Numbered from the stretch's first letter, positions 1 through 64,000 are shown. The stretch is 64,000 nt of DNA from Dehalococcoidia bacterium (GCA_034423195.1 DAOUIZ010000034.1:2023-66022), one strand, 5' to 3'. Program-made: numbers and translations. The notes: a model not told the origin generated them from the sequence alone.

Positions 1-2
1 GC

Positions 3-494
3 ATGATGGAAATGCGCAGCAAGGCCCGCCGTCTCTCCCTGGAGCACGGGTTGGACCTGCTGGTTGTCGACTACCTTCAATTGGTGCAGGGCAGCAACCG
101 GGGCCGGGTCACAGAAAACCGGGTCATGGAAATCAGCGAAATCTCCCGGAATATCAAGGGAATGGCCCGGGACCTGAACGTGCCGATAATCACCTGCTCC
201 CAGCTCAGCCGGGTGGTGGAGAACCGGCCCGGCCACCGCCCCCAGCTCTCCGACCTCCGCGACAGCGGCAGCATCGAGCAGGATGCGGACATAGTTCTGT
301 TCATCTACCGGGAGGACGCCTACTACACCGAGGAGGAATGGGACCAGCATTTCCCAGGCCGGGCCTACCCCCGCAACATTGCCGAGATCATCCTGGCCAA
401 GCACCGCCACGGCCCCACCGGCAGCGTCCGCCTCCGGTTCCGGGACAACCTGGTCCGGTTCGAGTCCCTGGTAGCCCGACAGGGTGAGTTCTGA
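3..494 (+). CDS. dnaB: Replicative DNA helicase DnaB, C-terminal RecA-like domain (N-terminus lies left of the window)
   Basis: ORF is open to the window edge. Motifs [54 protein letters not shown] and [11 protein letters not shown] are typical of the DnaB-family C-terminal ATPase. Confidence 0.9.
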
Positions 495-1258
495 TGACTT
501 CCCGGGAAGACGGCGCCCCGCTGGTGATGCCCGATGGGGAATTTCAGGGGTTCCCCCGGGGCGTCCGCGCCACGCCGATTCCCGACCCGTTCCTGGGCGT
601 GTTGCTGGAGGGAATTGACGACCTGGCCGAGCTGAAAGTGACCCTGCGGGCCTTCTGGCTGGCCGCGCAGAGGAAGGGACCCCTCCCAGCTGTCCCCCTG
701 GACGAATTCCTCAACGACCGGGTCCTGGTGGAGGGTCTGAGGGGCCAGGAGCGGCCGGCTGGCGATGCCATCCGCCGGGGACTGGATGCGGCCGTCAGCC
801 GACGAACGCTGCTGCGGTTCAGGGACGGCAAGGGCGCCATCCATTACGCCGTCAACACTGAACCCAACCGGCAGGCCGTCGGAGCCGGGCAACCGGTACC
901 GGCCCAACAGGAGCCCGTTGGAAGCGGCCTGCCCTACGAACCGACCAACCGAGCCAGACCGAACATATACGCCCTTTACGAAAACAACATCGGCACCATG
1001 ACGCCCATGGTTGCCGAGCAATTAAAGGAAGCCGAAGGCGAGTATTCCCAGGCGTGGATCCGGGAAGCCTTCGAAATCGCTGCATCCCGCAACAAGCGCA
1101 GCTGGGGATACATCGCGGCCATCCTGCGAAGCTGGGCCGAAGAGGGGAGGGAAGATGGAAAGTCTAGGCGATATTCTCCGGAGAATAACCGAGAGAGATA
1201 CATCGAGGCACTACGTCGACGGCGCGGTGACCTTCCCGGAGGCACCGGACCGGGCTGA
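494..1258 (+). CDS. DnaD-domain replication/primosome protein (DnaD or replisome-organizer-like)
   Basis: ATG overlaps the dnaB stop (TGATG at 492-496). The C-terminal segment AWIREAFEIAASRNKRSWGYIAAILRSWAEEG resembles the DnaD C-terminal domain signature. The gene sits between a DnaB helicase and a DnaC/DnaI-type loader. Confidence 0.6.
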   Translation: MTSREDGAPLVMPDGEFQGFPRGVRATPIPDPFLGVLLEGIDDLAELKVTLRAFWLAAQRKGPLPAVPLDEFLNDRVLVEGLRGQERPAGDAIRRGLDAAVSRRTLLRFRDGKGAIHYAVNTEPNRQAVGAGQPVPAQQEPVGSGLPYEPTNRARPNIYALYENNIGTMTPMVAEQLKEAEGEYSQAWIREAFEIAASRNKRSWGYIAAILRSWAEEGREDGKSRRYSPENNRERYIEALRRRRGDLPGGTGPG

Positions 1259-2549
1259 CGTTTGCCCCGACTGCAACGGGGCCGGCTGGGTTGGGCGGGC
1301 CGTTCCCGTAGGCCACCCGGACTTTGGACAGGCCTTCCCGTGCCGCTGCCAGGCGGAAAGCGAACCAGCCGCCCGGCTCGCCGCGCTCCGCCGCTACAGC
1401 AACCTGGGACCCCTGGGCCGGATCACTTTCGCCGGCACCCGGATCGAAGGCCCCCTGCCCGATGCCGGCAGCCAGGACCAGTTCCAGCAGGCCATGGCCG
1501 CGGCCGTGGCGTTCGCCGAAGACCCCCACGGATGGCTGGTGTTCACCGGCCCCAGCGGGTCCGGGAAAACCCACTTGGCCGTTGCCGTCACCAACCGCTG
1601 TATCGAACTGGGGTTCACCGCTTTCTTCATAGTGGCCGCCGACCTTCTCGACCACCTGCGGGCTACCTACGCGCCGGATAACCCGGTCACTTACGACGAA
1701 TTGTTCGACCAGGTGCGGAATGTCCCGCTGCTGGTCGTGGACGACCTGAACACCGCGACCGCCACGCCCTGGGCCCAGGAAAAGCTGTTCCAGATAGTGA
1801 ACCACCGCTTCAATGCCCAACTGCCCACCGTCATCACCGTCCGGGGCCCGCTGGAACGACTGGATGAAAGCCTCCGTACCCGCATCGAGTCCTCGGACGG
1901 CTTCTCCCGCGTCATGCAGTTGGGCCAGTACAATACCCGCCTCGCCCGCCGGATCGGAGACCTCCCGGCGGATATGCTCCGCAGGATGACCTTCGCCGGC
2001 TTCGATCAGAGGGGCGCGGCGGGAGCAACGTCCGAACAGCAGGGGTTTCTCGCCGATGCCTACCGGAAGGCGGTCGTATTCGCCTCGTATCCCAACGGCT
2101 GGATCCTGTTCAGCGGTCCTCCCGGCACGGGCAAGACCCACCTGTCCGTCGCCATGGCCGGGGAACTGATCCAGAAGGGAGAGGCGGTATTCTTCGCCTT
2201 CGTTCCCGACCTTCTGGACCACCTGAGAACGAGTTTCAGTCCCAACAGCCCCGTCACCTACGACGAACTGTTCGAGCAGATCAAGACGGTGCCGGTCCTG
2301 ATCCTGGACGACTTGGGCGCCGAGAGCAGCACGTCGTGGGCCGAGGAGAAGCTGTACCAGATCGTCGTTTACCGTTACGAAAAGACCCTCCCCACCATCA
2401 TCACGACGACGTATGGGGTGGAAGAACTGGACAAGTCCAAGCCCAGGCTTGCTTCAAGGATCATGGACTCCATGGTTGTCGATGTAATCGGCGTAGACGC
2501 CCCCGACTACCGGGGCCATCGCCGCGTTGATCCGCCTGTGGGCCGGTAG
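1155..2549 (+). CDS. DnaC/DnaI-type AAA+ helicase loader with N-terminal zinc ribbon and two tandem loader ATPase modules
   Basis: GGAGG lies about 5 nt upstream of ATG 1155. CPDC...CRC cysteine motif at the N-terminus. Two Walker A motifs (GPSGSGKTH near nt 1548, GPPGTGKTH near nt 2115) and two Walker B motifs (LLVVDDL, VLILDDLG). The two halves align over about 189 aa. Confidence 0.8.
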   Translation: MESLGDILRRITERDTSRHYVDGAVTFPEAPDRADVCPDCNGAGWVGRAVPVGHPDFGQAFPCRCQAESEPAARLAALRRYSNLGPLGRITFAGTRIEGPLPDAGSQDQFQQAMAAAVAFAEDPHGWLVFTGPSGSGKTHLAVAVTNRCIELGFTAFFIVAADLLDHLRATYAPDNPVTYDELFDQVRNVPLLVVDDLNTATATPWAQEKLFQIVNHRFNAQLPTVITVRGPLERLDESLRTRIESSDGFSRVMQLGQYNTRLARRIGDLPADMLRRMTFAGFDQRGAAGATSEQQGFLADAYRKAVVFASYPNGWILFSGPPGTGKTHLSVAMAGELIQKGEAVFFAFVPDLLDHLRTSFSPNSPVTYDELFEQIKTVPVLILDDLGAESSTSWAEEKLYQIVVYRYEKTLPTIITTTYGVEELDKSKPRLASRIMDSMVVDVIGVDAPDYRGHRRVDPPVGR

Positions 2550-2655
2550 ACGTTTTCGGGAAAAGTCTGGGACGACGGGACCGCCCGGGGGGATAGCTCC
2601 GGGCGGTCCTGGAAATGGCCTGTCTCGTGGCCGGGAGGGTGGAAGTGGATGGAGC

Positions 2656-3693
2656 CTACAGGGGCAGCCCCACCGCCTGGCCGGACTGGGCGCTCCGGGT
2701 TACGGCTTCGGTGAACTCCATGTAGTGGACGCCGACGCTGAAGGGAGTGCGGGTTATCGGTTCGTGGCCCCGGATGGCGCTGGCGAACTCCTCTTCCACC
2801 CTCCAGTGGTGACGCCCGTCCTCGGGGTTGGGAATCTCGGAAAGCTGGGAGTCACCCCGCCTGCCCCCGTGGACGTTCTGCTGCTGGTCGACGTAGAGAG
2901 TCCCTTCACTGCCGTAAATCCAGAACTGGGTTCCGGGGGCCAGGCCGGTGACTGCGCTGACCCGAATGTGGGCCTGCCCGCCGGTGACCAGTTGGCACAG
3001 GACATCCACGTGGTCGGGGATGGTGATGTCCTGCCAGTTGCCGTCGTCGTCGAGCCGCCGGGGCACGTTGACCTGGGTCATGGCCATAACCCTGGTGGCC
3101 GGTCCGACCCACCGGATCAAGGCCTCGTAGATGATGCCCATGTTCATGATGTTGAAGCCGCTGAGAGCCCGGTCCTGCCGCCAGTGCATGGGGCTGTCCG
3201 TGTCGACGAAGCCGGTCCCCAGAGCCTGCACTTCCACGGCCAGAATGTCACCGACATAGCCCTCCCCGATGAGCTTCATCAGCAGCCCGTCCACCTTGAA
3301 GGTGGTGGGAGACGGGACTATCTGGGCAATCTGCCCGGGATGGGCCAGGGAGGCTTCCAGCATGGCGCGGGCGTCCGCGACGCTGGAGGCCATGCGGGCT
3401 TCGCAAAGGACGTGCTTGCCCTTTTCCAGGGCCGCCACCGTGAGAGTTCGGTGCATGTAGGGCCAGGTGCCGATGCACACGGCGTTGATGTCCGGGTCTT
3501 CCAGCAGTTCCCGCCAGTTGTCATAAACCCGGGGAATGTTGAAGGCGTCGGCCACCACCTGTCCCGACTGGCGGGACCGGTTGGCGACGGCGAGCACTTC
3601 CAGCCCGTCAATCTTCTGGAACCCGGGCAGGTGCCGGTCTCTCGTGTTGCGGCCCGCACCAATAAGCCCTACTCTGACAGCGTCGTCAGCCAT
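2656..3693 (-). CDS. Gfo/Idh/MocA family NAD(P)-dependent oxidoreductase
   Basis: N-terminal Rossmann motif VRVGLIGAGRNTRDRHLPGF. Typical HVLCEARMA segment. Start placed at ATG 3693, preceded by GAGGAGG; the ORF track starts 33 nt further upstream. Confidence 0.85.
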   Translation of the reverse strand: MADDAVRVGLIGAGRNTRDRHLPGFQKIDGLEVLAVANRSRQSGQVVADAFNIPRVYDNWRELLEDPDINAVCIGTWPYMHRTLTVAALEKGKHVLCEARMASSVADARAMLEASLAHPGQIAQIVPSPTTFKVDGLLMKLIGEGYVGDILAVEVQALGTGFVDTDSPMHWRQDRALSGFNIMNMGIIYEALIRWVGPATRVMAMTQVNVPRRLDDDGNWQDITIPDHVDVLCQLVTGGQAHIRVSAVTGLAPGTQFWIYGSEGTLYVDQQQNVHGGRRGDSQLSEIPNPEDGRHHWRVEEEFASAIRGHEPITRTPFSVGVHYMEFTEAVTRSAQSGQAVGLPL

Positions 3694-3911
3694 GCTTGTC
3701 CTCCTCGCGCCTGATCGGTTTGTCACGGAAATAATGGGTGCCGGGTCGGGCCCGGCACCGCGCGGCCCCGATTATATGCCACCCATTTTCCCCAGTCCAG
3801 AAAGGGTTGTCTCAGCAGGTCCCCGCAACAGCGTGATGCCATGTCCGCACCAGCGCCGCCTCCAAGAATCCAGCAGGGGCCGGACTCCCGTAGGAAGGTT
3901 TTGTTCAAGCA

Positions 3912-4430
3912 ATGCGTTATAGCCCCGGGGCGAGTCGGGTTGCCGGAATGAATCCATCATGCTGGGCCGGTTTCCTGCGGAACCTCGCTCTTTCGCAGCG
4001 TTACAAGGTGGACGGTCACAGCATGTTTCCGGCGCTCCGCCACGGGCAGCATGTGGCGGCCAGGCGGTTGTCCCAGGATTCTCAGCAGGTCAGCCGCGGA
4101 AGCCTGGTGGTGTTCAGGCACCCGGTCCGCCGGGACGCTGTCCACATCAAGAGGGTCGTGGGCCTGCCCGCTGAGAGCATTTCCCTGCGGGACGGCTTGA
4201 CCTTCGTAAACGGGTTGAGGTTGGATGAACCCTACTGTCCAGTTTCCGGTATGCTCACGGGGAGAACTCGGGGAGAGTGGCTGATGGATGACGACGAGTA
4301 TTTCTTGATGGGGGACAACCGCTCGGACAGCGAGGACAGCCGTCGGTATGGGCCGGTCGGTCGTCATCTAATCGCAGGCGTCGTGTGGCTGCGTTACTGG
4401 CCACCCTCGAAATGGGCCAGGTTCCAATGA
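3912..4430 (+). CDS. lepB: S26 family signal peptidase I (short form, no obvious N-terminal membrane anchor)
   Basis: Catalytic Ser box GHSMFPAL, Lys box HIKRVVGLPAE and box E GDNRSDSEDSRRYGPV. The start is uncertain (ATG 3912 or ATG 3948). Confidence 0.8.
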   Translation: MRYSPGASRVAGMNPSCWAGFLRNLALSQRYKVDGHSMFPALRHGQHVAARRLSQDSQQVSRGSLVVFRHPVRRDAVHIKRVVGLPAESISLRDGLTFVNGLRLDEPYCPVSGMLTGRTRGEWLMDDDEYFLMGDNRSDSEDSRRYGPVGRHLIAGVVWLRYWPPSKWARFQ

Positions 4431-4637
4431 GCCTGCCAAACTCCCGGTGGCTCTTCGGACCGGCCTGGTTCCGCGTATCGGGAGGGCGGCATTAACGGGC
4501 AGGTATCGGGCATCCTGGCGACCTGGAAGGCCCGTTGGCAGGAACGGACGCGGGGTTGGCTGGCCCAGTCCAATCCGACCGACCGGCGTTGGCGCCTGCT
4601 GGCGTACTCGGTCCTGCGGGGACTTTTCACCAACGAC

Positions 4638-5435
4638 ATGCCTCATTACGCGGCGGGGCTGGCCTACTACGCCATTTTCTGCATGTTCCCGCTGGTGCTC
4701 GGGTTTCTGGCGATTCTCGGGTTGAGCCTGCAGTTTCAAGACCTGCAGCCCAGGTTCCTTGAGTTCGTATCCCGGAGCATCCCGGGGTCGGCGGACTTCA
4801 TCGAGGACAACATCCCCCAGATTGTCAGGTTCCGCAATGCGGTGGGAATCGGGGCGATAATCGGAATGTTCTGGCTGGGGCGGGCCGTTTTCGCTGCCGC
4901 CGCCAGGGCCATCAACCGGGCATGGGGAATAACCAAAGACCCGCCCTTCTACTGGCAGTTTCCCCAACAGATTGGGATGACCATGACGCTGGGAAGCCTG
5001 CAGATCCTTTCCATGATGGCCACCTCCCTCATCCAGTTGGCCAATAATGAGGCCATCAGCGTTTTCGGGCGGAGACCTCTGCTGGAGACTGGCGTGGGTT
5101 ATGTGTCCCTGTACCTGATTCCGTTCCTGTTGACGGCAATCACGTTTGCCCTTCTCTACCGGTTCGTGCCCAACCGCCCGATGCGGTGGACCTACGTTTG
5201 GCCCGGGGTGCTTGCCGCCACGTTGCTTTTTGAATTTGCCAAATTCCTCTTCGTGGTCTACCTGGACAAGATCGCCGACTACACCCTGCTTTACGGTTCA
5301 ATGGCATCGGTGATTGTGTTCATGTTCTGGGCTTATATGTCTTCCTTCATCCTGTTGGGAGGAGCCCTGGCCTGCAGCCACTATCAGCGAATCTTCTATC
5401 CCGACCACCACGTTCTTGAACACGACATCGCGTAG
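4638..5435 (+). CDS. YihY/BrkB family inner-membrane protein
   Basis: AAGLAYYAIFCMFPLVL signature followed by multiple hydrophobic helices. The family-like N-terminal segment (RRWRLLAYSVLRGLFTND) is encoded in frame upstream of the first canonical start, so the true start is unresolved. Confidence 0.8.
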   Translation: MPHYAAGLAYYAIFCMFPLVLGFLAILGLSLQFQDLQPRFLEFVSRSIPGSADFIEDNIPQIVRFRNAVGIGAIIGMFWLGRAVFAAAARAINRAWGITKDPPFYWQFPQQIGMTMTLGSLQILSMMATSLIQLANNEAISVFGRRPLLETGVGYVSLYLIPFLLTAITFALLYRFVPNRPMRWTYVWPGVLAATLLFEFAKFLFVVYLDKIADYTLLYGSMASVIVFMFWAYMSSFILLGGALACSHYQRIFYPDHHVLEHDIA

Positions 5436-5485
5436 CGGATTGACTGGTCCCGTCTTCCGGCCTGTGGGGAAAACCTGTGGGGAAA

Positions 5486-5518
5486 AGAAGAGGGCGGGTG
5501 ATTCTCCCGCCCTCTTCT
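5486..5518. terminator. Bidirectional intrinsic terminator hairpin between convergent genes
   Basis: Perfect 13-bp stem AGAAGAGGGCGGG / CCCGCCCTCTTCT with a 7-nt loop. It is flanked by an A-run on the left and GATTT on the right, and lies between the yihY-like stop and the DUF4242 stop. Confidence 0.7.
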
Positions 5519-5552
5519 GATTTCCGAGGCGATCAGGTTCCGGGAGCCGGCG

Positions 5553-5822
5553 TCAGAGCTTCCAGAAGTTACCGACCTGGCAGATCATGTCGACCTTGTT
5601 GATGGACTCCGCGGGCCAGCCGACCATGTTGATCCAATCTTCGAAGTGGGACTGCTCCACCGCCTCGCACTCGCTGATGAGCCTGCCGTTTTCTAGATCC
5701 CCGTAGACCTTGACCACCGTTGTCCGGCGGTCGGGCCGCCATTTGCGCACGGCGTCCAGCTTGCTCCGGAAATCCTCCTCGGTGATGCCTGGCACGTTGT
5801 GGATTGCGATAAATCGGGCCAT
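5553..5822 (-). CDS. DUF4242 (SCO4226-like) small protein
   Basis: 89 aa. The N-terminus MARFIAIHNVPGITEEDF and overall size match my recollection of the DUF4242 family. Confidence 0.55.
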   Translation of the reverse strand: MARFIAIHNVPGITEEDFRSKLDAVRKWRPDRRTTVVKVYGDLENGRLISECEAVEQSHFEDWINMVGWPAESINKVDMICQVGNFWKL

Positions 5823-5889
5823 AGGTTTTTCCTCACAGCGGCGGGTTCACTCCGCGAAAGCGGATGGTTGGCGGCGGGTTGGTGTCCGG

Positions 5890-6450
5890 TCAGTCGGCGG
5901 GGGGGACGAAGGGGTACGGTATGGGCGGCCCGTCCTTCAAGGGAAGGACAACCGTGGCAGTGCCGGGCATACTCTCGATGCCGTCCTGGGTCTTCATACC
6001 GATTTCCAGGTCGATGAGGCCCATGCCGTCCTTTTCCCGCTTGCCGGTGACCAGTCCCCACATGATGAGGATGTCCCCCGGCACCAGCATTGCCCGGTGT
6101 TCAAACCGGGCCTTCCATGGCCAGCCCCCAGGGGAGGTCCAATCCTTGAGGAACTGGGGCACCACGCTCTGTTTCCAGGAGCCGTGGACGAGGATGCTGG
6201 GGTTCTTGTCGTGGTTCAACCCGAAGTCCAAATCGTAGTGGATGCGGTGGAAGTTCTCTATGGCCGCGCTCCACCGGAAAAGGTGGGTGGGAGTGGGCTT
6301 GTAGATGTACTTGGGAAGCTCGTCTCCCTCGTCAATATCATCGAAGAAGACCTGTTGCTTATTCCTCATCTGGTCGGCGGTTGGGCGCTCGTTGCGCCGC
6401 CAGATTTCTTCCGGCTCCATCTGGAGCAGTTCTTCCAATGGCGTGGTCAT
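5890..6450 (-). CDS. MaoC-like (R)-specific enoyl-CoA hydratase, hot-dog fold
   Basis: FHRIHYDLDFG..NPSILVHG hydratase motif region. Adjacent to a MaoC N-terminal-type partner gene. Confidence 0.8.
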   Translation of the reverse strand: MTTPLEELLQMEPEEIWRRNERPTADQMRNKQQVFFDDIDEGDELPKYIYKPTPTHLFRWSAAIENFHRIHYDLDFGLNHDKNPSILVHGSWKQSVVPQFLKDWTSPGGWPWKARFEHRAMLVPGDILIMWGLVTGKREKDGMGLIDLEIGMKTQDGIESMPGTATVVLPLKDGPPIPYPFVPPAD

Positions 6451-6495
6451 GGCGTTACCTTCCTCAGCAACCTTGCGGTCAGGGAGCAGCGATGG

Positions 6496-7047
6496 CTAAC
6501 GGCGGATGGTGGAGGCGCGGGTGATGCACAGCACCTCGTCGTCCTGGTTCCAGTACCTGGTTTCCCTGGTGATAATCAGGAAAGGACGGCCGTCGCGGCC
6601 CACCCGCTCCCGGATGTCGGAGTAACTGTTCTGAAAGAAAACCTTGTCGCCGATGCTGGGGTACTGGAAGATTTCCAGTTCATTCCCCGCGTTGAGGACC
6701 CGCACCAAGCCGGTGGGCACCGGGGGAAGCTCCCCGGGGCGCTGGACGGAGCCGATCCCATCCGACTCGGGATTCTCCTCGAAGGCGCGGGTGATGGCAT
6801 CCTCCTGGTCAGGCGGGATCCGGCTGCTCAGGTAGCTGACCATGATGGGTGGGGTGGTGATTTCGCCGTAGCGGGAGTTCCTGGCGTATTCTTCGTCCCA
6901 GTACATAGGGTCCGGGTCCATGACTGCCTGGGTAAAGCGGCGGAGGTACTCGGCGTCCACCACTCCCCACGACTCTACGATCTCGCCGGCTACGCCGATC
7001 ATGGCCTTGACTTCGGGGGTAAGAGCGGACTCGGTTTGCTGGGTCAT
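6496..7047 (-). CDS. MaoC_dehydrat_N-type hot-dog protein (non-catalytic partner of a heteromeric hydratase)
   Basis: The length and sequence pattern (IGVAGEIVESWGVVDAEYLRRFTQAV..) are typical of the N-terminal hot-dog half. Separated from the catalytic half by 45 nt. Confidence 0.7.
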   Translation of the reverse strand: MTQQTESALTPEVKAMIGVAGEIVESWGVVDAEYLRRFTQAVMDPDPMYWDEEYARNSRYGEITTPPIMVSYLSSRIPPDQEDAITRAFEENPESDGIGSVQRPGELPPVPTGLVRVLNAGNELEIFQYPSIGDKVFFQNSYSDIRERVGRDGRPFLIITRETRYWNQDDEVLCITRASTIRR

Positions 7048-7137
7048 GCTTGGCTCCTCTCAGGGGAGTCTAGGTGGAGTCAGACTATCGCAGAGGCCAT
7101 TCCGAGTCAATACTGACCTCTGGACCAATGATTCCAA

Positions 7138-7159
7138 TTCCGACCACGTAGGTTCGGAA
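7138..7159 (-). terminator. Possible terminator hairpin just downstream of fic
   Basis: TTCCGACC-ACGTA-GGTTCGGAA imperfect hairpin 4 nt beyond the fic stop. The T-tract is weak. Confidence 0.3.
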
Positions 7160-7162
7160 CAA

Positions 7163-8392
7163 TTACCGTCGGCCTCTTAGCAATCTCGATAATTCCGGCA
7201 TTGCGGGGTGGTTGGCGGAAACTGCAGATGGCATCCTCTCGTACCGCTCGATTAGATCCGACTGCGACACTTCCTGCGGCCATTGAAGATTGACGCGAAG
7301 CGTCTCGTCATCCAGCAGAACAGCGTTCAGCCTGATTAACTCAACTACATCACGCAGCTGGGCCCGCGATTGATGCTTCAATCCCCTGTAGTGGTCTAAT
7401 GTTCGATCGAAGAAGGTTTCCGCGTCCATTGGGCCGCTGTCCAGCAGGGTTTCCAGCATTTGCAGCTGTCTGTCGGCCAGCACTCTGCGGCGAGGACTGC
7501 GCAGCTGCCCGAATAGGGAACGGGCAAATTCCCGGAACAGGATGCGCTGGTGGTTTTCCAGGATTTCCGACGCGACGGCGTTACAACGCTCGGTAATCCC
7601 CCGCAGCGCGAATTGCAGGAACGGGGTCAGGTCATGTCCCCGATGGCGGGACTCGTAAAGGGAACCCAGGTACTCGTCCTTGCGAGCGTAGTAGTAGTTG
7701 GACAGGCTCACCATAACCCGGTCGTTGACTCCAGCCTTGCGGAGCATGAAGGCTTCCAGGGCGCGGGCGGTGCGGCCGTTACCATCCCCAAAGGGGTGCA
7801 TGGCTCCAATGTGGTAGTGGGCGGCCATGGCTTGGACAATTTCATCGTGGTCCCTGAACTCGCCGGATATAGCCGTGCATAGGCGTGCGAAAACCTCTTC
7901 GGACTCGCTTCCGCCTTCTACTCCCCGGCATTGAGGCAATCCGAAGGTGACGTTGTGCCCGTCCCTGCGGGTCGCCCCGGGCTCACAGTGGTCGTCTTCA
8001 CAGCCGGTCACGATCCGCCGGTGGATGTCCAGAATCAACCCAGCGTTCACGGAGAGGTCAGAAGGCAGGGAAGCTATCCATTGGTAAGTCGCTTCGGCGG
8101 CCCTCAGCTGCCGCTGGGAGTAAGTCAAGTCGGAGCGGTTAGCGGCGGCTGGGGACAATGCCTCGGCTTCTTCCTGGGGCGTGAATTCAGCCCCTTCTAT
8201 CCTGGAAGTTCCCGCGGCCTCCAATCGCAGTTGTTCTTGATGCACTGCCTCGATCCATTGGGGGAGGTGGGGAAGTTGCCGCAAAACCGCCGCCGCGGTT
8301 TTGGCTTCGACCAATCGGTCGAAAATTGCCGTCTTGTCGTAGCGGACCCAGCTCTGAGGAAGGGAGTACCGGTGGACATTGGCGGTCGCCAT
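7163..8392 (-). CDS. Fic family protein (AMPylase-type), class II with N-terminal inhibitory helix motif
   Basis: Canonical Fic motif HPFGDGNGRTARAL. A [ST]xxxE[GN] motif (TSRIEG) lies N-terminal to the core. About 120 aa of C-terminal extension. Confidence 0.9.
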   Translation of the reverse strand: MATANVHRYSLPQSWVRYDKTAIFDRLVEAKTAAAVLRQLPHLPQWIEAVHQEQLRLEAAGTSRIEGAEFTPQEEAEALSPAAANRSDLTYSQRQLRAAEATYQWIASLPSDLSVNAGLILDIHRRIVTGCEDDHCEPGATRRDGHNVTFGLPQCRGVEGGSESEEVFARLCTAISGEFRDHDEIVQAMAAHYHIGAMHPFGDGNGRTARALEAFMLRKAGVNDRVMVSLSNYYYARKDEYLGSLYESRHRGHDLTPFLQFALRGITERCNAVASEILENHQRILFREFARSLFGQLRSPRRRVLADRQLQMLETLLDSGPMDAETFFDRTLDHYRGLKHQSRAQLRDVVELIRLNAVLLDDETLRVNLQWPQEVSQSDLIERYERMPSAVSANHPAMPELSRLLRGRR

Positions 8393-8483
8393 TTCCGCCT
8401 CATTTCGGGTTCATTTCCAGATTTCGTGCTCAAATAATACCAAAACTCGGGTTTCATTTCCCGTTCATTTACGCACCCATTTC
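8391..8483. repeat. Phased (C)ATTT(C) tracts immediately upstream of fic
   Basis: Copies start near 8391, 8401, 8412, 8421, 8455, 8466 and 8478, giving two triplets with 10-12 bp spacing. They lie in an AT-richer spacer. Confidence 0.6.
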
Positions 8484-8567
8484 ATGCGTAACATGGTTTC
8501 GGGGTCAAATCGGAAGAGGCAGAATTAGGGCGTATGTGCCGGCTTGGATATGGCCTGAACTCCTGTC

Positions 8568-9503
8568 CTAACCCTCTCCGAAGTGGCGCCGCAGCGTTTC
8601 CGTGAATTGTTCGGGAGTGTAATCGTACTTCTGGGTGCCGTAGGTCTGGATGACAAAGTGGGAGCAGACAGTGCCCATCATCAGGCATCGTTCCAGCGGC
8701 AGTCCCTGGATTAATCCTTTGATTAAGCCTCCACGGAAGGCGTCACCGGCTCCCGTGGGGTCCACAACGTTACTGGTGGGTATGGCCGGGACAGTCAGCG
8801 ATGTTCCGTCACTGGCGTTCAGGGAGCATCCCATTTCGCCCCTGGTGGTAATGATCGTTCCGGCGTGGTCCAGCACTTCCGAGTTGGACCAGCCCGTCTT
8901 GTCCTGGATCAATCCCAGTTCGTAGTCGTTGGAAATGAGGACGTCGGACTGGCTGATGCAGAGGCCGAGGCCTTCGCCGGTCCATACGGGAAGCGACTGT
9001 CCCGGGTCGAAGATGGTGTAGATGCCCATCTCCTTGTGGGCCCTGGTGTAGCTGGCCATGTCGTCGAGGTTGCCCGGGGCGACGATGGCGATGCAGTCCT
9101 TCGGGTCGATTCCATCGAAATCGAACCCGGAGGGTTGCTTCATCGCGCCGGGATTGAACCCGGTAATCTGGTTGTCGGCCATGTCGGTGGTGATGTAAGC
9201 GGAAGCGGTCGCCTCCTCCGGGACGACGCGAATGTCCCGGGTGCTGAGGCCGTGTTCGTCGAACCACTCGTAATAGCGGTGGTAGTCGTACCCGATGGTG
9301 GCGAGGATGCGGGGGTTCTCGCCCAGCTTGCCCAGGGAAAAGGCAATGTTTCCGGCAGTGCCGCCGAAGTTTTCGCTGAGCCCGTTGACGGTAAAGCTGA
9401 CGTTAATCATGTGGATTTTGTCCGGCATGATGTGGTCGGAGAACCGCCCGTTGAAATCCATTATGCGGTCGTAGGCGAGGGAGCCTGATACCAAAACTTC
9501 CAT
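8568..9503 (-). CDS. PfkB family carbohydrate/nucleoside kinase
   Basis: PfkB signature DPTGAGDAFRGG near the C-terminus. N-terminal GG-type motif (NFGGTAGNIA). Confidence 0.85.
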   Translation of the reverse strand: MEVLVSGSLAYDRIMDFNGRFSDHIMPDKIHMINVSFTVNGLSENFGGTAGNIAFSLGKLGENPRILATIGYDYHRYYEWFDEHGLSTRDIRVVPEEATASAYITTDMADNQITGFNPGAMKQPSGFDFDGIDPKDCIAIVAPGNLDDMASYTRAHKEMGIYTIFDPGQSLPVWTGEGLGLCISQSDVLISNDYELGLIQDKTGWSNSEVLDHAGTIITTRGEMGCSLNASDGTSLTVPAIPTSNVVDPTGAGDAFRGGLIKGLIQGLPLERCLMMGTVCSHFVIQTYGTQKYDYTPEQFTETLRRHFGEG

Positions 9504-9558
9504 AGGTCATTCGTCCTCTTGGTGAAATTTGCTCTCCCGAAGAGCGTAAAGGCGGGGG

Positions 9559-10311
9559 TCAGCAGCCGAACTTTCCGTCAATGCTGCCCCCGAAAGATAC
9601 CTGGTCGCCGGTGTCGATGCCGGAAGCAGCGGCGATACCGGAATTCACCTCCAGCACGTACAACGCCGGATGGCGCGGTGAGTAATAAGTGGGGTCGGTG
9701 CGGATTTTTTCCTCATCCTCCGGCTGGGCGTCCTTGGTGATGTCGACGACGGCGCAGTCGCTGTCTATCCAAATCATGTCCAGGGGAAAGTGCATCCGGG
9801 GCATCCAGAAGGTGTACTGGTAGGGGATCTCGTACACGAAGAGCATCCCCCGGTCTTCAGCCAGTGCCGGCCGGTCCGACAGTCCCTGCTGCCGCTTCTC
9901 CGGTGTATCAGCCACCTCGACTGCGAAGGTGACGTCCCCGAAGGAGACCAGCGGCTCGTCCGCCGCAGATGGTCCGGGGGATGGAGGTTCAAACCCGGCC
10001 GCCGTTGGGAGAGGGGTTATTGTCGGGTCCAGGACAAAAGAGGGCAAGCCGGCCGCAGAGGGGCTGATGGTCAACTCGGGGAGAGGAGTGACGGCAGGAT
10101 CCAGAACCGCCGTGGGAAGTCCGGTGGCGGCGGGACTGATTTCAAACGTGGGGGCCCGCGTTACGGCGGGACCCAGCGCTACCGGGGTGGAGAACGATGG
10201 GGCAGTCCCCGCGCCGGGCGCCACCTCACAGGCGGCGGAAAGGAAAAGCGCCGCCGCCGACAAGACCAGGGCGGCGGCAATCCAGCGGTGCAGTCGAGGC
10301 TTGCCAGTCAT
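9559..10311 (-). CDS. DUF192 domain lipoprotein with Pro/Thr-rich repeat linker
   Basis: Signal peptide with lipobox LSAAC. Internal approximately 22-aa repeat ISPAATGLPTAVLDPAVTPLPE / ISPSAAGLPSFVLDPTITPLPT. C-terminal DUF192-like core LFVYEIPYQYTFWMPRMHFPLDMIWID. Confidence 0.7.
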   Translation of the reverse strand: MTGKPRLHRWIAAALVLSAAALFLSAACEVAPGAGTAPSFSTPVALGPAVTRAPTFEISPAATGLPTAVLDPAVTPLPELTISPSAAGLPSFVLDPTITPLPTAAGFEPPSPGPSAADEPLVSFGDVTFAVEVADTPEKRQQGLSDRPALAEDRGMLFVYEIPYQYTFWMPRMHFPLDMIWIDSDCAVVDITKDAQPEDEEKIRTDPTYYSPRHPALYVLEVNSGIAAASGIDTGDQVSFGGSIDGKFGC

Positions 10312-10350
10312 AACGGATCCGCGAGACTCACCGCCTGGTTGGGGCCGCTG

Positions 10351-11136
10351 CTAGCCGACCTGCTCCCGGATGTCCTGCAGACGCTCCCGCAGGGACCGCA
10401 TCAGGACCGCGGAGGGGGGCGGAGCAACGTGGGTGTATCCCACGCCGAGTTCCTGAAGTTCTTTCGGGCCCATGGGCAGGGCGGCATGGTTCATGGGGAA
10501 CTGCATCTTGGCCTTTCCGATTCCCTTAATCTTGTCGGCCAGCTCCTTGATCCTGGCCCGGAGCTCCGGGCTGGAGGGGTCCCGGATGCCCATGTACTCG
10601 GAGAAGTCGGTGGGTCCGATGGAAACCAGGTCGACTCCCTCGAGGCCGGCGATGGCCTCAATGTCGGCGATGCCTTTCTCGTCCTCGGTCATCACCGAGA
10701 GCAGGATCTGTTCGTTGGACTGCTGCACGTGGTCGTCCCAGGAGACGGCGCCGAAGCGGGTAGCCCGGGTCCCGCCGGCGCCTCCCCGGTGGCCCAAAGG
10801 CCCGTACCGGACCGCTTCGACGGCCCGCTTCGCCCCCTCCAACCCGTCGACGTGGGGGACGATGATGCCCTCGGCCCCGGCGTCCAACAGGCGCAGGATC
10901 AGTTTCTCGTCGTTGTCCGGCACCCGGACGATGGAGGTGATGCCGACCAGGTCCGCCGCCCTAACCATCTCGGTGACGAGGGCGAGATCGAAGGTGGTGT
11001 GTTCCATGTCGATGAAGGCGGCGTCGTAGCCGGCCAGCCCGATGATTTCGACGACCTGGGGATCGGCGAACGTCACGTAGGTGCCCAGGGCGAGCTTGCC
11101 CTCGGACATCACTTTCTTGACCCGGTTCTCTCGCAT
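10351..11136 (-). CDS. HpcH/HpaI family aldolase
   Basis: DAAFIDMEHT metal/substrate motif and VRVPDND segment. Start placed at ATG 11136, preceded by AAGGAG. Confidence 0.85.
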   Translation of the reverse strand: MRENRVKKVMSEGKLALGTYVTFADPQVVEIIGLAGYDAAFIDMEHTTFDLALVTEMVRAADLVGITSIVRVPDNDEKLILRLLDAGAEGIIVPHVDGLEGAKRAVEAVRYGPLGHRGGAGGTRATRFGAVSWDDHVQQSNEQILLSVMTEDEKGIADIEAIAGLEGVDLVSIGPTDFSEYMGIRDPSSPELRARIKELADKIKGIGKAKMQFPMNHAALPMGPKELQELGVGYTHVAPPPSAVLMRSLRERLQDIREQVG

Positions 11137-11230
11137 CTTGCTTCTCCTTGAGACTATGGGCAACTCCGGCGCTACCGCGAGATATTATCCTACGCCGGGC
11201 GAGGGAGCGCCAATTGGGCCGGAGCACCTT

Positions 11231-11260
11231 TCCGGTGGCTGCCAGTCCGGTGGCTGCCAG
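11231..11260. repeat. Perfect tandem duplication, 15 nt x 2 (TCCGGTGGCTGCCAG)
   Basis: Read directly in the intergenic sequence. Confidence 0.95.
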
Positions 11261-11404
11261 CTACCCGTGGGGCCGGCCCGGGGCTGGACGTGACGGAAAA
11301 AAATGGTTTGTGGGATAAATGGGACATTTCGCGCGTTTTGAGCGTGAAACCCGGAGAAATCCCTTCCCAAGAGCGCCATTCAGGGGTTAAGACGTGACGC
11401 GAAA

Positions 11405-11463
11405 GGGACACGGATGGGACATGAATGGGACACGGTGAGACATTTTGAGACATTTTCGGGACA
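11405..11463 (+). repeat. Helically phased array of six G(G/A)GACA hexamers (candidate protein-binding array)
   Basis: Hexamers start at 11405, 11416, 11427, 11437, 11447 and 11458 (spacing 11, 11, 10, 10, 11). One extra copy at 11321. They lie in a 655-nt non-coding divergent region. Confidence 0.7.
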
Positions 11464-11791
11464 TTCCCGATGGAACAGGAAGGAACGAAAGGGTCGGGCC
11501 GCGTTCCCGAGTCCGGGCGAGACGGTCCGGCTGGAATTGGCGATTGGGATGCAGGGCGAGGGCAATCGCACCGGCGAAGGTTTTTCCATATACGGTAACG
11601 CTATACCGGACCGGCGCCGCCGTCAACGGGCAACTGTCACAAGGAGGTTGGACTGTTTGCTATCGTTCGGGGGCAGAGAGTAAAATCCGTTGCGATTCAA
11701 CGGCTGTCGGCAGGGTGGAGGAGTAGTCCATCCCCGATGCAAGCCTGGGTGGTCCAGCCGAAAGCGGACGAGGGAGACGGTCTTGAACGGA

Positions 11792-12973
11792 ATGCTGGAG
11801 GGGGTGAAAGTCCTGGACCTGAGCGAGGATGTCGCCGGTTCCTTCTGCGCCCGCCTGCTGGCCGATTACGGGGCCGATGTCCTCAAAGTAGAACCACCGG
11901 CGGGGGCGGCACTGCGCCGGTTGGGGCCCTTCTTCGAGGATGATCCCCACCCGGAAAAGAGCCTCTTCTTCCTGCTGGCGAACCTCAACAAGAAGGGCGC
12001 CACCCTGAACCTGGAGACCGTCACCGGGCAGAACATCGTCCGCCGCCTAGTGGAGCATGTCGACGTCATTGTGGAGACCTATAAACCCGGATACATTGCG
12101 TCGCTGGGCCTGGGTCACGACGACCTGGCGGAGCTGAACCCGGGCCTGGTCACCACGTCCATCACCCCCTTCGGACAGGACGGGCCCTACAGCGGTTACG
12201 AGGGCGGGGAAATCGTCGAATACGCCATGAGCATGATCATGAGCATCAGCGGCATCCAGGGGCGCGAGCCGCTGAAGCACGGCGGTTTCCAGGCGCAGTA
12301 CGAGGGGGGGCTGTTCGCGGCCGGGGCGACTTCCATGGCGCTGTTCGCCCAGTCGGTCACCGGGGTGGGCGAGCACGTCGATGTGTCGATTACCGAGTGC
12401 ATAGCATCCACCATGATGGCTACCCAGACAATCTACCCGTTCGTCGGAGGCGTCCAGGCGCGGCGGAGGGCCGAAGGCAACAATTTCGAGAACCCCATGC
12501 CCTGCAAGGACGGCTGGATTATCGTACAAGCCGGAGGGGGGGCGACCTGGGAAGACCTGGCGAATTTCTTCGAGACTCCCGAACTCCTGGAGCCCCGTTT
12601 TGCCAACCGGGCCGAGCGGGCCCGCAACGGCGCGGATATGGACCGCATCATCCTTGAATCCATCAAGGAGCGGGAGAAGTGGGAGCTTTTCCCCAAGGCC
12701 GCGGCGGCGCGGATGCTGTTCGGCATCGTGCAGACTCCCCTGGAACTGGTGGACTGCCCGCAGCTGGAGTCGCGGGGATTCTACCGGGAGGTGGAGCATC
12801 CGGTCATCGGAAACATCAAGGTGCCCGCGGAACTGTTCAAGCTGAGCGAGACCCCCTACCAGCTGAGGCGGGCAGCTCCGACGCTGGGCCAGCACAACCA
12901 GGAAATCTATGTTGAGGGACTGGGTTACAGCCAGGAGGAGTTCGTGCAGCTACGGCAGCTGAACATCATCTGA
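11792..12973 (+). CDS. Family III (CaiB/BaiF) CoA-transferase
   Basis: N-terminus MLEGVKVLDLSEDVAGSFCARLLADYGADVLKVEPP is the family signature. Start moved to ATG 11792. Confidence 0.85.
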   Translation: MLEGVKVLDLSEDVAGSFCARLLADYGADVLKVEPPAGAALRRLGPFFEDDPHPEKSLFFLLANLNKKGATLNLETVTGQNIVRRLVEHVDVIVETYKPGYIASLGLGHDDLAELNPGLVTTSITPFGQDGPYSGYEGGEIVEYAMSMIMSISGIQGREPLKHGGFQAQYEGGLFAAGATSMALFAQSVTGVGEHVDVSITECIASTMMATQTIYPFVGGVQARRRAEGNNFENPMPCKDGWIIVQAGGGATWEDLANFFETPELLEPRFANRAERARNGADMDRIILESIKEREKWELFPKAAAARMLFGIVQTPLELVDCPQLESRGFYREVEHPVIGNIKVPAELFKLSETPYQLRRAAPTLGQHNQEIYVEGLGYSQEEFVQLRQLNII

Positions 12974-13018
12974 CCCGCCCAGGCAACCGCATCAACTCCG
13001 TCCCGAGGTGGAGCCGCA

Positions 13019-14374
13019 ATGCCCAGACTGCCATTGGAAGGCATTCGTGTTTTGGATTCCACGTACGTTTTTGCCCTGCCCTACACGGGGGGGCAACTGG
13101 CGGACCTGGGAGCCGAGGTTATCAAGGTGGAGGGTCCGGGGCGGCCTGACATCACCCGCACCGGAGGGCTGTACGGCACCTTCCCCGATAATGAACTGGG
13201 GGAAGAGTGGTGGGACCGTCCCTCGACGTACAACCTGCTCAACCGGGGGAAGCGTTCCGTGACCCTGGATATGGCCACGGAAAGGGGGCGGGACCTCTTC
13301 CGGGAGCTAGCAGCCGTCAGCGACGTTGTGATGGAGAACTTTACTCCCCGGGTGATGCGGGGCTGGGGGCTGGACTACCCGAATCTCAGGAAAATCAAGC
13401 CGGACATCATCCTGGTCTCCAACACCGGGTACGGGCATGGCGACGGGCCGTATTCGGGCTATCCGGCCCAGGCGACCACCCAAGAAGGGACTCACGGGCA
13501 TTGCTGGGTGACGGGCTACAAGGACGATGAACCATCCAAGGCCGGGCGTTCCTTCGTCGACTTTCTTTCCACATGGACGGCGGTGTTCGCCATCGGAGGG
13601 GCGCTGCGATACCGGAATCTCACCGGAAAGGGGCAGTGGGTGGACATCGGGATGTACCAGGCGGGGGTGATGTTCCTGTCGGAATACATCATGGACGCGA
13701 TTGCCAACGGCCGGGAGGGGGAGCGCATCGGGAACCGCCATCCTTACTTCGCTCCCCAGGGATGCTATCCATGCCGGGGAGAGGACCAGTGGGTGGTGTT
13801 GTCCGTCGCCGACGACCACCAGTGGGAGAGCCTGTGCCGGGTGATGGGCCGGGATGACCTGGTGGAGAGCGGCCGTTTCGCCGGCATCCTATCGCGCCAG
13901 CGCAGCCACAATGAAATCGACGAGATAATTTCCGAGTGGACCCGGGGGTTGGACCGCTACGAGGCGATGCACGCTCTGCAGGAGAACGGAATCGCCGCCG
14001 GCCCGGTGTTTAACAGCAGGGACGTACACTTTGATCCCCACTACAAGGAGCGCAACTTCCTGGAGCGGGTGGAGTTTGCTCCGGAGCGGAAGATGGGCAC
14101 CCGGCTCATCATGGGACGGCCCTACAAGTTCTCCAACACGCCCATGAAGATACGATGGCCCGCGCCCCAGTTCGGGGAAGGGAACGAGCATTTCCTCAAG
14201 GGAGTGCTGGGAGTCGAACCATCCCGGTACGACGGCCTCGTGGAAGACGCCATCATCGCCTCCGTCCCCACTTCCGGCGAGCCCGCGCCCACACCGCACC
14301 CGGAGGAATCGGTGGCCCGGGGGCTGCTGGCCGGCTGGGACCCGGACTACCGGGAGCGGCTTGGCCTTTCTTGA
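13019..14374 (+). CDS. Family III (CaiB/BaiF) CoA-transferase
   Basis: LEGIRVLDSTYVFALPYTGGQLADLGAEVIKVEGP signature. 45 nt downstream of the previous CoA-transferase. Confidence 0.85.
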   Translation: MPRLPLEGIRVLDSTYVFALPYTGGQLADLGAEVIKVEGPGRPDITRTGGLYGTFPDNELGEEWWDRPSTYNLLNRGKRSVTLDMATERGRDLFRELAAVSDVVMENFTPRVMRGWGLDYPNLRKIKPDIILVSNTGYGHGDGPYSGYPAQATTQEGTHGHCWVTGYKDDEPSKAGRSFVDFLSTWTAVFAIGGALRYRNLTGKGQWVDIGMYQAGVMFLSEYIMDAIANGREGERIGNRHPYFAPQGCYPCRGEDQWVVLSVADDHQWESLCRVMGRDDLVESGRFAGILSRQRSHNEIDEIISEWTRGLDRYEAMHALQENGIAAGPVFNSRDVHFDPHYKERNFLERVEFAPERKMGTRLIMGRPYKFSNTPMKIRWPAPQFGEGNEHFLKGVLGVEPSRYDGLVEDAIIASVPTSGEPAPTPHPEESVARGLLAGWDPDYRERLGLS

Positions 14375-14410
14375 CACCCTTTCCGGGGCGGGGCTAATCT
14401 AAATTGACGG

Positions 14411-14482
14411 GGGCCTGTAGCTCAGTGGTAGAGCAACCGGCTCATAACCGGTAGGTCGTAGGTTCGAAACCTGCCAGGCCCA
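14411..14482 (+). tRNA. tRNA-Met (anticodon CAU; elongator-type, or possibly Ile2 if lysidinylated)
   Basis: Cloverleaf built by hand: acceptor GGGCCTG/CAGGCCC, anticodon stem ACCGG/CCGGT, loop CTCATAA, T-arm GTAGG-TTCGAAA-CCTGC, discriminator A. CCA is not encoded. Confidence 0.9.
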
Positions 14483-14528
14483 CTTTCATTCCTACTATTA
14501 CAACCCGCTCCGCAAGAAGCCCTGGGAA

Positions 14529-14593
14529 CTGGACCGGCGGCGCATTGCATCCCTCGTGATTCCCTCGTGATGATGGGATGGCCGCCGGTCCAG
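14529..14593. repeat. 13-bp perfect inverted repeat (CTGGACCGGCGGC / GCCGCCGGTCCAG) enclosing an 11-nt x 2 tandem repeat (TCCCTCGTGAT, 14550-14571)
   Basis: Read directly. Located between tRNA-Met and the 3' end of the MscS gene. Confidence 0.9.
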
Positions 14594-14624
14594 CCCGTGT
14601 CACGGTATCCGTGCGTCTGCCGGG

Positions 14625-15842
14625 CTAGACGTCCGGCCTGTCCCCAGCCCCGGCCGGCGGGTTGGAGGGCAAAGGCCCCTGGCCTGGAGTAATGGCCGGC
14701 GGAGGCGGGACTTGGGGTGGCCGCTGGGCGGCGTCCAAGGACGTCCAGCCGTCCGGCAAGTGCAGGGTCCGCACCGGGTAGTTGATGGTGATGCCCTCGG
14801 CGGCGAGTCGGGAGTGCAGTTGCTTGATGAGCTCGCTGCGCACGGCGAACCCGGCCAGGCGATTCTCCGCCCTTATAACCATATAGAAATTGATGTTGCT
14901 CTCCCCAAAGGCTTCATAGCGGAAGAGCGGTTCGGATTCCCGATGGGCGCCGGGATGCTCCTGGAGCACGCGCTCCATCACGTCCATTCCGACGGCCTCC
15001 ACCAGGTGAAGGTCGCTATCGTAGGAGACTCCGCAGGCGACAACCATGTCCAGCGGGTCCTCGGGCTTGCTGTAATTGGTGATGATGGTTTCGGCAAAAA
15101 GGGAGTTGGGAACCACCACCAGATTGTTGGTCCAGGTGCGAAGGCGGGTGCTGCGCCAGTTGACGTCCACCACGTAGCCGCTGATCCCGTTCGCCATCTC
15201 GACATAGTCGCCCGCGCTGACGACGCCTTCGGTCAGTACGTAGGTGCCGGCAAACAGATTGCTCAGGGTGGGCTGCACGGCCAATGCGACGGCCAGGCCG
15301 CCGATGCCGAGACCGGCAACCAGGGGCGTGATGTTCATGCCAACAATGTCCAGGCACAACATGGCGGCGACGGTGATGGTGAATGCCAGGACCCCGCGAC
15401 GGACGAGGGGGAGCATCCAGTTGCTGGAGTGAATCTGACCGGAGATGCGGAGATGGGCCCCCAGCCATGACAGAGCCGCGGAGGCGACGCCGTTGAACAG
15501 CGCGGCCCCGATGAGGACGGCGAGGATGGCGCTGACTTTGTTCACCAGGTCCTGAACCGCGGGAGGCGGCGAGAGGGTGGTCAACGCGAGGTACATACCG
15601 GACAGGAGGACGAAGGCCGTTGCCGGAACTCTTACGGCGGCCACCGTTTTCACGTCAAAATTGGCTCCCCTTATGATGGAGAGCCGGAGCAGCCGCTGAA
15701 AGAGTACCCTGCTGAACAGAATGGCGGTGATGATGGCCGCCGCCAGAATAATACCGCTGACCAGCAGGTCAACCCAGTGAATCGTGGCGCTGGCAACCCA
15801 TTCGGAAAAAGCCTGCCACCAGGCACTGATATATTCCGTCAT
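14625..15842 (-). CDS. Mechanosensitive ion channel (MscS family)
   Basis: Several N-terminal TM helices followed by the MscS core LFAGTYVLTEGVVSAGDYVEM..GYVVDVNWRSTRLRTWTNNLVVVPNS. Confidence 0.85.
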   Translation of the reverse strand: MTEYISAWWQAFSEWVASATIHWVDLLVSGIILAAAIITAILFSRVLFQRLLRLSIIRGANFDVKTVAAVRVPATAFVLLSGMYLALTTLSPPPAVQDLVNKVSAILAVLIGAALFNGVASAALSWLGAHLRISGQIHSSNWMLPLVRRGVLAFTITVAAMLCLDIVGMNITPLVAGLGIGGLAVALAVQPTLSNLFAGTYVLTEGVVSAGDYVEMANGISGYVVDVNWRSTRLRTWTNNLVVVPNSLFAETIITNYSKPEDPLDMVVACGVSYDSDLHLVEAVGMDVMERVLQEHPGAHRESEPLFRYEAFGESNINFYMVIRAENRLAGFAVRSELIKQLHSRLAAEGITINYPVRTLHLPDGWTSLDAAQRPPQVPPPPAITPGQGPLPSNPPAGAGDRPDV

Positions 15843-15891
15843 TTCAGCGTCATTTCAGATCGACCGTCATGTTCCCGGGGCAGGAGGCCGG

Positions 15892-16386
15892 CTAGCTGCG
15901 GTTCTGGACGACGAGGGTGTTTACCATCTTGTCATGGAGGGTCTGGCGCTGCTGGTCCCAGAGCGGCCAGAGGTGGTCGACCACGGTGTAGACCCCGCCG
16001 GTGATGGAGGAGAGGACACCGCCGAGCAGTCCCTTGATGACGAACTCGCGGAGGAAGGTATAACCCCAGCCGGAGGGGTCTCCATTGTCCCGGACCACCC
16101 GGATTCCCACCAGTTGCTTGCCGGGAGTCTGCCCGTTCTTCAAGGCCACCAGCCACCAGATAACGTATCCGGCGGCCAGCAGGAATCCGACGGCCCCCAG
16201 CACCAGGAGGATGACGGCCAAGCCGCGGGAGCCGGATGCATTGCTGTCGCCAAAGGCGAATATCAAGCCTGCGACCAGGAGCCCGGCTCCTGCCGCTAAT
16301 GGCAAGTAGAACATCACGGTGTCCAGGATGTAGGCCAGGAGACGCTGCAGGAAGGTCGCCAGCGTTAACGCTCCAGTTTCTTCCAT
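15892..16386 (-). CDS. RDD family membrane protein
   Basis: FLQRLLAYILD start of the RDD domain, two or three TM segments, and a conserved R..D..D pattern (VVRDNGDPSGW). Confidence 0.65.
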   Translation of the reverse strand: MEETGALTLATFLQRLLAYILDTVMFYLPLAAGAGLLVAGLIFAFGDSNASGSRGLAVILLVLGAVGFLLAAGYVIWWLVALKNGQTPGKQLVGIRVVRDNGDPSGWGYTFLREFVIKGLLGGVLSSITGGVYTVVDHLWPLWDQQRQTLHDKMVNTLVVQNRS

Positions 16387-16645
16387 GGTGAACTCCTCAA
16401 CCCGTGGAATGGCGCAGGCCGCGGCCGGGGTTGGAAACCCGGCACTCCGCTGCCAGTTTTATGCGAAATGACCGGGCGGGGATGGCAGGGCAGTTCCGCC
16501 GGGTTTCAGTCAGTATGCCCAGTATGCAATGATACGTCTGCTGCAAATGAGAAGACATCACGCCGAGAGAGTACGGCGATACGAGGCCAGCGGCGAAAGG
16601 GCAGGGGGAAAAAGGGGAGGTTATGCCCGATGGGGCTTGAGGGTT

Positions 16646-16722
16646 TGGAGGCGACGGGCGGATTCGAACCGCCGAATAGAGGTTTTGCAGACCTCCGCCT
16701 TAGTCCACTTGGCTACGTCGCC
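16646..16722 (-). tRNA. tRNA-Cys (GCA), CCA encoded
   Basis: Acceptor GGCGACG/CGTCGCC, anticodon stem GAGGT/ACCTC with loop CTGCAAA, T-arm GGCGG-TTCGAAT-CCGCC, discriminator U. Confidence 0.9.
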
Positions 16723-16764
16723 CCAGTGTGCGCTTCACGCCGGTGCGCGGAACTTTCCCGCGCT

Positions 16765-16851
16765 TGGTGCCGAGGGCGGGACTTGAACCCACACGGGCTT
16801 TCGCCCACGGCCCCCTCAAGACCGCGTGTCTACCAATTCCACCACCTCGGC
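16765..16851 (-). tRNA. tRNA-Leu (GAG), long variable arm, CCA encoded
   Basis: Acceptor GCCGAGG/CCTCGGC, anticodon stem CGGTC/GGCCG with loop TTGAGGG, long variable arm, T-loop TTCAAGT. Confidence 0.9.
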
Positions 16852-17116
16852 CCGTCGGCGCACGAGAAATTATACCACAAGCCCCGGCGGGCCAAGAATA
16901 GGGGCAATCGGGTCCGGGTTCTGGAAACCGCAGGTGCGGCGGCAACCCACGACGCCCGGTGACCGCCGTTGGCCGGAGCCGGCACAAGGAGGGCGGGGCC
17001 GGGTTTGCCACAGGACTTTCCCTGCGGAACTCTCCGCGTTGCTATAATGGCGGCGATGCCGGGATGGTACTGATATGCCGCCAAACACCTCGCGAAACGC
17101 CCGGGGCAGGCAGGTG

Positions 17117-17437
17117 ATGCTCCACACCTACGACAACGAGCCGATGGCCCGGATGGCGGAGCAACGCCTGCGTTCCGAGGGGGTTCCCGCAATGGTCCGC
17201 AGCCTGCATGGTGGCCCCGGCCTGTGGGGGTCGGCTTTCAACCTTCCCCACGGCCTGTATGTCTTCCAGGCCGACGAACCGAAGGCCAGGGAATTGCTGG
17301 GGCTGGATGCCGCAGAATTCGGGGACAATGAGGGGGCGTCGTCCAGGCGGGGGTCCTTCGGGCTGGTATTGTTCGTGGTGGGAATTGTCCTGGCGCTCAC
17401 GCTCACCGCGCCGGTGTGGGCTTCCCTGTTCAGGTAG
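17117..17437 (+). CDS. DUF2007-like small protein with C-terminal TM helix
   Basis: MLHTYDNEPMARMAEQRLRSEGVPAMV resembles the DUF2007 (putative signal-transducing) fold opening. Hydrophobic tail GLVLFVVGIVLALTL. Confidence 0.5.
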   Translation: MLHTYDNEPMARMAEQRLRSEGVPAMVRSLHGGPGLWGSAFNLPHGLYVFQADEPKARELLGLDAAEFGDNEGASSRRGSFGLVLFVVGIVLALTLTAPVWASLFR

Positions 17438-17440
17438 GGG

Positions 17441-18169
17441 TTGAAACCAGGCCCGGCTACGGGTTTCCAGGAGGTTAGAACGTTGTCGGTCCGCTACGGT
17501 GTGTCCATTGTGGTGCAACCATCATTCATTGCCGGGCTCCACCGGGCCAGGCAACTGGTCTGCAACCAGTACGGATGCTGGGCGGCGGAGATGCATATGG
17601 CCCACCTGCCGCTGATCGACTACTTGGTTTGCACCGACGAGTTGGCGCCAACGGTGGATGCGGGCCTGGAGCAAGCTGTGGAGGAATTCAACAAGGACGA
17701 CCGGCTGGTCCTGTTGTCCCGGCGGCCAGTGGCTGCGGTTGCGGATGAGTCCGGCCACCTGTACGTCCCGTTTGAGGATGCGGGAAACGATCTGCCAGGG
17801 CTGGGACGACGAGGGAGGTCCAGGCGCGGGGAGCCAGCCAAGACGGTGCGGCAACTGCGGGAAGCCGTTTTGCGGGTGGCCGCAGGCGTAACCGGGGCGT
17901 CTCAAACCCACCAGGCCGAGATGCTGGAACGTCCGGTCAGGTTCGACCTGATGCGTTTCGCCAATCTGCCGCCCCGGGTTTTTCAGAGCGCGGCCAACTT
18001 CGCCGCGGGGGTGGTGGAGGGCGTGGACCTGCCGGAGACCACCTTTCCGGTGGAAATGGTCCTGATCCGGCTGGAGTCCGACGCAGCGGGGGATGACTGG
18101 AGCGCCGGAGGTTGGGCTGCCGACCTGCGATGGCAACTGGTCAACGCATACCCGTTCCGGTACGGATGA
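17441..18169 (+). CDS. Hypothetical protein (weak resemblance to the 2H-phosphoesterase/LigT C-terminal pattern)
   Basis: High third-position GC and an ordinary amino-acid composition, in contrast to the antisense 231-aa ORF. No firm motif recognised. Confidence 0.4.
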   Translation: MKPGPATGFQEVRTLSVRYGVSIVVQPSFIAGLHRARQLVCNQYGCWAAEMHMAHLPLIDYLVCTDELAPTVDAGLEQAVEEFNKDDRLVLLSRRPVAAVADESGHLYVPFEDAGNDLPGLGRRGRSRRGEPAKTVRQLREAVLRVAAGVTGASQTHQAEMLERPVRFDLMRFANLPPRVFQSAANFAAGVVEGVDLPETTFPVEMVLIRLESDAAGDDWSAGGWAADLRWQLVNAYPFRYG

Positions 18170-18238
18170 CCTTCGGGCAGTCGTGAAGGCGGGAAATGGC
18201 ACCAATGCCCCGGCCATCCGCTTTCAATTGGGCTATCT

Positions 18239-18264
18239 TTCAGTCAGGCTATTCAGTCAGGCTA
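18239..18264. repeat. Perfect tandem duplication, 13 nt x 2 (TTCAGTCAGGCTA)
   Basis: Read directly. Ends 4 nt before the GAGGAGG ribosome-binding site of the PEP-mutase-family gene. Confidence 0.95.
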
Positions 18265-18283
18265 TAACGAGGAGGACGCGACG

Positions 18284-19162
18284 ATGAGCACTTCAGAAAT
18301 GACCATTACCAAGCCCACGGCTAAGTTGAGGGGAATGCTCAATTCGGAGGGATTGATCGTGGCTCCCTTCGTGATGAACGGCCTGCACGCGAGGATCGCC
18401 GAGTCGGTGGGCTTCAACGCGGTGTACATGACGGGCGCGGGCACCGCGGCGGAGCGGGGGTTTCCCGACGTGGGCTGGCTGACCATGACGGAAATGGTCG
18501 CCAACGCCAAGTACATCGCCAACGCCGTGGACATTCCGGTGGTGTGCGACGCCGATACGGGATACGGCAACGCGCTGAACGTGCAGCGGACGGTGCGGGA
18601 GTACGAGGCCGCCGGGGTGGCGGGGATTCACATTGAGGACCAGGTGTTTCCCAAGAAGTGCGGGTTCTTCGAGGGGAAGCAGGTGGTTTCGATGGAGGAG
18701 CATGTCCAGAAGATACGGGCGGCTCTGGATGCCCGCCGTGACCCGGATTTTGTCATCATCGCCCGCTGCGACGCCTACGCCGTTACGGGCTGGGAGGACA
18801 CGGTGCGCCGGTGCCGGGCCTACCGGGATGCCGGGGCGGACATGGTCTTCGTGGACGGAATCAAGACCCTGGACGACCTGCGGAACTACGCCGACGACCT
18901 TCCCGACATGCCCCGGATGTACAACGGCGACCTGACTTCGACCCAGGAAGTGGAAGCGCTGGGCTACAAGCTGATGATCTGCGGCAGCACCATCTGGCTC
19001 ATTTACAAGCAGCTGCTGGAAGCCTTCACCGAGTTGAAGAACGACGGGCGGGTGGACCCCAGCCGGTACGGGACCCGCTGGGACGTGGCGGGGCTGCTGG
19101 GCCTGGACAACGTGTACGAGCTGGAACGCAAGTACGGGGTGACCGAGGCCCCGGTGGGATGA
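18284..19162 (+). CDS. Isocitrate lyase/PEP mutase superfamily enzyme (2-methylisocitrate lyase / oxaloacetate decarboxylase-like)
   Basis: DADTGYGNALNVQRTVREYEAAGVAGIHIEDQVFPKKCG core motif. Confidence 0.85.
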   Translation: MSTSEMTITKPTAKLRGMLNSEGLIVAPFVMNGLHARIAESVGFNAVYMTGAGTAAERGFPDVGWLTMTEMVANAKYIANAVDIPVVCDADTGYGNALNVQRTVREYEAAGVAGIHIEDQVFPKKCGFFEGKQVVSMEEHVQKIRAALDARRDPDFVIIARCDAYAVTGWEDTVRRCRAYRDAGADMVFVDGIKTLDDLRNYADDLPDMPRMYNGDLTSTQEVEALGYKLMICGSTIWLIYKQLLEAFTELKNDGRVDPSRYGTRWDVAGLLGLDNVYELERKYGVTEAPVG

Positions 19163-19207
19163 ACTGAGACCACGGAGGACATTCACCGTTAGGGGGGGAG
19201 GTATATT

Positions 19208-19534
19208 ATGCCCCGTTTTCTGGTACAGGCTTCTTACAACCGCGAAGGAATATCAGCCCTGATTGCCAACCCGCAGGACCGGGCGGCGGCGATACGGCAA
19301 ATGGTTGAAGGGATGGGCGGGAAGCTGGAGAGCTTCGACTACGCTTTCGGCGACTATGACGTGGTAGCCATTGGCGAATTTCCCGACAACATCAGCATGG
19401 CCGCCGTATCGATGGCCGTCTCGGCCGCTGGGGCGGCCAGAAATATCAAGACCACTCTCCTGCTGCCGGTGGAGGAAGCAATAGAAGCCATGAGAAAGGC
19501 GGGGTCGGTGGGCTACCAGCCCCCCGGCAGCTAG
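19208..19534 (+). CDS. GYD domain protein
   Basis: 108 aa. The pattern MPRFLVQASYNREGISALI..GGKLESFDYAFGDYDVVAI is characteristic of the GYD family. Confidence 0.7.
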   Translation: MPRFLVQASYNREGISALIANPQDRAAAIRQMVEGMGGKLESFDYAFGDYDVVAIGEFPDNISMAAVSMAVSAAGAARNIKTTLLLPVEEAIEAMRKAGSVGYQPPGS

Positions 19535-19583
19535 GAGGAGCGGCAGTCGCCGCCTCCTGACTGTATCGCATCCGTCGTTTTAA

Positions 19584-19643
19584 CCCCATCCTGGCCCCCG
19601 CCTACGCGGGGGCCAGGCTCTTCCACCGTCAAGGGGGAAGGGA
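19584..19643 (+). repeat. Double-hairpin intergenic repeat, copy A (3' of the LLM gene)
   Basis: CCCCATCCTGGCCCCCGCCTACGCGGGGGCCAGGCTCTTCCACCGTCAAGGGGGAAGGGA. About 85 % identical to copy B at 20657-20717, in the same orientation. Confidence 0.85.
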
Positions 19644-19659
19644 ATCTTGGGATGGTTTC

Positions 19660-20613
19660 TTATTCCTGGGGGATGAGGGGCATGACCTCGCGGGAGAACT
19701 GCTCCATCCCTTCCTGCTGGGCGGGTACGCTGTCGCCGGGGAAGCTGAGGATGAAGTTGGAGACTCCCAGGTCCTGGTACTGGCGGAGGTCGGCGGCGAT
19801 CTGTTCCGGCCGTCCCTGCATCATGGGGCGGACCGGGTCGGCGGGGGCGGCGAAGGATACGTTGATGCTGAAGCAGATGTCCACCGCATTCTCGGGACGC
19901 CCGGCCTGTACGCTGAGGCGGCGGAGGCGGGCAATCTTGGCTGCCATCTCCTCGGGCTCCAGGATGGCGGGGGGGCGGAGGCCGATGGGCATCCACCCGT
20001 CGCCCAGCTCGGCGGCGCGGCGGATGGCCGGTCCCGTGTGACCGCCGACCCAGATGGGAGGGTGGGGCTCCTGGACGGGTTTGGGCAGGAAACCGGCTCC
20101 CGCCACATCGTAGTATTCCCCGTGGAACTCGGGGTTGTCGCTGGTCCAGAGCTCCTTGAAGAGGCGGATGTAATCGTTGGTGACTGCGCCGCGCTGGGCG
20201 AAGGTGTCGAGGCCGAGGGCGCGAAATTCCTCTTCCATCCAGCCGACGCCGGCTCCCAGAATCAGGCGTCCGCCGGAGAGGACATCGAGGGTCGCCAGCA
20301 TCTTGGCGGTGAGGACCGGGTTGCGGTAGGGGAGGATGAGGACGTGGGTGCCGAGCCGGACGCGGTGGGTGCAGCCCGCCAGGAAGTTCAGGGTTGAGAT
20401 GGGCTCGTAGTAGGGCTGGTCCGGGGTGAAGGTGGCGACACCGTCGGCGGAGTAGGGGTAGAAGGAGCTGACTTCCCGGGGGAGGATGATGTGGTCGCTG
20501 ACCCATACCGAGTCGAATCCCAGGTCCTCGGCGCGCTGGGCTATGGAACGGAGGTTGTCCGGGCTGGCCAGAGGCCCCCGGCTGGGTGCGGAGCATCCGA
20601 AAGTTGTGGGCAT
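19660..20613 (-). CDS. Luciferase-like monooxygenase (LLM) class, probably F420-dependent oxidoreductase
   Basis: LGFDSVWVSDH, GGRLILGAGVGW and the overall LLM TIM-barrel pattern. Confidence 0.85.
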   Translation of the reverse strand: MPTTFGCSAPSRGPLASPDNLRSIAQRAEDLGFDSVWVSDHIILPREVSSFYPYSADGVATFTPDQPYYEPISTLNFLAGCTHRVRLGTHVLILPYRNPVLTAKMLATLDVLSGGRLILGAGVGWMEEEFRALGLDTFAQRGAVTNDYIRLFKELWTSDNPEFHGEYYDVAGAGFLPKPVQEPHPPIWVGGHTGPAIRRAAELGDGWMPIGLRPPAILEPEEMAAKIARLRRLSVQAGRPENAVDICFSINVSFAAPADPVRPMMQGRPEQIAADLRQYQDLGVSNFILSFPGDSVPAQQEGMEQFSREVMPLIPQE

Positions 20614-20656
20614 GAGCGGTCTCCTTGTTATGGGGTGGGTGAGGATTGAGTTTTCA

Positions 20657-20717
20657 CCCCCATCCTAACCCCCGGCTACCCGGGGGCAGGCTCTTCCCCC
20701 GCCCAAGGGGGAAGGGA
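20657..20717 (+). repeat. Double-hairpin intergenic repeat, copy B (5' of the LLM gene)
   Basis: CCCCCATCCTAACCCCCGGCTACCCGGGGGCAGGCTCTTCCCCCGCCCAAGGGGGAAGGGA. Hairpin 1 closing pair is swapped relative to copy A (C-G to G-C). Confidence 0.85.
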
Positions 20718-20787
20718 CTAAGGGGGTGTGTGAGAATGGGTGTCCTAAGTTGGAGACATGCGAAATGGGAACGAGACGGGGGTCTGG

Positions 20788-20853
20788 ATTCCCGCCCCTT
20801 TCCCTCCTTCGTCGTCCCTCCTCAGTCGCCAGGGGCAGGCTCTGCGCGGGAAT
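20788..20853. repeat. 8-bp inverted repeat ATTCCCGC ... GCGGGAAT with a 50-nt spacer containing a third fragment (GGGGCAGGCTCT) of the 19.6/20.7-kb repeat
   Basis: Read directly. Confidence 0.8.
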
Positions 20854-20966
20854 GACGGGAAAGATGTTGGGCGTGGGAAACAGAGTAGTGGGATAGCTGA
20901 CGGGTACATCCGGGCTGGCCGAGTCCAGGTGGGCCGTATCCCGACTAACCTGTTCCGGGGCGTATG

Positions 20967-21323
20967 TTACAGCAGGGCCTCGACCTTTTCGACGAACCGC
21001 TCCACCGCGTCGAGGTCTTCGCCCACTTCCTCGGCTGTCATGGAGTCTTCGTAGAAATTGATGTGCAAGCCACTTGCGATCCCGAACAACCGGCGGATTT
21101 CGCGGTCACTCGATTTGTTGATGACGGCACGCAGAACCGGAAAAAGCTGGGAGTGCCGCTCGTGGTCCAGCCCGTTCTGATCCGCAAATGCCTTCATGAT
21201 CGTGGCAGCCGCCCCCCAACCTTTCTCGGCGGCTTGTTCGAGATCACCGGCGGCGAGTTCTTCCCGGGCCTTGACCAGAAAGCCGCGGCTGCGCTCCCGG
21301 TAGCTGCGCTTCTGTTGCACCAT
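20967..21323 (-). CDS. PaREP1-like (HEPN-superfamily) small helical protein
   Basis: SRGFLVKAREELAAGDLEQAAEKGWGAAATIMKAFA ... ASGLHINFYED matches my recollection of the PaREP1 family pattern. Start moved to the internal ATG 21323. Confidence 0.55.
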   Translation of the reverse strand: MVQQKRSYRERSRGFLVKAREELAAGDLEQAAEKGWGAAATIMKAFADQNGLDHERHSQLFPVLRAVINKSSDREIRRLFGIASGLHINFYEDSMTAEEVGEDLDAVERFVEKVEALL

Positions 21324-21532
21324 CGAGGCTCCCTCGTACAAGGTGTTGACTGCTTTCCGGTGGCGGGGTGTGGCCGGTTTGAGCACGGCGGCGGCGCCCC
21401 GCCGCCACCGGGAGTATACCACCCGAGGTTGACCGCGCGGAAATTGACATCCTGTAAACCCCCGTCGTTCCTGCGCCGCCCGACCGGGAACGCGCTGCGG
21501 CTTCCCGTTATATTACAAAAACTCACAGAAAA

Positions 21533-21576
21533 TTGGGTGAAAAGTTACGCCTATGTTACAATTTGGGTGATACAAT
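21533..21576 (+). promoter_or_regulatory. Candidate sigma70-type promoter(s) for the giant surface-protein gene
   Basis: TTGGGT (21533-21538), an 18-nt spacer, then TACAAT (21557-21562). A second TTGGGTGA / TACAAT unit follows at 21563-21576. Confidence 0.3.
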
Positions 21577-21589
21577 GTCTCGTGGCGGC

Positions 21590-21608
21590 CCTGATACCGG
21601 GTATCAGG
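21590..21608. promoter_or_regulatory. Perfect 19-nt palindrome CCTGATAC-CGG-GTATCAGG in the leader of the giant gene
   Basis: Read directly. About 80 nt upstream of ATG 21688 and downstream of the TACAAT boxes. Confidence 0.5.
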
Positions 21609-21687
21609 TGATGGCTGGTTGCGATACCGGCCCCGGCCGCCGCCGGCTGCCCGGATGCGCCGGCAACCCCCCCGCGAGGTCTCCAGA

Positions 21688-24600
21688 ATGAAGCTCCGTT
21701 ACCTGCTCCCCAAACTCCGCCTGGGCGTGGCTGCTGTTGCGCTGCTGGGCCTGCTGGCCGCTGCCGCGACGGCGGCTTTTTTGCTTCCTGGGGCCGCTCG
21801 GGCCCAGGAGGAACCAGAGTACAAATACATTGATTTGGTAATGCTTTATGAACACGGGCCTTCCAGTAACCGCAGAGATGTTGTATACCGTGTTCAAAAT
21901 AATGGGACCGCGACAGCCACCGGCGTGACCGTATCATTTCTGCTCGAGGGCTTGGAAGCAAGTGCTGCGGATTTAGGCTCCAGCATTACAGGCATAGAGA
22001 CTGTGAACAATATCAACCAGAGGCTTACATGGGAGATTGGCACTATACCACCGGGGGGCATCACCATAAATCCAGTGGTATTCAGCACAACACTCCACTC
22101 TAATACTCCCACGCTGTCTGTCGGCGAATACCGGGTCGGAGTCATAAACGCCACAGCTTCCTCAATTGAGCCTGAACCGGATTTATTGATGGGCAATAAC
22201 GTCATAAAATTATATTCATTTGCTTATACAATTCCCCCAGCGTCATCCGAACACATGTCGCGTAATAGGCTGGGGCTCCTGCTGTCCGTAGACGACCTAC
22301 GGCCGGACGCAGGAGACGATGTGACCTTCAGCTTGACCGCCCATAACTTCAATCCTGGGGCTACTGTTGGCTTCTCCTACGCAATCACAGATATAACTAT
22401 CAAGATGGAATTATCCGATGGACTGGAATTCTCCTCGGGCGGCCAGTCCATAACCTGGCGGCCGGACCCAGTGGATACTCGTCTTCAGTATGACCCTAAT
22501 CTTGACTTTCCCGCTTCTCGGGAAATTGATATACAGGCGCGACTGACCTCGAACAGCCTGGACGAAATCCCGCTGAGGAAGCGGTGCATCACCGCCTGGG
22601 TGGAGAACAGTAGCCCCCCACCCACCCTGAGTTACGCCCTAGGCAGCCTCAAGCAATGCCTGGGCGGCCCGCCGGTACTGCTTGAGGAAGGCTCGGTAGC
22701 CTTTTTGACGTCGTTCCCTTGCATAGATGACAGCCATACCGATGCCCATCAATGCGAGAGCGTTCCCGGTGTTGCCGTAGCTGCGCGCCTGCCTTCTCGT
22801 CACGCAGATTACGTAGAATCCGGTGACTTCGACGCTAACCTGCGTTCCCATGGCGTGGGGCGCACGGACGAATTGGCAGCTGGTAGTACTAAGCGCACAG
22901 TCTTCCTGGACCCTGAGTCCGTCTTCATTCAAGTCAAAGACCCCGAGGGGCGCGTCCAGGACAGCCACTCACATAGCGTTTCTGACATTTCCTGGCAAAC
23001 GGCTAGAAAGGCTATCAGCGGAAAGAATCGCGCGGTGGATGGCGTAACGATAACCTACACGCGGAAGGACATCAAAGACAAAGATGCGTGGAATTCCCTG
23101 GGTCCCCGAACTCTGACCGTCACCAGGGCGGATGGAACGACGCCAGGAAAAGTGAAAATCCGTCTGAACAGCAGCGGAAACCAATTCTTTGATCTCAGCT
23201 CTGGGACGGCGACAAAAAACGCCTTTAATATAACCTCGGTGAGTACGTCGGTAACTCAGTATTTTGCCGAATTCGAGACGCTGGGCACTTATTTCATAGA
23301 CTATTCTTTAACGCTCACAGACTCCAGCAGCAACGCATACACCGACTCGGGCCGCTACACCTTCCACGTCGGCCCCATAGCGGAACTGGAGGTGCGGGAC
23401 GGCGGGGCCAGCCCTCACGCCGCCGCCGGCGAGAGCGCGCTGACGATAGTCGCCCTGAACAACGGGCCGGACACGGCCCCCGCCGCGCGGGTGACCGGGC
23501 TGCCCACCAGGGCGAAAGCGCTCCACACCAGCCAGGGCAGCTACGATCCGGATACCGGGGTATGGAACTTAGGCGAACTGGAGGACAAGGACTTTCGCCG
23601 GGCGACGGGCAGACCCGAGGGGGCCACGCTGGTCCTGAGCGCGGCTGACGGAGACACGGCCGAAGTAGCCATTGCCAACTCGCAAGACTACCAGGTGTGC
23701 ATCGACAGCAGCGCCGAGGACGTGGACCTCTCTTCCCCTTCCGAGACTGCCTGCACCACCGAGGACTCCACCAACACCTGGCACACCACTCCCTACTACG
23801 ACCACATTGCCGGCAACAACACGGCGGTCATCACGGCGGCCCGGGGCACGGACGGCGTCGGGCCGGGCGTGCCGGCCAACCCCAGGGCGCAGACCGGGGC
23901 CACCGCCGTGATGTGGGACAAAGTCGACCTGCTGTACGGCCTGCCGGTGGAGCGCTACGAGGTGCAGTGGCTGGGCAACGGCTGGACCACGCTGGACCGG
24001 GCGGTGTACGGGACCCGGTACGGGGATGCCGCGCCCAGCGGGCGGCGGGACTACCGGGTGCGGGCGGTGAACGCGGCGGGGACGCCGGGCCCCTGGTCCC
24101 GCAGCACCGCCACGGTGCAGGCCGGCCAGGCCGGCCCGCCGGTCAACCTGAGAGCGCAGGCCGACGGCAACAACGCCATCGACCTGTTCTGGGACGCGCC
24201 CGAGGACGCGGGCGGGTCGGCCGTCACCGGCTACACGGTGCAGTGGTCCACGGAGGAGACCGGTCCCTGGAACAACGCGGGCAGCGCGACGGACCTCACC
24301 TTCAAGCACCGGGGGCTGCAGGTCGGGGCGGTGCGGTGGTACCGGGTGGCGGCACGGAACAGCGGCGGCCTGGGCCATTGGTCGGAGTCGGTGATGGGGC
24401 AGACGGTGTCCGGCGTCCCCGACGCGCCCACCCTGACGGCCAGGACCCTGTCCGACTACGAAATAGAGCTGACCTGGAACCAGCCGAAGGACAACGGGCA
24501 GCCCATCACCGGCTACCAGGTGGAGTTTTCGTCCGACGGCTCGGCGGAAAGCTGGAGCCGGCTGTCCGCGCCGGGGGCTGACGCCATCACCCACACCGAC

Positions 24601-25962
24601 GACACCCTGCCGGCCAACACCCGGCGTTACTACCGGGTGCGGGCGGTGAACAGCGTGGGCGGCGGGGCCTGGTCGCGGACGGTTTCGGCCATCACCCAGC
24701 TCACTCCGCCCGACGCGCCGTCGCTGACCAGCGTGGATGCAGACGGCCCCAACGCCATCATGGTGACCTGGCGCGAGCCCCACCATGTGGGCGACCTGAG
24801 CATCACCCAGTACCAGGTGCAATATGCCAAGAACCAGTACTCCGAGATCTGGCGCGGCCCGGCCACGCTGTCCGGCTCCACCCGGTCCTGGCGTCACACC
24901 GGGCTGAAGCCGGGGGAGACCTGGCACTACCAGGTGCGGGCCAGCAACGGCGGCGGCCGCTGGAGTCCCTGGTCCTATTCCCTGTCGGCGACGACGGCTG
25001 CGGACAACGCCCCCAAGCCCGTGAGCGGCTTCAGCGCCCGGTACGACAAGGACCTGGACCAGATCACGCTGACGTGGAACGACTCCTCCACCTCCGACGC
25101 GACAACGTGGTACGAGCTGGACCGGTCAGAAGACGGCAGCGACTGGCGCATGTTGAGTTCCAATCCGAGTTGCAGCGAGGGGAAGTGCTTCTATGCGGAT
25201 ACCGACCTGTGGCCCGGGGCCAAGCTGTACTACCGGGTCCGGGCGGCTAACATTCACGGTGAGGGACCGTGGTCCGGCCAGCAGTCGGCGACGAGGCCGC
25301 CCAATCCGCCGGGCGAGCCCCGGATCAACTGGATGGAATCCGACGGGTCCAACCACATCGTCATCGAATGGGAGCCGCCCTACGACGACGGCGGCGCGGA
25401 CATCACCGGGTACCGGCTGCTGTGGTGCCGGGCCCTGGACGGCGCGGACGACAACCCCTGCCTGCTGGGGGAGAGCAACTCTCCGGCCGATCCGCCGCGA
25501 TACAGCGCTATCTCACTGGGGGCGTCGGCGCGGACCTACACCCACTCCGTCAGTCCCGGATACTTCTACTACTACCTGCTGCGGGCGACCAACGGCGGCA
25601 ACCGCTGGAGCGAGTGGCAGGAACCCGACATCCAGTATGCCAGGACGTATGCTGGGGTGCCCTCCGCGCCGGGCCTGACGGCCCGGGCCGTGGATTCCAG
25701 CCAGATCAAGCTGACCTGGACCAGGCCCAATTCCTACGGCTCAGAGATCAACAGCTACTGGCTGTACGTGTACTACGAGGGGGACAAGCTGTACGACTGG
25801 GACAACATCCTGGACGTCCTGACCATCCAGGGCAGCGAGGCCGAATACACCATCGAGGGCCTGGCTCCCGAGACCACCCGCTACTTCCGCATCCGCGCCC
25901 TCAACGACAACGGGGAGGGCAAATACTCCGTGCTGCGGCAGGCCACGACGCCTGCCAACTGA
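21688..25962 (+). CDS. Giant secreted surface/adhesin-like protein: signal peptide, about 3 DUF11/CARDB-like repeats, 7 tandem fibronectin type III domains
   Basis: MKLRYLLPKLRLGVAAVALLGLLAAAATAAFLLPGAARA signal peptide. DUF11-like endings (TWEIGTIPPGG; YDPDTGVWNLGELE). Seven FN3 modules, each ending in a Y(Y)RVRA.N..G.G.WS-type strand. No C-terminal anchor seen. Confidence 0.85.
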   Translation: MKLRYLLPKLRLGVAAVALLGLLAAAATAAFLLPGAARAQEEPEYKYIDLVMLYEHGPSSNRRDVVYRVQNNGTATATGVTVSFLLEGLEASAADLGSSITGIETVNNINQRLTWEIGTIPPGGITINPVVFSTTLHSNTPTLSVGEYRVGVINATASSIEPEPDLLMGNNVIKLYSFAYTIPPASSEHMSRNRLGLLLSVDDLRPDAGDDVTFSLTAHNFNPGATVGFSYAITDITIKMELSDGLEFSSGGQSITWRPDPVDTRLQYDPNLDFPASREIDIQARLTSNSLDEIPLRKRCITAWVENSSPPPTLSYALGSLKQCLGGPPVLLEEGSVAFLTSFPCIDDSHTDAHQCESVPGVAVAARLPSRHADYVESGDFDANLRSHGVGRTDELAAGSTKRTVFLDPESVFIQVKDPEGRVQDSHSHSVSDISWQTARKAISGKNRAVDGVTITYTRKDIKDKDAWNSLGPRTLTVTRADGTTPGKVKIRLNSSGNQFFDLSSGTATKNAFNITSVSTSVTQYFAEFETLGTYFIDYSLTLTDSSSNAYTDSGRYTFHVGPIAELEVRDGGASPHAAAGESALTIVALNNGPDTAPAARVTGLPTRAKALHTSQGSYDPDTGVWNLGELEDKDFRRATGRPEGATLVLSAADGDTAEVAIANSQDYQVCIDSSAEDVDLSSPSETACTTEDSTNTWHTTPYYDHIAGNNTAVITAARGTDGVGPGVPANPRAQTGATAVMWDKVDLLYGLPVERYEVQWLGNGWTTLDRAVYGTRYGDAAPSGRRDYRVRAVNAAGTPGPWSRSTATVQAGQAGPPVNLRAQADGNNAIDLFWDAPEDAGGSAVTGYTVQWSTEETGPWNNAGSATDLTFKHRGLQVGAVRWYRVAARNSGGLGHWSESVMGQTVSGVPDAPTLTARTLSDYEIELTWNQPKDNGQPITGYQVEFSSDGSAESWSRLSAPGADAITHTDDTLPANTRRYYRVRAVNSVGGGAWSRTVSAITQLTPPDAPSLTSVDADGPNAIMVTWREPHHVGDLSITQYQVQYAKNQYSEIWRGPATLSGSTRSWRHTGLKPGETWHYQVRASNGGGRWSPWSYSLSATTAADNAPKPVSGFSARYDKDLDQITLTWNDSSTSDATTWYELDRSEDGSDWRMLSSNPSCSEGKCFYADTDLWPGAKLYYRVRAANIHGEGPWSGQQSATRPPNPPGEPRINWMESDGSNHIVIEWEPPYDDGGADITGYRLLWCRALDGADDNPCLLGESNSPADPPRYSAISLGASARTYTHSVSPGYFYYYLLRATNGGNRWSEWQEPDIQYARTYAGVPSAPGLTARAVDSSQIKLTWTRPNSYGSEINSYWLYVYYEGDKLYDWDNILDVLTIQGSEAEYTIEGLAPETTRYFRIRALNDNGEGKYSVLRQATTPAN

Positions 25963-26215
25963 GGATGGGCGGCGGGTGGAACGGGGTTGCCGGAGCGCCA
26001 GGACTGGTCTGACCGGCAACTGGGTAGAGGGGCAGGGACGATCCCACCCGCCGTCAGTCCAGCAACAAAGGCATCCAGGTGGTCATGTGTGGTAAGGTGC
26101 TGCCGGAAATGACAGCGGCCTGGGCCAAGGCTGAAGCCGCTGTCAACGAGGCGTCGGCGATCCCCGTTCCGGGCGACTCCGGCGCCCCAACTTGCAGCAA
26201 CCGGAGATTCGGCAC

Positions 26216-27250
26216 ATGACCATTGGCTTCACGAAGGTACGAGCCTGGCTGCTGATCCTGTCCGCGGCCCTGGTCTCGCCGGCAATTTTGCTCTCCCTCG
26301 CCTGCGGCGGGGGAGACAACACCCTGACCGTGTACTCGGGGAGGTCGCAAAACCTGGTGAACCCCATCCTGGACAGGTTCATCGAAGACAGCGGGATCAA
26401 TATACAGGTGAAGTACGCCGGCAGCTCGGCCATCGCCGCCACGATCCTGGAAGAAGGCGAGAACACGCCGGCTGACGTGGTGTTCCTGCAGGACCCGGGA
26501 TCGCTGGGCAGCCTGGCCCACGCCGGCCTGCTGGGAGAAATCCCCGAGGAACTGCTGGACAGGGTGGCGTCGGGGTTCCGCTCACCGGCGGGACAGTGGG
26601 TCGGCACGTCAGGACGGGCCCGCACGGTGGTATACAACACATCCGCCATTGATCCGGAAAAGGACCTGCCAGACTCCATCCTGGGTTTCGCCGCCCCGGA
26701 GTGGGAGAACCGGGTCGGCTGGGCGCCATTGAACGCTTCCTTCCAGTCCTTTGTCACGGCGTTCCGGCTGAAGTGGGGTGATGAGGCGGCCCGGGCGTGG
26801 CTGGAAGGCATCCACAACAACGGGGCCCGCCAATACTCCAACAACACGACCACCGTGGCCGGCGTGGCCCGGGGCGAGGTGGACGTGGGGTTCGTGAACC
26901 ACTACTACCTGCAGAGGTTCCTGGAGGAAGAAGGGGAAGGGTTCGGCGCGAGGAATCATTTCCTGGGGGGCGGAGACCCCGGCGCGCTGGTGCTGGTGGC
27001 CGGGGCGGGGATAACCAAGACCACCAAGAACCGGGAAGGAGCGGAGCAACTCGTTGGATACCTCCTTTCCGAAGAGGCGCAGACCTACTTCGCCGAGACG
27101 ACCAAGGAGTACCCGCTCATTGAGGGGGTGGAACCCGTGGGCGACCTGCCTCCGCTGGAGTCGCTGGAACCACCAGAGGTGGACCTGGGCAACCTGACCG
27201 ATTCCCGGGGCACGCTGTCCTTGTTGCGGGAGGTGGGCATCATACCGTGA
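26216..27250 (+). CDS. ABC-transporter Fe(3+)-type periplasmic substrate-binding lipoprotein (FbpA/AfuA-like)
   Basis: Lipobox LSLAC. TVYSGRSQNLVNPILDRFIEDSGINIQVKYAGS..ADVVFLQDPGSL pattern of iron(III)-binding proteins. Confidence 0.75.
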   Translation: MTIGFTKVRAWLLILSAALVSPAILLSLACGGGDNTLTVYSGRSQNLVNPILDRFIEDSGINIQVKYAGSSAIAATILEEGENTPADVVFLQDPGSLGSLAHAGLLGEIPEELLDRVASGFRSPAGQWVGTSGRARTVVYNTSAIDPEKDLPDSILGFAAPEWENRVGWAPLNASFQSFVTAFRLKWGDEAARAWLEGIHNNGARQYSNNTTTVAGVARGEVDVGFVNHYYLQRFLEEEGEGFGARNHFLGGGDPGALVLVAGAGITKTTKNREGAEQLVGYLLSEEAQTYFAETTKEYPLIEGVEPVGDLPPLESLEPPEVDLGNLTDSRGTLSLLREVGIIP

Positions 27251-27381
27251 CGGTGGGACAATACCTCGCGGGCAACCGGGGGTTGGCTCCTGCTAAGTCA
27301 GATAGTGCGGGATCACCCTGCGGCCCCTTGCCCAATATCCGATGACGCCCGACCACCGGGGAATCTTGACCGTTCCAGGGG

Positions 27382-28559
27382 ATGGGGATGCGTTCAGCGG
27401 TTGAGGATGAGGTCAGAGAGCTGATCCGGCAGCATGGGCGGATTACATTTGCCCGGTTCATGCGGGCCTGCCTGTACTCTCCCGATGGCGGCTTTTATTC
27501 CGCCCGGGACGGCGGGATCAACAACCACTTTGGAACCTCTCCCACCAGCCACCCGGTCTTCGGGGCCCTGATAGCAAGGCAACTGGAGCAGATGTGGCGC
27601 CTCCTGGGAGAGCCTGCCGTTTTCCATGTTATCGAGGTGGGGTCCGGCGACGGCGCACTGGCCCGGTCCATCGCGGATACCTGCCGGGGTATAAATCCCC
27701 GGTTCGCCAGGGCGCTTTACTACGTCGCGGCGGACTACGAGCCTGGATTGGTCCAACTGCCTGAACACACCCTTGGCTGGGTCTCCGAGGCCGGAGATTC
27801 AATCTCCCCAGTGGAGGAAGGCCCGGACCTGGCAATCCAGCGGGTCAGGGCCGAGGGACTCAGGGCGTTCCGGAATGTCGTCGGCTGCGTCCTTTGCAAC
27901 GAGTTGGTCGACAACTTCCCGGTCCACCGGTTCGCGATCCAGGAAGGAAGGGTCAAGGAGGTCTACGTCACATTGGAGAACGGGAATCTCGCCGAAGTCC
28001 TGGAGAGCCGTCTTCGCCCTGCATCGAAGACAGGCTGGCCGGCCTGGGCCTGTCCCTGCCCGAAGGGTATCGGGGCGAGGTCAACCTGGCCTTGGAGGAC
28101 TGGACCCGCCAGATTTCCGTGGCCCTGGACCGGGGGGTTGTCCTCACCATCGACTACGGTGAGGCGGCCGCCGACCTCTACTCCCCGCAGAACGCCGGCG
28201 GCACGCTGGTCTGTTACAACCGGCACGCCGCGGGCAGCGACCCGTACCGGGACATTGGGCGGCAGGATATTACCTGCCAGGTGGACTTCACATCCCTCAT
28301 GCGTATGGGCGACCGGCACGGCCTGGCCGCCGTGGGCTACACCACGCAGAGCCGGTTCCTGGAGAACCTGGGATTCTCCGGTTTCCTCGATGCGCTGCCG
28401 GAGCAGGGTCTATCCCACGCCCGAACGGAACTGAACCGGATGGCCATGATGACCCTGGTGGACCCGGAGGAGTACGGCGACTTCAAGGTACTGGCCCAGG
28501 CCAAGGGGATCGCCCCGGGCATGGAACTCCTGGGATTTAAGGGACAGGCTGAGCTCTAG
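27382..28559 (+). pseudogene. MidA/NDUFAF7-type (DUF185) SAM-dependent methyltransferase interrupted by a frameshift near 28003-28008
   Basis: The N-terminal half is in one frame (RITFARFMRACLYSPDGGFYS...VTLENGNLAEVLE). The C-terminal half is in the -1 frame (EPSSPCIEDRLAGLGLSLPEGYRGEVNLA...VVLTIDYG...). The junction lies at CTGGAGAGCCG. Confidence 0.75.
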
Positions 28560-29851
28560 CTCGGGTGCTTGCTGAGCATTATGAAGCCGCAGCTGTCCGG
28601 GGTGTTGCAGCCCGCCAGGGCAGTGTCGGCCCGGCCCGTCACCTGCCGCGGCCCTGCCGTCCCCCGAAGCTGCTCAAGGCTGTCCGAGAAGAGGCATGAC
28701 CGGGTGCGTCCCGTCCCGTTGTTTCCGCCGCTGGAAAGGAAGGGATGGGGGCCTTCGACCCGGATGTCCTCGGCGTAGAAGTCGTGGGCCTCGCCCCACT
28801 TGACGCCGTGCCACTGGAAGCCTTCGAGGAACTGCTGGGTGAAGGTGAGGTAGCCGTCGTATGGGTTGAATATATCAACATCGTCAGGCCCCAGCCCGGA
28901 ACCTTCCCACATCTTCCGGGCCAGGCTGGCGACCGCCTCCTGGTGTTCCTCCAGGGTTGCCATGGTGCTCCTGCCCCGGCCGTTGTTCTGGGCATGGTTG
29001 AGGACGTAGGCGGGCTTTTGCCGCAGGTCCCTGGCCCGCTCGGCGGTGGTGAATATGAAGGCGGCGCAGGTATTGACCGGCCGGTCACAGTCATAAATCA
29101 CCAGCGGCTCCTCGATCACCCGCCCGTTCAGGTAGTCCTCGCGGGTGAGCTGATAGGGCTCGTGGAGAGCGTAGTACCCCCAGGGAGTCATCAGGCCGTT
29201 CCGGCGCAGGTTCAGGCAGAGCGGGGCCAGGCCGTCGTGGGACTTGCCGTATTTCTGGCAGTACTGCAGGAAGACCACCAGGTTGTTGAACATGGCGCCG
29301 TTCTGATAGCCCCAGGGCAGGGAAAAGGCGCTGGCGCCGGGGGCCTCCTGGTTGAGGTTCTGGGGATTGTTGTGCCCGTACCGGCCTTCAAGATTGACCA
29401 TCGGGTACCACACCAGGGCGGTCTCGCATAGTCCGTCACCGACCGCCTGGGCGGCCAGGCCCATCATCGGGCCGATGTAGGGCGCGTCGGACTTGAGATA
29501 CTTGACATTCTTCAACCCCAGCTCCCGCTGTATCCAGTCGGCTGAGGTGTAGGTCAGGCCGTCTTCCGTGTCGTAGGGGGGGTCGAAATAGGGGCGGGGC
29601 GCCCAGGTCTGCTCGGCGCGGGTCTCCCGGCTGGTGATAAGCCCGTCAATGTCGTCCAGCGACAGGCCCGCGTCGGCAATCGCCTTCAGGCATGCCTCCT
29701 TGGTCAAGCCGCCGCAGCTCCGGTCCATGGTCACGCCGTCCCAGCGCCGGTCGATGTGAGACTGGCCCCAACCGACAACGGCGACCTTGCCCCGGTGCTC
29801 CCAGACTCCCATGCCTTCCCGGTTTCTCATCCAGCTTGTGTCGCTAACCAT
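28556..29851 (-). CDS. Thiolase-fold protein of the SCP-x/Ltp-like (non-canonical) type
   Basis: The length and C-terminal pattern (GGNNGTG...) are thiolase-like. No obvious VxxxC(S/A)(S/G) nucleophile motif. Adjacent to a DUF35 gene. Confidence 0.7.
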   Translation of the reverse strand: MVSDTSWMRNREGMGVWEHRGKVAVVGWGQSHIDRRWDGVTMDRSCGGLTKEACLKAIADAGLSLDDIDGLITSRETRAEQTWAPRPYFDPPYDTEDGLTYTSADWIQRELGLKNVKYLKSDAPYIGPMMGLAAQAVGDGLCETALVWYPMVNLEGRYGHNNPQNLNQEAPGASAFSLPWGYQNGAMFNNLVVFLQYCQKYGKSHDGLAPLCLNLRRNGLMTPWGYYALHEPYQLTREDYLNGRVIEEPLVIYDCDRPVNTCAAFIFTTAERARDLRQKPAYVLNHAQNNGRGRSTMATLEEHQEAVASLARKMWEGSGLGPDDVDIFNPYDGYLTFTQQFLEGFQWHGVKWGEAHDFYAEDIRVEGPHPFLSSGGNNGTGRTRSCLFSDSLEQLRGTAGPRQVTGRADTALAGCNTPDSCGFIMLSKHPS

Positions 29852-29954
29852 CTCAGCTCCCTCGTGCCCTCTGCGCTATTGGCCGTGTCCTGAGTTCCGT
29901 TCCCCCTCCGGGGCCGCTCACCTCCGGGGTCGTGTCCGGCTCACTGGGGGCGGG

Positions 29955-30383
29955 CTAGGTGACCACCTGCCACTCGTGGACCAGCTGGCCGTTGCTGGTT
30001 TCTTCAAATATCAGTTCCACCTGGGCTCCAACCGGCACCTCGCCCGGCGGGGTGCCCGGAAGGTTGGACAGAAAGTTGATGCCCGGGTCCTCGTCCAGGG
30101 TTATCACCGCGAAGTTGATGGGCTGCGCCGACCGGAACCCCCTGATGCGGGAGTCGCGGATCACCATGTAGACGTCGATATGGCCCTTGCCTTCGACCTC
30201 TTTCCATTCCAGGTTGTCGGCGGAGCCGCACTTGTTGCACCGCTGGGCGGGCGGATAGTGCAGCCTCGCGCAGGCGGTGCAGTTCTGCAGGACCAGCCGC
30301 CGCTCGTTGCAGGCATCCCAGAAGGGCTTGGTCAGTTCATTTGGAACCGGGGCGGGTCTCTCAAGTCCTGGAATGGTTGACAT
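29955..30383 (-). CDS. DUF35 Zn-ribbon/OB-fold acyl-CoA-associated protein
   Basis: PFWDACNERRLVLQNCTACARLHYPPAQRCNKCGS rubredoxin-like CxxC..CxxC motif plus an OB-fold tail. Start at ATG 30383, preceded by GGGAGGGGAG. Confidence 0.85.
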   Translation of the reverse strand: MSTIPGLERPAPVPNELTKPFWDACNERRLVLQNCTACARLHYPPAQRCNKCGSADNLEWKEVEGKGHIDVYMVIRDSRIRGFRSAQPINFAVITLDEDPGINFLSNLPGTPPGEVPVGAQVELIFEETSNGQLVHEWQVVT

Positions 30384-30547
30384 GGTTCTCCCCTCCCGTG
30401 GGCTCTGGCATACCGCGTTGGCATTTCCTGTGCAATCCAACGCGGATTATATGTAGAGGATTTTTGCAGGTCAAAGGTGCTTGCCGGCCCTGGCCGGATT
30501 CGGCCCTGCGCCCGCCGGAGTCGCGGGCCAATATCCGGGCCGGAATG

Positions 30548-30937
30548 CTAGTCCCCGGCCGTTTTCCCGTTGATCCACGGCTCGGCATGGCCGGCGTCCA
30601 TCAGGACGAAATGGAACCCGGCCTCCAGGGCAAACTGGCGGTCCAGCTCCGTATCGCCCACGTGGTAGTAATCCTCGGCGGGAAAACGGGACTTCACGGC
30701 CGGGAGGTCCTGCTTGGCCGAGACGAAGCTGACCTCGATGCCGTGCCGGTCCCAAATGGCCTGCTGCACCGGAAGCGGCCGGTCGGAGGAACTGCCGATG
30801 ATGCACCCATGCTCCCTGGCCTTCCTGACCATGCTCATGGTAATCGGCCCGGGAGGGTCTCCCGCTTCCAGGGTCCCGTCTATGTCGAAACTGACTAATA
30901 CTGGCAAGAACGGTCTCCCTTCCATGATTTGAGGCAC
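30548..30937 (-). CDS. Small HAD-superfamily hydrolase
   Basis: Motif I FDIDGTL and motif IV-like GDTELD. 129 aa. Confidence 0.65.
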   Translation of the reverse strand: MPQIMEGRPFLPVLVSFDIDGTLEAGDPPGPITMSMVRKAREHGCIIGSSSDRPLPVQQAIWDRHGIEVSFVSAKQDLPAVKSRFPAEDYYHVGDTELDRQFALEAGFHFVLMDAGHAEPWINGKTAGD

Positions 30938-30965
30938 GAATTTGACTCGTGTTGAGGGCGCCGGC

Positions 30966-33440
30966 CTACGGCTCTCCGCCGGCCGAAGGGTCCGCCCACT
31001 GGACGATTCCCCGCGCCCCCAGGTCCTCGATTTCCGCGTCGCCGTACCCGATTTCCCGCAGCAGGGGCCTGGTGTGCTGTCCGACCTGGATGGAGGTGCG
31101 GTAAAGCCCCGGGGTCAGGGAAAACTCGACCAGCCCGCCGTAACGCAGGTACTTGCCGACATACGGGTGCTCCACCTCAACGCTCAGGGCATTGGCCTTG
31201 GCGTGGGGATGTTCCGCGTAGAACTCTCCTTCCAGGGCTTCGTCGGCCTGGACGCAGCCGATGTCCGCCGCGATGAGCAGCTCTTCCCACTCGGCGGCGG
31301 TTCGGGCGGCGAAGATTGCCGCGATTTCGGCGATCAGGGCTTCGTCGTTGGCCTGCCGGGCCTCTCGGGTTGAGAAGCGGGGATCGGCCAGCAGTTCTTC
31401 CCGCTGCACGGTGCGGCAGAATGTTTCCCACTCGTCCTGGAACAGGCAGCCGAGGAACACCCAGCCCTCCCGGCAGCGGTAGAGACGGTACAGGGCATGG
31501 AGGCCATGCAGCTCTTCGTCGGGCATGGCGATGGGAGGTCGGTTGGCGTGGTCGTAATACTCGTCCGCATTGGTCCAGGCGTTGGCGTTGAGCATGGTGA
31601 CGTGGACGGGCTGGCCCCTGCCGGTGAGGTCCCGCGCCCGGAGGGCCAGGATGATACCCGTGGCAACCGCCGGCGAGGTGTTCTGGTCCGGCCCCCAGTT
31701 GGATTTCATAATCCAGCGGGTGGCCTCGACGGTCTCCTCAACATCCAGCTCCTGTTCGGGAGGCGGGGGCATGCCCCGGCCCATCTGCCGCATGGCGCCG
31801 CCCATGATGGCGCCGGGAATGGGATGGGCGCCGGGCCGGCGGGCGTGTTCCCCGTGTTCGCCATAGGTCCCCATCCAGACGTGGACCAGGCGGGGGTTGA
31901 GCTCCCGGCAGGTCTCCCAGTCAACGCCGAGACGCTCCGGGACGCCGAGGCGGAAGTTGTGCGACAGCACATCGGCCCTGGCGATGAGCCTGTGGACAAT
32001 CTCCCTGCCTTCCGGGGTCTGGAGGTCAACCTGGATCCCTTCCTTGCCGGCGTAGGTCCTTGGCTCGGCTATCGCCTGGGCGGTGGAGCGCCTGCCCTCA
32101 TCCAATCGCCGGTCGGTGGCGTCCAGCTTGATGACCCGCGCCCCCAGGTCTGCCAGAAGGGCGGCGGCGTAGGGCCCGGCCTGGATTGTCGCCAGGTCCA
32201 GGATGGTGACACCTGACAGGGGGTGGGCCGGCGCGTCAGATCCGGGGATGTCGGACAGGCCGCTGCCCTCTGCGGCTGCGGCAGGCGGCAGGCGTCCCAG
32301 CACTTCCGCGTTGTGCTGTCCCACGTCGGGGGCAGGGCCGCTGGGCTCCCCCGGGGTGTCCCTGAAATCCACCAGGGGGGCCAGGGTCCGCATCGGGCCC
32401 ACGCGGGGATCATTGACCGTTGCCACTGTGTTGTTGGCGGCCACCGCAGGATGGTCCATGGCCTGGACGCTGGTGCGGTACGGCTCGGCGGCGATGTTGC
32501 CGTCCTGGAGGTAAATCTCCATCCATTCGCTGGCGGTCTTCTCCAGCTGGCTCTTCAGTATCTCCCGCCGCAGGAGCTCCCGGTTCTCCAGGTCTATGGC
32601 GGGGACTCTGGCGAACCGGTCGTCCTCCAGCAGGTGCCCCAGCCCGATGGCCTGGAGATGCCCCTGGATGTGCGGGACCCTCTGGTTGGCGTGCTGCAGC
32701 CAGGTGCCCTCCCGGGTCCGCACCGGAACGTATCCCACCGAGGATAGGCCGCGGGCGCCGCCGGGCCTGCCGGGGAAGCGCTGCGGGTCCCGGCGCCGGA
32801 GCTGCATATTCACCAGTCCGCCGTCGCCGGCGTTGTTGTCATGGGGAGAGGCCAGGCTCTGGACGATGCTGGTCTGGACCCATTGCCCGCGCCCGCACTG
32901 GTCGCGCACACGGAGGGCGCCGATGATTCCCCGCACCGCGGCCTGGCTGGCGTGCCAGCTTCCGGTGTACACCGCCGAGTACACCGGGCCTTCCCGGTTG
33001 GGCTGTCCCTGCAGGTTTAGCATCCGGCCCGCCTTGGCCGCAACGACGCCCTCGTACCCCTTCACCCGCCGGAGCGGCCCCTCCTGCCCAAACCCGGTGA
33101 TGGAGCAGTAGACCAGCCCGGGGTAAAGTCCCGACAGGGCATCATACCCCAAGCCCCATTCGTCCATGTCCCCGGGACGGAAAGACTCGACCAGAACGTC
33201 GGCGTTGCCGGCCAGCCGGATGGCCTGCTCCCGGCCTTCCCCGGTGGCCAGGTCCAGCACGACGCCTTTCTTGCCCCGGTTCCATGAAATCCAGCCGGGC
33301 TGGAAGCGGAAGGGGTCTCCCCCGGGAGGTTCAACCTTGATCACATCGGCCCCGTAGTCGGCCATTACCAATGTGCAGATGGCCCCCGGCATCCCCAATG
33401 AGAAATCCAGAACGGTTAGGCCAGTACATGGTCCTGCCAC
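30966..33440 (-). CDS. Tandem-fused double family III (CaiB/BaiF) CoA-transferase, 824 aa
   Basis: Two complete family signatures: LTVLDFSLGMPGAICTLVMADYGADVIKVEPPGG (N-terminal half) and GVTILDLATIQAGPYAAALLADLGARVIKLD (C-terminal half). Confidence 0.85.
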   Translation of the reverse strand: MAGPCTGLTVLDFSLGMPGAICTLVMADYGADVIKVEPPGGDPFRFQPGWISWNRGKKGVVLDLATGEGREQAIRLAGNADVLVESFRPGDMDEWGLGYDALSGLYPGLVYCSITGFGQEGPLRRVKGYEGVVAAKAGRMLNLQGQPNREGPVYSAVYTGSWHASQAAVRGIIGALRVRDQCGRGQWVQTSIVQSLASPHDNNAGDGGLVNMQLRRRDPQRFPGRPGGARGLSSVGYVPVRTREGTWLQHANQRVPHIQGHLQAIGLGHLLEDDRFARVPAIDLENRELLRREILKSQLEKTASEWMEIYLQDGNIAAEPYRTSVQAMDHPAVAANNTVATVNDPRVGPMRTLAPLVDFRDTPGEPSGPAPDVGQHNAEVLGRLPPAAAAEGSGLSDIPGSDAPAHPLSGVTILDLATIQAGPYAAALLADLGARVIKLDATDRRLDEGRRSTAQAIAEPRTYAGKEGIQVDLQTPEGREIVHRLIARADVLSHNFRLGVPERLGVDWETCRELNPRLVHVWMGTYGEHGEHARRPGAHPIPGAIMGGAMRQMGRGMPPPPEQELDVEETVEATRWIMKSNWGPDQNTSPAVATGIILALRARDLTGRGQPVHVTMLNANAWTNADEYYDHANRPPIAMPDEELHGLHALYRLYRCREGWVFLGCLFQDEWETFCRTVQREELLADPRFSTREARQANDEALIAEIAAIFAARTAAEWEELLIAADIGCVQADEALEGEFYAEHPHAKANALSVEVEHPYVGKYLRYGGLVEFSLTPGLYRTSIQVGQHTRPLLREIGYGDAEIEDLGARGIVQWADPSAGGEP

Positions 33441-33868
33441 GGTTCACCTCTCCTGCCAGTTATCCGGGATCATGCTCGGGCAAGCATCCGGGCCGTTCCT
33501 CCGGCAGCCTGACCTTCTCCGGCGTTGGCGCCGCCTGGCTTGGGGAATGACGTTCATCCGGTTTCGCCGCCCTGTACCGGAAACCGTCAACGCCCGCCAA
33601 TGCGGGTAGTATACAACGCCCAAATTCAGGAATGGCTGCCGGAGCCCCCGCCCGGGCCGGGACGGGGAAAATAGCCCAACCTTCAAAAGTATCGCCAAAC
33701 AGGGTAAGATGGGTGGCGTTCAGACCCGCCCCCCGACCTGCTTCCATGACCGACCGGGGCAAGCTGGGCACAAACCAAAGGCCAGCCCTCCGGCAAGTCA
33801 CCGAAACACCCCGGGGAATCCTCGGAGTCTACCCGGCCGGCCCGCCTGCACGAGGATTTACCCCACCT

Positions 33869-35005
33869 ATGCCGGATTTCATCCCGGATTCCACCAACGT
33901 TGCCCCAACCCGCCCGACATCCCAACCAACAACTCCGGCCGGCCCGGTCGCAGACTTCGCCGAACTGCCCCGCCGCATTCGGGAAGCGGGGTTGATGGAG
34001 CGTCAGCGCGGCTACTACACCATCAAGATTGTATCCACGCTTGCCATGCTCGCCCTGAGCATCGCCCTCTTGCTGGTGGTGGACAATTTCTGGTTCCAGC
34101 TGGCCAACGCCGCATTCCTGGCTTTCGTGTTCGGACAGATAGGCTACATCGGCCACGATGCCGGGCACCTGGCGGTCTGCCGGTCGAACCGGGGAAACCG
34201 GCTGATCGGTTACGGCGTCTGCTTCCTGTTGAGCATGAGCCAGTCGTGGTGGCTCACCCAGCACAACCAGCACCACCGCACTCCCAACGACCTGGATGAC
34301 GACCCCCACACCCTGATGCCGGTGCTGGCCTTCTCCGAGGAAAAGGCCGGCAGCAAGCGGGGCGTGGTGCGGTGGCTGGTGGGCTATCAGGCCTTTTATT
34401 ACGTGCCGATGCTGATGCTCGAAGGTCTGGGGATCCGGCTGGCGAGCCTCCAGTTCCTGATCGGGGAGAGGAAGGCGAGGCAATACCTCCCCGACTTCAG
34501 CCTGATGGCGCTGCACTTCGTCCTGTATTTCGGCCTGCTCTTCTACGCGCTGACTCCCTGGCAGGTGCTGGCCTTTGCCCTGGTCCACCAGGGACTGTTC
34601 GGGCTGTACTACGGGCTGGTGTTCGCTCCCAATCACAAGGGAATGCTGATTCTGGACAAGGACAAGCCCCTGGACTTCGTGCGCACCCAGGTGCTCACCA
34701 CCCGCAACGTCAAGCCCAACTTCCTGGTGGACCTGATGTACGGCGGGCTGAATTACCAGATAGAGCACCACCTGTTCACGATGATGCCAAGGAAGAACCT
34801 GGGAAAGGCCAGGCCCATCGTCAAGGAGTTCTGCCGGCAGCAGGGCATTCCCTACTACGAGACCGGAACGTTCCAGTCCTACCGGGAGATTCTCAGCTAC
34901 ATGCACCAGGTCTCGTCCATTCTCAGAACCGGGTCGAAACCACCGGCCAAGATGGAAGGCGGCAGTCCCGCAGCCGTTAATTCCGGTGCAGCCGCCACCG
35001 GGTAG
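33869..35005 (+). CDS. Membrane fatty-acid desaturase, front-end-like (third His box QxxHH), no cytochrome b5 domain
   Basis: His boxes HDAGH, HNQHH and QIEHH, with 4 or more TM segments. Start moved to ATG 33869. Confidence 0.8.
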   Translation: MPDFIPDSTNVAPTRPTSQPTTPAGPVADFAELPRRIREAGLMERQRGYYTIKIVSTLAMLALSIALLLVVDNFWFQLANAAFLAFVFGQIGYIGHDAGHLAVCRSNRGNRLIGYGVCFLLSMSQSWWLTQHNQHHRTPNDLDDDPHTLMPVLAFSEEKAGSKRGVVRWLVGYQAFYYVPMLMLEGLGIRLASLQFLIGERKARQYLPDFSLMALHFVLYFGLLFYALTPWQVLAFALVHQGLFGLYYGLVFAPNHKGMLILDKDKPLDFVRTQVLTTRNVKPNFLVDLMYGGLNYQIEHHLFTMMPRKNLGKARPIVKEFCRQQGIPYYETGTFQSYREILSYMHQVSSILRTGSKPPAKMEGGSPAAVNSGAAATG

Positions 35006-35107
35006 GACTGCTTGGCAATCACGCCGGAGAGGCCGCTTGGCCAAACCGCCTGAAGAGGCCCCCGGGGATATTGCCCCGGCGGCTCCAGACATGACCGTGG
35101 GGTGTAG

Positions 35108-35791
35108 ATGAAGCCCTGGCTGCTGCTCGGCCGAGCCCAAACCCCCGGGGGAGGAGCGGAGCTCCTTCTGTACCAGCGGGACTCCGAGTTCTCGCTTAAA
35201 GCGGACAACCAGGAACTCATGAACAGCCGGGTCTACGGTTCGGAGGAAGCGATGGCCAGGCTGGGCTGCCAGCGCCTGGGAAAGCGTCCGGGGGCCCGCG
35301 TTCTGATCGGGGGCCTGGGCATGGGCTACTCGGTGAGGACGGCGCTGGACATCCTCGGACAGGATGCCCGGGTCGTGGTTGCGGAGCTGGTTCCGGCCGT
35401 GGCGGAATGGAACCGGGGAGTCCTCGCCGGCCTGGCGGATCATCCTCTTGACGACCCCCGGACCGAACTCCGTGAAGCAGACGTCGCCGAGGTGATAAGG
35501 GAAGCCCAGGGTGGCTACGACGCCATCCTCCTTGACGTTGACAATGGGGCGGAGGCGATTGTCCGGGAGGGCAACAACTGGCTATACAGCCCGCCGGGGC
35601 TGGCCGCTATCCATGGGGCCCTGCGTCGCAACGGAGTATTGGCGGTGTGGTCCGCCGCTCCCCAACCGGCGTTCGTCAAACGGCTGAGCCGTGCCGGCTT
35701 CGGCGTGGAGGAAGTAAAGGTGCGGGCGCGGGGCGGAAGCAGCCGCAAGGGCGGAGCCCATCACGTCGTCTGGGTAGCAACGCGTGGTTGA
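35108..35791 (+). CDS. Spermidine synthase-like class I methyltransferase-fold protein
   Basis: VLIGGLGMGYSVRTAL glycine-rich loop, ILLDVDNG acidic motif, family-typical length. Confidence 0.6.
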   Translation: MKPWLLLGRAQTPGGGAELLLYQRDSEFSLKADNQELMNSRVYGSEEAMARLGCQRLGKRPGARVLIGGLGMGYSVRTALDILGQDARVVVAELVPAVAEWNRGVLAGLADHPLDDPRTELREADVAEVIREAQGGYDAILLDVDNGAEAIVREGNNWLYSPPGLAAIHGALRRNGVLAVWSAAPQPAFVKRLSRAGFGVEEVKVRARGGSSRKGGAHHVVWVATRG

Positions 35792-35986
35792 CCGGGGGGA
35801 CCGGCCTGCCCTCCAGACCTGGGCGGGGAGGAGTGGCAGTCGGTTACCCGCTCCCCGGAACCGTTGTCCCTGCTGCCCTTTCCCCGTTTGACGCTGGTGA
35901 CGGCGAGTGATAGCGTTGGCCGAAATAGTTGGCGTGACTGGGGTCTCATCCGGGCTGTCCGGGGCCGAGTCCCCAAGGAGCGAAGC

Positions 35987-37045
35987 ATGAAATTCGGCCT
36001 GATGATGGAATGCGACTACCGGGAAGGCAGGACCCAGGCGGAGGCCTTCGACGAGGCTTTCGCCACCGCCACCAGCGCGGAGGAATGGGGCTTCGACGGC
36101 GTGTGGCTGGCAGAGCGGCACTTCGCCCCGCCGGGCAGCGGGCGGGCGATTCCCTCGGTGGTGGCCTCGCCGTTGATATTCGCCACCGCGATAGCGGCCA
36201 GGACCAGCAGCATCCGGGTGGGCACCGCGGTGCTGGTGCTGCCCCTGGGCCACCCGGTACGCATGGCCGAGGAGGTGGCCACCCTGGACAACATCAGCCG
36301 GGGAAGGCTGGACCTGGGCATCGGCCGCAGCGGGTTTCCCTGGGCGTATGACGGGTACGACATACCATACTCGGAGAGCCGGGAACGGTTCATGGAGTAT
36401 TACCAAGTGATGAAGCTGGCCTGGACCGAAGACCGCTTCTCCTACGAGGGCGACCACTACAACTTCCGCGACGTCTGCCTGGTGCCCAAACCCTTCCAGC
36501 AGCCCCATCCGCCGCTGCGCTACGCGGCATCCACCCGGGAAACCTTCGCCGACATGGGACGGCTGGGCATACCCATATTCGCCGGGCTGGGCGGTTCCCC
36601 GGTGTCCGATGTGGCCGAAGCCATCTCCGAGTACCGGGCGGCCTGGAAGGACGCCGGGCATCCGGGCGAGGGCGACGTGATTCTCCGCGTCGGCATCTAC
36701 GTGGCCGAGGACATGGACCGGGCCGTGACCGAACCCCGCGAAAGCACCATGAGCTACTACAACCGCATCCGCCAGGGCCTGATCCAGACGGCAACCTCCT
36801 TCGGAGGAGAGCGTAGGGTGCAGCGGGCGGAACGGCTGGCCAACATGACCTATGAGGACGCACTGGAAGACCGCCTCATCTATGGCACCCCTGACTCGGT
36901 GGCCCAGCGGCTGGAAGAGTGGCGCGACCTCCTGGGGCTGTCGGGCGTCATCATGGAGCCCAACGTGGGCGGCACCGTATCGCCGGAGCTATTGGACAAT
37001 TCGGCCCGGCTGTTCGGGCAGGAGGTAGCTCCCCGGTTCCGGTAA
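35987..37045 (+). CDS. Luciferase-like (LLM class) flavin/F420-dependent oxidoreductase
   Basis: MKFGLMMECDY..WGFDGVWLAERHF..GRLDLGIGRSGFP. AAGGAG lies 6 nt upstream of ATG 35987. Confidence 0.85.
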   Translation: MKFGLMMECDYREGRTQAEAFDEAFATATSAEEWGFDGVWLAERHFAPPGSGRAIPSVVASPLIFATAIAARTSSIRVGTAVLVLPLGHPVRMAEEVATLDNISRGRLDLGIGRSGFPWAYDGYDIPYSESRERFMEYYQVMKLAWTEDRFSYEGDHYNFRDVCLVPKPFQQPHPPLRYAASTRETFADMGRLGIPIFAGLGGSPVSDVAEAISEYRAAWKDAGHPGEGDVILRVGIYVAEDMDRAVTEPRESTMSYYNRIRQGLIQTATSFGGERRVQRAERLANMTYEDALEDRLIYGTPDSVAQRLEEWRDLLGLSGVIMEPNVGGTVSPELLDNSARLFGQEVAPRFR

Positions 37046-37181
37046 CCAAGGGCGGGCATCGTCAAGAAGCCGGCCGCGGGAGGCAACGAAAAGGGGGACG
37101 CCTGGCGAACCTCCTTTTCCATAACCCGTCACCTTTACAGCCCGTCACCGGAAATTTCATCGCTGTCCGGGAGGACCATAC

Positions 37182-38054
37182 TTGTCCCAATATCCCCAGG
37201 ACAAACGGATAACCGTCAACGGCCTCGACTTTCACTACCGGGACTGGGGTGGCTCGGGCCGTTCCCTGGTGCTCCTGCACGGGCTGGCCTCCACCTGTCA
37301 TATCTGGGACCTGGCGGCCCCCATCCTGTCAAAGGACTACTCTGTGGTGGCCCTGGACCAGAGGGGCCACGGCGAGAGCGCCAAACCCGATGAGGGCTAC
37401 CACTTCGCCTCGGTGGCCCATGACCTGCGGGGGTTCATCCGGGGAATGGGATTGGAACGGCCCATCATCGTCGGGCATTCCTGGGGCGGCGACGTGGCGC
37501 TGGAGTTTGCGGTGTCCCATCCTTCGGAAACCAGCGGCCTCTGCCTTGTGGACGGCGGCATGATCGAACCTTCGGCCCGGTACACAACCCTGGAGGAGAC
37601 CCGGCAGCAGATGGCCCCTCCCGTTCTCGCCGGCATGACGGTGGACCAGTTCCTGGAGCGCATCCGCAACGGCAACCAGGCCCGCATGATGACGCCCCGG
37701 GTGGAGGAGGCGATTCTCGCCAACTTTGCCCGCCTGGAGGACAATACCATCCGTCCCCAGCTCAGCCGGGAGAACCACATAAGGATCATTGAAGCCCTGT
37801 GGGACCACCACCCTCCCCGGCTGTATCCCCGGGTGGAGTGTCCGGTGCTGCTCCTGCCCGCCCGGCAGCGGGACAACCCGGCAGCCGCGGAAAGGGTGGA
37901 GCGAAGGGAAACCGGCGTCGCCGCTGCCGCCGAGTCCATTCCGCGGAGCAGGGTGGTCTGGCTGGAGGACAGCGTCCACGACGTACCCCTGCAACGCCCG
38001 GAGTTGGTGGCCAGTGTCGTGAGGGAACATATCGAGGAGGGGTTCTTCGGGTAA
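37182..38054 (+). CDS. Alpha/beta-fold hydrolase
   Basis: HG oxyanion motif LVLLHGLAS and nucleophile elbow VGHSWGG. Confidence 0.8.
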   Translation: MSQYPQDKRITVNGLDFHYRDWGGSGRSLVLLHGLASTCHIWDLAAPILSKDYSVVALDQRGHGESAKPDEGYHFASVAHDLRGFIRGMGLERPIIVGHSWGGDVALEFAVSHPSETSGLCLVDGGMIEPSARYTTLEETRQQMAPPVLAGMTVDQFLERIRNGNQARMMTPRVEEAILANFARLEDNTIRPQLSRENHIRIIEALWDHHPPRLYPRVECPVLLLPARQRDNPAAAERVERRETGVAAAAESIPRSRVVWLEDSVHDVPLQRPELVASVVREHIEEGFFG

Positions 38055-38215
38055 GGAATCAGCGCAAGTCTGCCGGGACGTTTCGCAGTTTAGCAACCGG
38101 GTAATCGTCACCCCTCATCCTGACCACCGCCACTGACCACCGCCTTCACGGAGCAGGGATTCTTGAGGCAGTTTCTGATAAGGTCTGTTGACCACGTAGA
38201 GAGGGAGGAAAAGAG

Positions 38216-39094
38216 ATGACAACCGTAGGAACGGGGAAATATACCTACCAGCTCATTGAGAACTGGGCAAAGCTGCCCGACGGACAGACCTTTGGCAACA
38301 CCAGCGCAGTGACGACCGACTCCCGGGATCGGGTGTACGTCTTCCAGAGGAAGGACCCGCCGGTGATGATTTTCGACCGGGAGGGCAATTTCCTGGACTC
38401 CTGGGGCGCCGGGGTAATCACCGATCCCCACGGGATCTGCATTCACGACGACATCGTCTATGTGACCGACCGGTCCGACTCGGTGGCCCTGAAGTTCACC
38501 CTGGAAGGCAAGCCCCTCCAGGTCCTGGGCGACCGGGGCGTCCACTCGGACACCGGCGGCGAGCGTCCGGGTGACCTGGTTCCCCGGGCCGCCGGCCCCT
38601 TCAACTACCCCACCGAGCTGGTGCCCGCGCCCTCCGGCGACCTCTATGTCTCCGACGGGTACCGGAACGCCCGGGTGCACCGCTTTTCCGGGGATGGCCG
38701 GCTGATTTCGTCCTGGGGAGAGCCGGGGAAGGAGGGGCCGAACCAGTTTCACCTGCCCCACAGCATCCTGGTGGACGAGGAAGGAACGGTGTTCGTCTGC
38801 GACCGGGAGAACAGCCGCATCCAGGTCTTCTCTTCCGACGGGCAGTTCCGCGAGATGTGGTCCGACCTGCGCCGCCCCCTGGACATATCCATGGACCGGG
38901 ACGGCGTTCTCTGCGTCAGCGAAGGCGCGGTCAACGGGCTGTCGGCCCGGGTCAGCCTGCTGGACAAGCACGGCAGCGTGGTGGCCCGCTGGGACGCCAA
39001 CTCGGCCCACGGAAGCTGGATTGACGCCCACGGCGACATCTACATGGCCCTGGGCGCAATGGAGCGGGTGGACAAGTACGTCCGGCAGGGGTAG
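38216..39094 (+). CDS. NHL-repeat six-bladed beta-propeller protein (peptidyl-hydroxyglycine lyase-like)
   Basis: Repeated units: DRVYVFQR, IVYVTDRSDSV, LYVSDGYRNARVHRF, VFVCDRENSRIQVF. Confidence 0.75.
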   Translation: MTTVGTGKYTYQLIENWAKLPDGQTFGNTSAVTTDSRDRVYVFQRKDPPVMIFDREGNFLDSWGAGVITDPHGICIHDDIVYVTDRSDSVALKFTLEGKPLQVLGDRGVHSDTGGERPGDLVPRAAGPFNYPTELVPAPSGDLYVSDGYRNARVHRFSGDGRLISSWGEPGKEGPNQFHLPHSILVDEEGTVFVCDRENSRIQVFSSDGQFREMWSDLRRPLDISMDRDGVLCVSEGAVNGLSARVSLLDKHGSVVARWDANSAHGSWIDAHGDIYMALGAMERVDKYVRQG

Positions 39095-39177
39095 CCCTGC
39101 CGCCTCGTCAAAGTGGCGCGTCATGCCTAGCCCGTAAATCCACGCTGGAATTGGACACTGGGAGAGGTCAACTGAAG

Positions 39178-39990
39178 ATGGAATACCGCAAACTTGGCAA
39201 CCTGGACGTTTCAGCCATCGGCCTGGGAACGCTGCGGACCTTCGACGTCACCGGCGGCGACGAGATAGCCGTGCGAAGGCAGATTGTGGACAACTGCCTG
39301 GACAGCGACGTCAACCTGATCGACACCGCCGCCTGGTACGGCCACGCGGAGCAGGTCGTGGGCGAGATCACCGAGGACCTGCGGGACCAGTTCTACATCG
39401 CCACCAAGGTCCGCACCGAGGGCAAGGAGGCCGGCGAGGCCCAGATTGCCCAGTCCTTCGAGGCGTTGCAGACGGACTACATCGACCTCTTCCAGGTCCA
39501 CAACATGATCGACTGGCAGACTCACCTGCCCACCCTGGAGCGGCTCAAGGACGAGGGCAAAATCGGCATGGTCGGCGTCTCGGCCATGGTCCCCGAGGCC
39601 TATCCCACCATCATGGACCTGATGCGCGAAGGGCGGGTGGACGCCGTCCAGATTCCCTACAACGTGCTGAACCGGAGCGTTGAGGATGAGCTGCTGCCCC
39701 TGGCGGAAGAGCTGGGCACCGGAATACTGGTGATGGAGCCGCTCCAGAAGGGCCGTTACGTCCTGGAGCTGAAGCAGCAGCCCGACCTTACGCCGCTGCG
39801 GGACTACGGCATCAACACCTGGGCCCAGGCCCTGCTGGCCTGGGTCATATCCGACCGGCGGGTGAGCTCGGCCATACCCACCACCTCCCGCCCGGAGCGC
39901 ATCCGGGAAAACGCCCAGGCCGCCGCGGCCGCCGAACTGCCCCAGCAGTTCCGCGACTACATCCGCTCCGAGGCGGAGCGTTGCCTCTGA
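39178..39990 (+). CDS. Aldo/keto reductase
   Basis: MEYRKLGNLDVSAIGLGT, IDTAAWYG, VQIPYNVLNR. Confidence 0.85.
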   Translation: MEYRKLGNLDVSAIGLGTLRTFDVTGGDEIAVRRQIVDNCLDSDVNLIDTAAWYGHAEQVVGEITEDLRDQFYIATKVRTEGKEAGEAQIAQSFEALQTDYIDLFQVHNMIDWQTHLPTLERLKDEGKIGMVGVSAMVPEAYPTIMDLMREGRVDAVQIPYNVLNRSVEDELLPLAEELGTGILVMEPLQKGRYVLELKQQPDLTPLRDYGINTWAQALLAWVISDRRVSSAIPTTSRPERIRENAQAAAAAELPQQFRDYIRSEAERCL

Positions 39991-40047
39991 ACGGCTCGCC
40001 GCACAAAGGCGATTGCGGAAAGGTGGCTGCAGAAAGGTGATTTAAGG

Positions 40048-40830
40048 ATGCAACTGGAAGGCAAAGTCGCCCTGGTAACCGGAGGCGCCCGCGGGTTGGG
40101 CCGCTCCATGGCCCTGGCCTATGCCCGCGAGGGAGCGGACATTGCCATCGTGGCCCGCACTCCTTCGGAGCTGGACGCGGTGGGCCGGGAAATACACGCC
40201 CTCGGCCGCCGCTGCCACACCGTCAACGCTGACCTGGCCACCAGAGAGGGCGCCAATCGAGCAGCCCGGGAGACCATCACCGAGTTGGGGAAGATAGACA
40301 TCCTGGTCAACAACGCCGGCGGATACCGCCTCTTCACCAACGACCTGACCCACTCGGTGACAGTCCTGGACATCACCGAGGAGGAGTGGCGGCGAGTGCT
40401 GGAGTCGAACTTGACCACCACTTTCCTTGCCTGCAAGGCGGTCCTGCCCCACATGATGGAACGCCGCTGCGGCGTCATCATCAACCTGACCTCAAGGAAC
40501 GTCGCCCGCCGGGGGCGCGCCGGCCAGGCGTCCTACGGGGCTGCCAAGGCGGCGGTGGAGCGGCTGAGCGAGGCGCTGGCGGACGAGGTTAAGGACTTCG
40601 GCATCGCCGTCAACATCCTCGATCCCGGCTGGAACCTTACCAGGCCCAACGACGACTACGACGATGAAGTCCACAGGCGAATGAGGTTGCCCGACGACAT
40701 TGCCGAAGCCGCCGTTTTCATGGCCCGGCAGACCCCGGAAACCATGACCGGCCAGTTGGTCTCCGCGCCGGAGTACGACGAAGAGCACGGCATACAGCGC
40801 CTTTCAGCATACGACCGCCTCCACGCCTAG
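40048..40830 (+). CDS. Short-chain dehydrogenase/reductase (SDR)
   Basis: TGGARGLG cofactor motif, NNAG, catalytic YGAAK. Confidence 0.9.
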   Translation: MQLEGKVALVTGGARGLGRSMALAYAREGADIAIVARTPSELDAVGREIHALGRRCHTVNADLATREGANRAARETITELGKIDILVNNAGGYRLFTNDLTHSVTVLDITEEEWRRVLESNLTTTFLACKAVLPHMMERRCGVIINLTSRNVARRGRAGQASYGAAKAAVERLSEALADEVKDFGIAVNILDPGWNLTRPNDDYDDEVHRRMRLPDDIAEAAVFMARQTPETMTGQLVSAPEYDEEHGIQRLSAYDRLHA

Positions 40831-41011
40831 TTTCGATCCGGGGAGCCACATCCCGGTCAGCCCATCCGCCAGGGCTGACTGCATTGACAACCTGTGCCGA
40901 GGGGGGGCGCACAACCCTTCCCTCTTTACTAAAGGTTGCCGCTTTCGCCCCCAATTCAGGAAACTTTTCTGAGGGGACTGGCGGCTCCATTTCTCCAGGA
41001 CTCCAATGGGA

Positions 41012-41785
41012 CTATCCTCCAAACCGGAACAGTGTTGCCGCAGTCTTGGCAAAGATCCATTCCCTGTCCTCGTCATTCCTGATTACGTGCTCCATCAACA
41101 GCCGCAGGCAATTGCCGTATCCCTCCCGTTCGGCGACATGGGGATAGTCGCTGCCCCACATGAGCCGCTGCGCTCCAAATGACTCGACGGCCATCTCAAT
41201 TACCGGAGGAATATCCTGGAAGGGGGCCTCCGGTTGCGGGAAACGCTGGGGGCGTGGGCAAATTTCCCCCAGCCCGGGGATCTTCATGTAGACGTTGGGG
41301 TATTGGGCGAGGGACAACACTCGCCGGAACATATCGTAGGGCGCAACAGCATCCTCCATCCGGCATCCCAGGTGTTCGAGGACGATTTTCAGGTTGGGCA
41401 GGGATTCCACGATGTTGCGAAAGTGGCCAGAAACGGAGTCTTCGACCCGGCGGCGCACGCTGACTACCAGGCCCAACTCGTCGGCTTTCTGCCAGATGCT
41501 CGCCGGGTCGCCCGGGCTCAGCCGGACTCCCTCGGCTCCCCGCTGCGCCCATTCTTCCAGTTGGGCAGGCGCCTCCGGCAAGAGGGGATCCACCGTTGCC
41601 ACCACCGAAAAGCGGCCCGGGAAGCGTTGGGCGCATTCGAGCAAATAGGGATTAAGCGAATCAACCATCCCCAGCGGTATTAGCAACGCCTTCTCCACGC
41701 CGTTTCTCAGCAACGAGTCCAAAGCCGGTTCAATTGGCTCATAGTAGAAGTGCGCGGCATGGCAGTGGGAGTCTATTATTTGCAT
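41012..41785 (-). CDS. Amidohydrolase_2 family metal-dependent hydrolase/decarboxylase
   Basis: N-terminal MQIIDSHCH metal-binding motif and C-terminal WGSDYPH. Confidence 0.8.
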   Translation of the reverse strand: MQIIDSHCHAAHFYYEPIEPALDSLLRNGVEKALLIPLGMVDSLNPYLLECAQRFPGRFSVVATVDPLLPEAPAQLEEWAQRGAEGVRLSPGDPASIWQKADELGLVVSVRRRVEDSVSGHFRNIVESLPNLKIVLEHLGCRMEDAVAPYDMFRRVLSLAQYPNVYMKIPGLGEICPRPQRFPQPEAPFQDIPPVIEMAVESFGAQRLMWGSDYPHVAEREGYGNCLRLLMEHVIRNDEDREWIFAKTAATLFRFGG

Positions 41786-42050
41786 CGTCCTATTGGCCTA
41801 CCAACTTTGAAATAAGGGTACAGGGACTTGAGCTTGATGTGGGCGTCATGGGTGGTGAAACGCCAGTCTGTCGGCTTCTACATCGTACATCCATCATTTC
41901 GAGTGTGGTAGGCCGCTAGCTGCGCGACGTTTCTATCCAGGTGGACGCGCCATTGGACACAGGACTGTGGATTTACCAGGATGGGCGGGAGCGTGGTGGC
42001 TGGAGAAAGTGTTTGCGCCAGCGCCTTGGTGGAATTGCGTTGCCTGCATT

Positions 42051-42069
42051 TATGTGGTAAAAGTACATA
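42051..42069. promoter_or_regulatory. Palindromic TATGT-N9-ACATA element abutting the padR start (possible PadR operator)
   Basis: Read directly. The known PadR operators I recall are ATGT-N8-ACAT, so the spacing here is off by one. Confidence 0.3.
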
Positions 42070-42070
42070 T

Positions 42071-42514
42071 ATGGAGCCACAAGACCCTTGGGCCGGGCAC
42101 CGGCTGCCGAAGAATTTTATGACTCCGTGGATCCTGCTGGTGCTGAAGCAGTGGAGCGTCCACGGGTACGTCATCATGCAGCAGCTGAACCGGATGGGGT
42201 TCCCTGAAGTGGACCATCCGACGCTTTACCGGGAGCTCCGACGGCTGGAGCGGGAGGGGCATGTATCCTCGGAGTGGCAGACGGACGGGAGCGGCCCGGC
42301 CAAGCGGGTATACAGCATCACCGAAGCGGGGGAGGAGCTGCTGAAGGGATGGAGTGAGGTGGTGTCGGGGTATCAGAGGATGATCAACGGGTTTTTTGAT
42401 TTGTACTCCCAGTTTTTTGGCTTTCCCGCCGAGGCGGCGCATTCCGGGGACGAGGATTCCCCGGGAGATGGCGGTGATTCGGCGAAGGAAGGAAGCCCGG
42501 ACAGTGTCCAATAG
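42071..42514 (+). CDS. PadR family transcriptional regulator
   Basis: ILLVLKQWSVHGYVIMQQL...TLYRELRRLEREGHVSSEW...KRVYSITEAG winged-helix pattern. Start moved to ATG 42071. Confidence 0.8.
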   Translation: MEPQDPWAGHRLPKNFMTPWILLVLKQWSVHGYVIMQQLNRMGFPEVDHPTLYRELRRLEREGHVSSEWQTDGSGPAKRVYSITEAGEELLKGWSEVVSGYQRMINGFFDLYSQFFGFPAEAAHSGDEDSPGDGGDSAKEGSPDSVQ

Positions 42515-42533
42515 TAACGGAGGAAAAGGAACC

Positions 42534-43046
42534 ATGGCGGACAAGATGAACGAGGCATCCCAGGCGGTGTTCAAGGCGCAGAACGAGTTGGCCGGGAAGG
42601 GATTTTCGGCGGCCGCAGCGGGCTTTGATCAGATGACCGGGATGGTCAAGAGCGGGGCCGAGGCTTCCCAGGTTGAAGCCCGGGAGGCCCGGCAGGCCTG
42701 GGATGGGATGATGTTGTATGCCCAGACCCGCAACGGCAAGGTATTGGAGTTGGCCAGGGAAATGACTGCTGTTCCGGCGTCCGGCGGTGCCCGGGTGAAA
42801 CCGGAAGTACGCGAGTTGGTCCGGGAAATCATGGATGGTGACGCCGGGTTTTACGGGGCCTGCGCCGAGTACGTGACGGGAGTGGAACAGCGTCGGGTGG
42901 AGCTCGTGGCCGGAATGCTCAGAACAAACACCGCCCTGATGGAGTCGGGACAGGAAGTGGTGAAGAGCGCCTTTGACTACGGGCAGGCGTTGATGGGGTG
43001 GTCGGCGGCGATGGTCAAGGGGACTCCGGCCCCAGAGCAGGAGTAG
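42534..43046 (+). CDS. Phasin-like hypothetical protein (helical, Ala/Glu/Gln-rich)
   Basis: GGAGGA RBS upstream of ATG 42534. All-helical composition. Position between padR and phaC. Confidence 0.45.
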   Translation: MADKMNEASQAVFKAQNELAGKGFSAAAAGFDQMTGMVKSGAEASQVEAREARQAWDGMMLYAQTRNGKVLELAREMTAVPASGGARVKPEVRELVREIMDGDAGFYGACAEYVTGVEQRRVELVAGMLRTNTALMESGQEVVKSAFDYGQALMGWSAAMVKGTPAPEQE

Positions 43047-43139
43047 CGGGGATCGTCATTCTCCGGTTCTCCAACCCACCGGGGTAGGGATTTCTGCGGC
43101 TATTTCCGGTTCCCGACAGAGGGGCGAGGAGGCGTTGCC

Positions 43140-44228
43140 TTGGTTGATTCAACAGAGTTTGCGGCTCAATTCCAAGAAGACCTGAAGAAGAACATGGAGC
43201 GGGTCCAGACCCTGTTCGACTCCTTCGTCACCAACCCGAGCGACCCTCCGGTGGGGGCCACTCCGTCGCAAGTCATCTGGAAGCGGGGCAAGACCAGGCT
43301 GCTCAGGTATGCGCCGGGGCGGCACAAGACCAATCCCCTGCCCTATTTCATCGTTCCCTGGCTGGGGATAAGCCGTCCCTACGTTTTGGACCTTTTGCCC
43401 GGGAACAGCATGATCGAGTACCTGGTGAACCAGGGACACGACGTTTACCTGCTGGACTGGGGAGAGATCGCCGAGGAAGACAAGGAACTGGGGTTCGAGG
43501 AAGCCGTCTTCAACATTATTCCGAGGGCTCTCGAGCAGATCCTGGAAACCTCGGGAGCGCGGGAGATTACATTGAACGGGCTGTGCCTGGGCGGAACGCT
43601 GGGTGCTTGCTACCTGGCCCTGAATCCGGATGCCCCGGTGCGGAATTTCGTGGCAGTGGTTGCTCCGATTGATTTTGACCAGGGCGGCATGTTCCGGGTG
43701 TGGCTGGACCAGCGGTACTTTCCCGCGGACCTGATCGTGGAGCGGTACGGCGGGCTGCCGGCCAGCCTGATGGGCACCGGCTTCAAGATGCTGCGGCCGA
43801 CGCTGGAAGCGCAAGCCATGGCTGGCCTTTGGGCCAATGCCCATCGTCCGGGGTATATTGAAAGCTACAAGGCGATGAACCGCTGGGCCAACGACTTTAT
43901 CGGGATGCCGGGGCAGTTCTTCAGGGAGCTGGCAAAGGACCTGTACGGCAGCAACCGGCTGGTGCGGGGAGAGTTCGTTCTGAACGGCCAGGCGGTTGAC
44001 CTGAAGCGCATCGTCCAGCCCCTGCTTGTGGCCGCCGCCAGCCAGGACTACATCGTTCCGTCGCCAGCGGCGGAGGGACTGATGAACGCCGTGGGCAGCG
44101 CGGATAAGGAGTTTGTGGAACTGCCGGGAGGGCATATCTCGGTGTTTTCCGGGCGGCAAGCCCACCAAACCCTGTGGCCCAAGATAAATGAGTGGGTGCT
44201 GGCCCATTCTGCGGCACCGGCCGACTGA
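43140..44228 (+). CDS. phaC: Class III poly(3-hydroxyalkanoate) synthase catalytic subunit PhaC
   Basis: About 360 aa alpha/beta hydrolase with lipase-like box GLCLGG (Cys nucleophile). Followed by a phaE-like gene. Confidence 0.85.
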   Translation: MVDSTEFAAQFQEDLKKNMERVQTLFDSFVTNPSDPPVGATPSQVIWKRGKTRLLRYAPGRHKTNPLPYFIVPWLGISRPYVLDLLPGNSMIEYLVNQGHDVYLLDWGEIAEEDKELGFEEAVFNIIPRALEQILETSGAREITLNGLCLGGTLGACYLALNPDAPVRNFVAVVAPIDFDQGGMFRVWLDQRYFPADLIVERYGGLPASLMGTGFKMLRPTLEAQAMAGLWANAHRPGYIESYKAMNRWANDFIGMPGQFFRELAKDLYGSNRLVRGEFVLNGQAVDLKRIVQPLLVAAASQDYIVPSPAAEGLMNAVGSADKEFVELPGGHISVFSGRQAHQTLWPKINEWVLAHSAAPAD

Positions 44229-44285
44229 CCTTCCTCCAGCTTATGCCCATTCCCAGTTGAGTTAGTCCACAAGGGAGACTTCCCC

Positions 44286-44990
44286 ATGACTACGCGCGAA
44301 ACCGGAACCAGCGACAACAGTTCGGCGGGTGGGGGCAACGCGTCCGCCGCCTTCGATGCCTGGCAGGAGATGTTCAGGAAATCGGCGGAAGCGTGGGCGC
44401 AGGCAGCCCCGGGGTTCCCCGGATTTGCTTCCCCCGGGCCAGGGGCAACGCCCTTCGGGGGGTGGCCTTTCGCGGTTCCCCCATTCGGGAGGGGCGGCAG
44501 CACGGTGCCGGGGATGGATGGGCCGTTCCAGGGATTCAACGTGGATGGGCTGACGCGGATGTGGCAGCAGCTTTACCAAGTGTGGGCGGAGCAGGCACGG
44601 CAGATGATGGCCGACCCCACTTTCCCACAGAGCTTGTCGGAAGCTGAAAGGCAGTGGGCACAGGGGTTGGAATCGCTGGCGTCTACTTTTGCCAAGTCGA
44701 TGAGCACGGAAGAATTTTCGCAGGCGCTGGGCAAATACATGGAGCAGGCGCTGGTCTGGCAGGGAAAGCTGACCAGGGAAAGCAATCCGCAGATGGACGC
44801 CGCCCTGCGGGCATGGAACGTGCCATCGCGGGCACAGATTGACCGGTTGTTTGAACGGGTTATTGGTCTGGAGGGACAGATCGAGTCCCTGTCAGATGAG
44901 GTCCGAAAGCTCCAGGCCACTGTTGATGCCGCCACCACGGCGCGGCGGGCAACGTCCGCACCGGCCAGTCCAGCGGAACCGGGAGCCTGA
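44286..44990 (+). CDS. phaE: Class III PHA synthase subunit PhaE-like protein
   Basis: C-terminal NVPSRAQIDRLFERVIGLEGQIESLSDEVRKLQ resembles the conserved PhaE box. Immediately downstream of phaC. Confidence 0.6.
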   Translation: MTTRETGTSDNSSAGGGNASAAFDAWQEMFRKSAEAWAQAAPGFPGFASPGPGATPFGGWPFAVPPFGRGGSTVPGMDGPFQGFNVDGLTRMWQQLYQVWAEQARQMMADPTFPQSLSEAERQWAQGLESLASTFAKSMSTEEFSQALGKYMEQALVWQGKLTRESNPQMDAALRAWNVPSRAQIDRLFERVIGLEGQIESLSDEVRKLQATVDAATTARRATSAPASPAEPGA

Positions 44991-45151
44991 CCGGAAACGC
45001 AGGAGAAGCCCCCCGTTTAGAACCCGTTTCCCGCGTACCGCTCCCTGAACCGGGGGTCCCGCTCTCGGAAACCCGGGGAAGGCATCCTGTCGTGATGGTC
45101 TCCCCGGGTTCGCACGTCTGGGTTGGCGTGGCTGGGTTGGCGGAGCCGATG

Positions 45152-45240
45152 TTCACCAAACTTTCACCAAGGACTAGGCATCGCGATGCTTCAGGCAGAT
45201 ATATGATACTGCCTATGATTGGCACTTCACCTATTTTCAC
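45152..45240 (+). promoter_or_regulatory. Two pairs of phased TTCAC direct repeats flanking a 6-bp-stem palindrome upstream of amt
   Basis: TTCACCAA at 45152 and 45163 (11-nt period). TTCAC at 45226 and 45236 (10-nt period). AGGCAG-N10-CTGCCT at 45193-45214. amt ATG at 45320. Confidence 0.4.
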
Positions 45241-45319
45241 GTTGGGGTTAAACTAAGGCCGCGGGTAAACTGATGAGAAGCGGCGCCCCGGTCGACCCAG
45301 CCGGCGCCACCGGAGGTCG

Positions 45320-46546
45320 ATGGACTCAGGCGATACAGCATGGATGCTGTCATCGACAGCGTTTGTCCTCTTTATGACTCTGCCGGGGCTGGCCCTGGTA
45401 TACGGGGGGCTGGTAGCCTCCAAGTCGGTCCTTTCCGTAGTCATCCAGTGTTTCGCGATCTCCGCCTTGGCCAGTGTGATCTGGCTGTCGGTGGGGTACA
45501 GCATGGCCTTCGGAGAGAGCCTGTTCTGGTTCATAGGCACCCTGGAAAACGCCTTCTTTCTAGGGATAGCGCCGGAGACAGTCCACCCAGAAACCCCCAA
45601 CCTGCCCGAGATGGTGTTCGTCATCTTCCAGATGACCTTCGCGATGATTGCTCCGGCGATAATTTCGGGCGCCTACGCGGAGCGGATGAAGTTTCCGGTG
45701 GCGCTGGTGTTCAGCGGGTTGTGGTCGCTGCTAGTGTATATTCCCATCTGCCACTGGGTGTGGGGCGGGGGCTGGCTGGACCAGATGGGGGCGATGGACT
45801 TTGCCGGAGGCCTGGTGCTGCACGCCAACGTGGGAGCGGCGGCGCTGGTGGCGTCGATAATCGTGGGCCGTCGCCTGGGGTTTCCCAACGAGATTGCGCC
45901 GCCCCACAACCCCGGGATGACGGCAGCGGGGACAGGGATGCTGTGGGTGGGGTGGTTCGGGTTCAATGGCGGAAGCCAGTTTGCCGCCGACGGCGAGGCC
46001 GGGATGGCGATTGCCGTGACCCACATTTCCGCGTCGGCCTCTGCCCTTACCTGGATGGTGCTGGAATGGGTAACGAGGCGGTACGCATCGCTGATCGGCA
46101 CGGTGACCGGCGTAATCGCCGGGCTGGCGGCGGTTACGCCGGCGTCGGGGTACATTGGGCCGATTGGTGGACTTATCTTGGGGTCGGCGGCCAGCCTGGT
46201 CTGTTTCTTCGCCGTTGGTATAATAAAGCGCAAGCTGAACATTGACGACGCACTGGATGTTTTCGCGGTGCATGGGCTGGGAGGTATCATAGGCGTGTTG
46301 CTGGTGACTTTCCTGGCATTGCCGATCTTCGGGGGCCAGGGTTATCCGGTGGAGGGGCGGGATGTCCACGTTCAGCTGGGGGTGCAGGCCCTGGGAGTCG
46401 CAGCCTCCATGGCATGGGCTGGGCTGTTCACCTTCATCATACTGAAGGTGCTGGACCGGGTCATGGGCGGGGCCCGGGTGGATGAGGAGGACGAGCTGGT
46501 GGGACTGGACCTGGCGGCTCATGGAGAACGGGGATACGACATTTAG
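45320..46546 (+). CDS. amt: Ammonium transporter (Amt family), copy 1
   Basis: MDSGDTAWMLSSTAFVLFMTLPGLALVYGG. Twin-His pore motifs DFAGGLVLHANVG and VFAVHGLGGIIG. GGAGG RBS. Confidence 0.9.
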   Translation: MDSGDTAWMLSSTAFVLFMTLPGLALVYGGLVASKSVLSVVIQCFAISALASVIWLSVGYSMAFGESLFWFIGTLENAFFLGIAPETVHPETPNLPEMVFVIFQMTFAMIAPAIISGAYAERMKFPVALVFSGLWSLLVYIPICHWVWGGGWLDQMGAMDFAGGLVLHANVGAAALVASIIVGRRLGFPNEIAPPHNPGMTAAGTGMLWVGWFGFNGGSQFAADGEAGMAIAVTHISASASALTWMVLEWVTRRYASLIGTVTGVIAGLAAVTPASGYIGPIGGLILGSAASLVCFFAVGIIKRKLNIDDALDVFAVHGLGGIIGVLLVTFLALPIFGGQGYPVEGRDVHVQLGVQALGVAASMAWAGLFTFIILKVLDRVMGGARVDEEDELVGLDLAAHGERGYDI

Positions 46547-46564
46547 GGTAAAATTGGGCGTGGG

Positions 46565-46951
46565 ATGAATGGTCCGATTCGCGCGGTGAACACCAAACAG
46601 GAGGTCGAGCTATTGAACGTAGAGAAGTGGTGGGAACGGGGAAGTTTGGTTGTAGCCACCGAAGGGCGGGTGAACGGGCTGAATGCGGCCGAGTACCGGC
46701 GCATGCTGGACGATGCTCTGGAGGAGGACAGTTCGGCGGTAGTCCTGAACTTTGAGAGGCTTTCGTACATCAGCAGCGCGGGGCTGCGGGTGGTGCTGCA
46801 AGTGGCAAAAAGTCTGCGCCGACGCGGAGCGAAATTTGCCGCGTGCAACCTGGACGGTCCGGTGTTGGAAGTGTTCGTCACCGTTGGGTTTGACCGGATA
46901 ATCCCCCTGCACGGTTCGGTGGATTCCGCGGTGGCATCATTCTCGGAGTAG
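46565..46951 (+). CDS. STAS-domain protein (anti-sigma-factor antagonist, SpoIIAA/RsbV-like), copy 1
   Basis: LSYISSAGLRVVL phosphorylatable-serine loop. 18 nt downstream of amt. Confidence 0.8.
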   Translation: MNGPIRAVNTKQEVELLNVEKWWERGSLVVATEGRVNGLNAAEYRRMLDDALEEDSSAVVLNFERLSYISSAGLRVVLQVAKSLRRRGAKFAACNLDGPVLEVFVTVGFDRIIPLHGSVDSAVASFSE

Positions 46952-46969
46952 CCTGCTCGGAGTAACCTG
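46942..46969. repeat. Near-perfect tandem duplication, 14 nt x 2 (CTCGGAGTAGCCTG / CTCGGAGTAACCTG), spanning the STAS stop codon
   Basis: Read directly. Followed by a further TAACCTG at 46973. Confidence 0.9.
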
Positions 46970-47084
46970 GAATAACCTGCCAACGCCGGTGCTGAAACGG
47001 TTCTGGAATTAACCCGGCCGCCGCCGGTGAGCGCAGATTCAGCGACTTTCATTAATTGGATGTAACCTAAACAGGATGTAATCT

Positions 47085-48248
47085 ATGCCCGATGGATTCA
47101 AGATTCTGGTAGTAGACGACGAGCCGGACCTGGAACCGCTGGTGCTGCAGCGGATGAGGAGACATATCCGGTCGGGGAAATACTCCTTCGTATTTGCCCG
47201 CAACGGCCTGGAAGCCCTGGACCTGCTTCAAGCCGAGGATGATATCGACATGGTGGTGTCGGACATCAACATGCCGCAGATGGACGGGCTGACTCTCCTG
47301 GAGCAGATCCCCAAGGTGGACCCGAATATCCGGTCAATCATCATCTCGGCCTACGGCGATATGAAGAACATCCGGACCGCCATGAACCGGGGCGCCTTCG
47401 ACTTCGTCACCAAGCCGTTGGACTTCGAGGACCTGCAGATAACCATTGACCGCACCCTGATGCACCTGACGGAGTGGCGGGATGCACTGTCGTCCCGGGA
47501 CAAGCTGGTGGCGCTGCAGAACGAGCTGGACATCGCCCAGAAGATGCAGCAGTCCATTCTGCCGACCCAGTTTCCCAAGGGAGCGGACTACGAGGTCTAC
47601 GCCAACATGGACCCGGCCCGCAACGTGGGCGGGGACTTCTATGACGTGATCCGGCTGGACAACGACTGCTTGGGGCTGGCCATTGCCGATGTTTCGGACA
47701 AGGGCGTGCCGGCGGCGTTGTTCATGATGTCCAGCCGCACCCTCCTGAAGGGATCAGCCATCGGCACCCCGGACCCGGGAGACGTGCTGGATGAGGTGAA
47801 CACGCTGCTGTGCGAGGACAACGAAGCGGAGATGTTCGTAACCCTGTTCTATGGTGTGTACGACCCCGCAACCGGCAAGTTGACCTATTCCAACGGCGGC
47901 CACAACACTCCGGTGGTCCTGCACCCGGACGGGAGTTCGGAGCTTCTGCCTCTGACCGGCGGGATTGCGCTGGGGGTGATGCCGGGAATGCCCTACGGCA
48001 CGGAGGAGATCGCTCTCCAGCCGGGGGACGCCCTGATCCTGTATACCGACGGCATCAGCGAGGCCATGAACGAGGTTAGTGAAGAGTTTGGAATGGACCG
48101 GCTGGCCGAGGTGCTGTCCCGGACGAAGACCAGGAACGCCAAGGAACTGAACGAGGAGATTTTCGCGGGTGTCAGGGAGTTTGTTGGCGACACGCCGCAA
48201 TCGGACGACATCACCTGCCTGACGATTTGCCGGAACGGGGCTGCGTAA
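47085..48248 (+). CDS. Response-regulator receiver fused to PP2C/SpoIIE-type serine phosphatase (RsbU-like)
   Basis: REC: ILVVDDEPD..VVSDINMPQMDG..FDFVTKP. PP2C: GGDFYDV...IADVSDKGVPAALFM...LYTDGISEA...DDITCL. Confidence 0.9.
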   Translation: MPDGFKILVVDDEPDLEPLVLQRMRRHIRSGKYSFVFARNGLEALDLLQAEDDIDMVVSDINMPQMDGLTLLEQIPKVDPNIRSIIISAYGDMKNIRTAMNRGAFDFVTKPLDFEDLQITIDRTLMHLTEWRDALSSRDKLVALQNELDIAQKMQQSILPTQFPKGADYEVYANMDPARNVGGDFYDVIRLDNDCLGLAIADVSDKGVPAALFMMSSRTLLKGSAIGTPDPGDVLDEVNTLLCEDNEAEMFVTLFYGVYDPATGKLTYSNGGHNTPVVLHPDGSSELLPLTGGIALGVMPGMPYGTEEIALQPGDALILYTDGISEAMNEVSEEFGMDRLAEVLSRTKTRNAKELNEEIFAGVREFVGDTPQSDDITCLTICRNGAA

Positions 48249-48667
48249 TGAGCTCGACGCTTGCGCTGAAGGTTGAAACCAGACTGGAGGAACTGCAGCG
48301 AATTGCTGCTGCGGTCGATGAATTGGCGGAGCAGGAATCGTGGCCGCCGGGGATGGCCGCACGGGTGAACCTGGTCATCGAGGAATTCGGAATCAACGTC
48401 ATGAACTACGGGTACGATGAAGGAGTCCACACCTTCGACATCAACCTGAGTTCCGATGACGGGTTGTTGACAATAGAGATAATCGACGACGGGAAGCAGT
48501 TCAATCCCCTGGAGGATGCTCCCGAACCCGATACGGAGTCGTCGATCGAAGACCGGCCAATCGGAGGGCTGGGGCTCTTTCTCGTGCGGACGATGACGGA
48601 AGACCTGCAATACCGCTGGGAAGATTCGAAGAACCATTCCACCATGGTGATGCGGATAAGCGAATGA
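48248..48667 (+). CDS. RsbW/SpoIIAB-like serine protein kinase (HATPase_c_2, anti-sigma-type)
   Basis: N-box VIEEFGINVMNYG, G1 IIDDGKQFNP, G2 GGLGLFLVRTM. The ATG overlaps the upstream stop (TAATG). Confidence 0.75.
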   Translation: MSSTLALKVETRLEELQRIAAAVDELAEQESWPPGMAARVNLVIEEFGINVMNYGYDEGVHTFDINLSSDDGLLTIEIIDDGKQFNPLEDAPEPDTESSIEDRPIGGLGLFLVRTMTEDLQYRWEDSKNHSTMVMRISE

Positions 48668-50001
48668 TCCCTCTCCGTACCCAGTTGTTGACGGCAATGC
48701 CCATGTCGCTGGTCCTGGGTGGGGCATTTCTGATCCTGTCGACAATGTTCGGCGGCCTGGGACAATTCATCCACGAAGCAGAGTCTCCCGTCGACCTCGC
48801 CCATCCGGTGGAACTGGCACAGTTCTTGGGTCAAGAAATGACCCCAACGGAGGGAGAAGCATCGGAAACCCGGGTCGGGGATGGGTCAAGTTCAGGAGGC
48901 ACCCACGGAGTGGGAAGCGACCGGGTTGTCTTTGGGCAATCGGCGGCGTTGACGGGACCGGCGGCGGAGCTGGGAACCAACATGAAGCTGGGGATAGAGG
49001 CCGCATTCCACGAGGTTAACGAAACAGGAGGCGTTCACGGGCGTCGCCTGGAGTTGACATCCCGGGACGACGCCTATGAACCGGAGGCAGCGATAGCGAA
49101 CACCCGCTACCTGATACGAGAGGAGCGGGTGTTTGCTTTGATCGGAGCCGTGGGGACCCCCACTTCGCGCTCCGCCACGCCGGTGGCCCTGGAAGCCGAG
49201 ATCCCGTATATCGCTCCCTTCACCGGCGCGGCTTTTTTGCGGGAAACGAAGTGGAAGAATATCGTGAACCTGCGGGCGTCGTACAACCAGGAAACCGAGG
49301 AAATGGTCGCCCAGCTGCACGACGGTTTGGGCTTGAACCGGATCGCGGTCCTCTACCAGGATGACTCGTTTGGAAGGGCCGGTTTCCACGGGGCAACCCG
49401 GGCGATGAACAAGCGGGACATAGAGCCGGTTTCGGTCGGCTTGTATCCGCGCAATACCCTGGCGGTCAAGACCGCTCTGTTGGACCTGAGGAGGGGAGAT
49501 CCGGAAGCGGTGATCCTGGTGGGGGCGTACAGGCCGGTATCCGCGCTGATCCAATGGGCTCGCCGCACTGGGCTTGATCCGGTCTTCATCAACATTTCCT
49601 TCGTGGGGAGCAACGCCCTGGCTCAGGAGCTGGGTCCGGCCGGGAAGGGGATATTTGTCACGCAGGTCGTTCCGTTCCCCTGGGATACATCGGTCCCCGT
49701 GGTCCGGGAATACCACAGTGCCCTGGAAACCTACTTCCCGGGGACTGAACCGGGGTTCGTATCCCTGGAAGGCTACCTGGCCGGACGGATGGCGATCGCG
49801 GGACTGGAGGCGTGCGAGACGGAGTTAACCAGGGAATGCTTCCTCCAGGCCCTCAGGGATGCCGAAGACGTGGACCTGGGGGGCTTTGGTTTGAGCTTCG
49901 GATTTGGTGACAACCAGGGCTCGGACAAGGTGTATCTCACTGCCATAGGGAGCGACGGGCAGTATCATCCCATCGAGACGCTGCGGGACCCAGTGCCATG
50001 A
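48664..50001 (+). CDS. LivK/AmiC-type (type I periplasmic binding fold) substrate-binding protein with N-terminal membrane anchor
   Basis: VVFGQSAALTGPAAELGTNMKLGIEAAFHEVNETGGVHGRRLEL..DDAYEP pattern. ATGA overlap with the kinase gene. Confidence 0.8.
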   Translation: MIPLRTQLLTAMPMSLVLGGAFLILSTMFGGLGQFIHEAESPVDLAHPVELAQFLGQEMTPTEGEASETRVGDGSSSGGTHGVGSDRVVFGQSAALTGPAAELGTNMKLGIEAAFHEVNETGGVHGRRLELTSRDDAYEPEAAIANTRYLIREERVFALIGAVGTPTSRSATPVALEAEIPYIAPFTGAAFLRETKWKNIVNLRASYNQETEEMVAQLHDGLGLNRIAVLYQDDSFGRAGFHGATRAMNKRDIEPVSVGLYPRNTLAVKTALLDLRRGDPEAVILVGAYRPVSALIQWARRTGLDPVFINISFVGSNALAQELGPAGKGIFVTQVVPFPWDTSVPVVREYHSALETYFPGTEPGFVSLEGYLAGRMAIAGLEACETELTRECFLQALRDAEDVDLGGFGLSFGFGDNQGSDKVYLTAIGSDGQYHPIETLRDPVP

Positions 50002-52445
50002 ACAGTGAAAACGATTTTCCGGGCAGCAAGTTGCTCAACCGGCTTCGCGGGCGCCTGAACAACTGGCGCCTCCAGGGCCGGGAACGGTACCGCCAGTGGC
50101 TGGAACAGGATCAACAACAACCCGCCACCGTGGAGACGGCTGTGTATGAGGATTTGCCGGAGAGTCTGGGAAGTCCTGAGCAGGGAGTACGGGAACACGC
50201 CGCACGGCTGACCGCGGAGCAGAGATCCGCCCAGGCGGCCGTCCTGGACGACCGAAGTCTGCTGCAACGGGTCCTGCACGCCAGGTTCCGGCTTTCCACC
50301 CAATTCTACATGGGTATCGGAGTGGCGGCCCTGCTGACCCTGGCCGCCAGTCTCGTTGGTTGGTTTTCCTTCGACCGGATGGGCCAAGCCCAGGACAGGG
50401 TGAACGAAAAGCACATTCCCGAAATGGCCGCCGCGTTCGAAATTGCCGAATACAGCAGTGCGCTGGTGGCGGCGGGGCCGCGCATGGCCACCGCCGAAAC
50501 GCCGGAAGATGTGGAGGTGATATACGACGGGATAGTGGCGTCACAGGGGGAGATCCAAAGCCAGTTGAACCTCCTGGGCGTGACGGATGTCGAAGATGAA
50601 CGCTTCCAGACGATCCTTGAACGCTCGGGGAATCTGATCAGCAACATGCAGGTGATTCGTACCCACAAGTTCGAACTGTTCCGGCAAGCGGAGGCCAGGG
50701 AGTCGCTGTCGGCTGACCTGGCGGAGATACGGGGCCGCCTGGATAACACGCTGGTGCCGGCTATCGACGAGCAGCTTTTCTATACCATTACGGGTTACCG
50801 GGACCTGGAGGCTGCACCAAGTGATTTCACGGCGCATTTTTCTGAGGATGAGTTGAGCCGCTACCGCTACCTGACGGAACTCCAGGCCGACGCCAACATC
50901 GCCACCGAGTTGCTGGCCAATGCCTTTACGGTGTCCGACCCGTCCTTCCTGGAACCCCTCCGTGAGCGGTTTGAAACGACCATCAACCGCATTGAACGCA
51001 ACTTGGGAGCCCTGGAAGGGTCGCCGGTCCATGAGGAGCTGGCGCCGGTGTTTGCCGATTTGGGCCGGTTCAGCCTGGGTGCGAGCAGCGAATTCAACCT
51101 GCTGGAGAGAGAGCTGCGCCTGGAGGAAGACCTGCGGGACGTTCTGTCGGAAAATCAGAGCGAAGCCGTCGCGCTGATCCAGGAAGTGGATAGCCTAGTT
51201 GTTGACGCAATGGACAGCGCCCAATCCGCAACAGTCGAATCCAGCATCGTCATACTGGAAGGCCGGACCCTTTTGCTGGCTATTACGGGCATCAGCATTG
51301 GAGGCGCGTTTCTGGTGGCCTGGCTCCTGGTGGGCAGGGTGCTGCTGAGGCGAATCCAGATGCTGTCGGACTGGATGCGCCGGATGGCGGGGGGAGAGCT
51401 GGACTCTCGGGTCGAGATTGGAGGCAATGACGAGGTTACCGACATGGCGGCAGCCCTGGAGGTCTTCCGGCGTCACGCGCTGGAGGTGCAGCGGCTCAAC
51501 CTTGTGGAGAGCCTGGCGGAAGAACTGCAGGGGAAGAACGACGAGCTTGAGTCGGTGCTCCATGACCTGCGGCGTGCCCAGGACCAGGTGGTGATGCAGC
51601 AAAAACTGGCCGCGCTGGGCGAGCTCACCGCCGGGGTGGCGCACGAGATCCGCAATCCGCTGAACTTCGTGAAGAACTTCTCCGAGTCATCCCAGGAGCT
51701 GCTGGATGAGCTGAGGGACGCGCTCAAGGAGTCGGCTGACGAACTCGACGACGAACAGCAGTCACTGATCAATGATATTACTGATGACCTGGACTCGAAC
51801 TTCGAGCGCATCCTGTCTCACGGGGAGCGGGCGAACCGGATCGTCACCGATATGCTGATGATGAGCCGGGGGGAGGCGGAATTCCGCAGCACCGCCATCA
51901 ACACCCTGTTGGATGAGCACGCCAGGCTGGCCTTCCACAGCGCCCGGGCGACGGACCCGAATTTCCAGCTTGACCTGAGGGATGACTTTGACGCCGAGGC
52001 CGGGGATATCCAGGCGATACCCCAGGACCTGGGCCGGGTCTTCCTGAACATGGTGACCAACGCCTGTTACGCCACGAACAAGAAGCGACTGGAACTGGAG
52101 GAGGCCGGAGAGACTTACTACCCGGCTCTGACGCTCGGCACCAAGCGGCAGGGGGACCGGGTCCTGGTCAGCATTCGGGACAATGGGCCCGGAATACCGG
52201 AGGAAGTGGTGGAGAAGATGTTCCTCCCCTTCTTCACGACCAAGCCGACGGACGAGGGAACGGGACTGGGCCTGGCGATTTCCAGCGACATCATCCGGGA
52301 GCACGGCGGCTTCATACAGGTAAACACCGAGCTCGGGGAATACACGGAGATGCTCATCGACCTCCCCGTGGAACCGGCCGCGGCCAGGCTGGAAGCGGAT
52401 GGGGATGGGGCCACCGTGGCGGTTTCGGAACCGGTGTCCGACTAA
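49998..52445 (+). CDS. Membrane sensor histidine kinase: 2 TM helices, about 300-aa extracytoplasmic domain, HAMP, coiled coil, HisKA, HATPase
   Basis: TM helices near aa 105 and 435. HAMP around MRRMAGGELDSRVEIGGNDEVTDMAAALEVF. H-box AHEIRNPLNF, N-box NMVTNACYAT, G1 RDNGPGI, G2 GTGLGLAIS. ATGA overlap with the binding-protein gene. Confidence 0.9.
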   Translation: MNSENDFPGSKLLNRLRGRLNNWRLQGRERYRQWLEQDQQQPATVETAVYEDLPESLGSPEQGVREHAARLTAEQRSAQAAVLDDRSLLQRVLHARFRLSTQFYMGIGVAALLTLAASLVGWFSFDRMGQAQDRVNEKHIPEMAAAFEIAEYSSALVAAGPRMATAETPEDVEVIYDGIVASQGEIQSQLNLLGVTDVEDERFQTILERSGNLISNMQVIRTHKFELFRQAEARESLSADLAEIRGRLDNTLVPAIDEQLFYTITGYRDLEAAPSDFTAHFSEDELSRYRYLTELQADANIATELLANAFTVSDPSFLEPLRERFETTINRIERNLGALEGSPVHEELAPVFADLGRFSLGASSEFNLLERELRLEEDLRDVLSENQSEAVALIQEVDSLVVDAMDSAQSATVESSIVILEGRTLLLAITGISIGGAFLVAWLLVGRVLLRRIQMLSDWMRRMAGGELDSRVEIGGNDEVTDMAAALEVFRRHALEVQRLNLVESLAEELQGKNDELESVLHDLRRAQDQVVMQQKLAALGELTAGVAHEIRNPLNFVKNFSESSQELLDELRDALKESADELDDEQQSLINDITDDLDSNFERILSHGERANRIVTDMLMMSRGEAEFRSTAINTLLDEHARLAFHSARATDPNFQLDLRDDFDAEAGDIQAIPQDLGRVFLNMVTNACYATNKKRLELEEAGETYYPALTLGTKRQGDRVLVSIRDNGPGIPEEVVEKMFLPFFTTKPTDEGTGLGLAISSDIIREHGGFIQVNTELGEYTEMLIDLPVEPAAARLEADGDGATVAVSEPVSD

Positions 52446-52553
52446 CTTCCCTCTTGGACCAGGGGCCTGGACCGGGGCTTGGGGCGCAGGCGATGTTTTC
52501 GGGGCGCTCCCGCACCTGGCGGGCAACGCGCCGGCGGGGAAGCGGAAACGGCC

Positions 52554-53492
52554 CTAGACGGGATATTCGAAGTAGGCGCTGGTGATGTGGAAGTGGAGGT
52601 CGCGACAACCCCGGTTTATCTGTTCGAGCAGTTCGTCCCGGTCGTCCCGGTCGGGCCATTCGTAATGGACCAGGGAAGCCAGTCGCCCGGCCAGCCGCCG
52701 GATGGCCTCCCCCTGCCTCGGGATGGGGCCGGTGCCGATGCGGGCAATCTGCTCTGCAATACCGTCGAGGGACCGTCCTACGGAGGATGGCAGGCTCGGG
52801 TCGGTAACGAGGAGGTCCAGGGCGTTCCCCGGCAGGACCTCGCCCCCATAACGGCGGTTGTGGGCTTCAAAGGCGTGACATAAATGCAGTAGGGTGGCCC
52901 AGTCCGCCCCGTCATTCATGGGGTCCGCGGAAATCTGGTTGAGCAGCAGCGCCGCCCATATCTGGGAGCGCTCGATGTAGCGGCCCAGCTGCATGAAGTT
53001 CCACCCATCGTCCCGGTACATGGTGGATACCGCCACGCCTACAAAAGTGTGTATCTCCGCTGCGGTCTCCTGGAAGAAACTTTCCGGGGACGTCTGCCAG
53101 ATGTCGAGGATGCCTATCTGGCGCATACGCAGGTAGGCCAGGTTCAGGCGGGTCCACATCTCGCCGCTGATGCAGTGGCGCATCTGGCGGGCATTTTCCC
53201 GGCCCTGGGAGAAGCAGCTCCATATCGAGTCGGGATTGGACAGATCGAAGGTGAGGTCGTCGGTCAGGGTGTAGGAATCGGCCAGAATGTAGTTATCCTC
53301 GCCGAACTCGAGGCTCCCGTGGGGAGGTTCCCGGTCCATGCTGCCGTAGATCCGGCTCCAGCCGAAGTAGATATCGCGGGCGGGCCGGTCCACCAGGGCT
53401 TCGACCTGGAACCGCAGCAAGTGGCACAGCAACTCGGCCCGCTCGAGGTAGCGGCCCATCCAGTACAGACCCTGGGCGCTTCTGGAGAGCAT
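52554..53492 (-). CDS. Alpha-E domain protein (DUF403)
   Basis: MLSRSAQGLYWMGRYLERAE is the hallmark N-terminus. About 310 aa, helical. Confidence 0.85.
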   Translation of the reverse strand: MLSRSAQGLYWMGRYLERAELLCHLLRFQVEALVDRPARDIYFGWSRIYGSMDREPPHGSLEFGEDNYILADSYTLTDDLTFDLSNPDSIWSCFSQGRENARQMRHCISGEMWTRLNLAYLRMRQIGILDIWQTSPESFFQETAAEIHTFVGVAVSTMYRDDGWNFMQLGRYIERSQIWAALLLNQISADPMNDGADWATLLHLCHAFEAHNRRYGGEVLPGNALDLLVTDPSLPSSVGRSLDGIAEQIARIGTGPIPRQGEAIRRLAGRLASLVHYEWPDRDDRDELLEQINRGCRDLHFHITSAYFEYPV

Positions 53493-53497
53493 GGAGG

Positions 53498-54928
53498 TCA
53501 GCCTTCCTCGTACTGTTCCGGCATCAGGACGAATTCGGGGTAGGCCTCGATGCCGAGTTCACCGGCGTCCTGCCCGAGATGTTCAACAACCGTGGAGACC
53601 CGGGCTCCGAGGGTCAGGTCAAAGCCCTTCCACAGGGCAAAGGAAACGGTGAAGGTGAAGGCCCCCACGGCACCGATTCCGGCCAGCTGCGCCACGATGT
53701 CGCCGCCCGCGACGATGCAAACGGCGAGGGTTCCCCAGATTCCGGCGAAGAGATGGGCGGGAATGGCTCCGACGACGTCGTCGATCTTCAGCACTTCGAG
53801 GAGCTTGATGCCGCCGGTGCAGACAACGCCGCCGATGGCCCCGATGATGATCGCCCAGTAGTGTTCGGTGATGTCGGGCCCGGCGGTTATGGAGACCAGT
53901 CCGGCGATGGCTCCGTTGAGCACGGCGATGAGGTCAATGCGGCCGAAGACCATGCGGGACAGGACCAGCGCGGCGATCACCCCGGCCGCCGCCGCCAGGT
54001 TGGTGTTGACCAGGACATTGGCCATGGCCACCACGTCCACGGCGCTCCCCAGGGCAAGCTGGGAACCGCCGTTGAACCCGAACCAGCCGAACCAGAGGAT
54101 GAATACTCCCAGGGTGACGGCGACCACGTTGGACGGCGTGGTAGGATTGGCGCCCCCGTCCCGGCGGAACTTTCCGAGGCGGGGCCCGACAATGATGGCG
54201 CCGGCCAGCGCGGCCCACCCCCCGGTGCTGTGTACGATGGTGGAGCCGGCGAAGTCCTGGAATCCCATCTTGTCCAGCCACCCGCCTCCCCAGGTCCAGG
54301 CGCCCACGACAGGGTAGATGAAGGCGGTCAGGAGGAGGGTAAAGAGGAAGAAGGGCCACATTTTGACCCGCTCGGCGAGGGTGCCGGACACGATGGAGGC
54401 GGTGGTGGCGACGAACACCATCTGGAAGAACCAGTCCGACATGGTGGAGTATCCGGACTCCAGCACTGTGCCAAGTCCGCTGGCGTCCCCATCGAGAAGG
54501 GCGAGTTCTTCGGGAGAGGAGCCGTAGAAGAAACGGAAGGACCCGATAATGCCCTGCACATCGACGTACATCAGGTTGTAGCCGATGATGAAGTAGGCCA
54601 GACCGGCGATGGAGTAGAGGCCGATGTTCTTGAGGCAGATCATGGAGGCGTTCTTGGTGCGGACTGAACCGGACTCCAGCATGGTGAACCCGGCGCACAT
54701 CCACATGACCATTGCGCCCCAAAGAAGGAACGAGAATGTGTTGAAGACGAAGCGAAGCTCCTCGTCGCTGGATGCGAAGGCCACGCCGGAGTGGCCGAAG
54801 AAGACTCCGACGGGCACCACTGCGGCGGCGAGGAGGAGAAGCCTGGCCCGTCGGGGCGCCAGCGCCAACCGGGTGAAAACCCCAAACGCGCGATGACTGT
54901 TCACGTTTATGCCCGGGGAATGCAGCAT
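53498..54928 (-). CDS. amt: Ammonium transporter (Amt family), copy 2, with N-terminal signal-peptide-like extension
   Basis: AGFTMLESGSVRTKN, DFAGSTIVHSTGGWAAL, AIPAHLFAGIWG. 5-nt gaps to both flanking genes. Confidence 0.9.
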   Translation of the reverse strand: MLHSPGINVNSHRAFGVFTRLALAPRRARLLLLAAAVVPVGVFFGHSGVAFASSDEELRFVFNTFSFLLWGAMVMWMCAGFTMLESGSVRTKNASMICLKNIGLYSIAGLAYFIIGYNLMYVDVQGIIGSFRFFYGSSPEELALLDGDASGLGTVLESGYSTMSDWFFQMVFVATTASIVSGTLAERVKMWPFFLFTLLLTAFIYPVVGAWTWGGGWLDKMGFQDFAGSTIVHSTGGWAALAGAIIVGPRLGKFRRDGGANPTTPSNVVAVTLGVFILWFGWFGFNGGSQLALGSAVDVVAMANVLVNTNLAAAAGVIAALVLSRMVFGRIDLIAVLNGAIAGLVSITAGPDITEHYWAIIIGAIGGVVCTGGIKLLEVLKIDDVVGAIPAHLFAGIWGTLAVCIVAGGDIVAQLAGIGAVGAFTFTVSFALWKGFDLTLGARVSTVVEHLGQDAGELGIEAYPEFVLMPEQYEEG

Positions 54929-54933
54929 ATCGG

Positions 54934-56367
54934 TCAGTCCTCCAGCACCCAGAAATCCTTGCCGCCGCCCCCTTGGCTGGAGTTGACGACCAGGCTGCCC
55001 CGTCGGAGCGCCACCCGGCAGAAGGCCCCCGGGACGATGCGGGTGCGCTGTCCCTGGAGAACGAAGGGGCGCAGGTCGACGTGGCGGGGCTCAAAGCGGC
55101 CCTCGATGAGACAAGGGGCCCGGGAGAGGGCCAGAACGGGCTGGGAGATGAAGTCGGCCGGGTCGGAGCGGATCTCCCTCGCGTAGTCTTCGCGCTCCCC
55201 GGCGGTTGAATGGGGGCCGATAAGCATCCCGTAACCCCCGGAGCCTCCGACGCGCTTGACGACCAGGTCCTGGAGATTGTCCAGGGTGTACTCAAGGCCC
55301 TCGGGCCGGCGGCAGAGGTGGGTCTCCACGTTGGAGAGGAGGGGTTCCTCGTTCAGGTAGTAGCGCACCATGTCGGGGACGAAGGCATAGACGCTTTTAT
55401 CATCGGCCACCCCGGTCCCGGGGGCGTTGGCCAGGGTGACGTTGCCGAGCTGGCAACAGCGGAGGAGCCCGGGGACGCCCAGCAGGGAGTCGGGCCGGAA
55501 GACCGTGGGGTCCAGGAAATCGTCGTCCACCCGGCGGTATATCAGGTCGACGCGCTTGAGTCCGTCGGTGGTGCGCATGAAGACGAAATCATCCCGGACC
55601 TGGAGGTCCTGTCCCTCCACCAATTCCGCTCCAAGTTCGTGGGCCAGGAAGACGTGCTCGTAGAAGGCGGAGTTGTAAACGCCGGGAGTGAGCAATGCGA
55701 TGGAGGGGTTGGACATTTCCCGGGGGGCCAGTTCCAAGAGGGTGTCGCGGAGTTCCTGTCCATAGTGCTCGACCTCCCGAACTCTCATGCTCCTGTACAG
55801 GCGGCGGAGACTGGCCTTGGCCGCCTTGCGGTTGGCCAGCATGTAGGACACGCCAGAGGGAACCCGGAGATTGTCCTCCAGGACGTGGAACCCGTCGTTG
55901 GTGCGTACGAGGTCGGTGCCGCAGATGGCTACCCACGTGCCGCATGGGGCCGAGAACCCCCGCATTTCCTCACGGAATTGAGGGCAGCCGTAGATGATGT
56001 CCGCCGGAATCACACCGTCGGCGAGGATGCGGGCGTCGTTGTAAATGTCCTGGAGGAAGAGGTTGAGGGCCTTCAGGCGTTGGGTGAGGCCCAGTTCCAG
56101 TTGCTTCCAATCGGATGCTGCCAGGAGCCTGGGAAGGCAGTCTATGGGGATGATCCTCTCTTCGGCTTCTTCATCGCCGTAGACCGTGAAGGTGATGCCT
56201 TCGTTGGAGAACGAGCGGTTGACCCGCTCGTGGATGCTGGTTAGCTCGGGGCCGGAGAGTTCAGAGAGGGTATCGTAGAGCTGCTGGCAATGTTCCCTGG
56301 GCGCGCCGTCCGGAAGGAACATTTCATCGTAGATTGCGGGGTCCAGCCCGTAGCCAACAAAATCCAC
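54934..56367 (-). CDS. Circularly permuted type 2 ATP-grasp protein (DUF404/DUF407 family)
   Basis: 477 aa. NAPGTGVADDKSVYAFVPDMVRYYLNEEPLLSNVETHLC and C-terminal GGGGKDFWVL match my recollection of this family. Paired with an alpha-E gene in the same operon. Confidence 0.8.
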   Translation of the reverse strand: MDFVGYGLDPAIYDEMFLPDGAPREHCQQLYDTLSELSGPELTSIHERVNRSFSNEGITFTVYGDEEAEERIIPIDCLPRLLAASDWKQLELGLTQRLKALNLFLQDIYNDARILADGVIPADIIYGCPQFREEMRGFSAPCGTWVAICGTDLVRTNDGFHVLEDNLRVPSGVSYMLANRKAAKASLRRLYRSMRVREVEHYGQELRDTLLELAPREMSNPSIALLTPGVYNSAFYEHVFLAHELGAELVEGQDLQVRDDFVFMRTTDGLKRVDLIYRRVDDDFLDPTVFRPDSLLGVPGLLRCCQLGNVTLANAPGTGVADDKSVYAFVPDMVRYYLNEEPLLSNVETHLCRRPEGLEYTLDNLQDLVVKRVGGSGGYGMLIGPHSTAGEREDYAREIRSDPADFISQPVLALSRAPCLIEGRFEPRHVDLRPFVLQGQRTRIVPGAFCRVALRRGSLVVNSSQGGGGKDFWVLED

Positions 56368-56611
56368 GGCAACAGTCCGTCAGTTTTCTCCGGTGTGACT
56401 ACCGGGGCGGGGTAACATGCTCTTTTCAGGAGGGTTTCCGAGGCTTGGTCCTCGCCCGGGATTCAGGTGCTCGTTCACCCCGGTTTCCTTCACTTGCCAG
56501 CGAGTTGCCAAGGACAGCATGGAGCGGGGCCGGAATCCGGGTCTGGTATCCCTGGCAACAGCTCCCGGGCCGGCGGCGCGGGAGGGCCGCCGGTTGCGCG
56601 ACAGGTCTGGA

Positions 56612-56950
56612 TCAACCGGAGAAGCTGGCAATGGCATCGGGCTGGGAACCCCAGACCGGGATGATCTTGTCGAACCCGCTGATTTCAAACACCTCGCGGA
56701 TGGGGTCGGAAAGGGAACAAACGGCGAGTTCGGTACTTTGACGCTGAAGGGCCTTGGTGGTCATGAGAATGACCCGGAGCCCGGCGCTGCTGATGTAAGA
56801 AAGATCCGCCAGGTCCAGTACCACGCCCCTGTCGTCGGTGCTGATAGCCTCGCTGAGGTCTCCCTGGAACTCCTGAGCGTTGGAGCCGTCGAGACGCCCC
56901 TGGGGCTTGGCGATCAGTATCCCATTTTCCCGAACGATTCCTAGTTCCAT
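56612..56950 (-). CDS. STAS-domain protein (anti-sigma-factor antagonist-like), copy 2
   Basis: LSYISSAGLRVILM loop identical in core to copy 1. Start moved to ATG 56950, preceded by AAGGAG. Confidence 0.8.
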   Translation of the reverse strand: MELGIVRENGILIAKPQGRLDGSNAQEFQGDLSEAISTDDRGVVLDLADLSYISSAGLRVILMTTKALQRQSTELAVCSLSDPIREVFEISGFDKIIPVWGSQPDAIASFSG

Positions 56951-57032
56951 TACCAATCTCCTTAGGAGCGTCTTTAGCGCAAGTTGAAGGGAAGCGGGGA
57001 GCCCCGGCAAAGGTGAAGGCGGATAGCGGAAC

Positions 57033-57092
57033 GGGCCTCCCGATAACTCTACTATGGGGTTTGACTTGGTTTTAGTGGGGCCTCCCGATAAC
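57033..57092. repeat. Perfect 15-nt direct repeat GGGCCTCCCGATAAC x 2 (57033-57047, 57078-57092) upstream of STAS copy 2
   Basis: Read directly. 45-nt period, 83-142 nt upstream of the STAS2 start. Confidence 0.9.
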
Positions 57093-57688
57093 GTAACGGC
57101 CACACCTAGAGTTAGATTATACCCTACAATCCATGGTTGAGAGCAATATATAAGATAGACAGTTACAGCCAGGCATTCTCCCTACCGAATGCAGGGGACA
57201 TAGTCTTTCCGGTGGTCCACATCTCGTTGAAGCCTGAATGAGGGTTCCTGGGCTAGACGCGTCCATGTTGAGACTGATGAACGGGGAAAGGTGAGACTGG
57301 ACTGGGAAGACGCAGAGCCATGCTACACGGACGCAATCTACAAGTCAACGACTTGCCTGAGAGAAGCGCGTAATTCATATCCTAAGGTGGAGCTCGTTAT
57401 TTGGAGAGAATTACCGGGACTTCTTCGTGGGATGATCCTCTTGATCCGTAAATCTAGATCATCCTATAGAACTCGCATTCAGGCTACCCAAGGATTCGGG
57501 TGCAGGTCACCTCACCTGAGGCAGCGAACGCGAACGGGACTTGCAGGAACTACTCTGGGGCTTTCGATTTTCGGGGAATCGCCGCATAATTCCCGTGCAG
57601 GGGGCTCTACCCCTCACTGCATCCGGGCGCTGCGTTTGCATGAGTGAAAAGTATGCCCGTCAACTTTGGGGGAGTTTCGGACTTAGCC

Positions 57689-59524
57689 ATGCTCAGGCTC
57701 CTCAGCGTCACCAACTTCGCCACAATAGAGCAGCTCGAGGTTGAGTTGGGACCCGGGTTCAGCGTGCTGACCGGTGAGACGGGGGCTGGCAAGTCGATCA
57801 TCGTGGATGCGCTGAGCCTTCTGCTCGGAGGACGGGCCGATCTCGACACGGTACGTTCCGGTGCACGCCAGTCCAGGGTAGAAGGCATCTTCCTGCTTAG
57901 CCTGGACATCTCTCGGAAGATCAAAGCTGCCCTGAATGACTATGGAATTGACGTTGACGAACAGGAGTTAATTCTCGCCCGGGAAATTAACCTGGACGGC
58001 CGCAACACCTGCCGGGTGAACGGTCGAATCGTACCTCTCAGGGTATTGAGCACGCTGGCCCAACACCTGGCGGACATCCATGGACAAAACCAGCATCTGT
58101 CCCTTCTCCGCGCACGGGAGCACATGGACATCCTGGACAGGTATGCCGGGTTGTTGCGACTCCGCTCCGAGGTGGCAGAGGCGGTCCACCAGCTAACGCG
58201 AGTGCGCCAGGAACTGGACCGCCTGCAGAAGGATGGCGCAGAGCGTGCTCGACAAGTGGATTTTCTGAGATATCAAGTGGATGAGATCAGCTCCGCAAAT
58301 CTGCGTCCCGGTGAAGATGACGACCTGGCGCTGGAGAGAGACCGGGTGGCCAACGCAGAGCGAATCATCACACTGTCAGACCACGCCTACGGAGCGTTAT
58401 ATGATAGCTTTGACCGCCACGATTCGGTGATAGACCTGATAGGGCAGGTGTCTGCAGACCTTTCCCAATTGGGGAGACTGGACCCCACATTGAGCCAGAA
58501 CCTTGAGTCCGTAGATGCCATCATGTCCCAGGTGGAAGAATTGGCGCGCGCACTGCGCAGCTATCGTGACGGCATCGAATACAGCCCGGAACGTCTTCAG
58601 GAGATTGAGGGCCGGTTGGACTTGATCAACAGTCTAAAAAGGAAGTACGGCGGTTCCATCGGAGAAATCCTGGCCTTCGGCGAGACGGCCTCCCAGGATC
58701 TGCAAAATCTGGATCACACCGAAGAGCGTGTGGAGGGATTGGAGTCACGGGAGACGGACCTCGAAAGGGAGGTCGGCATCCTTGCGGGGCAACTCTCCGA
58801 AGCCCGCCAACAGGCCGCCACGCGTTTGGCTGAAGCGATAGAAGAGGAGGTCGCCGGGCTGGCTTTGGGACACGCCCAGGTGTTAGTGGACATTCGTCAA
58901 GCAGAGTCGAAGGATGGTGTGCCGGTTGGGACCGTGGGTACGGTACCGGATTCAACACCCGGTTCGGGTGGGCAATCTGAAAGGTGGCTCGCGTTCAACG
59001 GGACGGGCATAGACTTAGTGGAATTCTTGATCTCGCTGAACCCGGGCGAACCGCCACGGCCGCTTTCCAGGATCGCTTCTGGAGGAGAAACGTCCAGGCT
59101 GATGCTTGCCATTAAGACCATCCTGTCGACGGCCGACGAGATACCGATGCTCGTGTTCGACGAAATCGATGCGGGGATAGGTGGTCGAGTCGGGAGTGTC
59201 CTGGGTCAGAAACTGTGGGGCCTGTCCGAGACCCATCAGGTGCTATGCGTAACTCACCTCCCCCAAATAGCCTCCTACGCAGACCACCACAGCAAGGTTG
59301 CGAAACTTGCCTCAGATGGAAGGACCGTGACATCGGTGGAGGACCTCAATGGTGAGACCAGGGTGAGGGAACTGAGCCAGATGCTGGGCTCAGATAGCGG
59401 CGCAACCCGCACCAACGCCTTGGAGATGCTAAAACAGGCGGAAAGCTGGAAGGAGAGCAAGAGGGCCTCCCCCGTCCAGGAAACTCTTCGGTGGTCTCAG
59501 GAGACCGTACAGGATCCGGGTTAG
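57689..59524 (+). CDS. recN: DNA repair protein RecN
   Basis: MLRLLSVTNFATIEQLEV..LTGETGAGKS Walker A, long coiled coil, SGGETSRLMLAIK signature, MLVFDEIDAGIGG Walker B. Start moved to ATG 57689. Confidence 0.9.
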   Translation: MLRLLSVTNFATIEQLEVELGPGFSVLTGETGAGKSIIVDALSLLLGGRADLDTVRSGARQSRVEGIFLLSLDISRKIKAALNDYGIDVDEQELILAREINLDGRNTCRVNGRIVPLRVLSTLAQHLADIHGQNQHLSLLRAREHMDILDRYAGLLRLRSEVAEAVHQLTRVRQELDRLQKDGAERARQVDFLRYQVDEISSANLRPGEDDDLALERDRVANAERIITLSDHAYGALYDSFDRHDSVIDLIGQVSADLSQLGRLDPTLSQNLESVDAIMSQVEELARALRSYRDGIEYSPERLQEIEGRLDLINSLKRKYGGSIGEILAFGETASQDLQNLDHTEERVEGLESRETDLEREVGILAGQLSEARQQAATRLAEAIEEEVAGLALGHAQVLVDIRQAESKDGVPVGTVGTVPDSTPGSGGQSERWLAFNGTGIDLVEFLISLNPGEPPRPLSRIASGGETSRLMLAIKTILSTADEIPMLVFDEIDAGIGGRVGSVLGQKLWGLSETHQVLCVTHLPQIASYADHHSKVAKLASDGRTVTSVEDLNGETRVRELSQMLGSDSGATRTNALEMLKQAESWKESKRASPVQETLRWSQETVQDPG

Positions 59525-59883
59525 ATCTCGAATCTCTCGCACGCTTACAGGGTGGACTGTTTCATTCAGTTTCCGGCACCCAATCAGCATCGCAGAAAGT
59601 TGGGGGCCCGTGAAATCCTTGAGGGGACTGCTGGAGGGGAGAATTTCAGCCGTTCGAACCTCGGATATGTCAGTACACAAAGAACGGCAAAAAGGGAGTT
59701 GGTTAAACGAGACCTCGGCAAGTCCAAAACCGGCCGGGTTCTCACTGCTCGAACGGTGGAACCGGCGGGAGAGTGAAGGACAGGGGCCGGGATCCCTAGA
59801 AGCAACCCCGGTGTAGTGGTTTATACCAGCCGATACCAGCCCCATTAACCGGCCATTGAAGCACAATATCGTTGATATTGAAG

Positions 59884-59972
59884 CGGAGGGAGTGGGATTC
59901 GAACCCACGATCCCGGTTTCCCAGGATAAGCGCTTAGCAGGCGCCCGCACTAGACCACTATGCGATCCCTCC
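59884..59972 (-). tRNA. tRNA-Ser (GCU), long variable arm, CCA not encoded
   Basis: Acceptor GGAGGGA/TCCCTCC, anticodon loop CTGCTAA, T-arm GTGGG-TTCGAAT-CCCAC, discriminator G. Confidence 0.9.
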
Positions 59973-60258
59973 AAGGCTCGGGAGCCCAATATATCAGAAC
60001 CGCCTCAACCCGACAATAAACCAAAGCCCTAATCCACCGAAAAGATGTCTGTGGAGGCGGGCTGGGACGACAACAGTGCTTCCGGCTTCGGGGATGACGG
60101 TCTTTGAAACAGAATGCCGACTCGGAACGAGGGGCGCCCAAGAGATGCTACCGCACGAGAAGCCTGACCGTATCCATGGCGCCTTCAACGGCCGCAGGTC
60201 ATTAATCAGATACGGGAAAACGTGCTCACCGAGGCCAACATCTGCGGATTGGTGAAGC

Positions 60259-60334
60259 TGGTGGAGATAGGGGGGCTCGAACCCCCAACCTCGGCATTGC
60301 GAACGCCGCGCTCTCCCAGTTGAGCTATATCCCC
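60259..60334 (-). tRNA. tRNA-Ala (CGC), CCA encoded
   Basis: Acceptor GGGGATA/TATCTCC with the G3:U70 identity pair, anticodon loop TTCGCAA, T-arm GGGGG-TTCGAGC-CCCCC. Confidence 0.9.
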
Positions 60335-60515
60335 ACTTGCGGTGCGGAACCGGAGGTTTCCGGTTTTAGGGGCCGGACCCGCCGGCCGACTGGTCATCCA
60401 TCCCAGAGGGCTGCCGCTAATACCCTGGATGGGCGTGACTTGTCCAAAAGGGCTGCGCGGCAGAAGGATGGTACAGGAATGGTAAGTCCCGCCGACGAAT
60501 GGTGTCAAGGCGTGG

Positions 60516-61205
60516 TCAAGAGGACGGGCGGGGCGGCAGGACTCCGGTCAGCCAGGGAACGAGGTCGTTGATGACGGCCGGGGGGATTTCGTGTCCCATG
60601 GGGTATTCGTGGTAGCTAAGGGCGTAGCCTTCCTCTTCGAGGAAATCGCGGGCGGCCTGGGCAGTGTCCATGGAGATCATGGGGTCGTGGTCGCCGTGGG
60701 CGATGAAGATGGGCTGTTCCCGGTTGTCGGGGAGCCTGGCCTTGAGGATATCCCGGTCGGGGAGGGTGGCGCTGAGGGCAGCGAGGCCGGCGAAGACGTG
60801 GGGACGGTCCAAGCCGCAGCGGTAGGTCATTCCGCCGCCCTGGGAGAAACCCATTAGTACGGCATTTCCCGGGGCTGTGCCGAACTGGGCGAAGATGTCG
60901 TCGAAGTAGGCGGCAACCTGTTCCTCGGCTTTCTGGAAGTCCTCGGGCTGGGCCTGCCCCCGGGGAGGGTGCCAGCCGTATCCAACCATGCCGAGGCCGA
61001 CGTTGAAGGGAATGGGCGCGTTGGGGAGGCTGTAAACATAACCTTCCCGGTGGATGGAGGGGGCCAGTCCGGCGAGGTCGCGCATGTTGGCGCCGAAACC
61101 GTGGAGCAGAATGACCAGCGGGTAGGCGGCGTCTTCCCGATAGTCGTCGGGATAGATATTCAGGTAGGCCAGGGACTGGCCCTGGTGCTGTTCAGCTTTC
61201 ATCAA
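60516..61205 (-). CDS. Phospholipase/carboxylesterase family alpha/beta hydrolase
   Basis: LVILLHGFGAN, nucleophile elbow GFSQGG, late HG..D and H motifs (IAHGDHDPM, MGHEI). Confidence 0.8.
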   Translation of the reverse strand: MMKAEQHQGQSLAYLNIYPDDYREDAAYPLVILLHGFGANMRDLAGLAPSIHREGYVYSLPNAPIPFNVGLGMVGYGWHPPRGQAQPEDFQKAEEQVAAYFDDIFAQFGTAPGNAVLMGFSQGGGMTYRCGLDRPHVFAGLAALSATLPDRDILKARLPDNREQPIFIAHGDHDPMISMDTAQAARDFLEEEGYALSYHEYPMGHEIPPAVINDLVPWLTGVLPPRPSS

Positions 61206-61539
61206 AGCCCCTTTTGGCGGGAATGCAGAGTCATCCTAACACGAGAGGGCCAGAAACGCCGGTGGTCCTGATGGGAAGAAAAAATCTGCCCTATTCTGCC
61301 TCATTTTGTCCCATTCCCAGAGGTGTGGAGAGGGCTGGACTCCCGAATTGGGGCTCATTCCGTTCCGTTTTGCGCTATGGAGCCGGGATGGGCACCGAAG
61401 GGGAAGGCAACGCCGGGCCGGAAGGTCGTGCGGACAGAATCCATGGGTCCATAGTAGTGAGGCGGCTGCGGGGTTGGCAAGGGGGAACTGTCAGCAATCC
61501 GGGGCGAGGACGGGAGAAACGGCCGAGTTTTTGCACTTT

Positions 61540-61586
61540 CATGTTGGTGCTTCCGACCTGCATGATAGTGCTGTTTCACCAACATG
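61540..61586. repeat. Perfect 10-bp inverted repeat CATGTTGGTG ... CACCAACATG (27-nt spacer) in a 514-nt divergent intergenic region
   Basis: Read directly. Confidence 0.9.
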
Positions 61587-61719
61587 CTGGTGCTTTCGGC
61601 GGGTGGGACAGCCCAGGCGTCTGACCCCGGCGCTGTCCGGTCGGGAGCGGTGGGTTACAATGGCGGTACCAGTCCTGGTTGGATGGTTTCCGTCCCGGGT
61701 TGGATAGCGGGGAGGATTT

Positions 61720-62067
61720 ATGGCGAGCATATTGCATCTTATTGACCGGGCGAGCTGGGACGAGTCCCGGAGCAAGGGGGAGCATCGTCCCGAGTCGCTG
61801 GCCAGCGAGGGGTTCATCCACTGTTCGCAGGATGAGGAGCAGATGCTGCGGGTGGCGTACCGGCTCTACCCGGGAAGGGATGACATGATGGTCCTAGACG
61901 TGGACACGGATCGGCTGGAGGCGCCGGTCAAGCGGGAGCCGAGCCGGTCGGGGGAGATTTATCCGCACATCTACGGGCCGCTGAACCTGGCGGCGGTGGA
62001 CAAGGTGTGGCGGCTGGCGTTGGATGCCGACGGAGGGTATTCGCTGGAACCGGAATCAGGCGTCTGA
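61720..62067 (+). CDS. DUF952 domain protein
   Basis: ILHLIDRASWDES..EGFIHCSQDEEQ..YPHIYGPLNLAAV is the typical DUF952 pattern. Confidence 0.75.
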   Translation: MASILHLIDRASWDESRSKGEHRPESLASEGFIHCSQDEEQMLRVAYRLYPGRDDMMVLDVDTDRLEAPVKREPSRSGEIYPHIYGPLNLAAVDKVWRLALDADGGYSLEPESGV

Positions 62068-62073
62068 CGCCTC

Positions 62074-63015
62074 GTGATCGGTGGGACTTATACGGCGGCG
62101 GAGGTCGAGGAAATCCGGCGGGCGATTGCCTCCCTGGAAAGCCGGCCTGCTGCCGAACAAGGGGCGGCGGAGGCTGCCGTTGCCGAGGGGAACTGCCCAC
62201 CGCCGCTGGCCTCGCTGTGGGGGCTGTCCGCGGAGAATCCGCCGTTGTTCGAGCGATTGTGCGGGGATAGCAAGGCCCTGACCTACTCCATTTTTGGGTT
62301 CTTCCCGAGAGTACACGATTGGGTCTACGGGCAGGAAGTCCCTCCGGCGGTGGCGTGGGAAGGGCGGACGCGGGGGTTGGTCGCCCTGTTGGATAACGGA
62401 GATGACGGGGCGGCGGTCAAGCCCAAGCAGAGCCGGCGGGAGGACGAGATTGCGGGGATCGCCGGGGAACTGGGGGTGGGTCCCGCACAACGAGAGAGCC
62501 TGACCGGGTTCCTGTGCGAGGACCTGGTGCGGGGGAGGTACTTCACAGAGCTGTCGGTCGAGGGGGTTGCGGAGGAGTCCTGGCTGGAAATGGGGCAAGG
62601 GCTGGGTCGGATGCTGGCAGCTCTACACGGCCGGGGAGTCTGCTACAACGACGCGACGTTCTCGGACCCGGAGGGGCGGTCGCACCTTCTGGCCGACGAG
62701 GACGGTGGGTTGACGTTGATTGACTTCGGGGTTTCGGTGCTGCTGGACCGGCATCCGCAGCTGGAGGGGGAGGAGGTGTTCAACCTGCTGCGGACCGATC
62801 CCATGTTCCGGGTGTTCCGGGGCATGGCCTCAAGTCCCGAGGATATCCAGAGGTTGGTGTACGATTACGGGCGGAAACTGGCGGGGACCAGCAAGGAAAG
62901 TATCCTCTCGCGGGACCTGCGGTTTGCGGAGCAGGGCATCGGGTTCGTCTCCCAGAGGATGGGGGAGCGTGTTGGCGCGCTGGTGGCTACGGGGTTCCGG
63001 GAGGGCTATGGGTGA
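62074..63015 (+). CDS. Protein-kinase-like fold protein (Kdo/RIO/Bud32-like) with atypical catalytic loop
   Basis: LAALHGRGVCYNDATFSDPEGRSHLLADEDGGLTLIDFGVS resembles the catalytic loop plus DFG region. HxD is replaced by YND. GTG start 6 nt after the DUF952 stop. Confidence 0.45.
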   Translation: MIGGTYTAAEVEEIRRAIASLESRPAAEQGAAEAAVAEGNCPPPLASLWGLSAENPPLFERLCGDSKALTYSIFGFFPRVHDWVYGQEVPPAVAWEGRTRGLVALLDNGDDGAAVKPKQSRREDEIAGIAGELGVGPAQRESLTGFLCEDLVRGRYFTELSVEGVAEESWLEMGQGLGRMLAALHGRGVCYNDATFSDPEGRSHLLADEDGGLTLIDFGVSVLLDRHPQLEGEEVFNLLRTDPMFRVFRGMASSPEDIQRLVYDYGRKLAGTSKESILSRDLRFAEQGIGFVSQRMGERVGALVATGFREGYG

Positions 63016-63101
63016 GAGCGGCGGGGAAGCCGAGGGGAAAAATGACGGGCCGCTTCCTGTGCGGCCCGTTTGCTGTTCGGGGTTATGCCGGTGCGAGGGT
63101 T

Positions 63102-63899
63102 TTACTGGGTGAGGAGGTACTGGACGAGGGCTTCTACGTCGGCGTCGGAGAGGTTCGCGGCGGTGACCAGGGGGGCCATGACGCCGGGTGAGCAGGCGGT
63201 GCCAGCACCGGTCACGCAGCCCTCTTCGATGAAGGCGTCGGGTTCAAGGATGGACTCGCGGAGGTAGTCCTCGGCGGACATGCCGGACTTGCGGGTGGCG
63301 GCATCGGCGCCGATGCCGGTGAGGGCAGGTCCTAAGACGCCGATTTCGGAGACGCCGGCGATGATGTGGCAGGTGTAGCACTGACCGTTGCCGAGGAAGA
63401 TGGCCTCGCCATCGCCACCACCGGCGGCGGCCGGAGCGGCGGGTTCAGCAGAGGCGGAGGGCTCGGCCGGGGTCCCAGCAGGGTCCGGGGAAGCGGCCGG
63501 TGCGGGAGACGCCGGTTCGGGGGCGTGGCTAGCTTCGGGGTCGTAGGGGACGGCGTGGGCCTGGGCGTAATCCCGGGGGGTTGGCTGGAAGGAGCCGAAC
63601 AGTCCCAGGACGGCTGACACGACCAGGAGGGCGAGGAACAGTCCGGCGAGGAACACGGTGGTGAACATCCTGGGGTCGAACCGCAAGTGCATGTACCAGC
63701 CGATGACGATGGCGAACTTGAGGATGGACAGGATGAAGAGGGGCGCCACCACCAGCGAGGACCCCTGCAGGGACTCGGGGACGATGATGAAGAACTCGAC
63801 TGCCGTGATGACGAACAGGATGATGGCAATGAAGACGTACTGACGGAACGTGGGGTGGTGTCCCCCATCGTGATGCTCTTCGGAGTGGTGGGCGCTCAT
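63102..63899 (-). CDS. Prokaryotic cytochrome oxidase subunit IV-like membrane domain fused through a Pro/Ala linker to a class I cytochrome c domain
   Basis: His-rich N-terminus plus 3 TM helices (HPTFRQYVFIAIILFVITAVEFFII...). Linker APEPASPAPAASPDPAGTPAEPSASAEPAAPAAA. Heme motif CYTCH with a downstream Met region. AAGGAG RBS. Confidence 0.7.
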   Translation of the reverse strand: MSAHHSEEHHDGGHHPTFRQYVFIAIILFVITAVEFFIIVPESLQGSSLVVAPLFILSILKFAIVIGWYMHLRFDPRMFTTVFLAGLFLALLVVSAVLGLFGSFQPTPRDYAQAHAVPYDPEASHAPEPASPAPAASPDPAGTPAEPSASAEPAAPAAAGGGDGEAIFLGNGQCYTCHIIAGVSEIGVLGPALTGIGADAATRKSGMSAEDYLRESILEPDAFIEEGCVTGAGTACSPGVMAPLVTAANLSDADVEALVQYLLTQ

Positions 63900-63912
63900 T
63901 AAACCGTGCTCC

Positions 63913-64000
63913 TTAGGTGGGAAGGACCGTCAACGAGGACTGGAGTAAGGCGTGGGACTCGGCCGCCACGGGGCCGCTGTCGAATCCGCCAACCAGGTAC
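63913..64000 (-). CDS. 3' end of an unidentified gene running off the right edge (upstream neighbour of the CoxIV-like gene)
   Basis: Open frame ending in TAA at 63913-63915 (…HALLQSSLTVLPT*), 13 nt before the next ATG. Too short to identify. Confidence 0.3.
   Translation of the reverse strand, partial: YLVGGFDSGPVAAESHALLQSSLTVLPT

Follow-up and report, generated by a model that had tools for sequence, protein, structure and literature searches.

The system formed by a CP ATP-grasp ligase, an Alpha-E protein and a transglutaminase-like peptidase is found in very many bacteria, including mycobacteria and pseudomonads. Since 2009, to our knowledge, only a predicted role in peptide ligation or tagging has been assigned to it. 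The system, with or without Anbu (COG2308/COG2307/COG1305), was described by Iyer, Abhiman, Burroughs and Aravind in 2009, as cited in PMC5666114 and PMC3495828, and the transglutaminase-like peptidase is predicted to remove the tags added by the ATP-grasp enzyme (PMC3495828). No experimental substrate was found in the searchable literature. Published data place CP ATP-grasp/Alpha-E operons in the nitrogen-limitation regulons of Pseudomonas putida and Burkholderia cenocepacia: PP_2685 and PP_2688 of P. putida were induced 16-22-fold on nitrate versus ammonium (PMC8050072), Anbu was up-regulated under nitrogen limitation in the same species (PMC5666114), and BCAM1233 and BCAM1234 of B. cenocepacia showed an 8-9-fold decrease in an ntrC mutant (PMC5491218). 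In marine metagenomes, domains of the system co-vary with urea-metabolism domains (PMC3597751).

In the window, the whole 64-kb stretch of DNA analysed here, the ligase gene and its partner are present, and an ammonium transporter gene stands between them (Table 1). The ORF list gave the minus-strand order STAS2, 244 nt, CP ATP-grasp, 5 nt, Amt2, 5 nt, Alpha-E. Both 5-nt junctions carried a Shine-Dalgarno-like motif located inside the 3' end of the preceding gene (ctGGAGGActgaccgatATG and GAGGAAGGctgacctccATG), and CP ATP-grasp, Amt2 and Alpha-E would form one translationally coupled, presumably co-transcribed unit. Alpha-E, the obligate partner of CP ATP-grasp, would thus share the transcription unit of the ligase, yet amt separates the two. 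The gene identities and 5-nt junctions given in a preliminary description of this DNA agreed with the ORF list and the Pfam matches, the 244-nt gap agreed with the coordinates, and the reported lack of a transglutaminase held for the entire window, in which tblastn with three Pfam-verified transglutaminases from relatives found no transglutaminase-like gene. Anbu was absent among the genes between 45320 and 56950, each of which was assigned to another family. The 244-nt gap contained the window's only strict sigma-54-like match (TGGCAACTCGCTGGCA, 56495-56510). We treat this match as a lead only: it was not significant (at least one match occurred in 38 of 100 shuffles) and was not kept in locus L001. 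No Rfam family matched in the gap, and PADLOC defence models matched neither CP ATP-grasp nor Alpha-E nor STAS2. Convergent with these genes runs a plus-strand operon (45320-52445) encoding Amt1, STAS1, a REC-SpoIIE phosphatase, a HATPase_c_2 kinase, a Peripla_BP_6 protein and a HAMP-HisKA-HATPase kinase.

Table 1. Coordinates of the genes of the amt-containing ligase locus and of the convergent signalling operon in the window.
Feature	Position	Strand	Remarks
Amt1	45320-46546	+	AmtB-type, 408 aa, first gene of signalling operon; PF00909 E=5e-107
STAS1	46565-46951	+	18 nt past Amt1; Pfam STAS E=2.6e-17
REC-PP2C (SpoIIE) phosphatase	47085-48248	+	Response_reg E=4e-25, SpoIIE E=2e-54
RsbW/SpoIIAB-type serine kinase, anti-sigma-like	48227-48667	+	146 aa, HATPase_c_2 E=2e-23
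Periplasmic binding protein, LivJ/amide type, membrane-anchored	48664-50001	+	Peripla_BP_6 E=5e-56
Sensor histidine kinase	49998-52445	+	2 transmembrane segments, TorS-like periplasmic helical domain, HAMP, HisKA, HATPase_c
Alpha-E	52554-53492	-	312 aa
Amt2	53498-54928	-	476 aa, marine-subtype ammonium transporter (marginal; see text)
CP ATP-grasp ligase	54934-56367	-	477 aa, GTG start
STAS2-CP ATP-grasp gap	56368-56611	-	intergenic, 244 nt
STAS2	56612-56950	-	112 aa counted from ATG behind AAGGAG

The ligase matched Pfam PF14403 (E=1e-153) and PF04174 (E=4e-138), and its residues 12-477 matched PDB entry 3n6x, a 'putative glutathionylspermidine synthase' (E=4e-164). More than 120 protein clusters were 77-96% identical to it, nearly all of them 477 aa long. 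Alpha-E matched PF04168 over its full length (E=2.7e-64); R14, R18 and E174 were invariant in 56 homologues, with E17 and R175 conserved in at least 90%. Its AlphaFold2 model was all-helical (pLDDT 86.6), and the PDB held no match to it by sequence or by fold.

Amt2 scored 322 bits against PF00909 (cutoff 23, E=6e-96), the domain starting at residue 67 behind a hydrophobic, signal-like N-terminus that ends in AFA. Against the NCBIfam model of the marine subtype, TIGR03644, it reached 512.1 bits, a marginal miss of the cutoff of 514. The pore residues were all conserved (F107, W148, D160, H168, F215, S219 and H318, E. coli AmtB numbering). Amt1, which scored 407 bits against TIGR00836 (cutoff 343), was 33% identical to Amt2 and 44% identical to E. 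coli AmtB.

STAS2 was a single-domain protein of the anti-sigma-antagonist type (Pfam STAS PF01740, E=1.7e-20; NCBIfam ant_ant_sig, 80 bits against a cutoff of 53). Its YISSAGLR motif, which contains a phosphorylatable Ser, aligned with FMDSSGLG of SpoIIAA, and the Ser58 equivalent was conserved across SpoIIAA and 10 orthologues. STAS1 and STAS2 were paralogues, 45% identical. The PDB entry closest to the REC-PP2C phosphatase was 3eq2, P. aeruginosa RssB-like, and the RsbW-type kinase gave a weak match to NCBIfam RsbW. The binding protein, with a hydrophobic N-terminal segment visible in the translation, was closest to 4kv7, a 'probable Leu/Ile/Val-binding protein' (E=1e-72), and its gene overlaps the histidine kinase gene by 4 nt. 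The latter gene is convergent with Alpha-E and adjoined the binding-protein gene in all cassette-bearing loci; its product showed weak Pfam matches to TorS_sensor_domain and 4HB_MCP and a TorS-like NCBIfam alignment over residues 107-796. No sigma-factor gene was present in the window cluster, nor had one been called in L166, L167 or L171, colinear operons described below; a sigma-factor target of the switch could be encoded elsewhere.

Many sponge-associated bacteria had the same CP ATP-grasp-Amt-Alpha-E layout, frequently within an operon that also includes the signalling cassette. Besides the window it was present in loci L170, L001, L006, L083, L166, L167, L168, L169 and L171-L174. It occurred in 9 of 18 lineages of the clade whose CP ATP-grasp is at least 66% identical to that of the window, and in six of nine database homologues picked solely for their long contigs. 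Among 72 more distant CP ATP-grasp loci (49-55% identity), none contained amt or the signalling genes, and in 69 Alpha-E was present directly downstream of the ligase gene. All loci were collected with Amt2 or CP ATP-grasp as the query, and this choice biases how exclusive the signalling cassette appears. Because the layout recurs in independent assemblies, an assembly artefact and a chance arrangement are both ruled out. The survey of CP ATP-grasp loci for amt, STAS and transglutaminase genes that the preliminary description had proposed thus found the embedded amt to be conserved and not unique to this genome; the interruption of the pair, which was noted there, is the inherited state of a whole subclade. 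The conservation of the wedged amt indicates that the transporter and the CP ATP-grasp/Alpha-E pair are functionally linked. From the transporter's side this link is optional, since about 15 of 20 close Amt2 homologues in species-representative genomes had no gene of this set within 10 kb.

The junction between Amt and Alpha-E measured 4-6 nt in the window, L170, L001, L166, L167, L169 and L171, and the two genes overlapped in L006 (Amt end at 11317, Alpha-E ATG at 11307). The wedge was kept while Alpha-E diverged to 56-72% identity, and was found in a Dehalococcoidia MAG as well as in other lineages. In L166, L167 and L171-L174 the genes formed a colinear operon in the order STAS, REC-PP2C, RsbW, binding protein, histidine kinase, CP ATP-grasp, Amt, Alpha-E. 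The earlier proposal that STAS2 is linked to the partner-switching kinase and phosphatase gained strong support from these operons, all of which are headed by a STAS2-type gene (in L166, L167 and L171 the orthologue of STAS2, with 59-62% identity). Other arrangements were also seen. In L089, CP ATP-grasp-Alpha-E was convergent with histidine kinase, binding protein, RsbW, REC-PP2C, STAS and Amt2; L002 had Alpha-E, RsbW, STAS, REC-PP2C, binding protein, histidine kinase and Amt2 in a single direction; and in L011 the ligase gene was divergent from REC-PP2C, RsbW, binding protein and histidine kinase, with Amt2 4.6 kb downstream. Minimal layouts lacking CP ATP-grasp consisted of Amt2-STAS (L009, L019) or RsbW-Amt2-STAS (L017). 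Neighbouring genes were often peptide/amino-acid ABC transporters and amidohydrolases.

A transglutaminase-like peptidase (Bact_transglu_N plus Transglut_core) was encoded in 32 of the 34 long distant CP ATP-grasp loci. It was missing in five of eight scorable lineages with an embedded amt, and directly followed Alpha-E, with amt still embedded, in L167, L168 and L171-L174. Because operons of the relatives occur with or without this gene, its loss, noted for the window in the preliminary description, does not define the variant.

We favor, with moderate confidence, the explanation that the locus is a nitrogen-scavenging operon in which a marine-subtype Amt is co-expressed with the ligase pair under partner-switch control. 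The CP ATP-grasp-Amt2-Alpha-E unit would be part of a conserved nitrogen acquisition and response gene set of sponge-associated bacteria, and the window would hold a rearranged copy of the relatives' 8-9-gene operon, split into two convergent units, that gained the AmtB-type Amt1-STAS1 pair and lost the transglutaminase. A periplasmic nitrogen compound bound to the LivJ-type protein would modulate the histidine kinase, as TorT does TorS; the kinase would set the activity of the REC-PP2C phosphatase, which together with the RsbW-like kinase would determine the phosphorylation state of STAS. Since the set encodes no sigma factor or DNA-binding protein, the switch would work through direct contact with proteins encoded in the same operon, namely the transporter or the ligase pair. 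This order of signalling, what the switch acts on and induction by nitrogen limitation in these organisms are inferences. Amt2 would be a working ammonium channel made in fixed proportion with the CP ATP-grasp/Alpha-E amidoligase, which in model bacteria belongs to the nitrogen-starvation regulon, and the link would therefore be the co-expression of two nitrogen-limitation functions, with ligase chemistry independent of Amt2. Co-regulation alone would not need amt to lie inside the CP ATP-grasp/Alpha-E pair, whose members are in all other cases direct neighbours; its placement there may be an accident of history or a sign of closer physical ties. It is possible, though doubtful, that the channel is the physical site of action for the ligase pair (plus the transglutaminase in loci that have it) and for the STAS/RsbW/PP2C switch, with either the ligase as a channel-docked, ammonium-consuming amidoligase or the set as a PII-independent post-translational control of ammonium uptake.

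The amidoligase form of this idea supposes that the ligase, docked at the cytoplasmic face of the transporter, forms an acyl-phosphate and that ammonia or ammonium delivered by Amt2 serves as the nucleophile. ATP-grasp enzymes are able to use ammonia, carbamoyl-phosphate synthetase being the precedent, and the reaction would be an ATP-dependent amidation that traps ammonia alongside glutamine synthetase. The placement of amt between the ligase subunits, with tight junctions kept across lineages, is consistent with such coupling, as are the carboxylate-amine ligase name borne by the closest solved relative, 3n6x, and the response of the ligase system to nitrogen limitation. However, CP ATP-grasp proteins from amt-linked and amt-less loci were equally similar to that of the window (both 77-81% identical) and interleaved in neighbour-joining trees, which carry no support values. 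For these reasons the ligase chemistry is very likely the same whether or not the transporter is present; the comparison argues against an amt-specific active site or chemistry and weakens the case for Amt2 as the supplier of the ligase's substrate. In addition, amt linkage was absent from the distant systems, the transporter lay elsewhere in the cluster in L089, L002 and L011, and none of the 360 homologues listed was a fusion of Amt with CP ATP-grasp or Alpha-E. Direct coupling is thus unlikely in our estimation, and the preliminary description's suggestions of amidation with ammonium or of modification of the transporter are pure conjecture. We consider the converse, that the wedge is neutral and amt was inserted once by chance and persists with no functional relation to its neighbours, very improbable. 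The insertion is missing in half of the clade and most Amt2 homologues stand alone, but the wedge was retained through the divergence of Alpha-E and across lineages, its junctions stay tight, and the independent rearrangements in L089, L002 and L011 still hold Amt2 in the cluster.

In another scheme, gating of the marine-subtype Amt would fall to the STAS/RsbW/PP2C switch and not to GlnK, perhaps with the help of a reversible ATP-grasp tag that the transglutaminase-like peptidase removes, in line with its predicted role (PMC3495828). A tblastn search with E. coli GlnK found no PII gene in the window or the clade loci; glnK lay within 10 kb of close Amt2 loci in L075 only, as against about half of the distant Amt loci. 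The minimal Amt2-STAS and RsbW-Amt2-STAS layouts, STAS1 following Amt1 in the window and a 9-gene operon with no sigma factor fit this scheme, and regulation of transporters by STAS proteins is known, MlaB being an example (PMC7367683). Amt2 has a conserved, acidic C-terminal tail, but such a tail is common to the entire marine subtype in any context. Given also the embedded lineages lacking transglutaminase and the fact that amt-less ligase systems are the rule elsewhere, we regard replacement of PII as quite unlikely. It appears highly improbable that Amt2, instead of importing nitrogen, is a receptor (transceptor) through which the ligase pair or the switch senses external ammonium. Its best PDB matches were indeed the sensor proteins Sd-Amt1 (8qj3, E=1e-67) and Ks-Amt5 (6eu6, E=3e-57), with E. 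coli AmtB well behind (E about 1e-26). However, the receptor signature N1/N2, QX6EX15NX2D[F/T]X54-60TX2[S/T] (PMC11152129), was absent from Amt2, which reads C..E..N..LY with C for Q and L for D, and from all 120 homologues. Amt2 has no fused transducer domain (PF00909 was its only Pfam match, and the protein stops 13 residues past the domain), and its transport-pore residues are all intact.

A part of the CP ATP-grasp/Alpha-E system in nitrogen scavenging, hinted at by transcriptomic data, gains genomic evidence from this operon. The layout of the operon offers a testable link between a ligase system of obscure function and nitrogen supply, in a compact cassette of three to nine genes. A channel-docked amidoligase, if true, would provide the first substrate for a system uncharacterised since 2009. 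Host-derived ammonium is a central currency for sponge symbionts, and in these symbionts of an ammonium-rich host the STAS partner switch might provide PII-independent control of ammonium uptake.

Among known partner switches, RsbK-RsbY-RsbV-RsbW of Bacillus cereus and HptB-HsbR-HsbA of Pseudomonas aeruginosa are fed by two-component systems. The present cassette resembles them in its REC-PP2C, RsbW-type kinase and phospho-Ser STAS with a sensor kinase above; unlike them, it lacks a sigma factor in its operon, pairs its sensor kinase with a LivJ-type binding protein and has a transporter and a ligase pair as apparent outputs. The sensor kinase TorS is dependent on TorT, a periplasmic binding protein. 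Here, too, the binding-protein gene overlaps that of a kinase with a helical periplasmic domain, but the binding protein belongs to the Peripla_BP_6 family and the kinase is not a hybrid. As in AmtB-GlnK, a small cytoplasmic signalling protein is encoded beside amt (Amt1-STAS1 in the window, Amt2-STAS in L009, L017, L019 and L089); the neighbour is a STAS protein with predicted Ser-phosphorylation control, not PII, and no glnK lies within 10 kb. Of solved structures, the sensor Amts Ks-Amt5 and Sd-Amt1 (PMC5764959, PMC11152129) come nearest to Amt2, and they too are Amt modules with a tie to signalling, whereas Amt2 lacks N1/N2 and is connected to signalling by operon, not fusion. The closest system remains CP ATP-grasp/Alpha-E/transglutaminase, with the same two core proteins, full-length Pfam matches and the strong match to 3n6x, the transglutaminase downstream in close relatives, and the nitrogen-limitation response in model bacteria. 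The present locus differs in the amt that splits the core genes, in the attached five-gene cassette (STAS, REC-PP2C, RsbW, binding protein and histidine kinase) and in the absence of transglutaminase and Anbu from the window; neither amt nor the cassette was added in any of the ordinary systems sampled (0/72). The amt-wedged locus is a variant of the known CP ATP-grasp/Alpha-E system.

The ORF list and translations exactly reproduced the gene order, lengths and gaps reported in the preliminary description, in which an ammonium transporter gene (Amt2) lies between the genes for a circularly permuted ATP-grasp ligase (CPgrasp) and its Alpha-E partner (AlphaE), preceded by a STAS gene (STAS2). 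Pfam E-values for the four products spanned 1e-20 to 1e-153. At both 5-nt junctions a Shine-Dalgarno-like motif was found within the final codons of the upstream gene, which fits translational coupling of CPgrasp, Amt2 and AlphaE. The reported lack of a transglutaminase-like gene also held, as tblastn with verified queries gave no match within the 64-kb window.

Coordinates of the embedded-transporter cluster and neighboring features in the window
Feature	Position or length	Strand	Remarks
STAS2	56612-56950	-	112 aa; ATG start after AAGGAG; Pfam STAS
STAS2-CPgrasp gap	244 nt	-	ORF list
CPgrasp	54934-56367	-	GTG start, 477 aa; Pfam CP_ATPgrasp_2/CP_ATPgrasp_1
CPgrasp-Amt2 gap	5 nt	-	ORF list
Amt2	53498-54928	-	476 aa; Pfam Ammonium_transp
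Amt2-AlphaE gap	5 nt	-	ORF list
AlphaE	52554-53492	-	312 aa; Pfam Alpha-E
Convergent operon	45320-52445	+	Amt1, STAS1, receiver-PP2C phosphatase, RsbW-type kinase, LivJ-type periplasmic binding protein, HAMP histidine kinase
Sigma-54-like match TGGCAACTCGCTGGCA	56495-56510	-	sole strict GG-N10-GC match in the window
SMC_N/AAA_23 ATPase	57291-59524	+	626 aa; PADLOC model mad3 (MADS defence system), E=6e-34
tRNA	59884-59972	-	adjoins the ATPase region
tRNA	60262-60334	-	adjoins the ATPase region

More than 120 close relatives of CPgrasp were found in the database, nearly all of the same length, and PDB entry 3n6x aligned with CPgrasp end to end (E=4e-164). The window's AlphaE was conserved at the Arg and Glu residues that are invariant in its family, and its AlphaFold2 model was all-helical with 14 helices (pLDDT 86.6). 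No PDB entry matched AlphaE by sequence, and the top fold match, the NasR nitrate-sensing antiterminator, was not significant (E=0.2, TM 0.28). Assignment of AlphaE function via structure was abandoned for want of a significant fold match; the predicted fold is apparently not yet solved experimentally.

Amt2 was placed in the NCBI 'marine subtype' of ammonium transporters, its score of 512.1 bits falling just short of the model cutoff of 514, and it shared no more than 33% identity with the AmtB-like Amt1. Judged against an E. coli AmtB reference sequence, both transporters kept all seven canonical pore residues. The closest solved structures to Amt2 were those of the sensor proteins Sd-Amt1 and Ks-Amt5. 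The N1/N2 signature, a residue pattern, is the defining mark of ammonium receptors among Amt proteins (PMC11152129). It was missing in Amt2 and in all 120 homologues listed; we therefore ruled out a receptor and read the sequence of Amt2 as that of a transporter. We also rejected the acidic C-terminal tail of Amt2 as a specific target of the ligase, because it occurs throughout the subtype regardless of context.

Transporters of the Amt2 type, sharing 66-78% identity with that of the window, were encoded in MAGs (L003-L021) assigned to six or more phyla or classes, with the labels Dehalococcoidia, Gamma- and Alphaproteobacteria, Nitrospirales, Acidimicrobiia and Nitrospinota. Such a spread points either to an unusually well conserved marine subtype or to horizontal gene transfer between symbionts that share a sponge host. 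Several MAG names from the species scan resemble published names of sponge-symbiont bins. Except at L075, no glnK (PII) gene was detected with E. coli GlnK in the 10-kb flanks of close Amt2 homologues; among the Amt loci further removed (L022-L082), roughly half had glnK directly adjacent.

Loci of relatives were collected by a one-genome-per-species scan with Amt2, a metagenome scan with the ATP-grasp and twelve context look-ups, and annotation relied on tblastn and on profiles derived from the proteins of the window. All had only Amt2 or the ATP-grasp as bait, and most were contigs of MAGs or metagenomes that had no taxonomic label. The nearest metagenomic contigs (MKWU, LXNI, LXNJ) came from Mediterranean sponge metagenomes (PMC5099237, PMC5649159). 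The embedded amt was not unique to the window. Within the close clade, defined by an ATP-grasp identity of 66% or more to the window's protein, the order CPgrasp-Amt-AlphaE was present in nine lineages (window/L170, L001, L006, L083, L166, L167, L168, L169 and L171-L174), including a 96% relative of the window with identical layout (L170), a Dehalococcoidia MAG (L006) and one protein carried on at least 24 contigs (L171-L174). CPgrasp-AlphaE without insertion was likewise present in nine close-clade lineages (L084, L085, L086, L087/L088, L089, L090, L163, L164/L165 and L175-L177). Among homologues chosen solely for long contigs, six of nine had the transporter embedded. Embedded and non-embedded loci interleaved in neighbor-joining trees, computed without support values, of both the ATP-grasp and Amt2. 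The simplest history these sequences suggest would be an old insertion of Amt followed by repeated loss or relocation. In L001, CPgrasp (4296-5962) was split into two ORFs of 300 and 248 aa with Amt and AlphaE intact; the split stems from a frameshift, pseudogene formation or an error in long-read data.

Of 34 distant loci spanning 12 kb or more, 32 encoded transglutaminase. At distant loci (among them L096, L097, L104, L105, L107, L109 and L136), CPgrasp-AlphaE was often accompanied some 4.5 kb downstream by another, divergent pair of the two genes (31-37% identity), with transglutaminase after it. Mutual exclusion of amt and transglutaminase, apparent in the first scans, was overturned by L167, L168 and L171-L174, and, of eight embedded lineages open to scoring, three carried transglutaminase. 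The window's lack of it is a lineage-specific loss rather than a property of the variant.

In L167 and L171-L174, nine genes lay on one strand with short gaps, in the order STAS, REC-PP2C phosphatase, RsbW-like kinase, periplasmic binding protein (PBP), histidine kinase (HK), CPgrasp, Amt, AlphaE and transglutaminase; the L166 operon was the same minus transglutaminase. The STAS of these colinear operons was of the STAS2 type (59-62% identity to STAS2, 42-46% to STAS1), which strongly supports the proposed tie of STAS2 to the partner-switch kinase and phosphatase. The earlier interpretation was partly supported: the embedded amt is conserved and this link is backed by the colinear operons, but the lack of transglutaminase is no trait of the variant. 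Other layouts were also found. In L089, CPgrasp-AlphaE converged on HK, PBP, RsbW, REC-PP2C, STAS and Amt2; L002 had the order AlphaE, RsbW, STAS, REC-PP2C, PBP, HK, Amt2; and in L011 CPgrasp was divergent from the signalling genes, with Amt2 4.6 kb away. From these colinear operons and alternative layouts we therefore regard the window as a rearranged derivative, in which the genes are split between two convergent units, an additional transporter-STAS pair is present and transglutaminase is missing. Minimal units were Amt2-STAS (L009, 10001-11800; L019, 10001-11740) and RsbW-Amt2-STAS (L017, 9459-11797), with no ATP-grasp or Alpha-E within 10 kb. The minimal Amt2-STAS pairs hint that the STAS switch may concern the transporter itself. 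ABC transporters for peptides or branched-chain amino acids/amides recurrently flanked the CPgrasp operons of this clade (L168, 3617-9896; L171, 2184-3663; L175, 16706-21434; L163, 16466-20584), which fits an organic-nitrogen context.

The YISSAGLR motif of STAS1, STAS2 and nine orthologues aligned with the phospho-Ser motif of B. subtilis SpoIIAA. Given this motif, STAS together with the RsbW-type kinase and PP2C phosphatase is predicted to be a complete partner switch; no sigma factor was encoded alongside. The window's binding protein had a membrane anchor at its N-terminus, and its nearest structure was a Leu/Ile/Val-type binding protein. TorS aligned with the histidine kinase across both periplasmic and cytoplasmic parts, which suggests a kinase dependent on a binding protein.

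The sigma-54-like match, located 128-143 nt upstream of the CPgrasp start, was rejected as its promoter, as a match also arose in 38 of 100 shuffles and the site was missing from L001 and all other relatives. A riboswitch or small RNA in the STAS2-CPgrasp gap was likewise rejected, an Rfam gathering scan of the window having returned five tRNAs only, and terminator and promoter counts across 52300-57400 were not above those of shuffles. A 118-aa ORF without family match overlapped and preceded the SMC_N/AAA_23 ATPase, and together they may be a pair of defence genes lying immediately upstream of STAS2. The cluster itself was rejected as a defence system, as PADLOC gave no match for CPgrasp, AlphaE or STAS2.

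Published data tie the ligase system to nitrogen. On nitrate versus ammonium, P. putida PP_2685 (Anbu) and PP_2688 (CP ATP-grasp) were up ~16-22-fold (PMC8050072), and another report describes Anbu as up-regulated in nitrogen-limited P. putida (PMC5666114). The DUF404/407 and DUF403 genes were down 8-9-fold in an ntrC mutant of B. cenocepacia (PMC5491218), an RpoN site was predicted at a Bradyrhizobium CP_ATPgrasp gene (PMC13207237), and in marine metagenomes domains of the system co-vary with urea-metabolism domains (PMC3597751). A 'DUF403' mention in a HEPN paper proved to be DUF4037 and was discarded. The role of the system is still given as predicted peptide ligation only, with a transglutaminase-like peptidase undoing the tag (PMC3495828).

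The best-supported reading of the operon is a nitrogen-scavenging unit, in which a functional ammonium channel would be co-expressed with a nitrogen-limitation-responsive CPgrasp/AlphaE pair. Control would pass from the binding protein and kinase to REC-PP2C, and from there to STAS and RsbW; the output would have to be contact between proteins, since neither a sigma factor nor a DNA-binding protein is encoded in the operon. More direct couplings can be envisaged. Ammonium may be the nucleophile of the ligase, or the transporter may be acted on, in place of PII, by the switch, by the ligase and peptidase, or by both. The position of amt between the ligase genes, the minimal Amt2-STAS pairs and, L075 excepted, the lack of glnK near this Amt clade argue for such couplings. 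However, ligases with and without amt were similar and interleaved in the tree, neither amt nor signalling genes occurred in any of the 72 loci with a distant ATP-grasp (49-55% identity), and no fusion proteins were seen among the homologues listed, all of which speaks against an amt-specific chemistry.

The literature searched contained no report of an ammonium transporter, ATP-grasp and alpha-E together. As an amt-embedded form of a known, functionally uncharacterised system, the operon is of interest because it recasts a long-standing question as one that a defined experiment can address.
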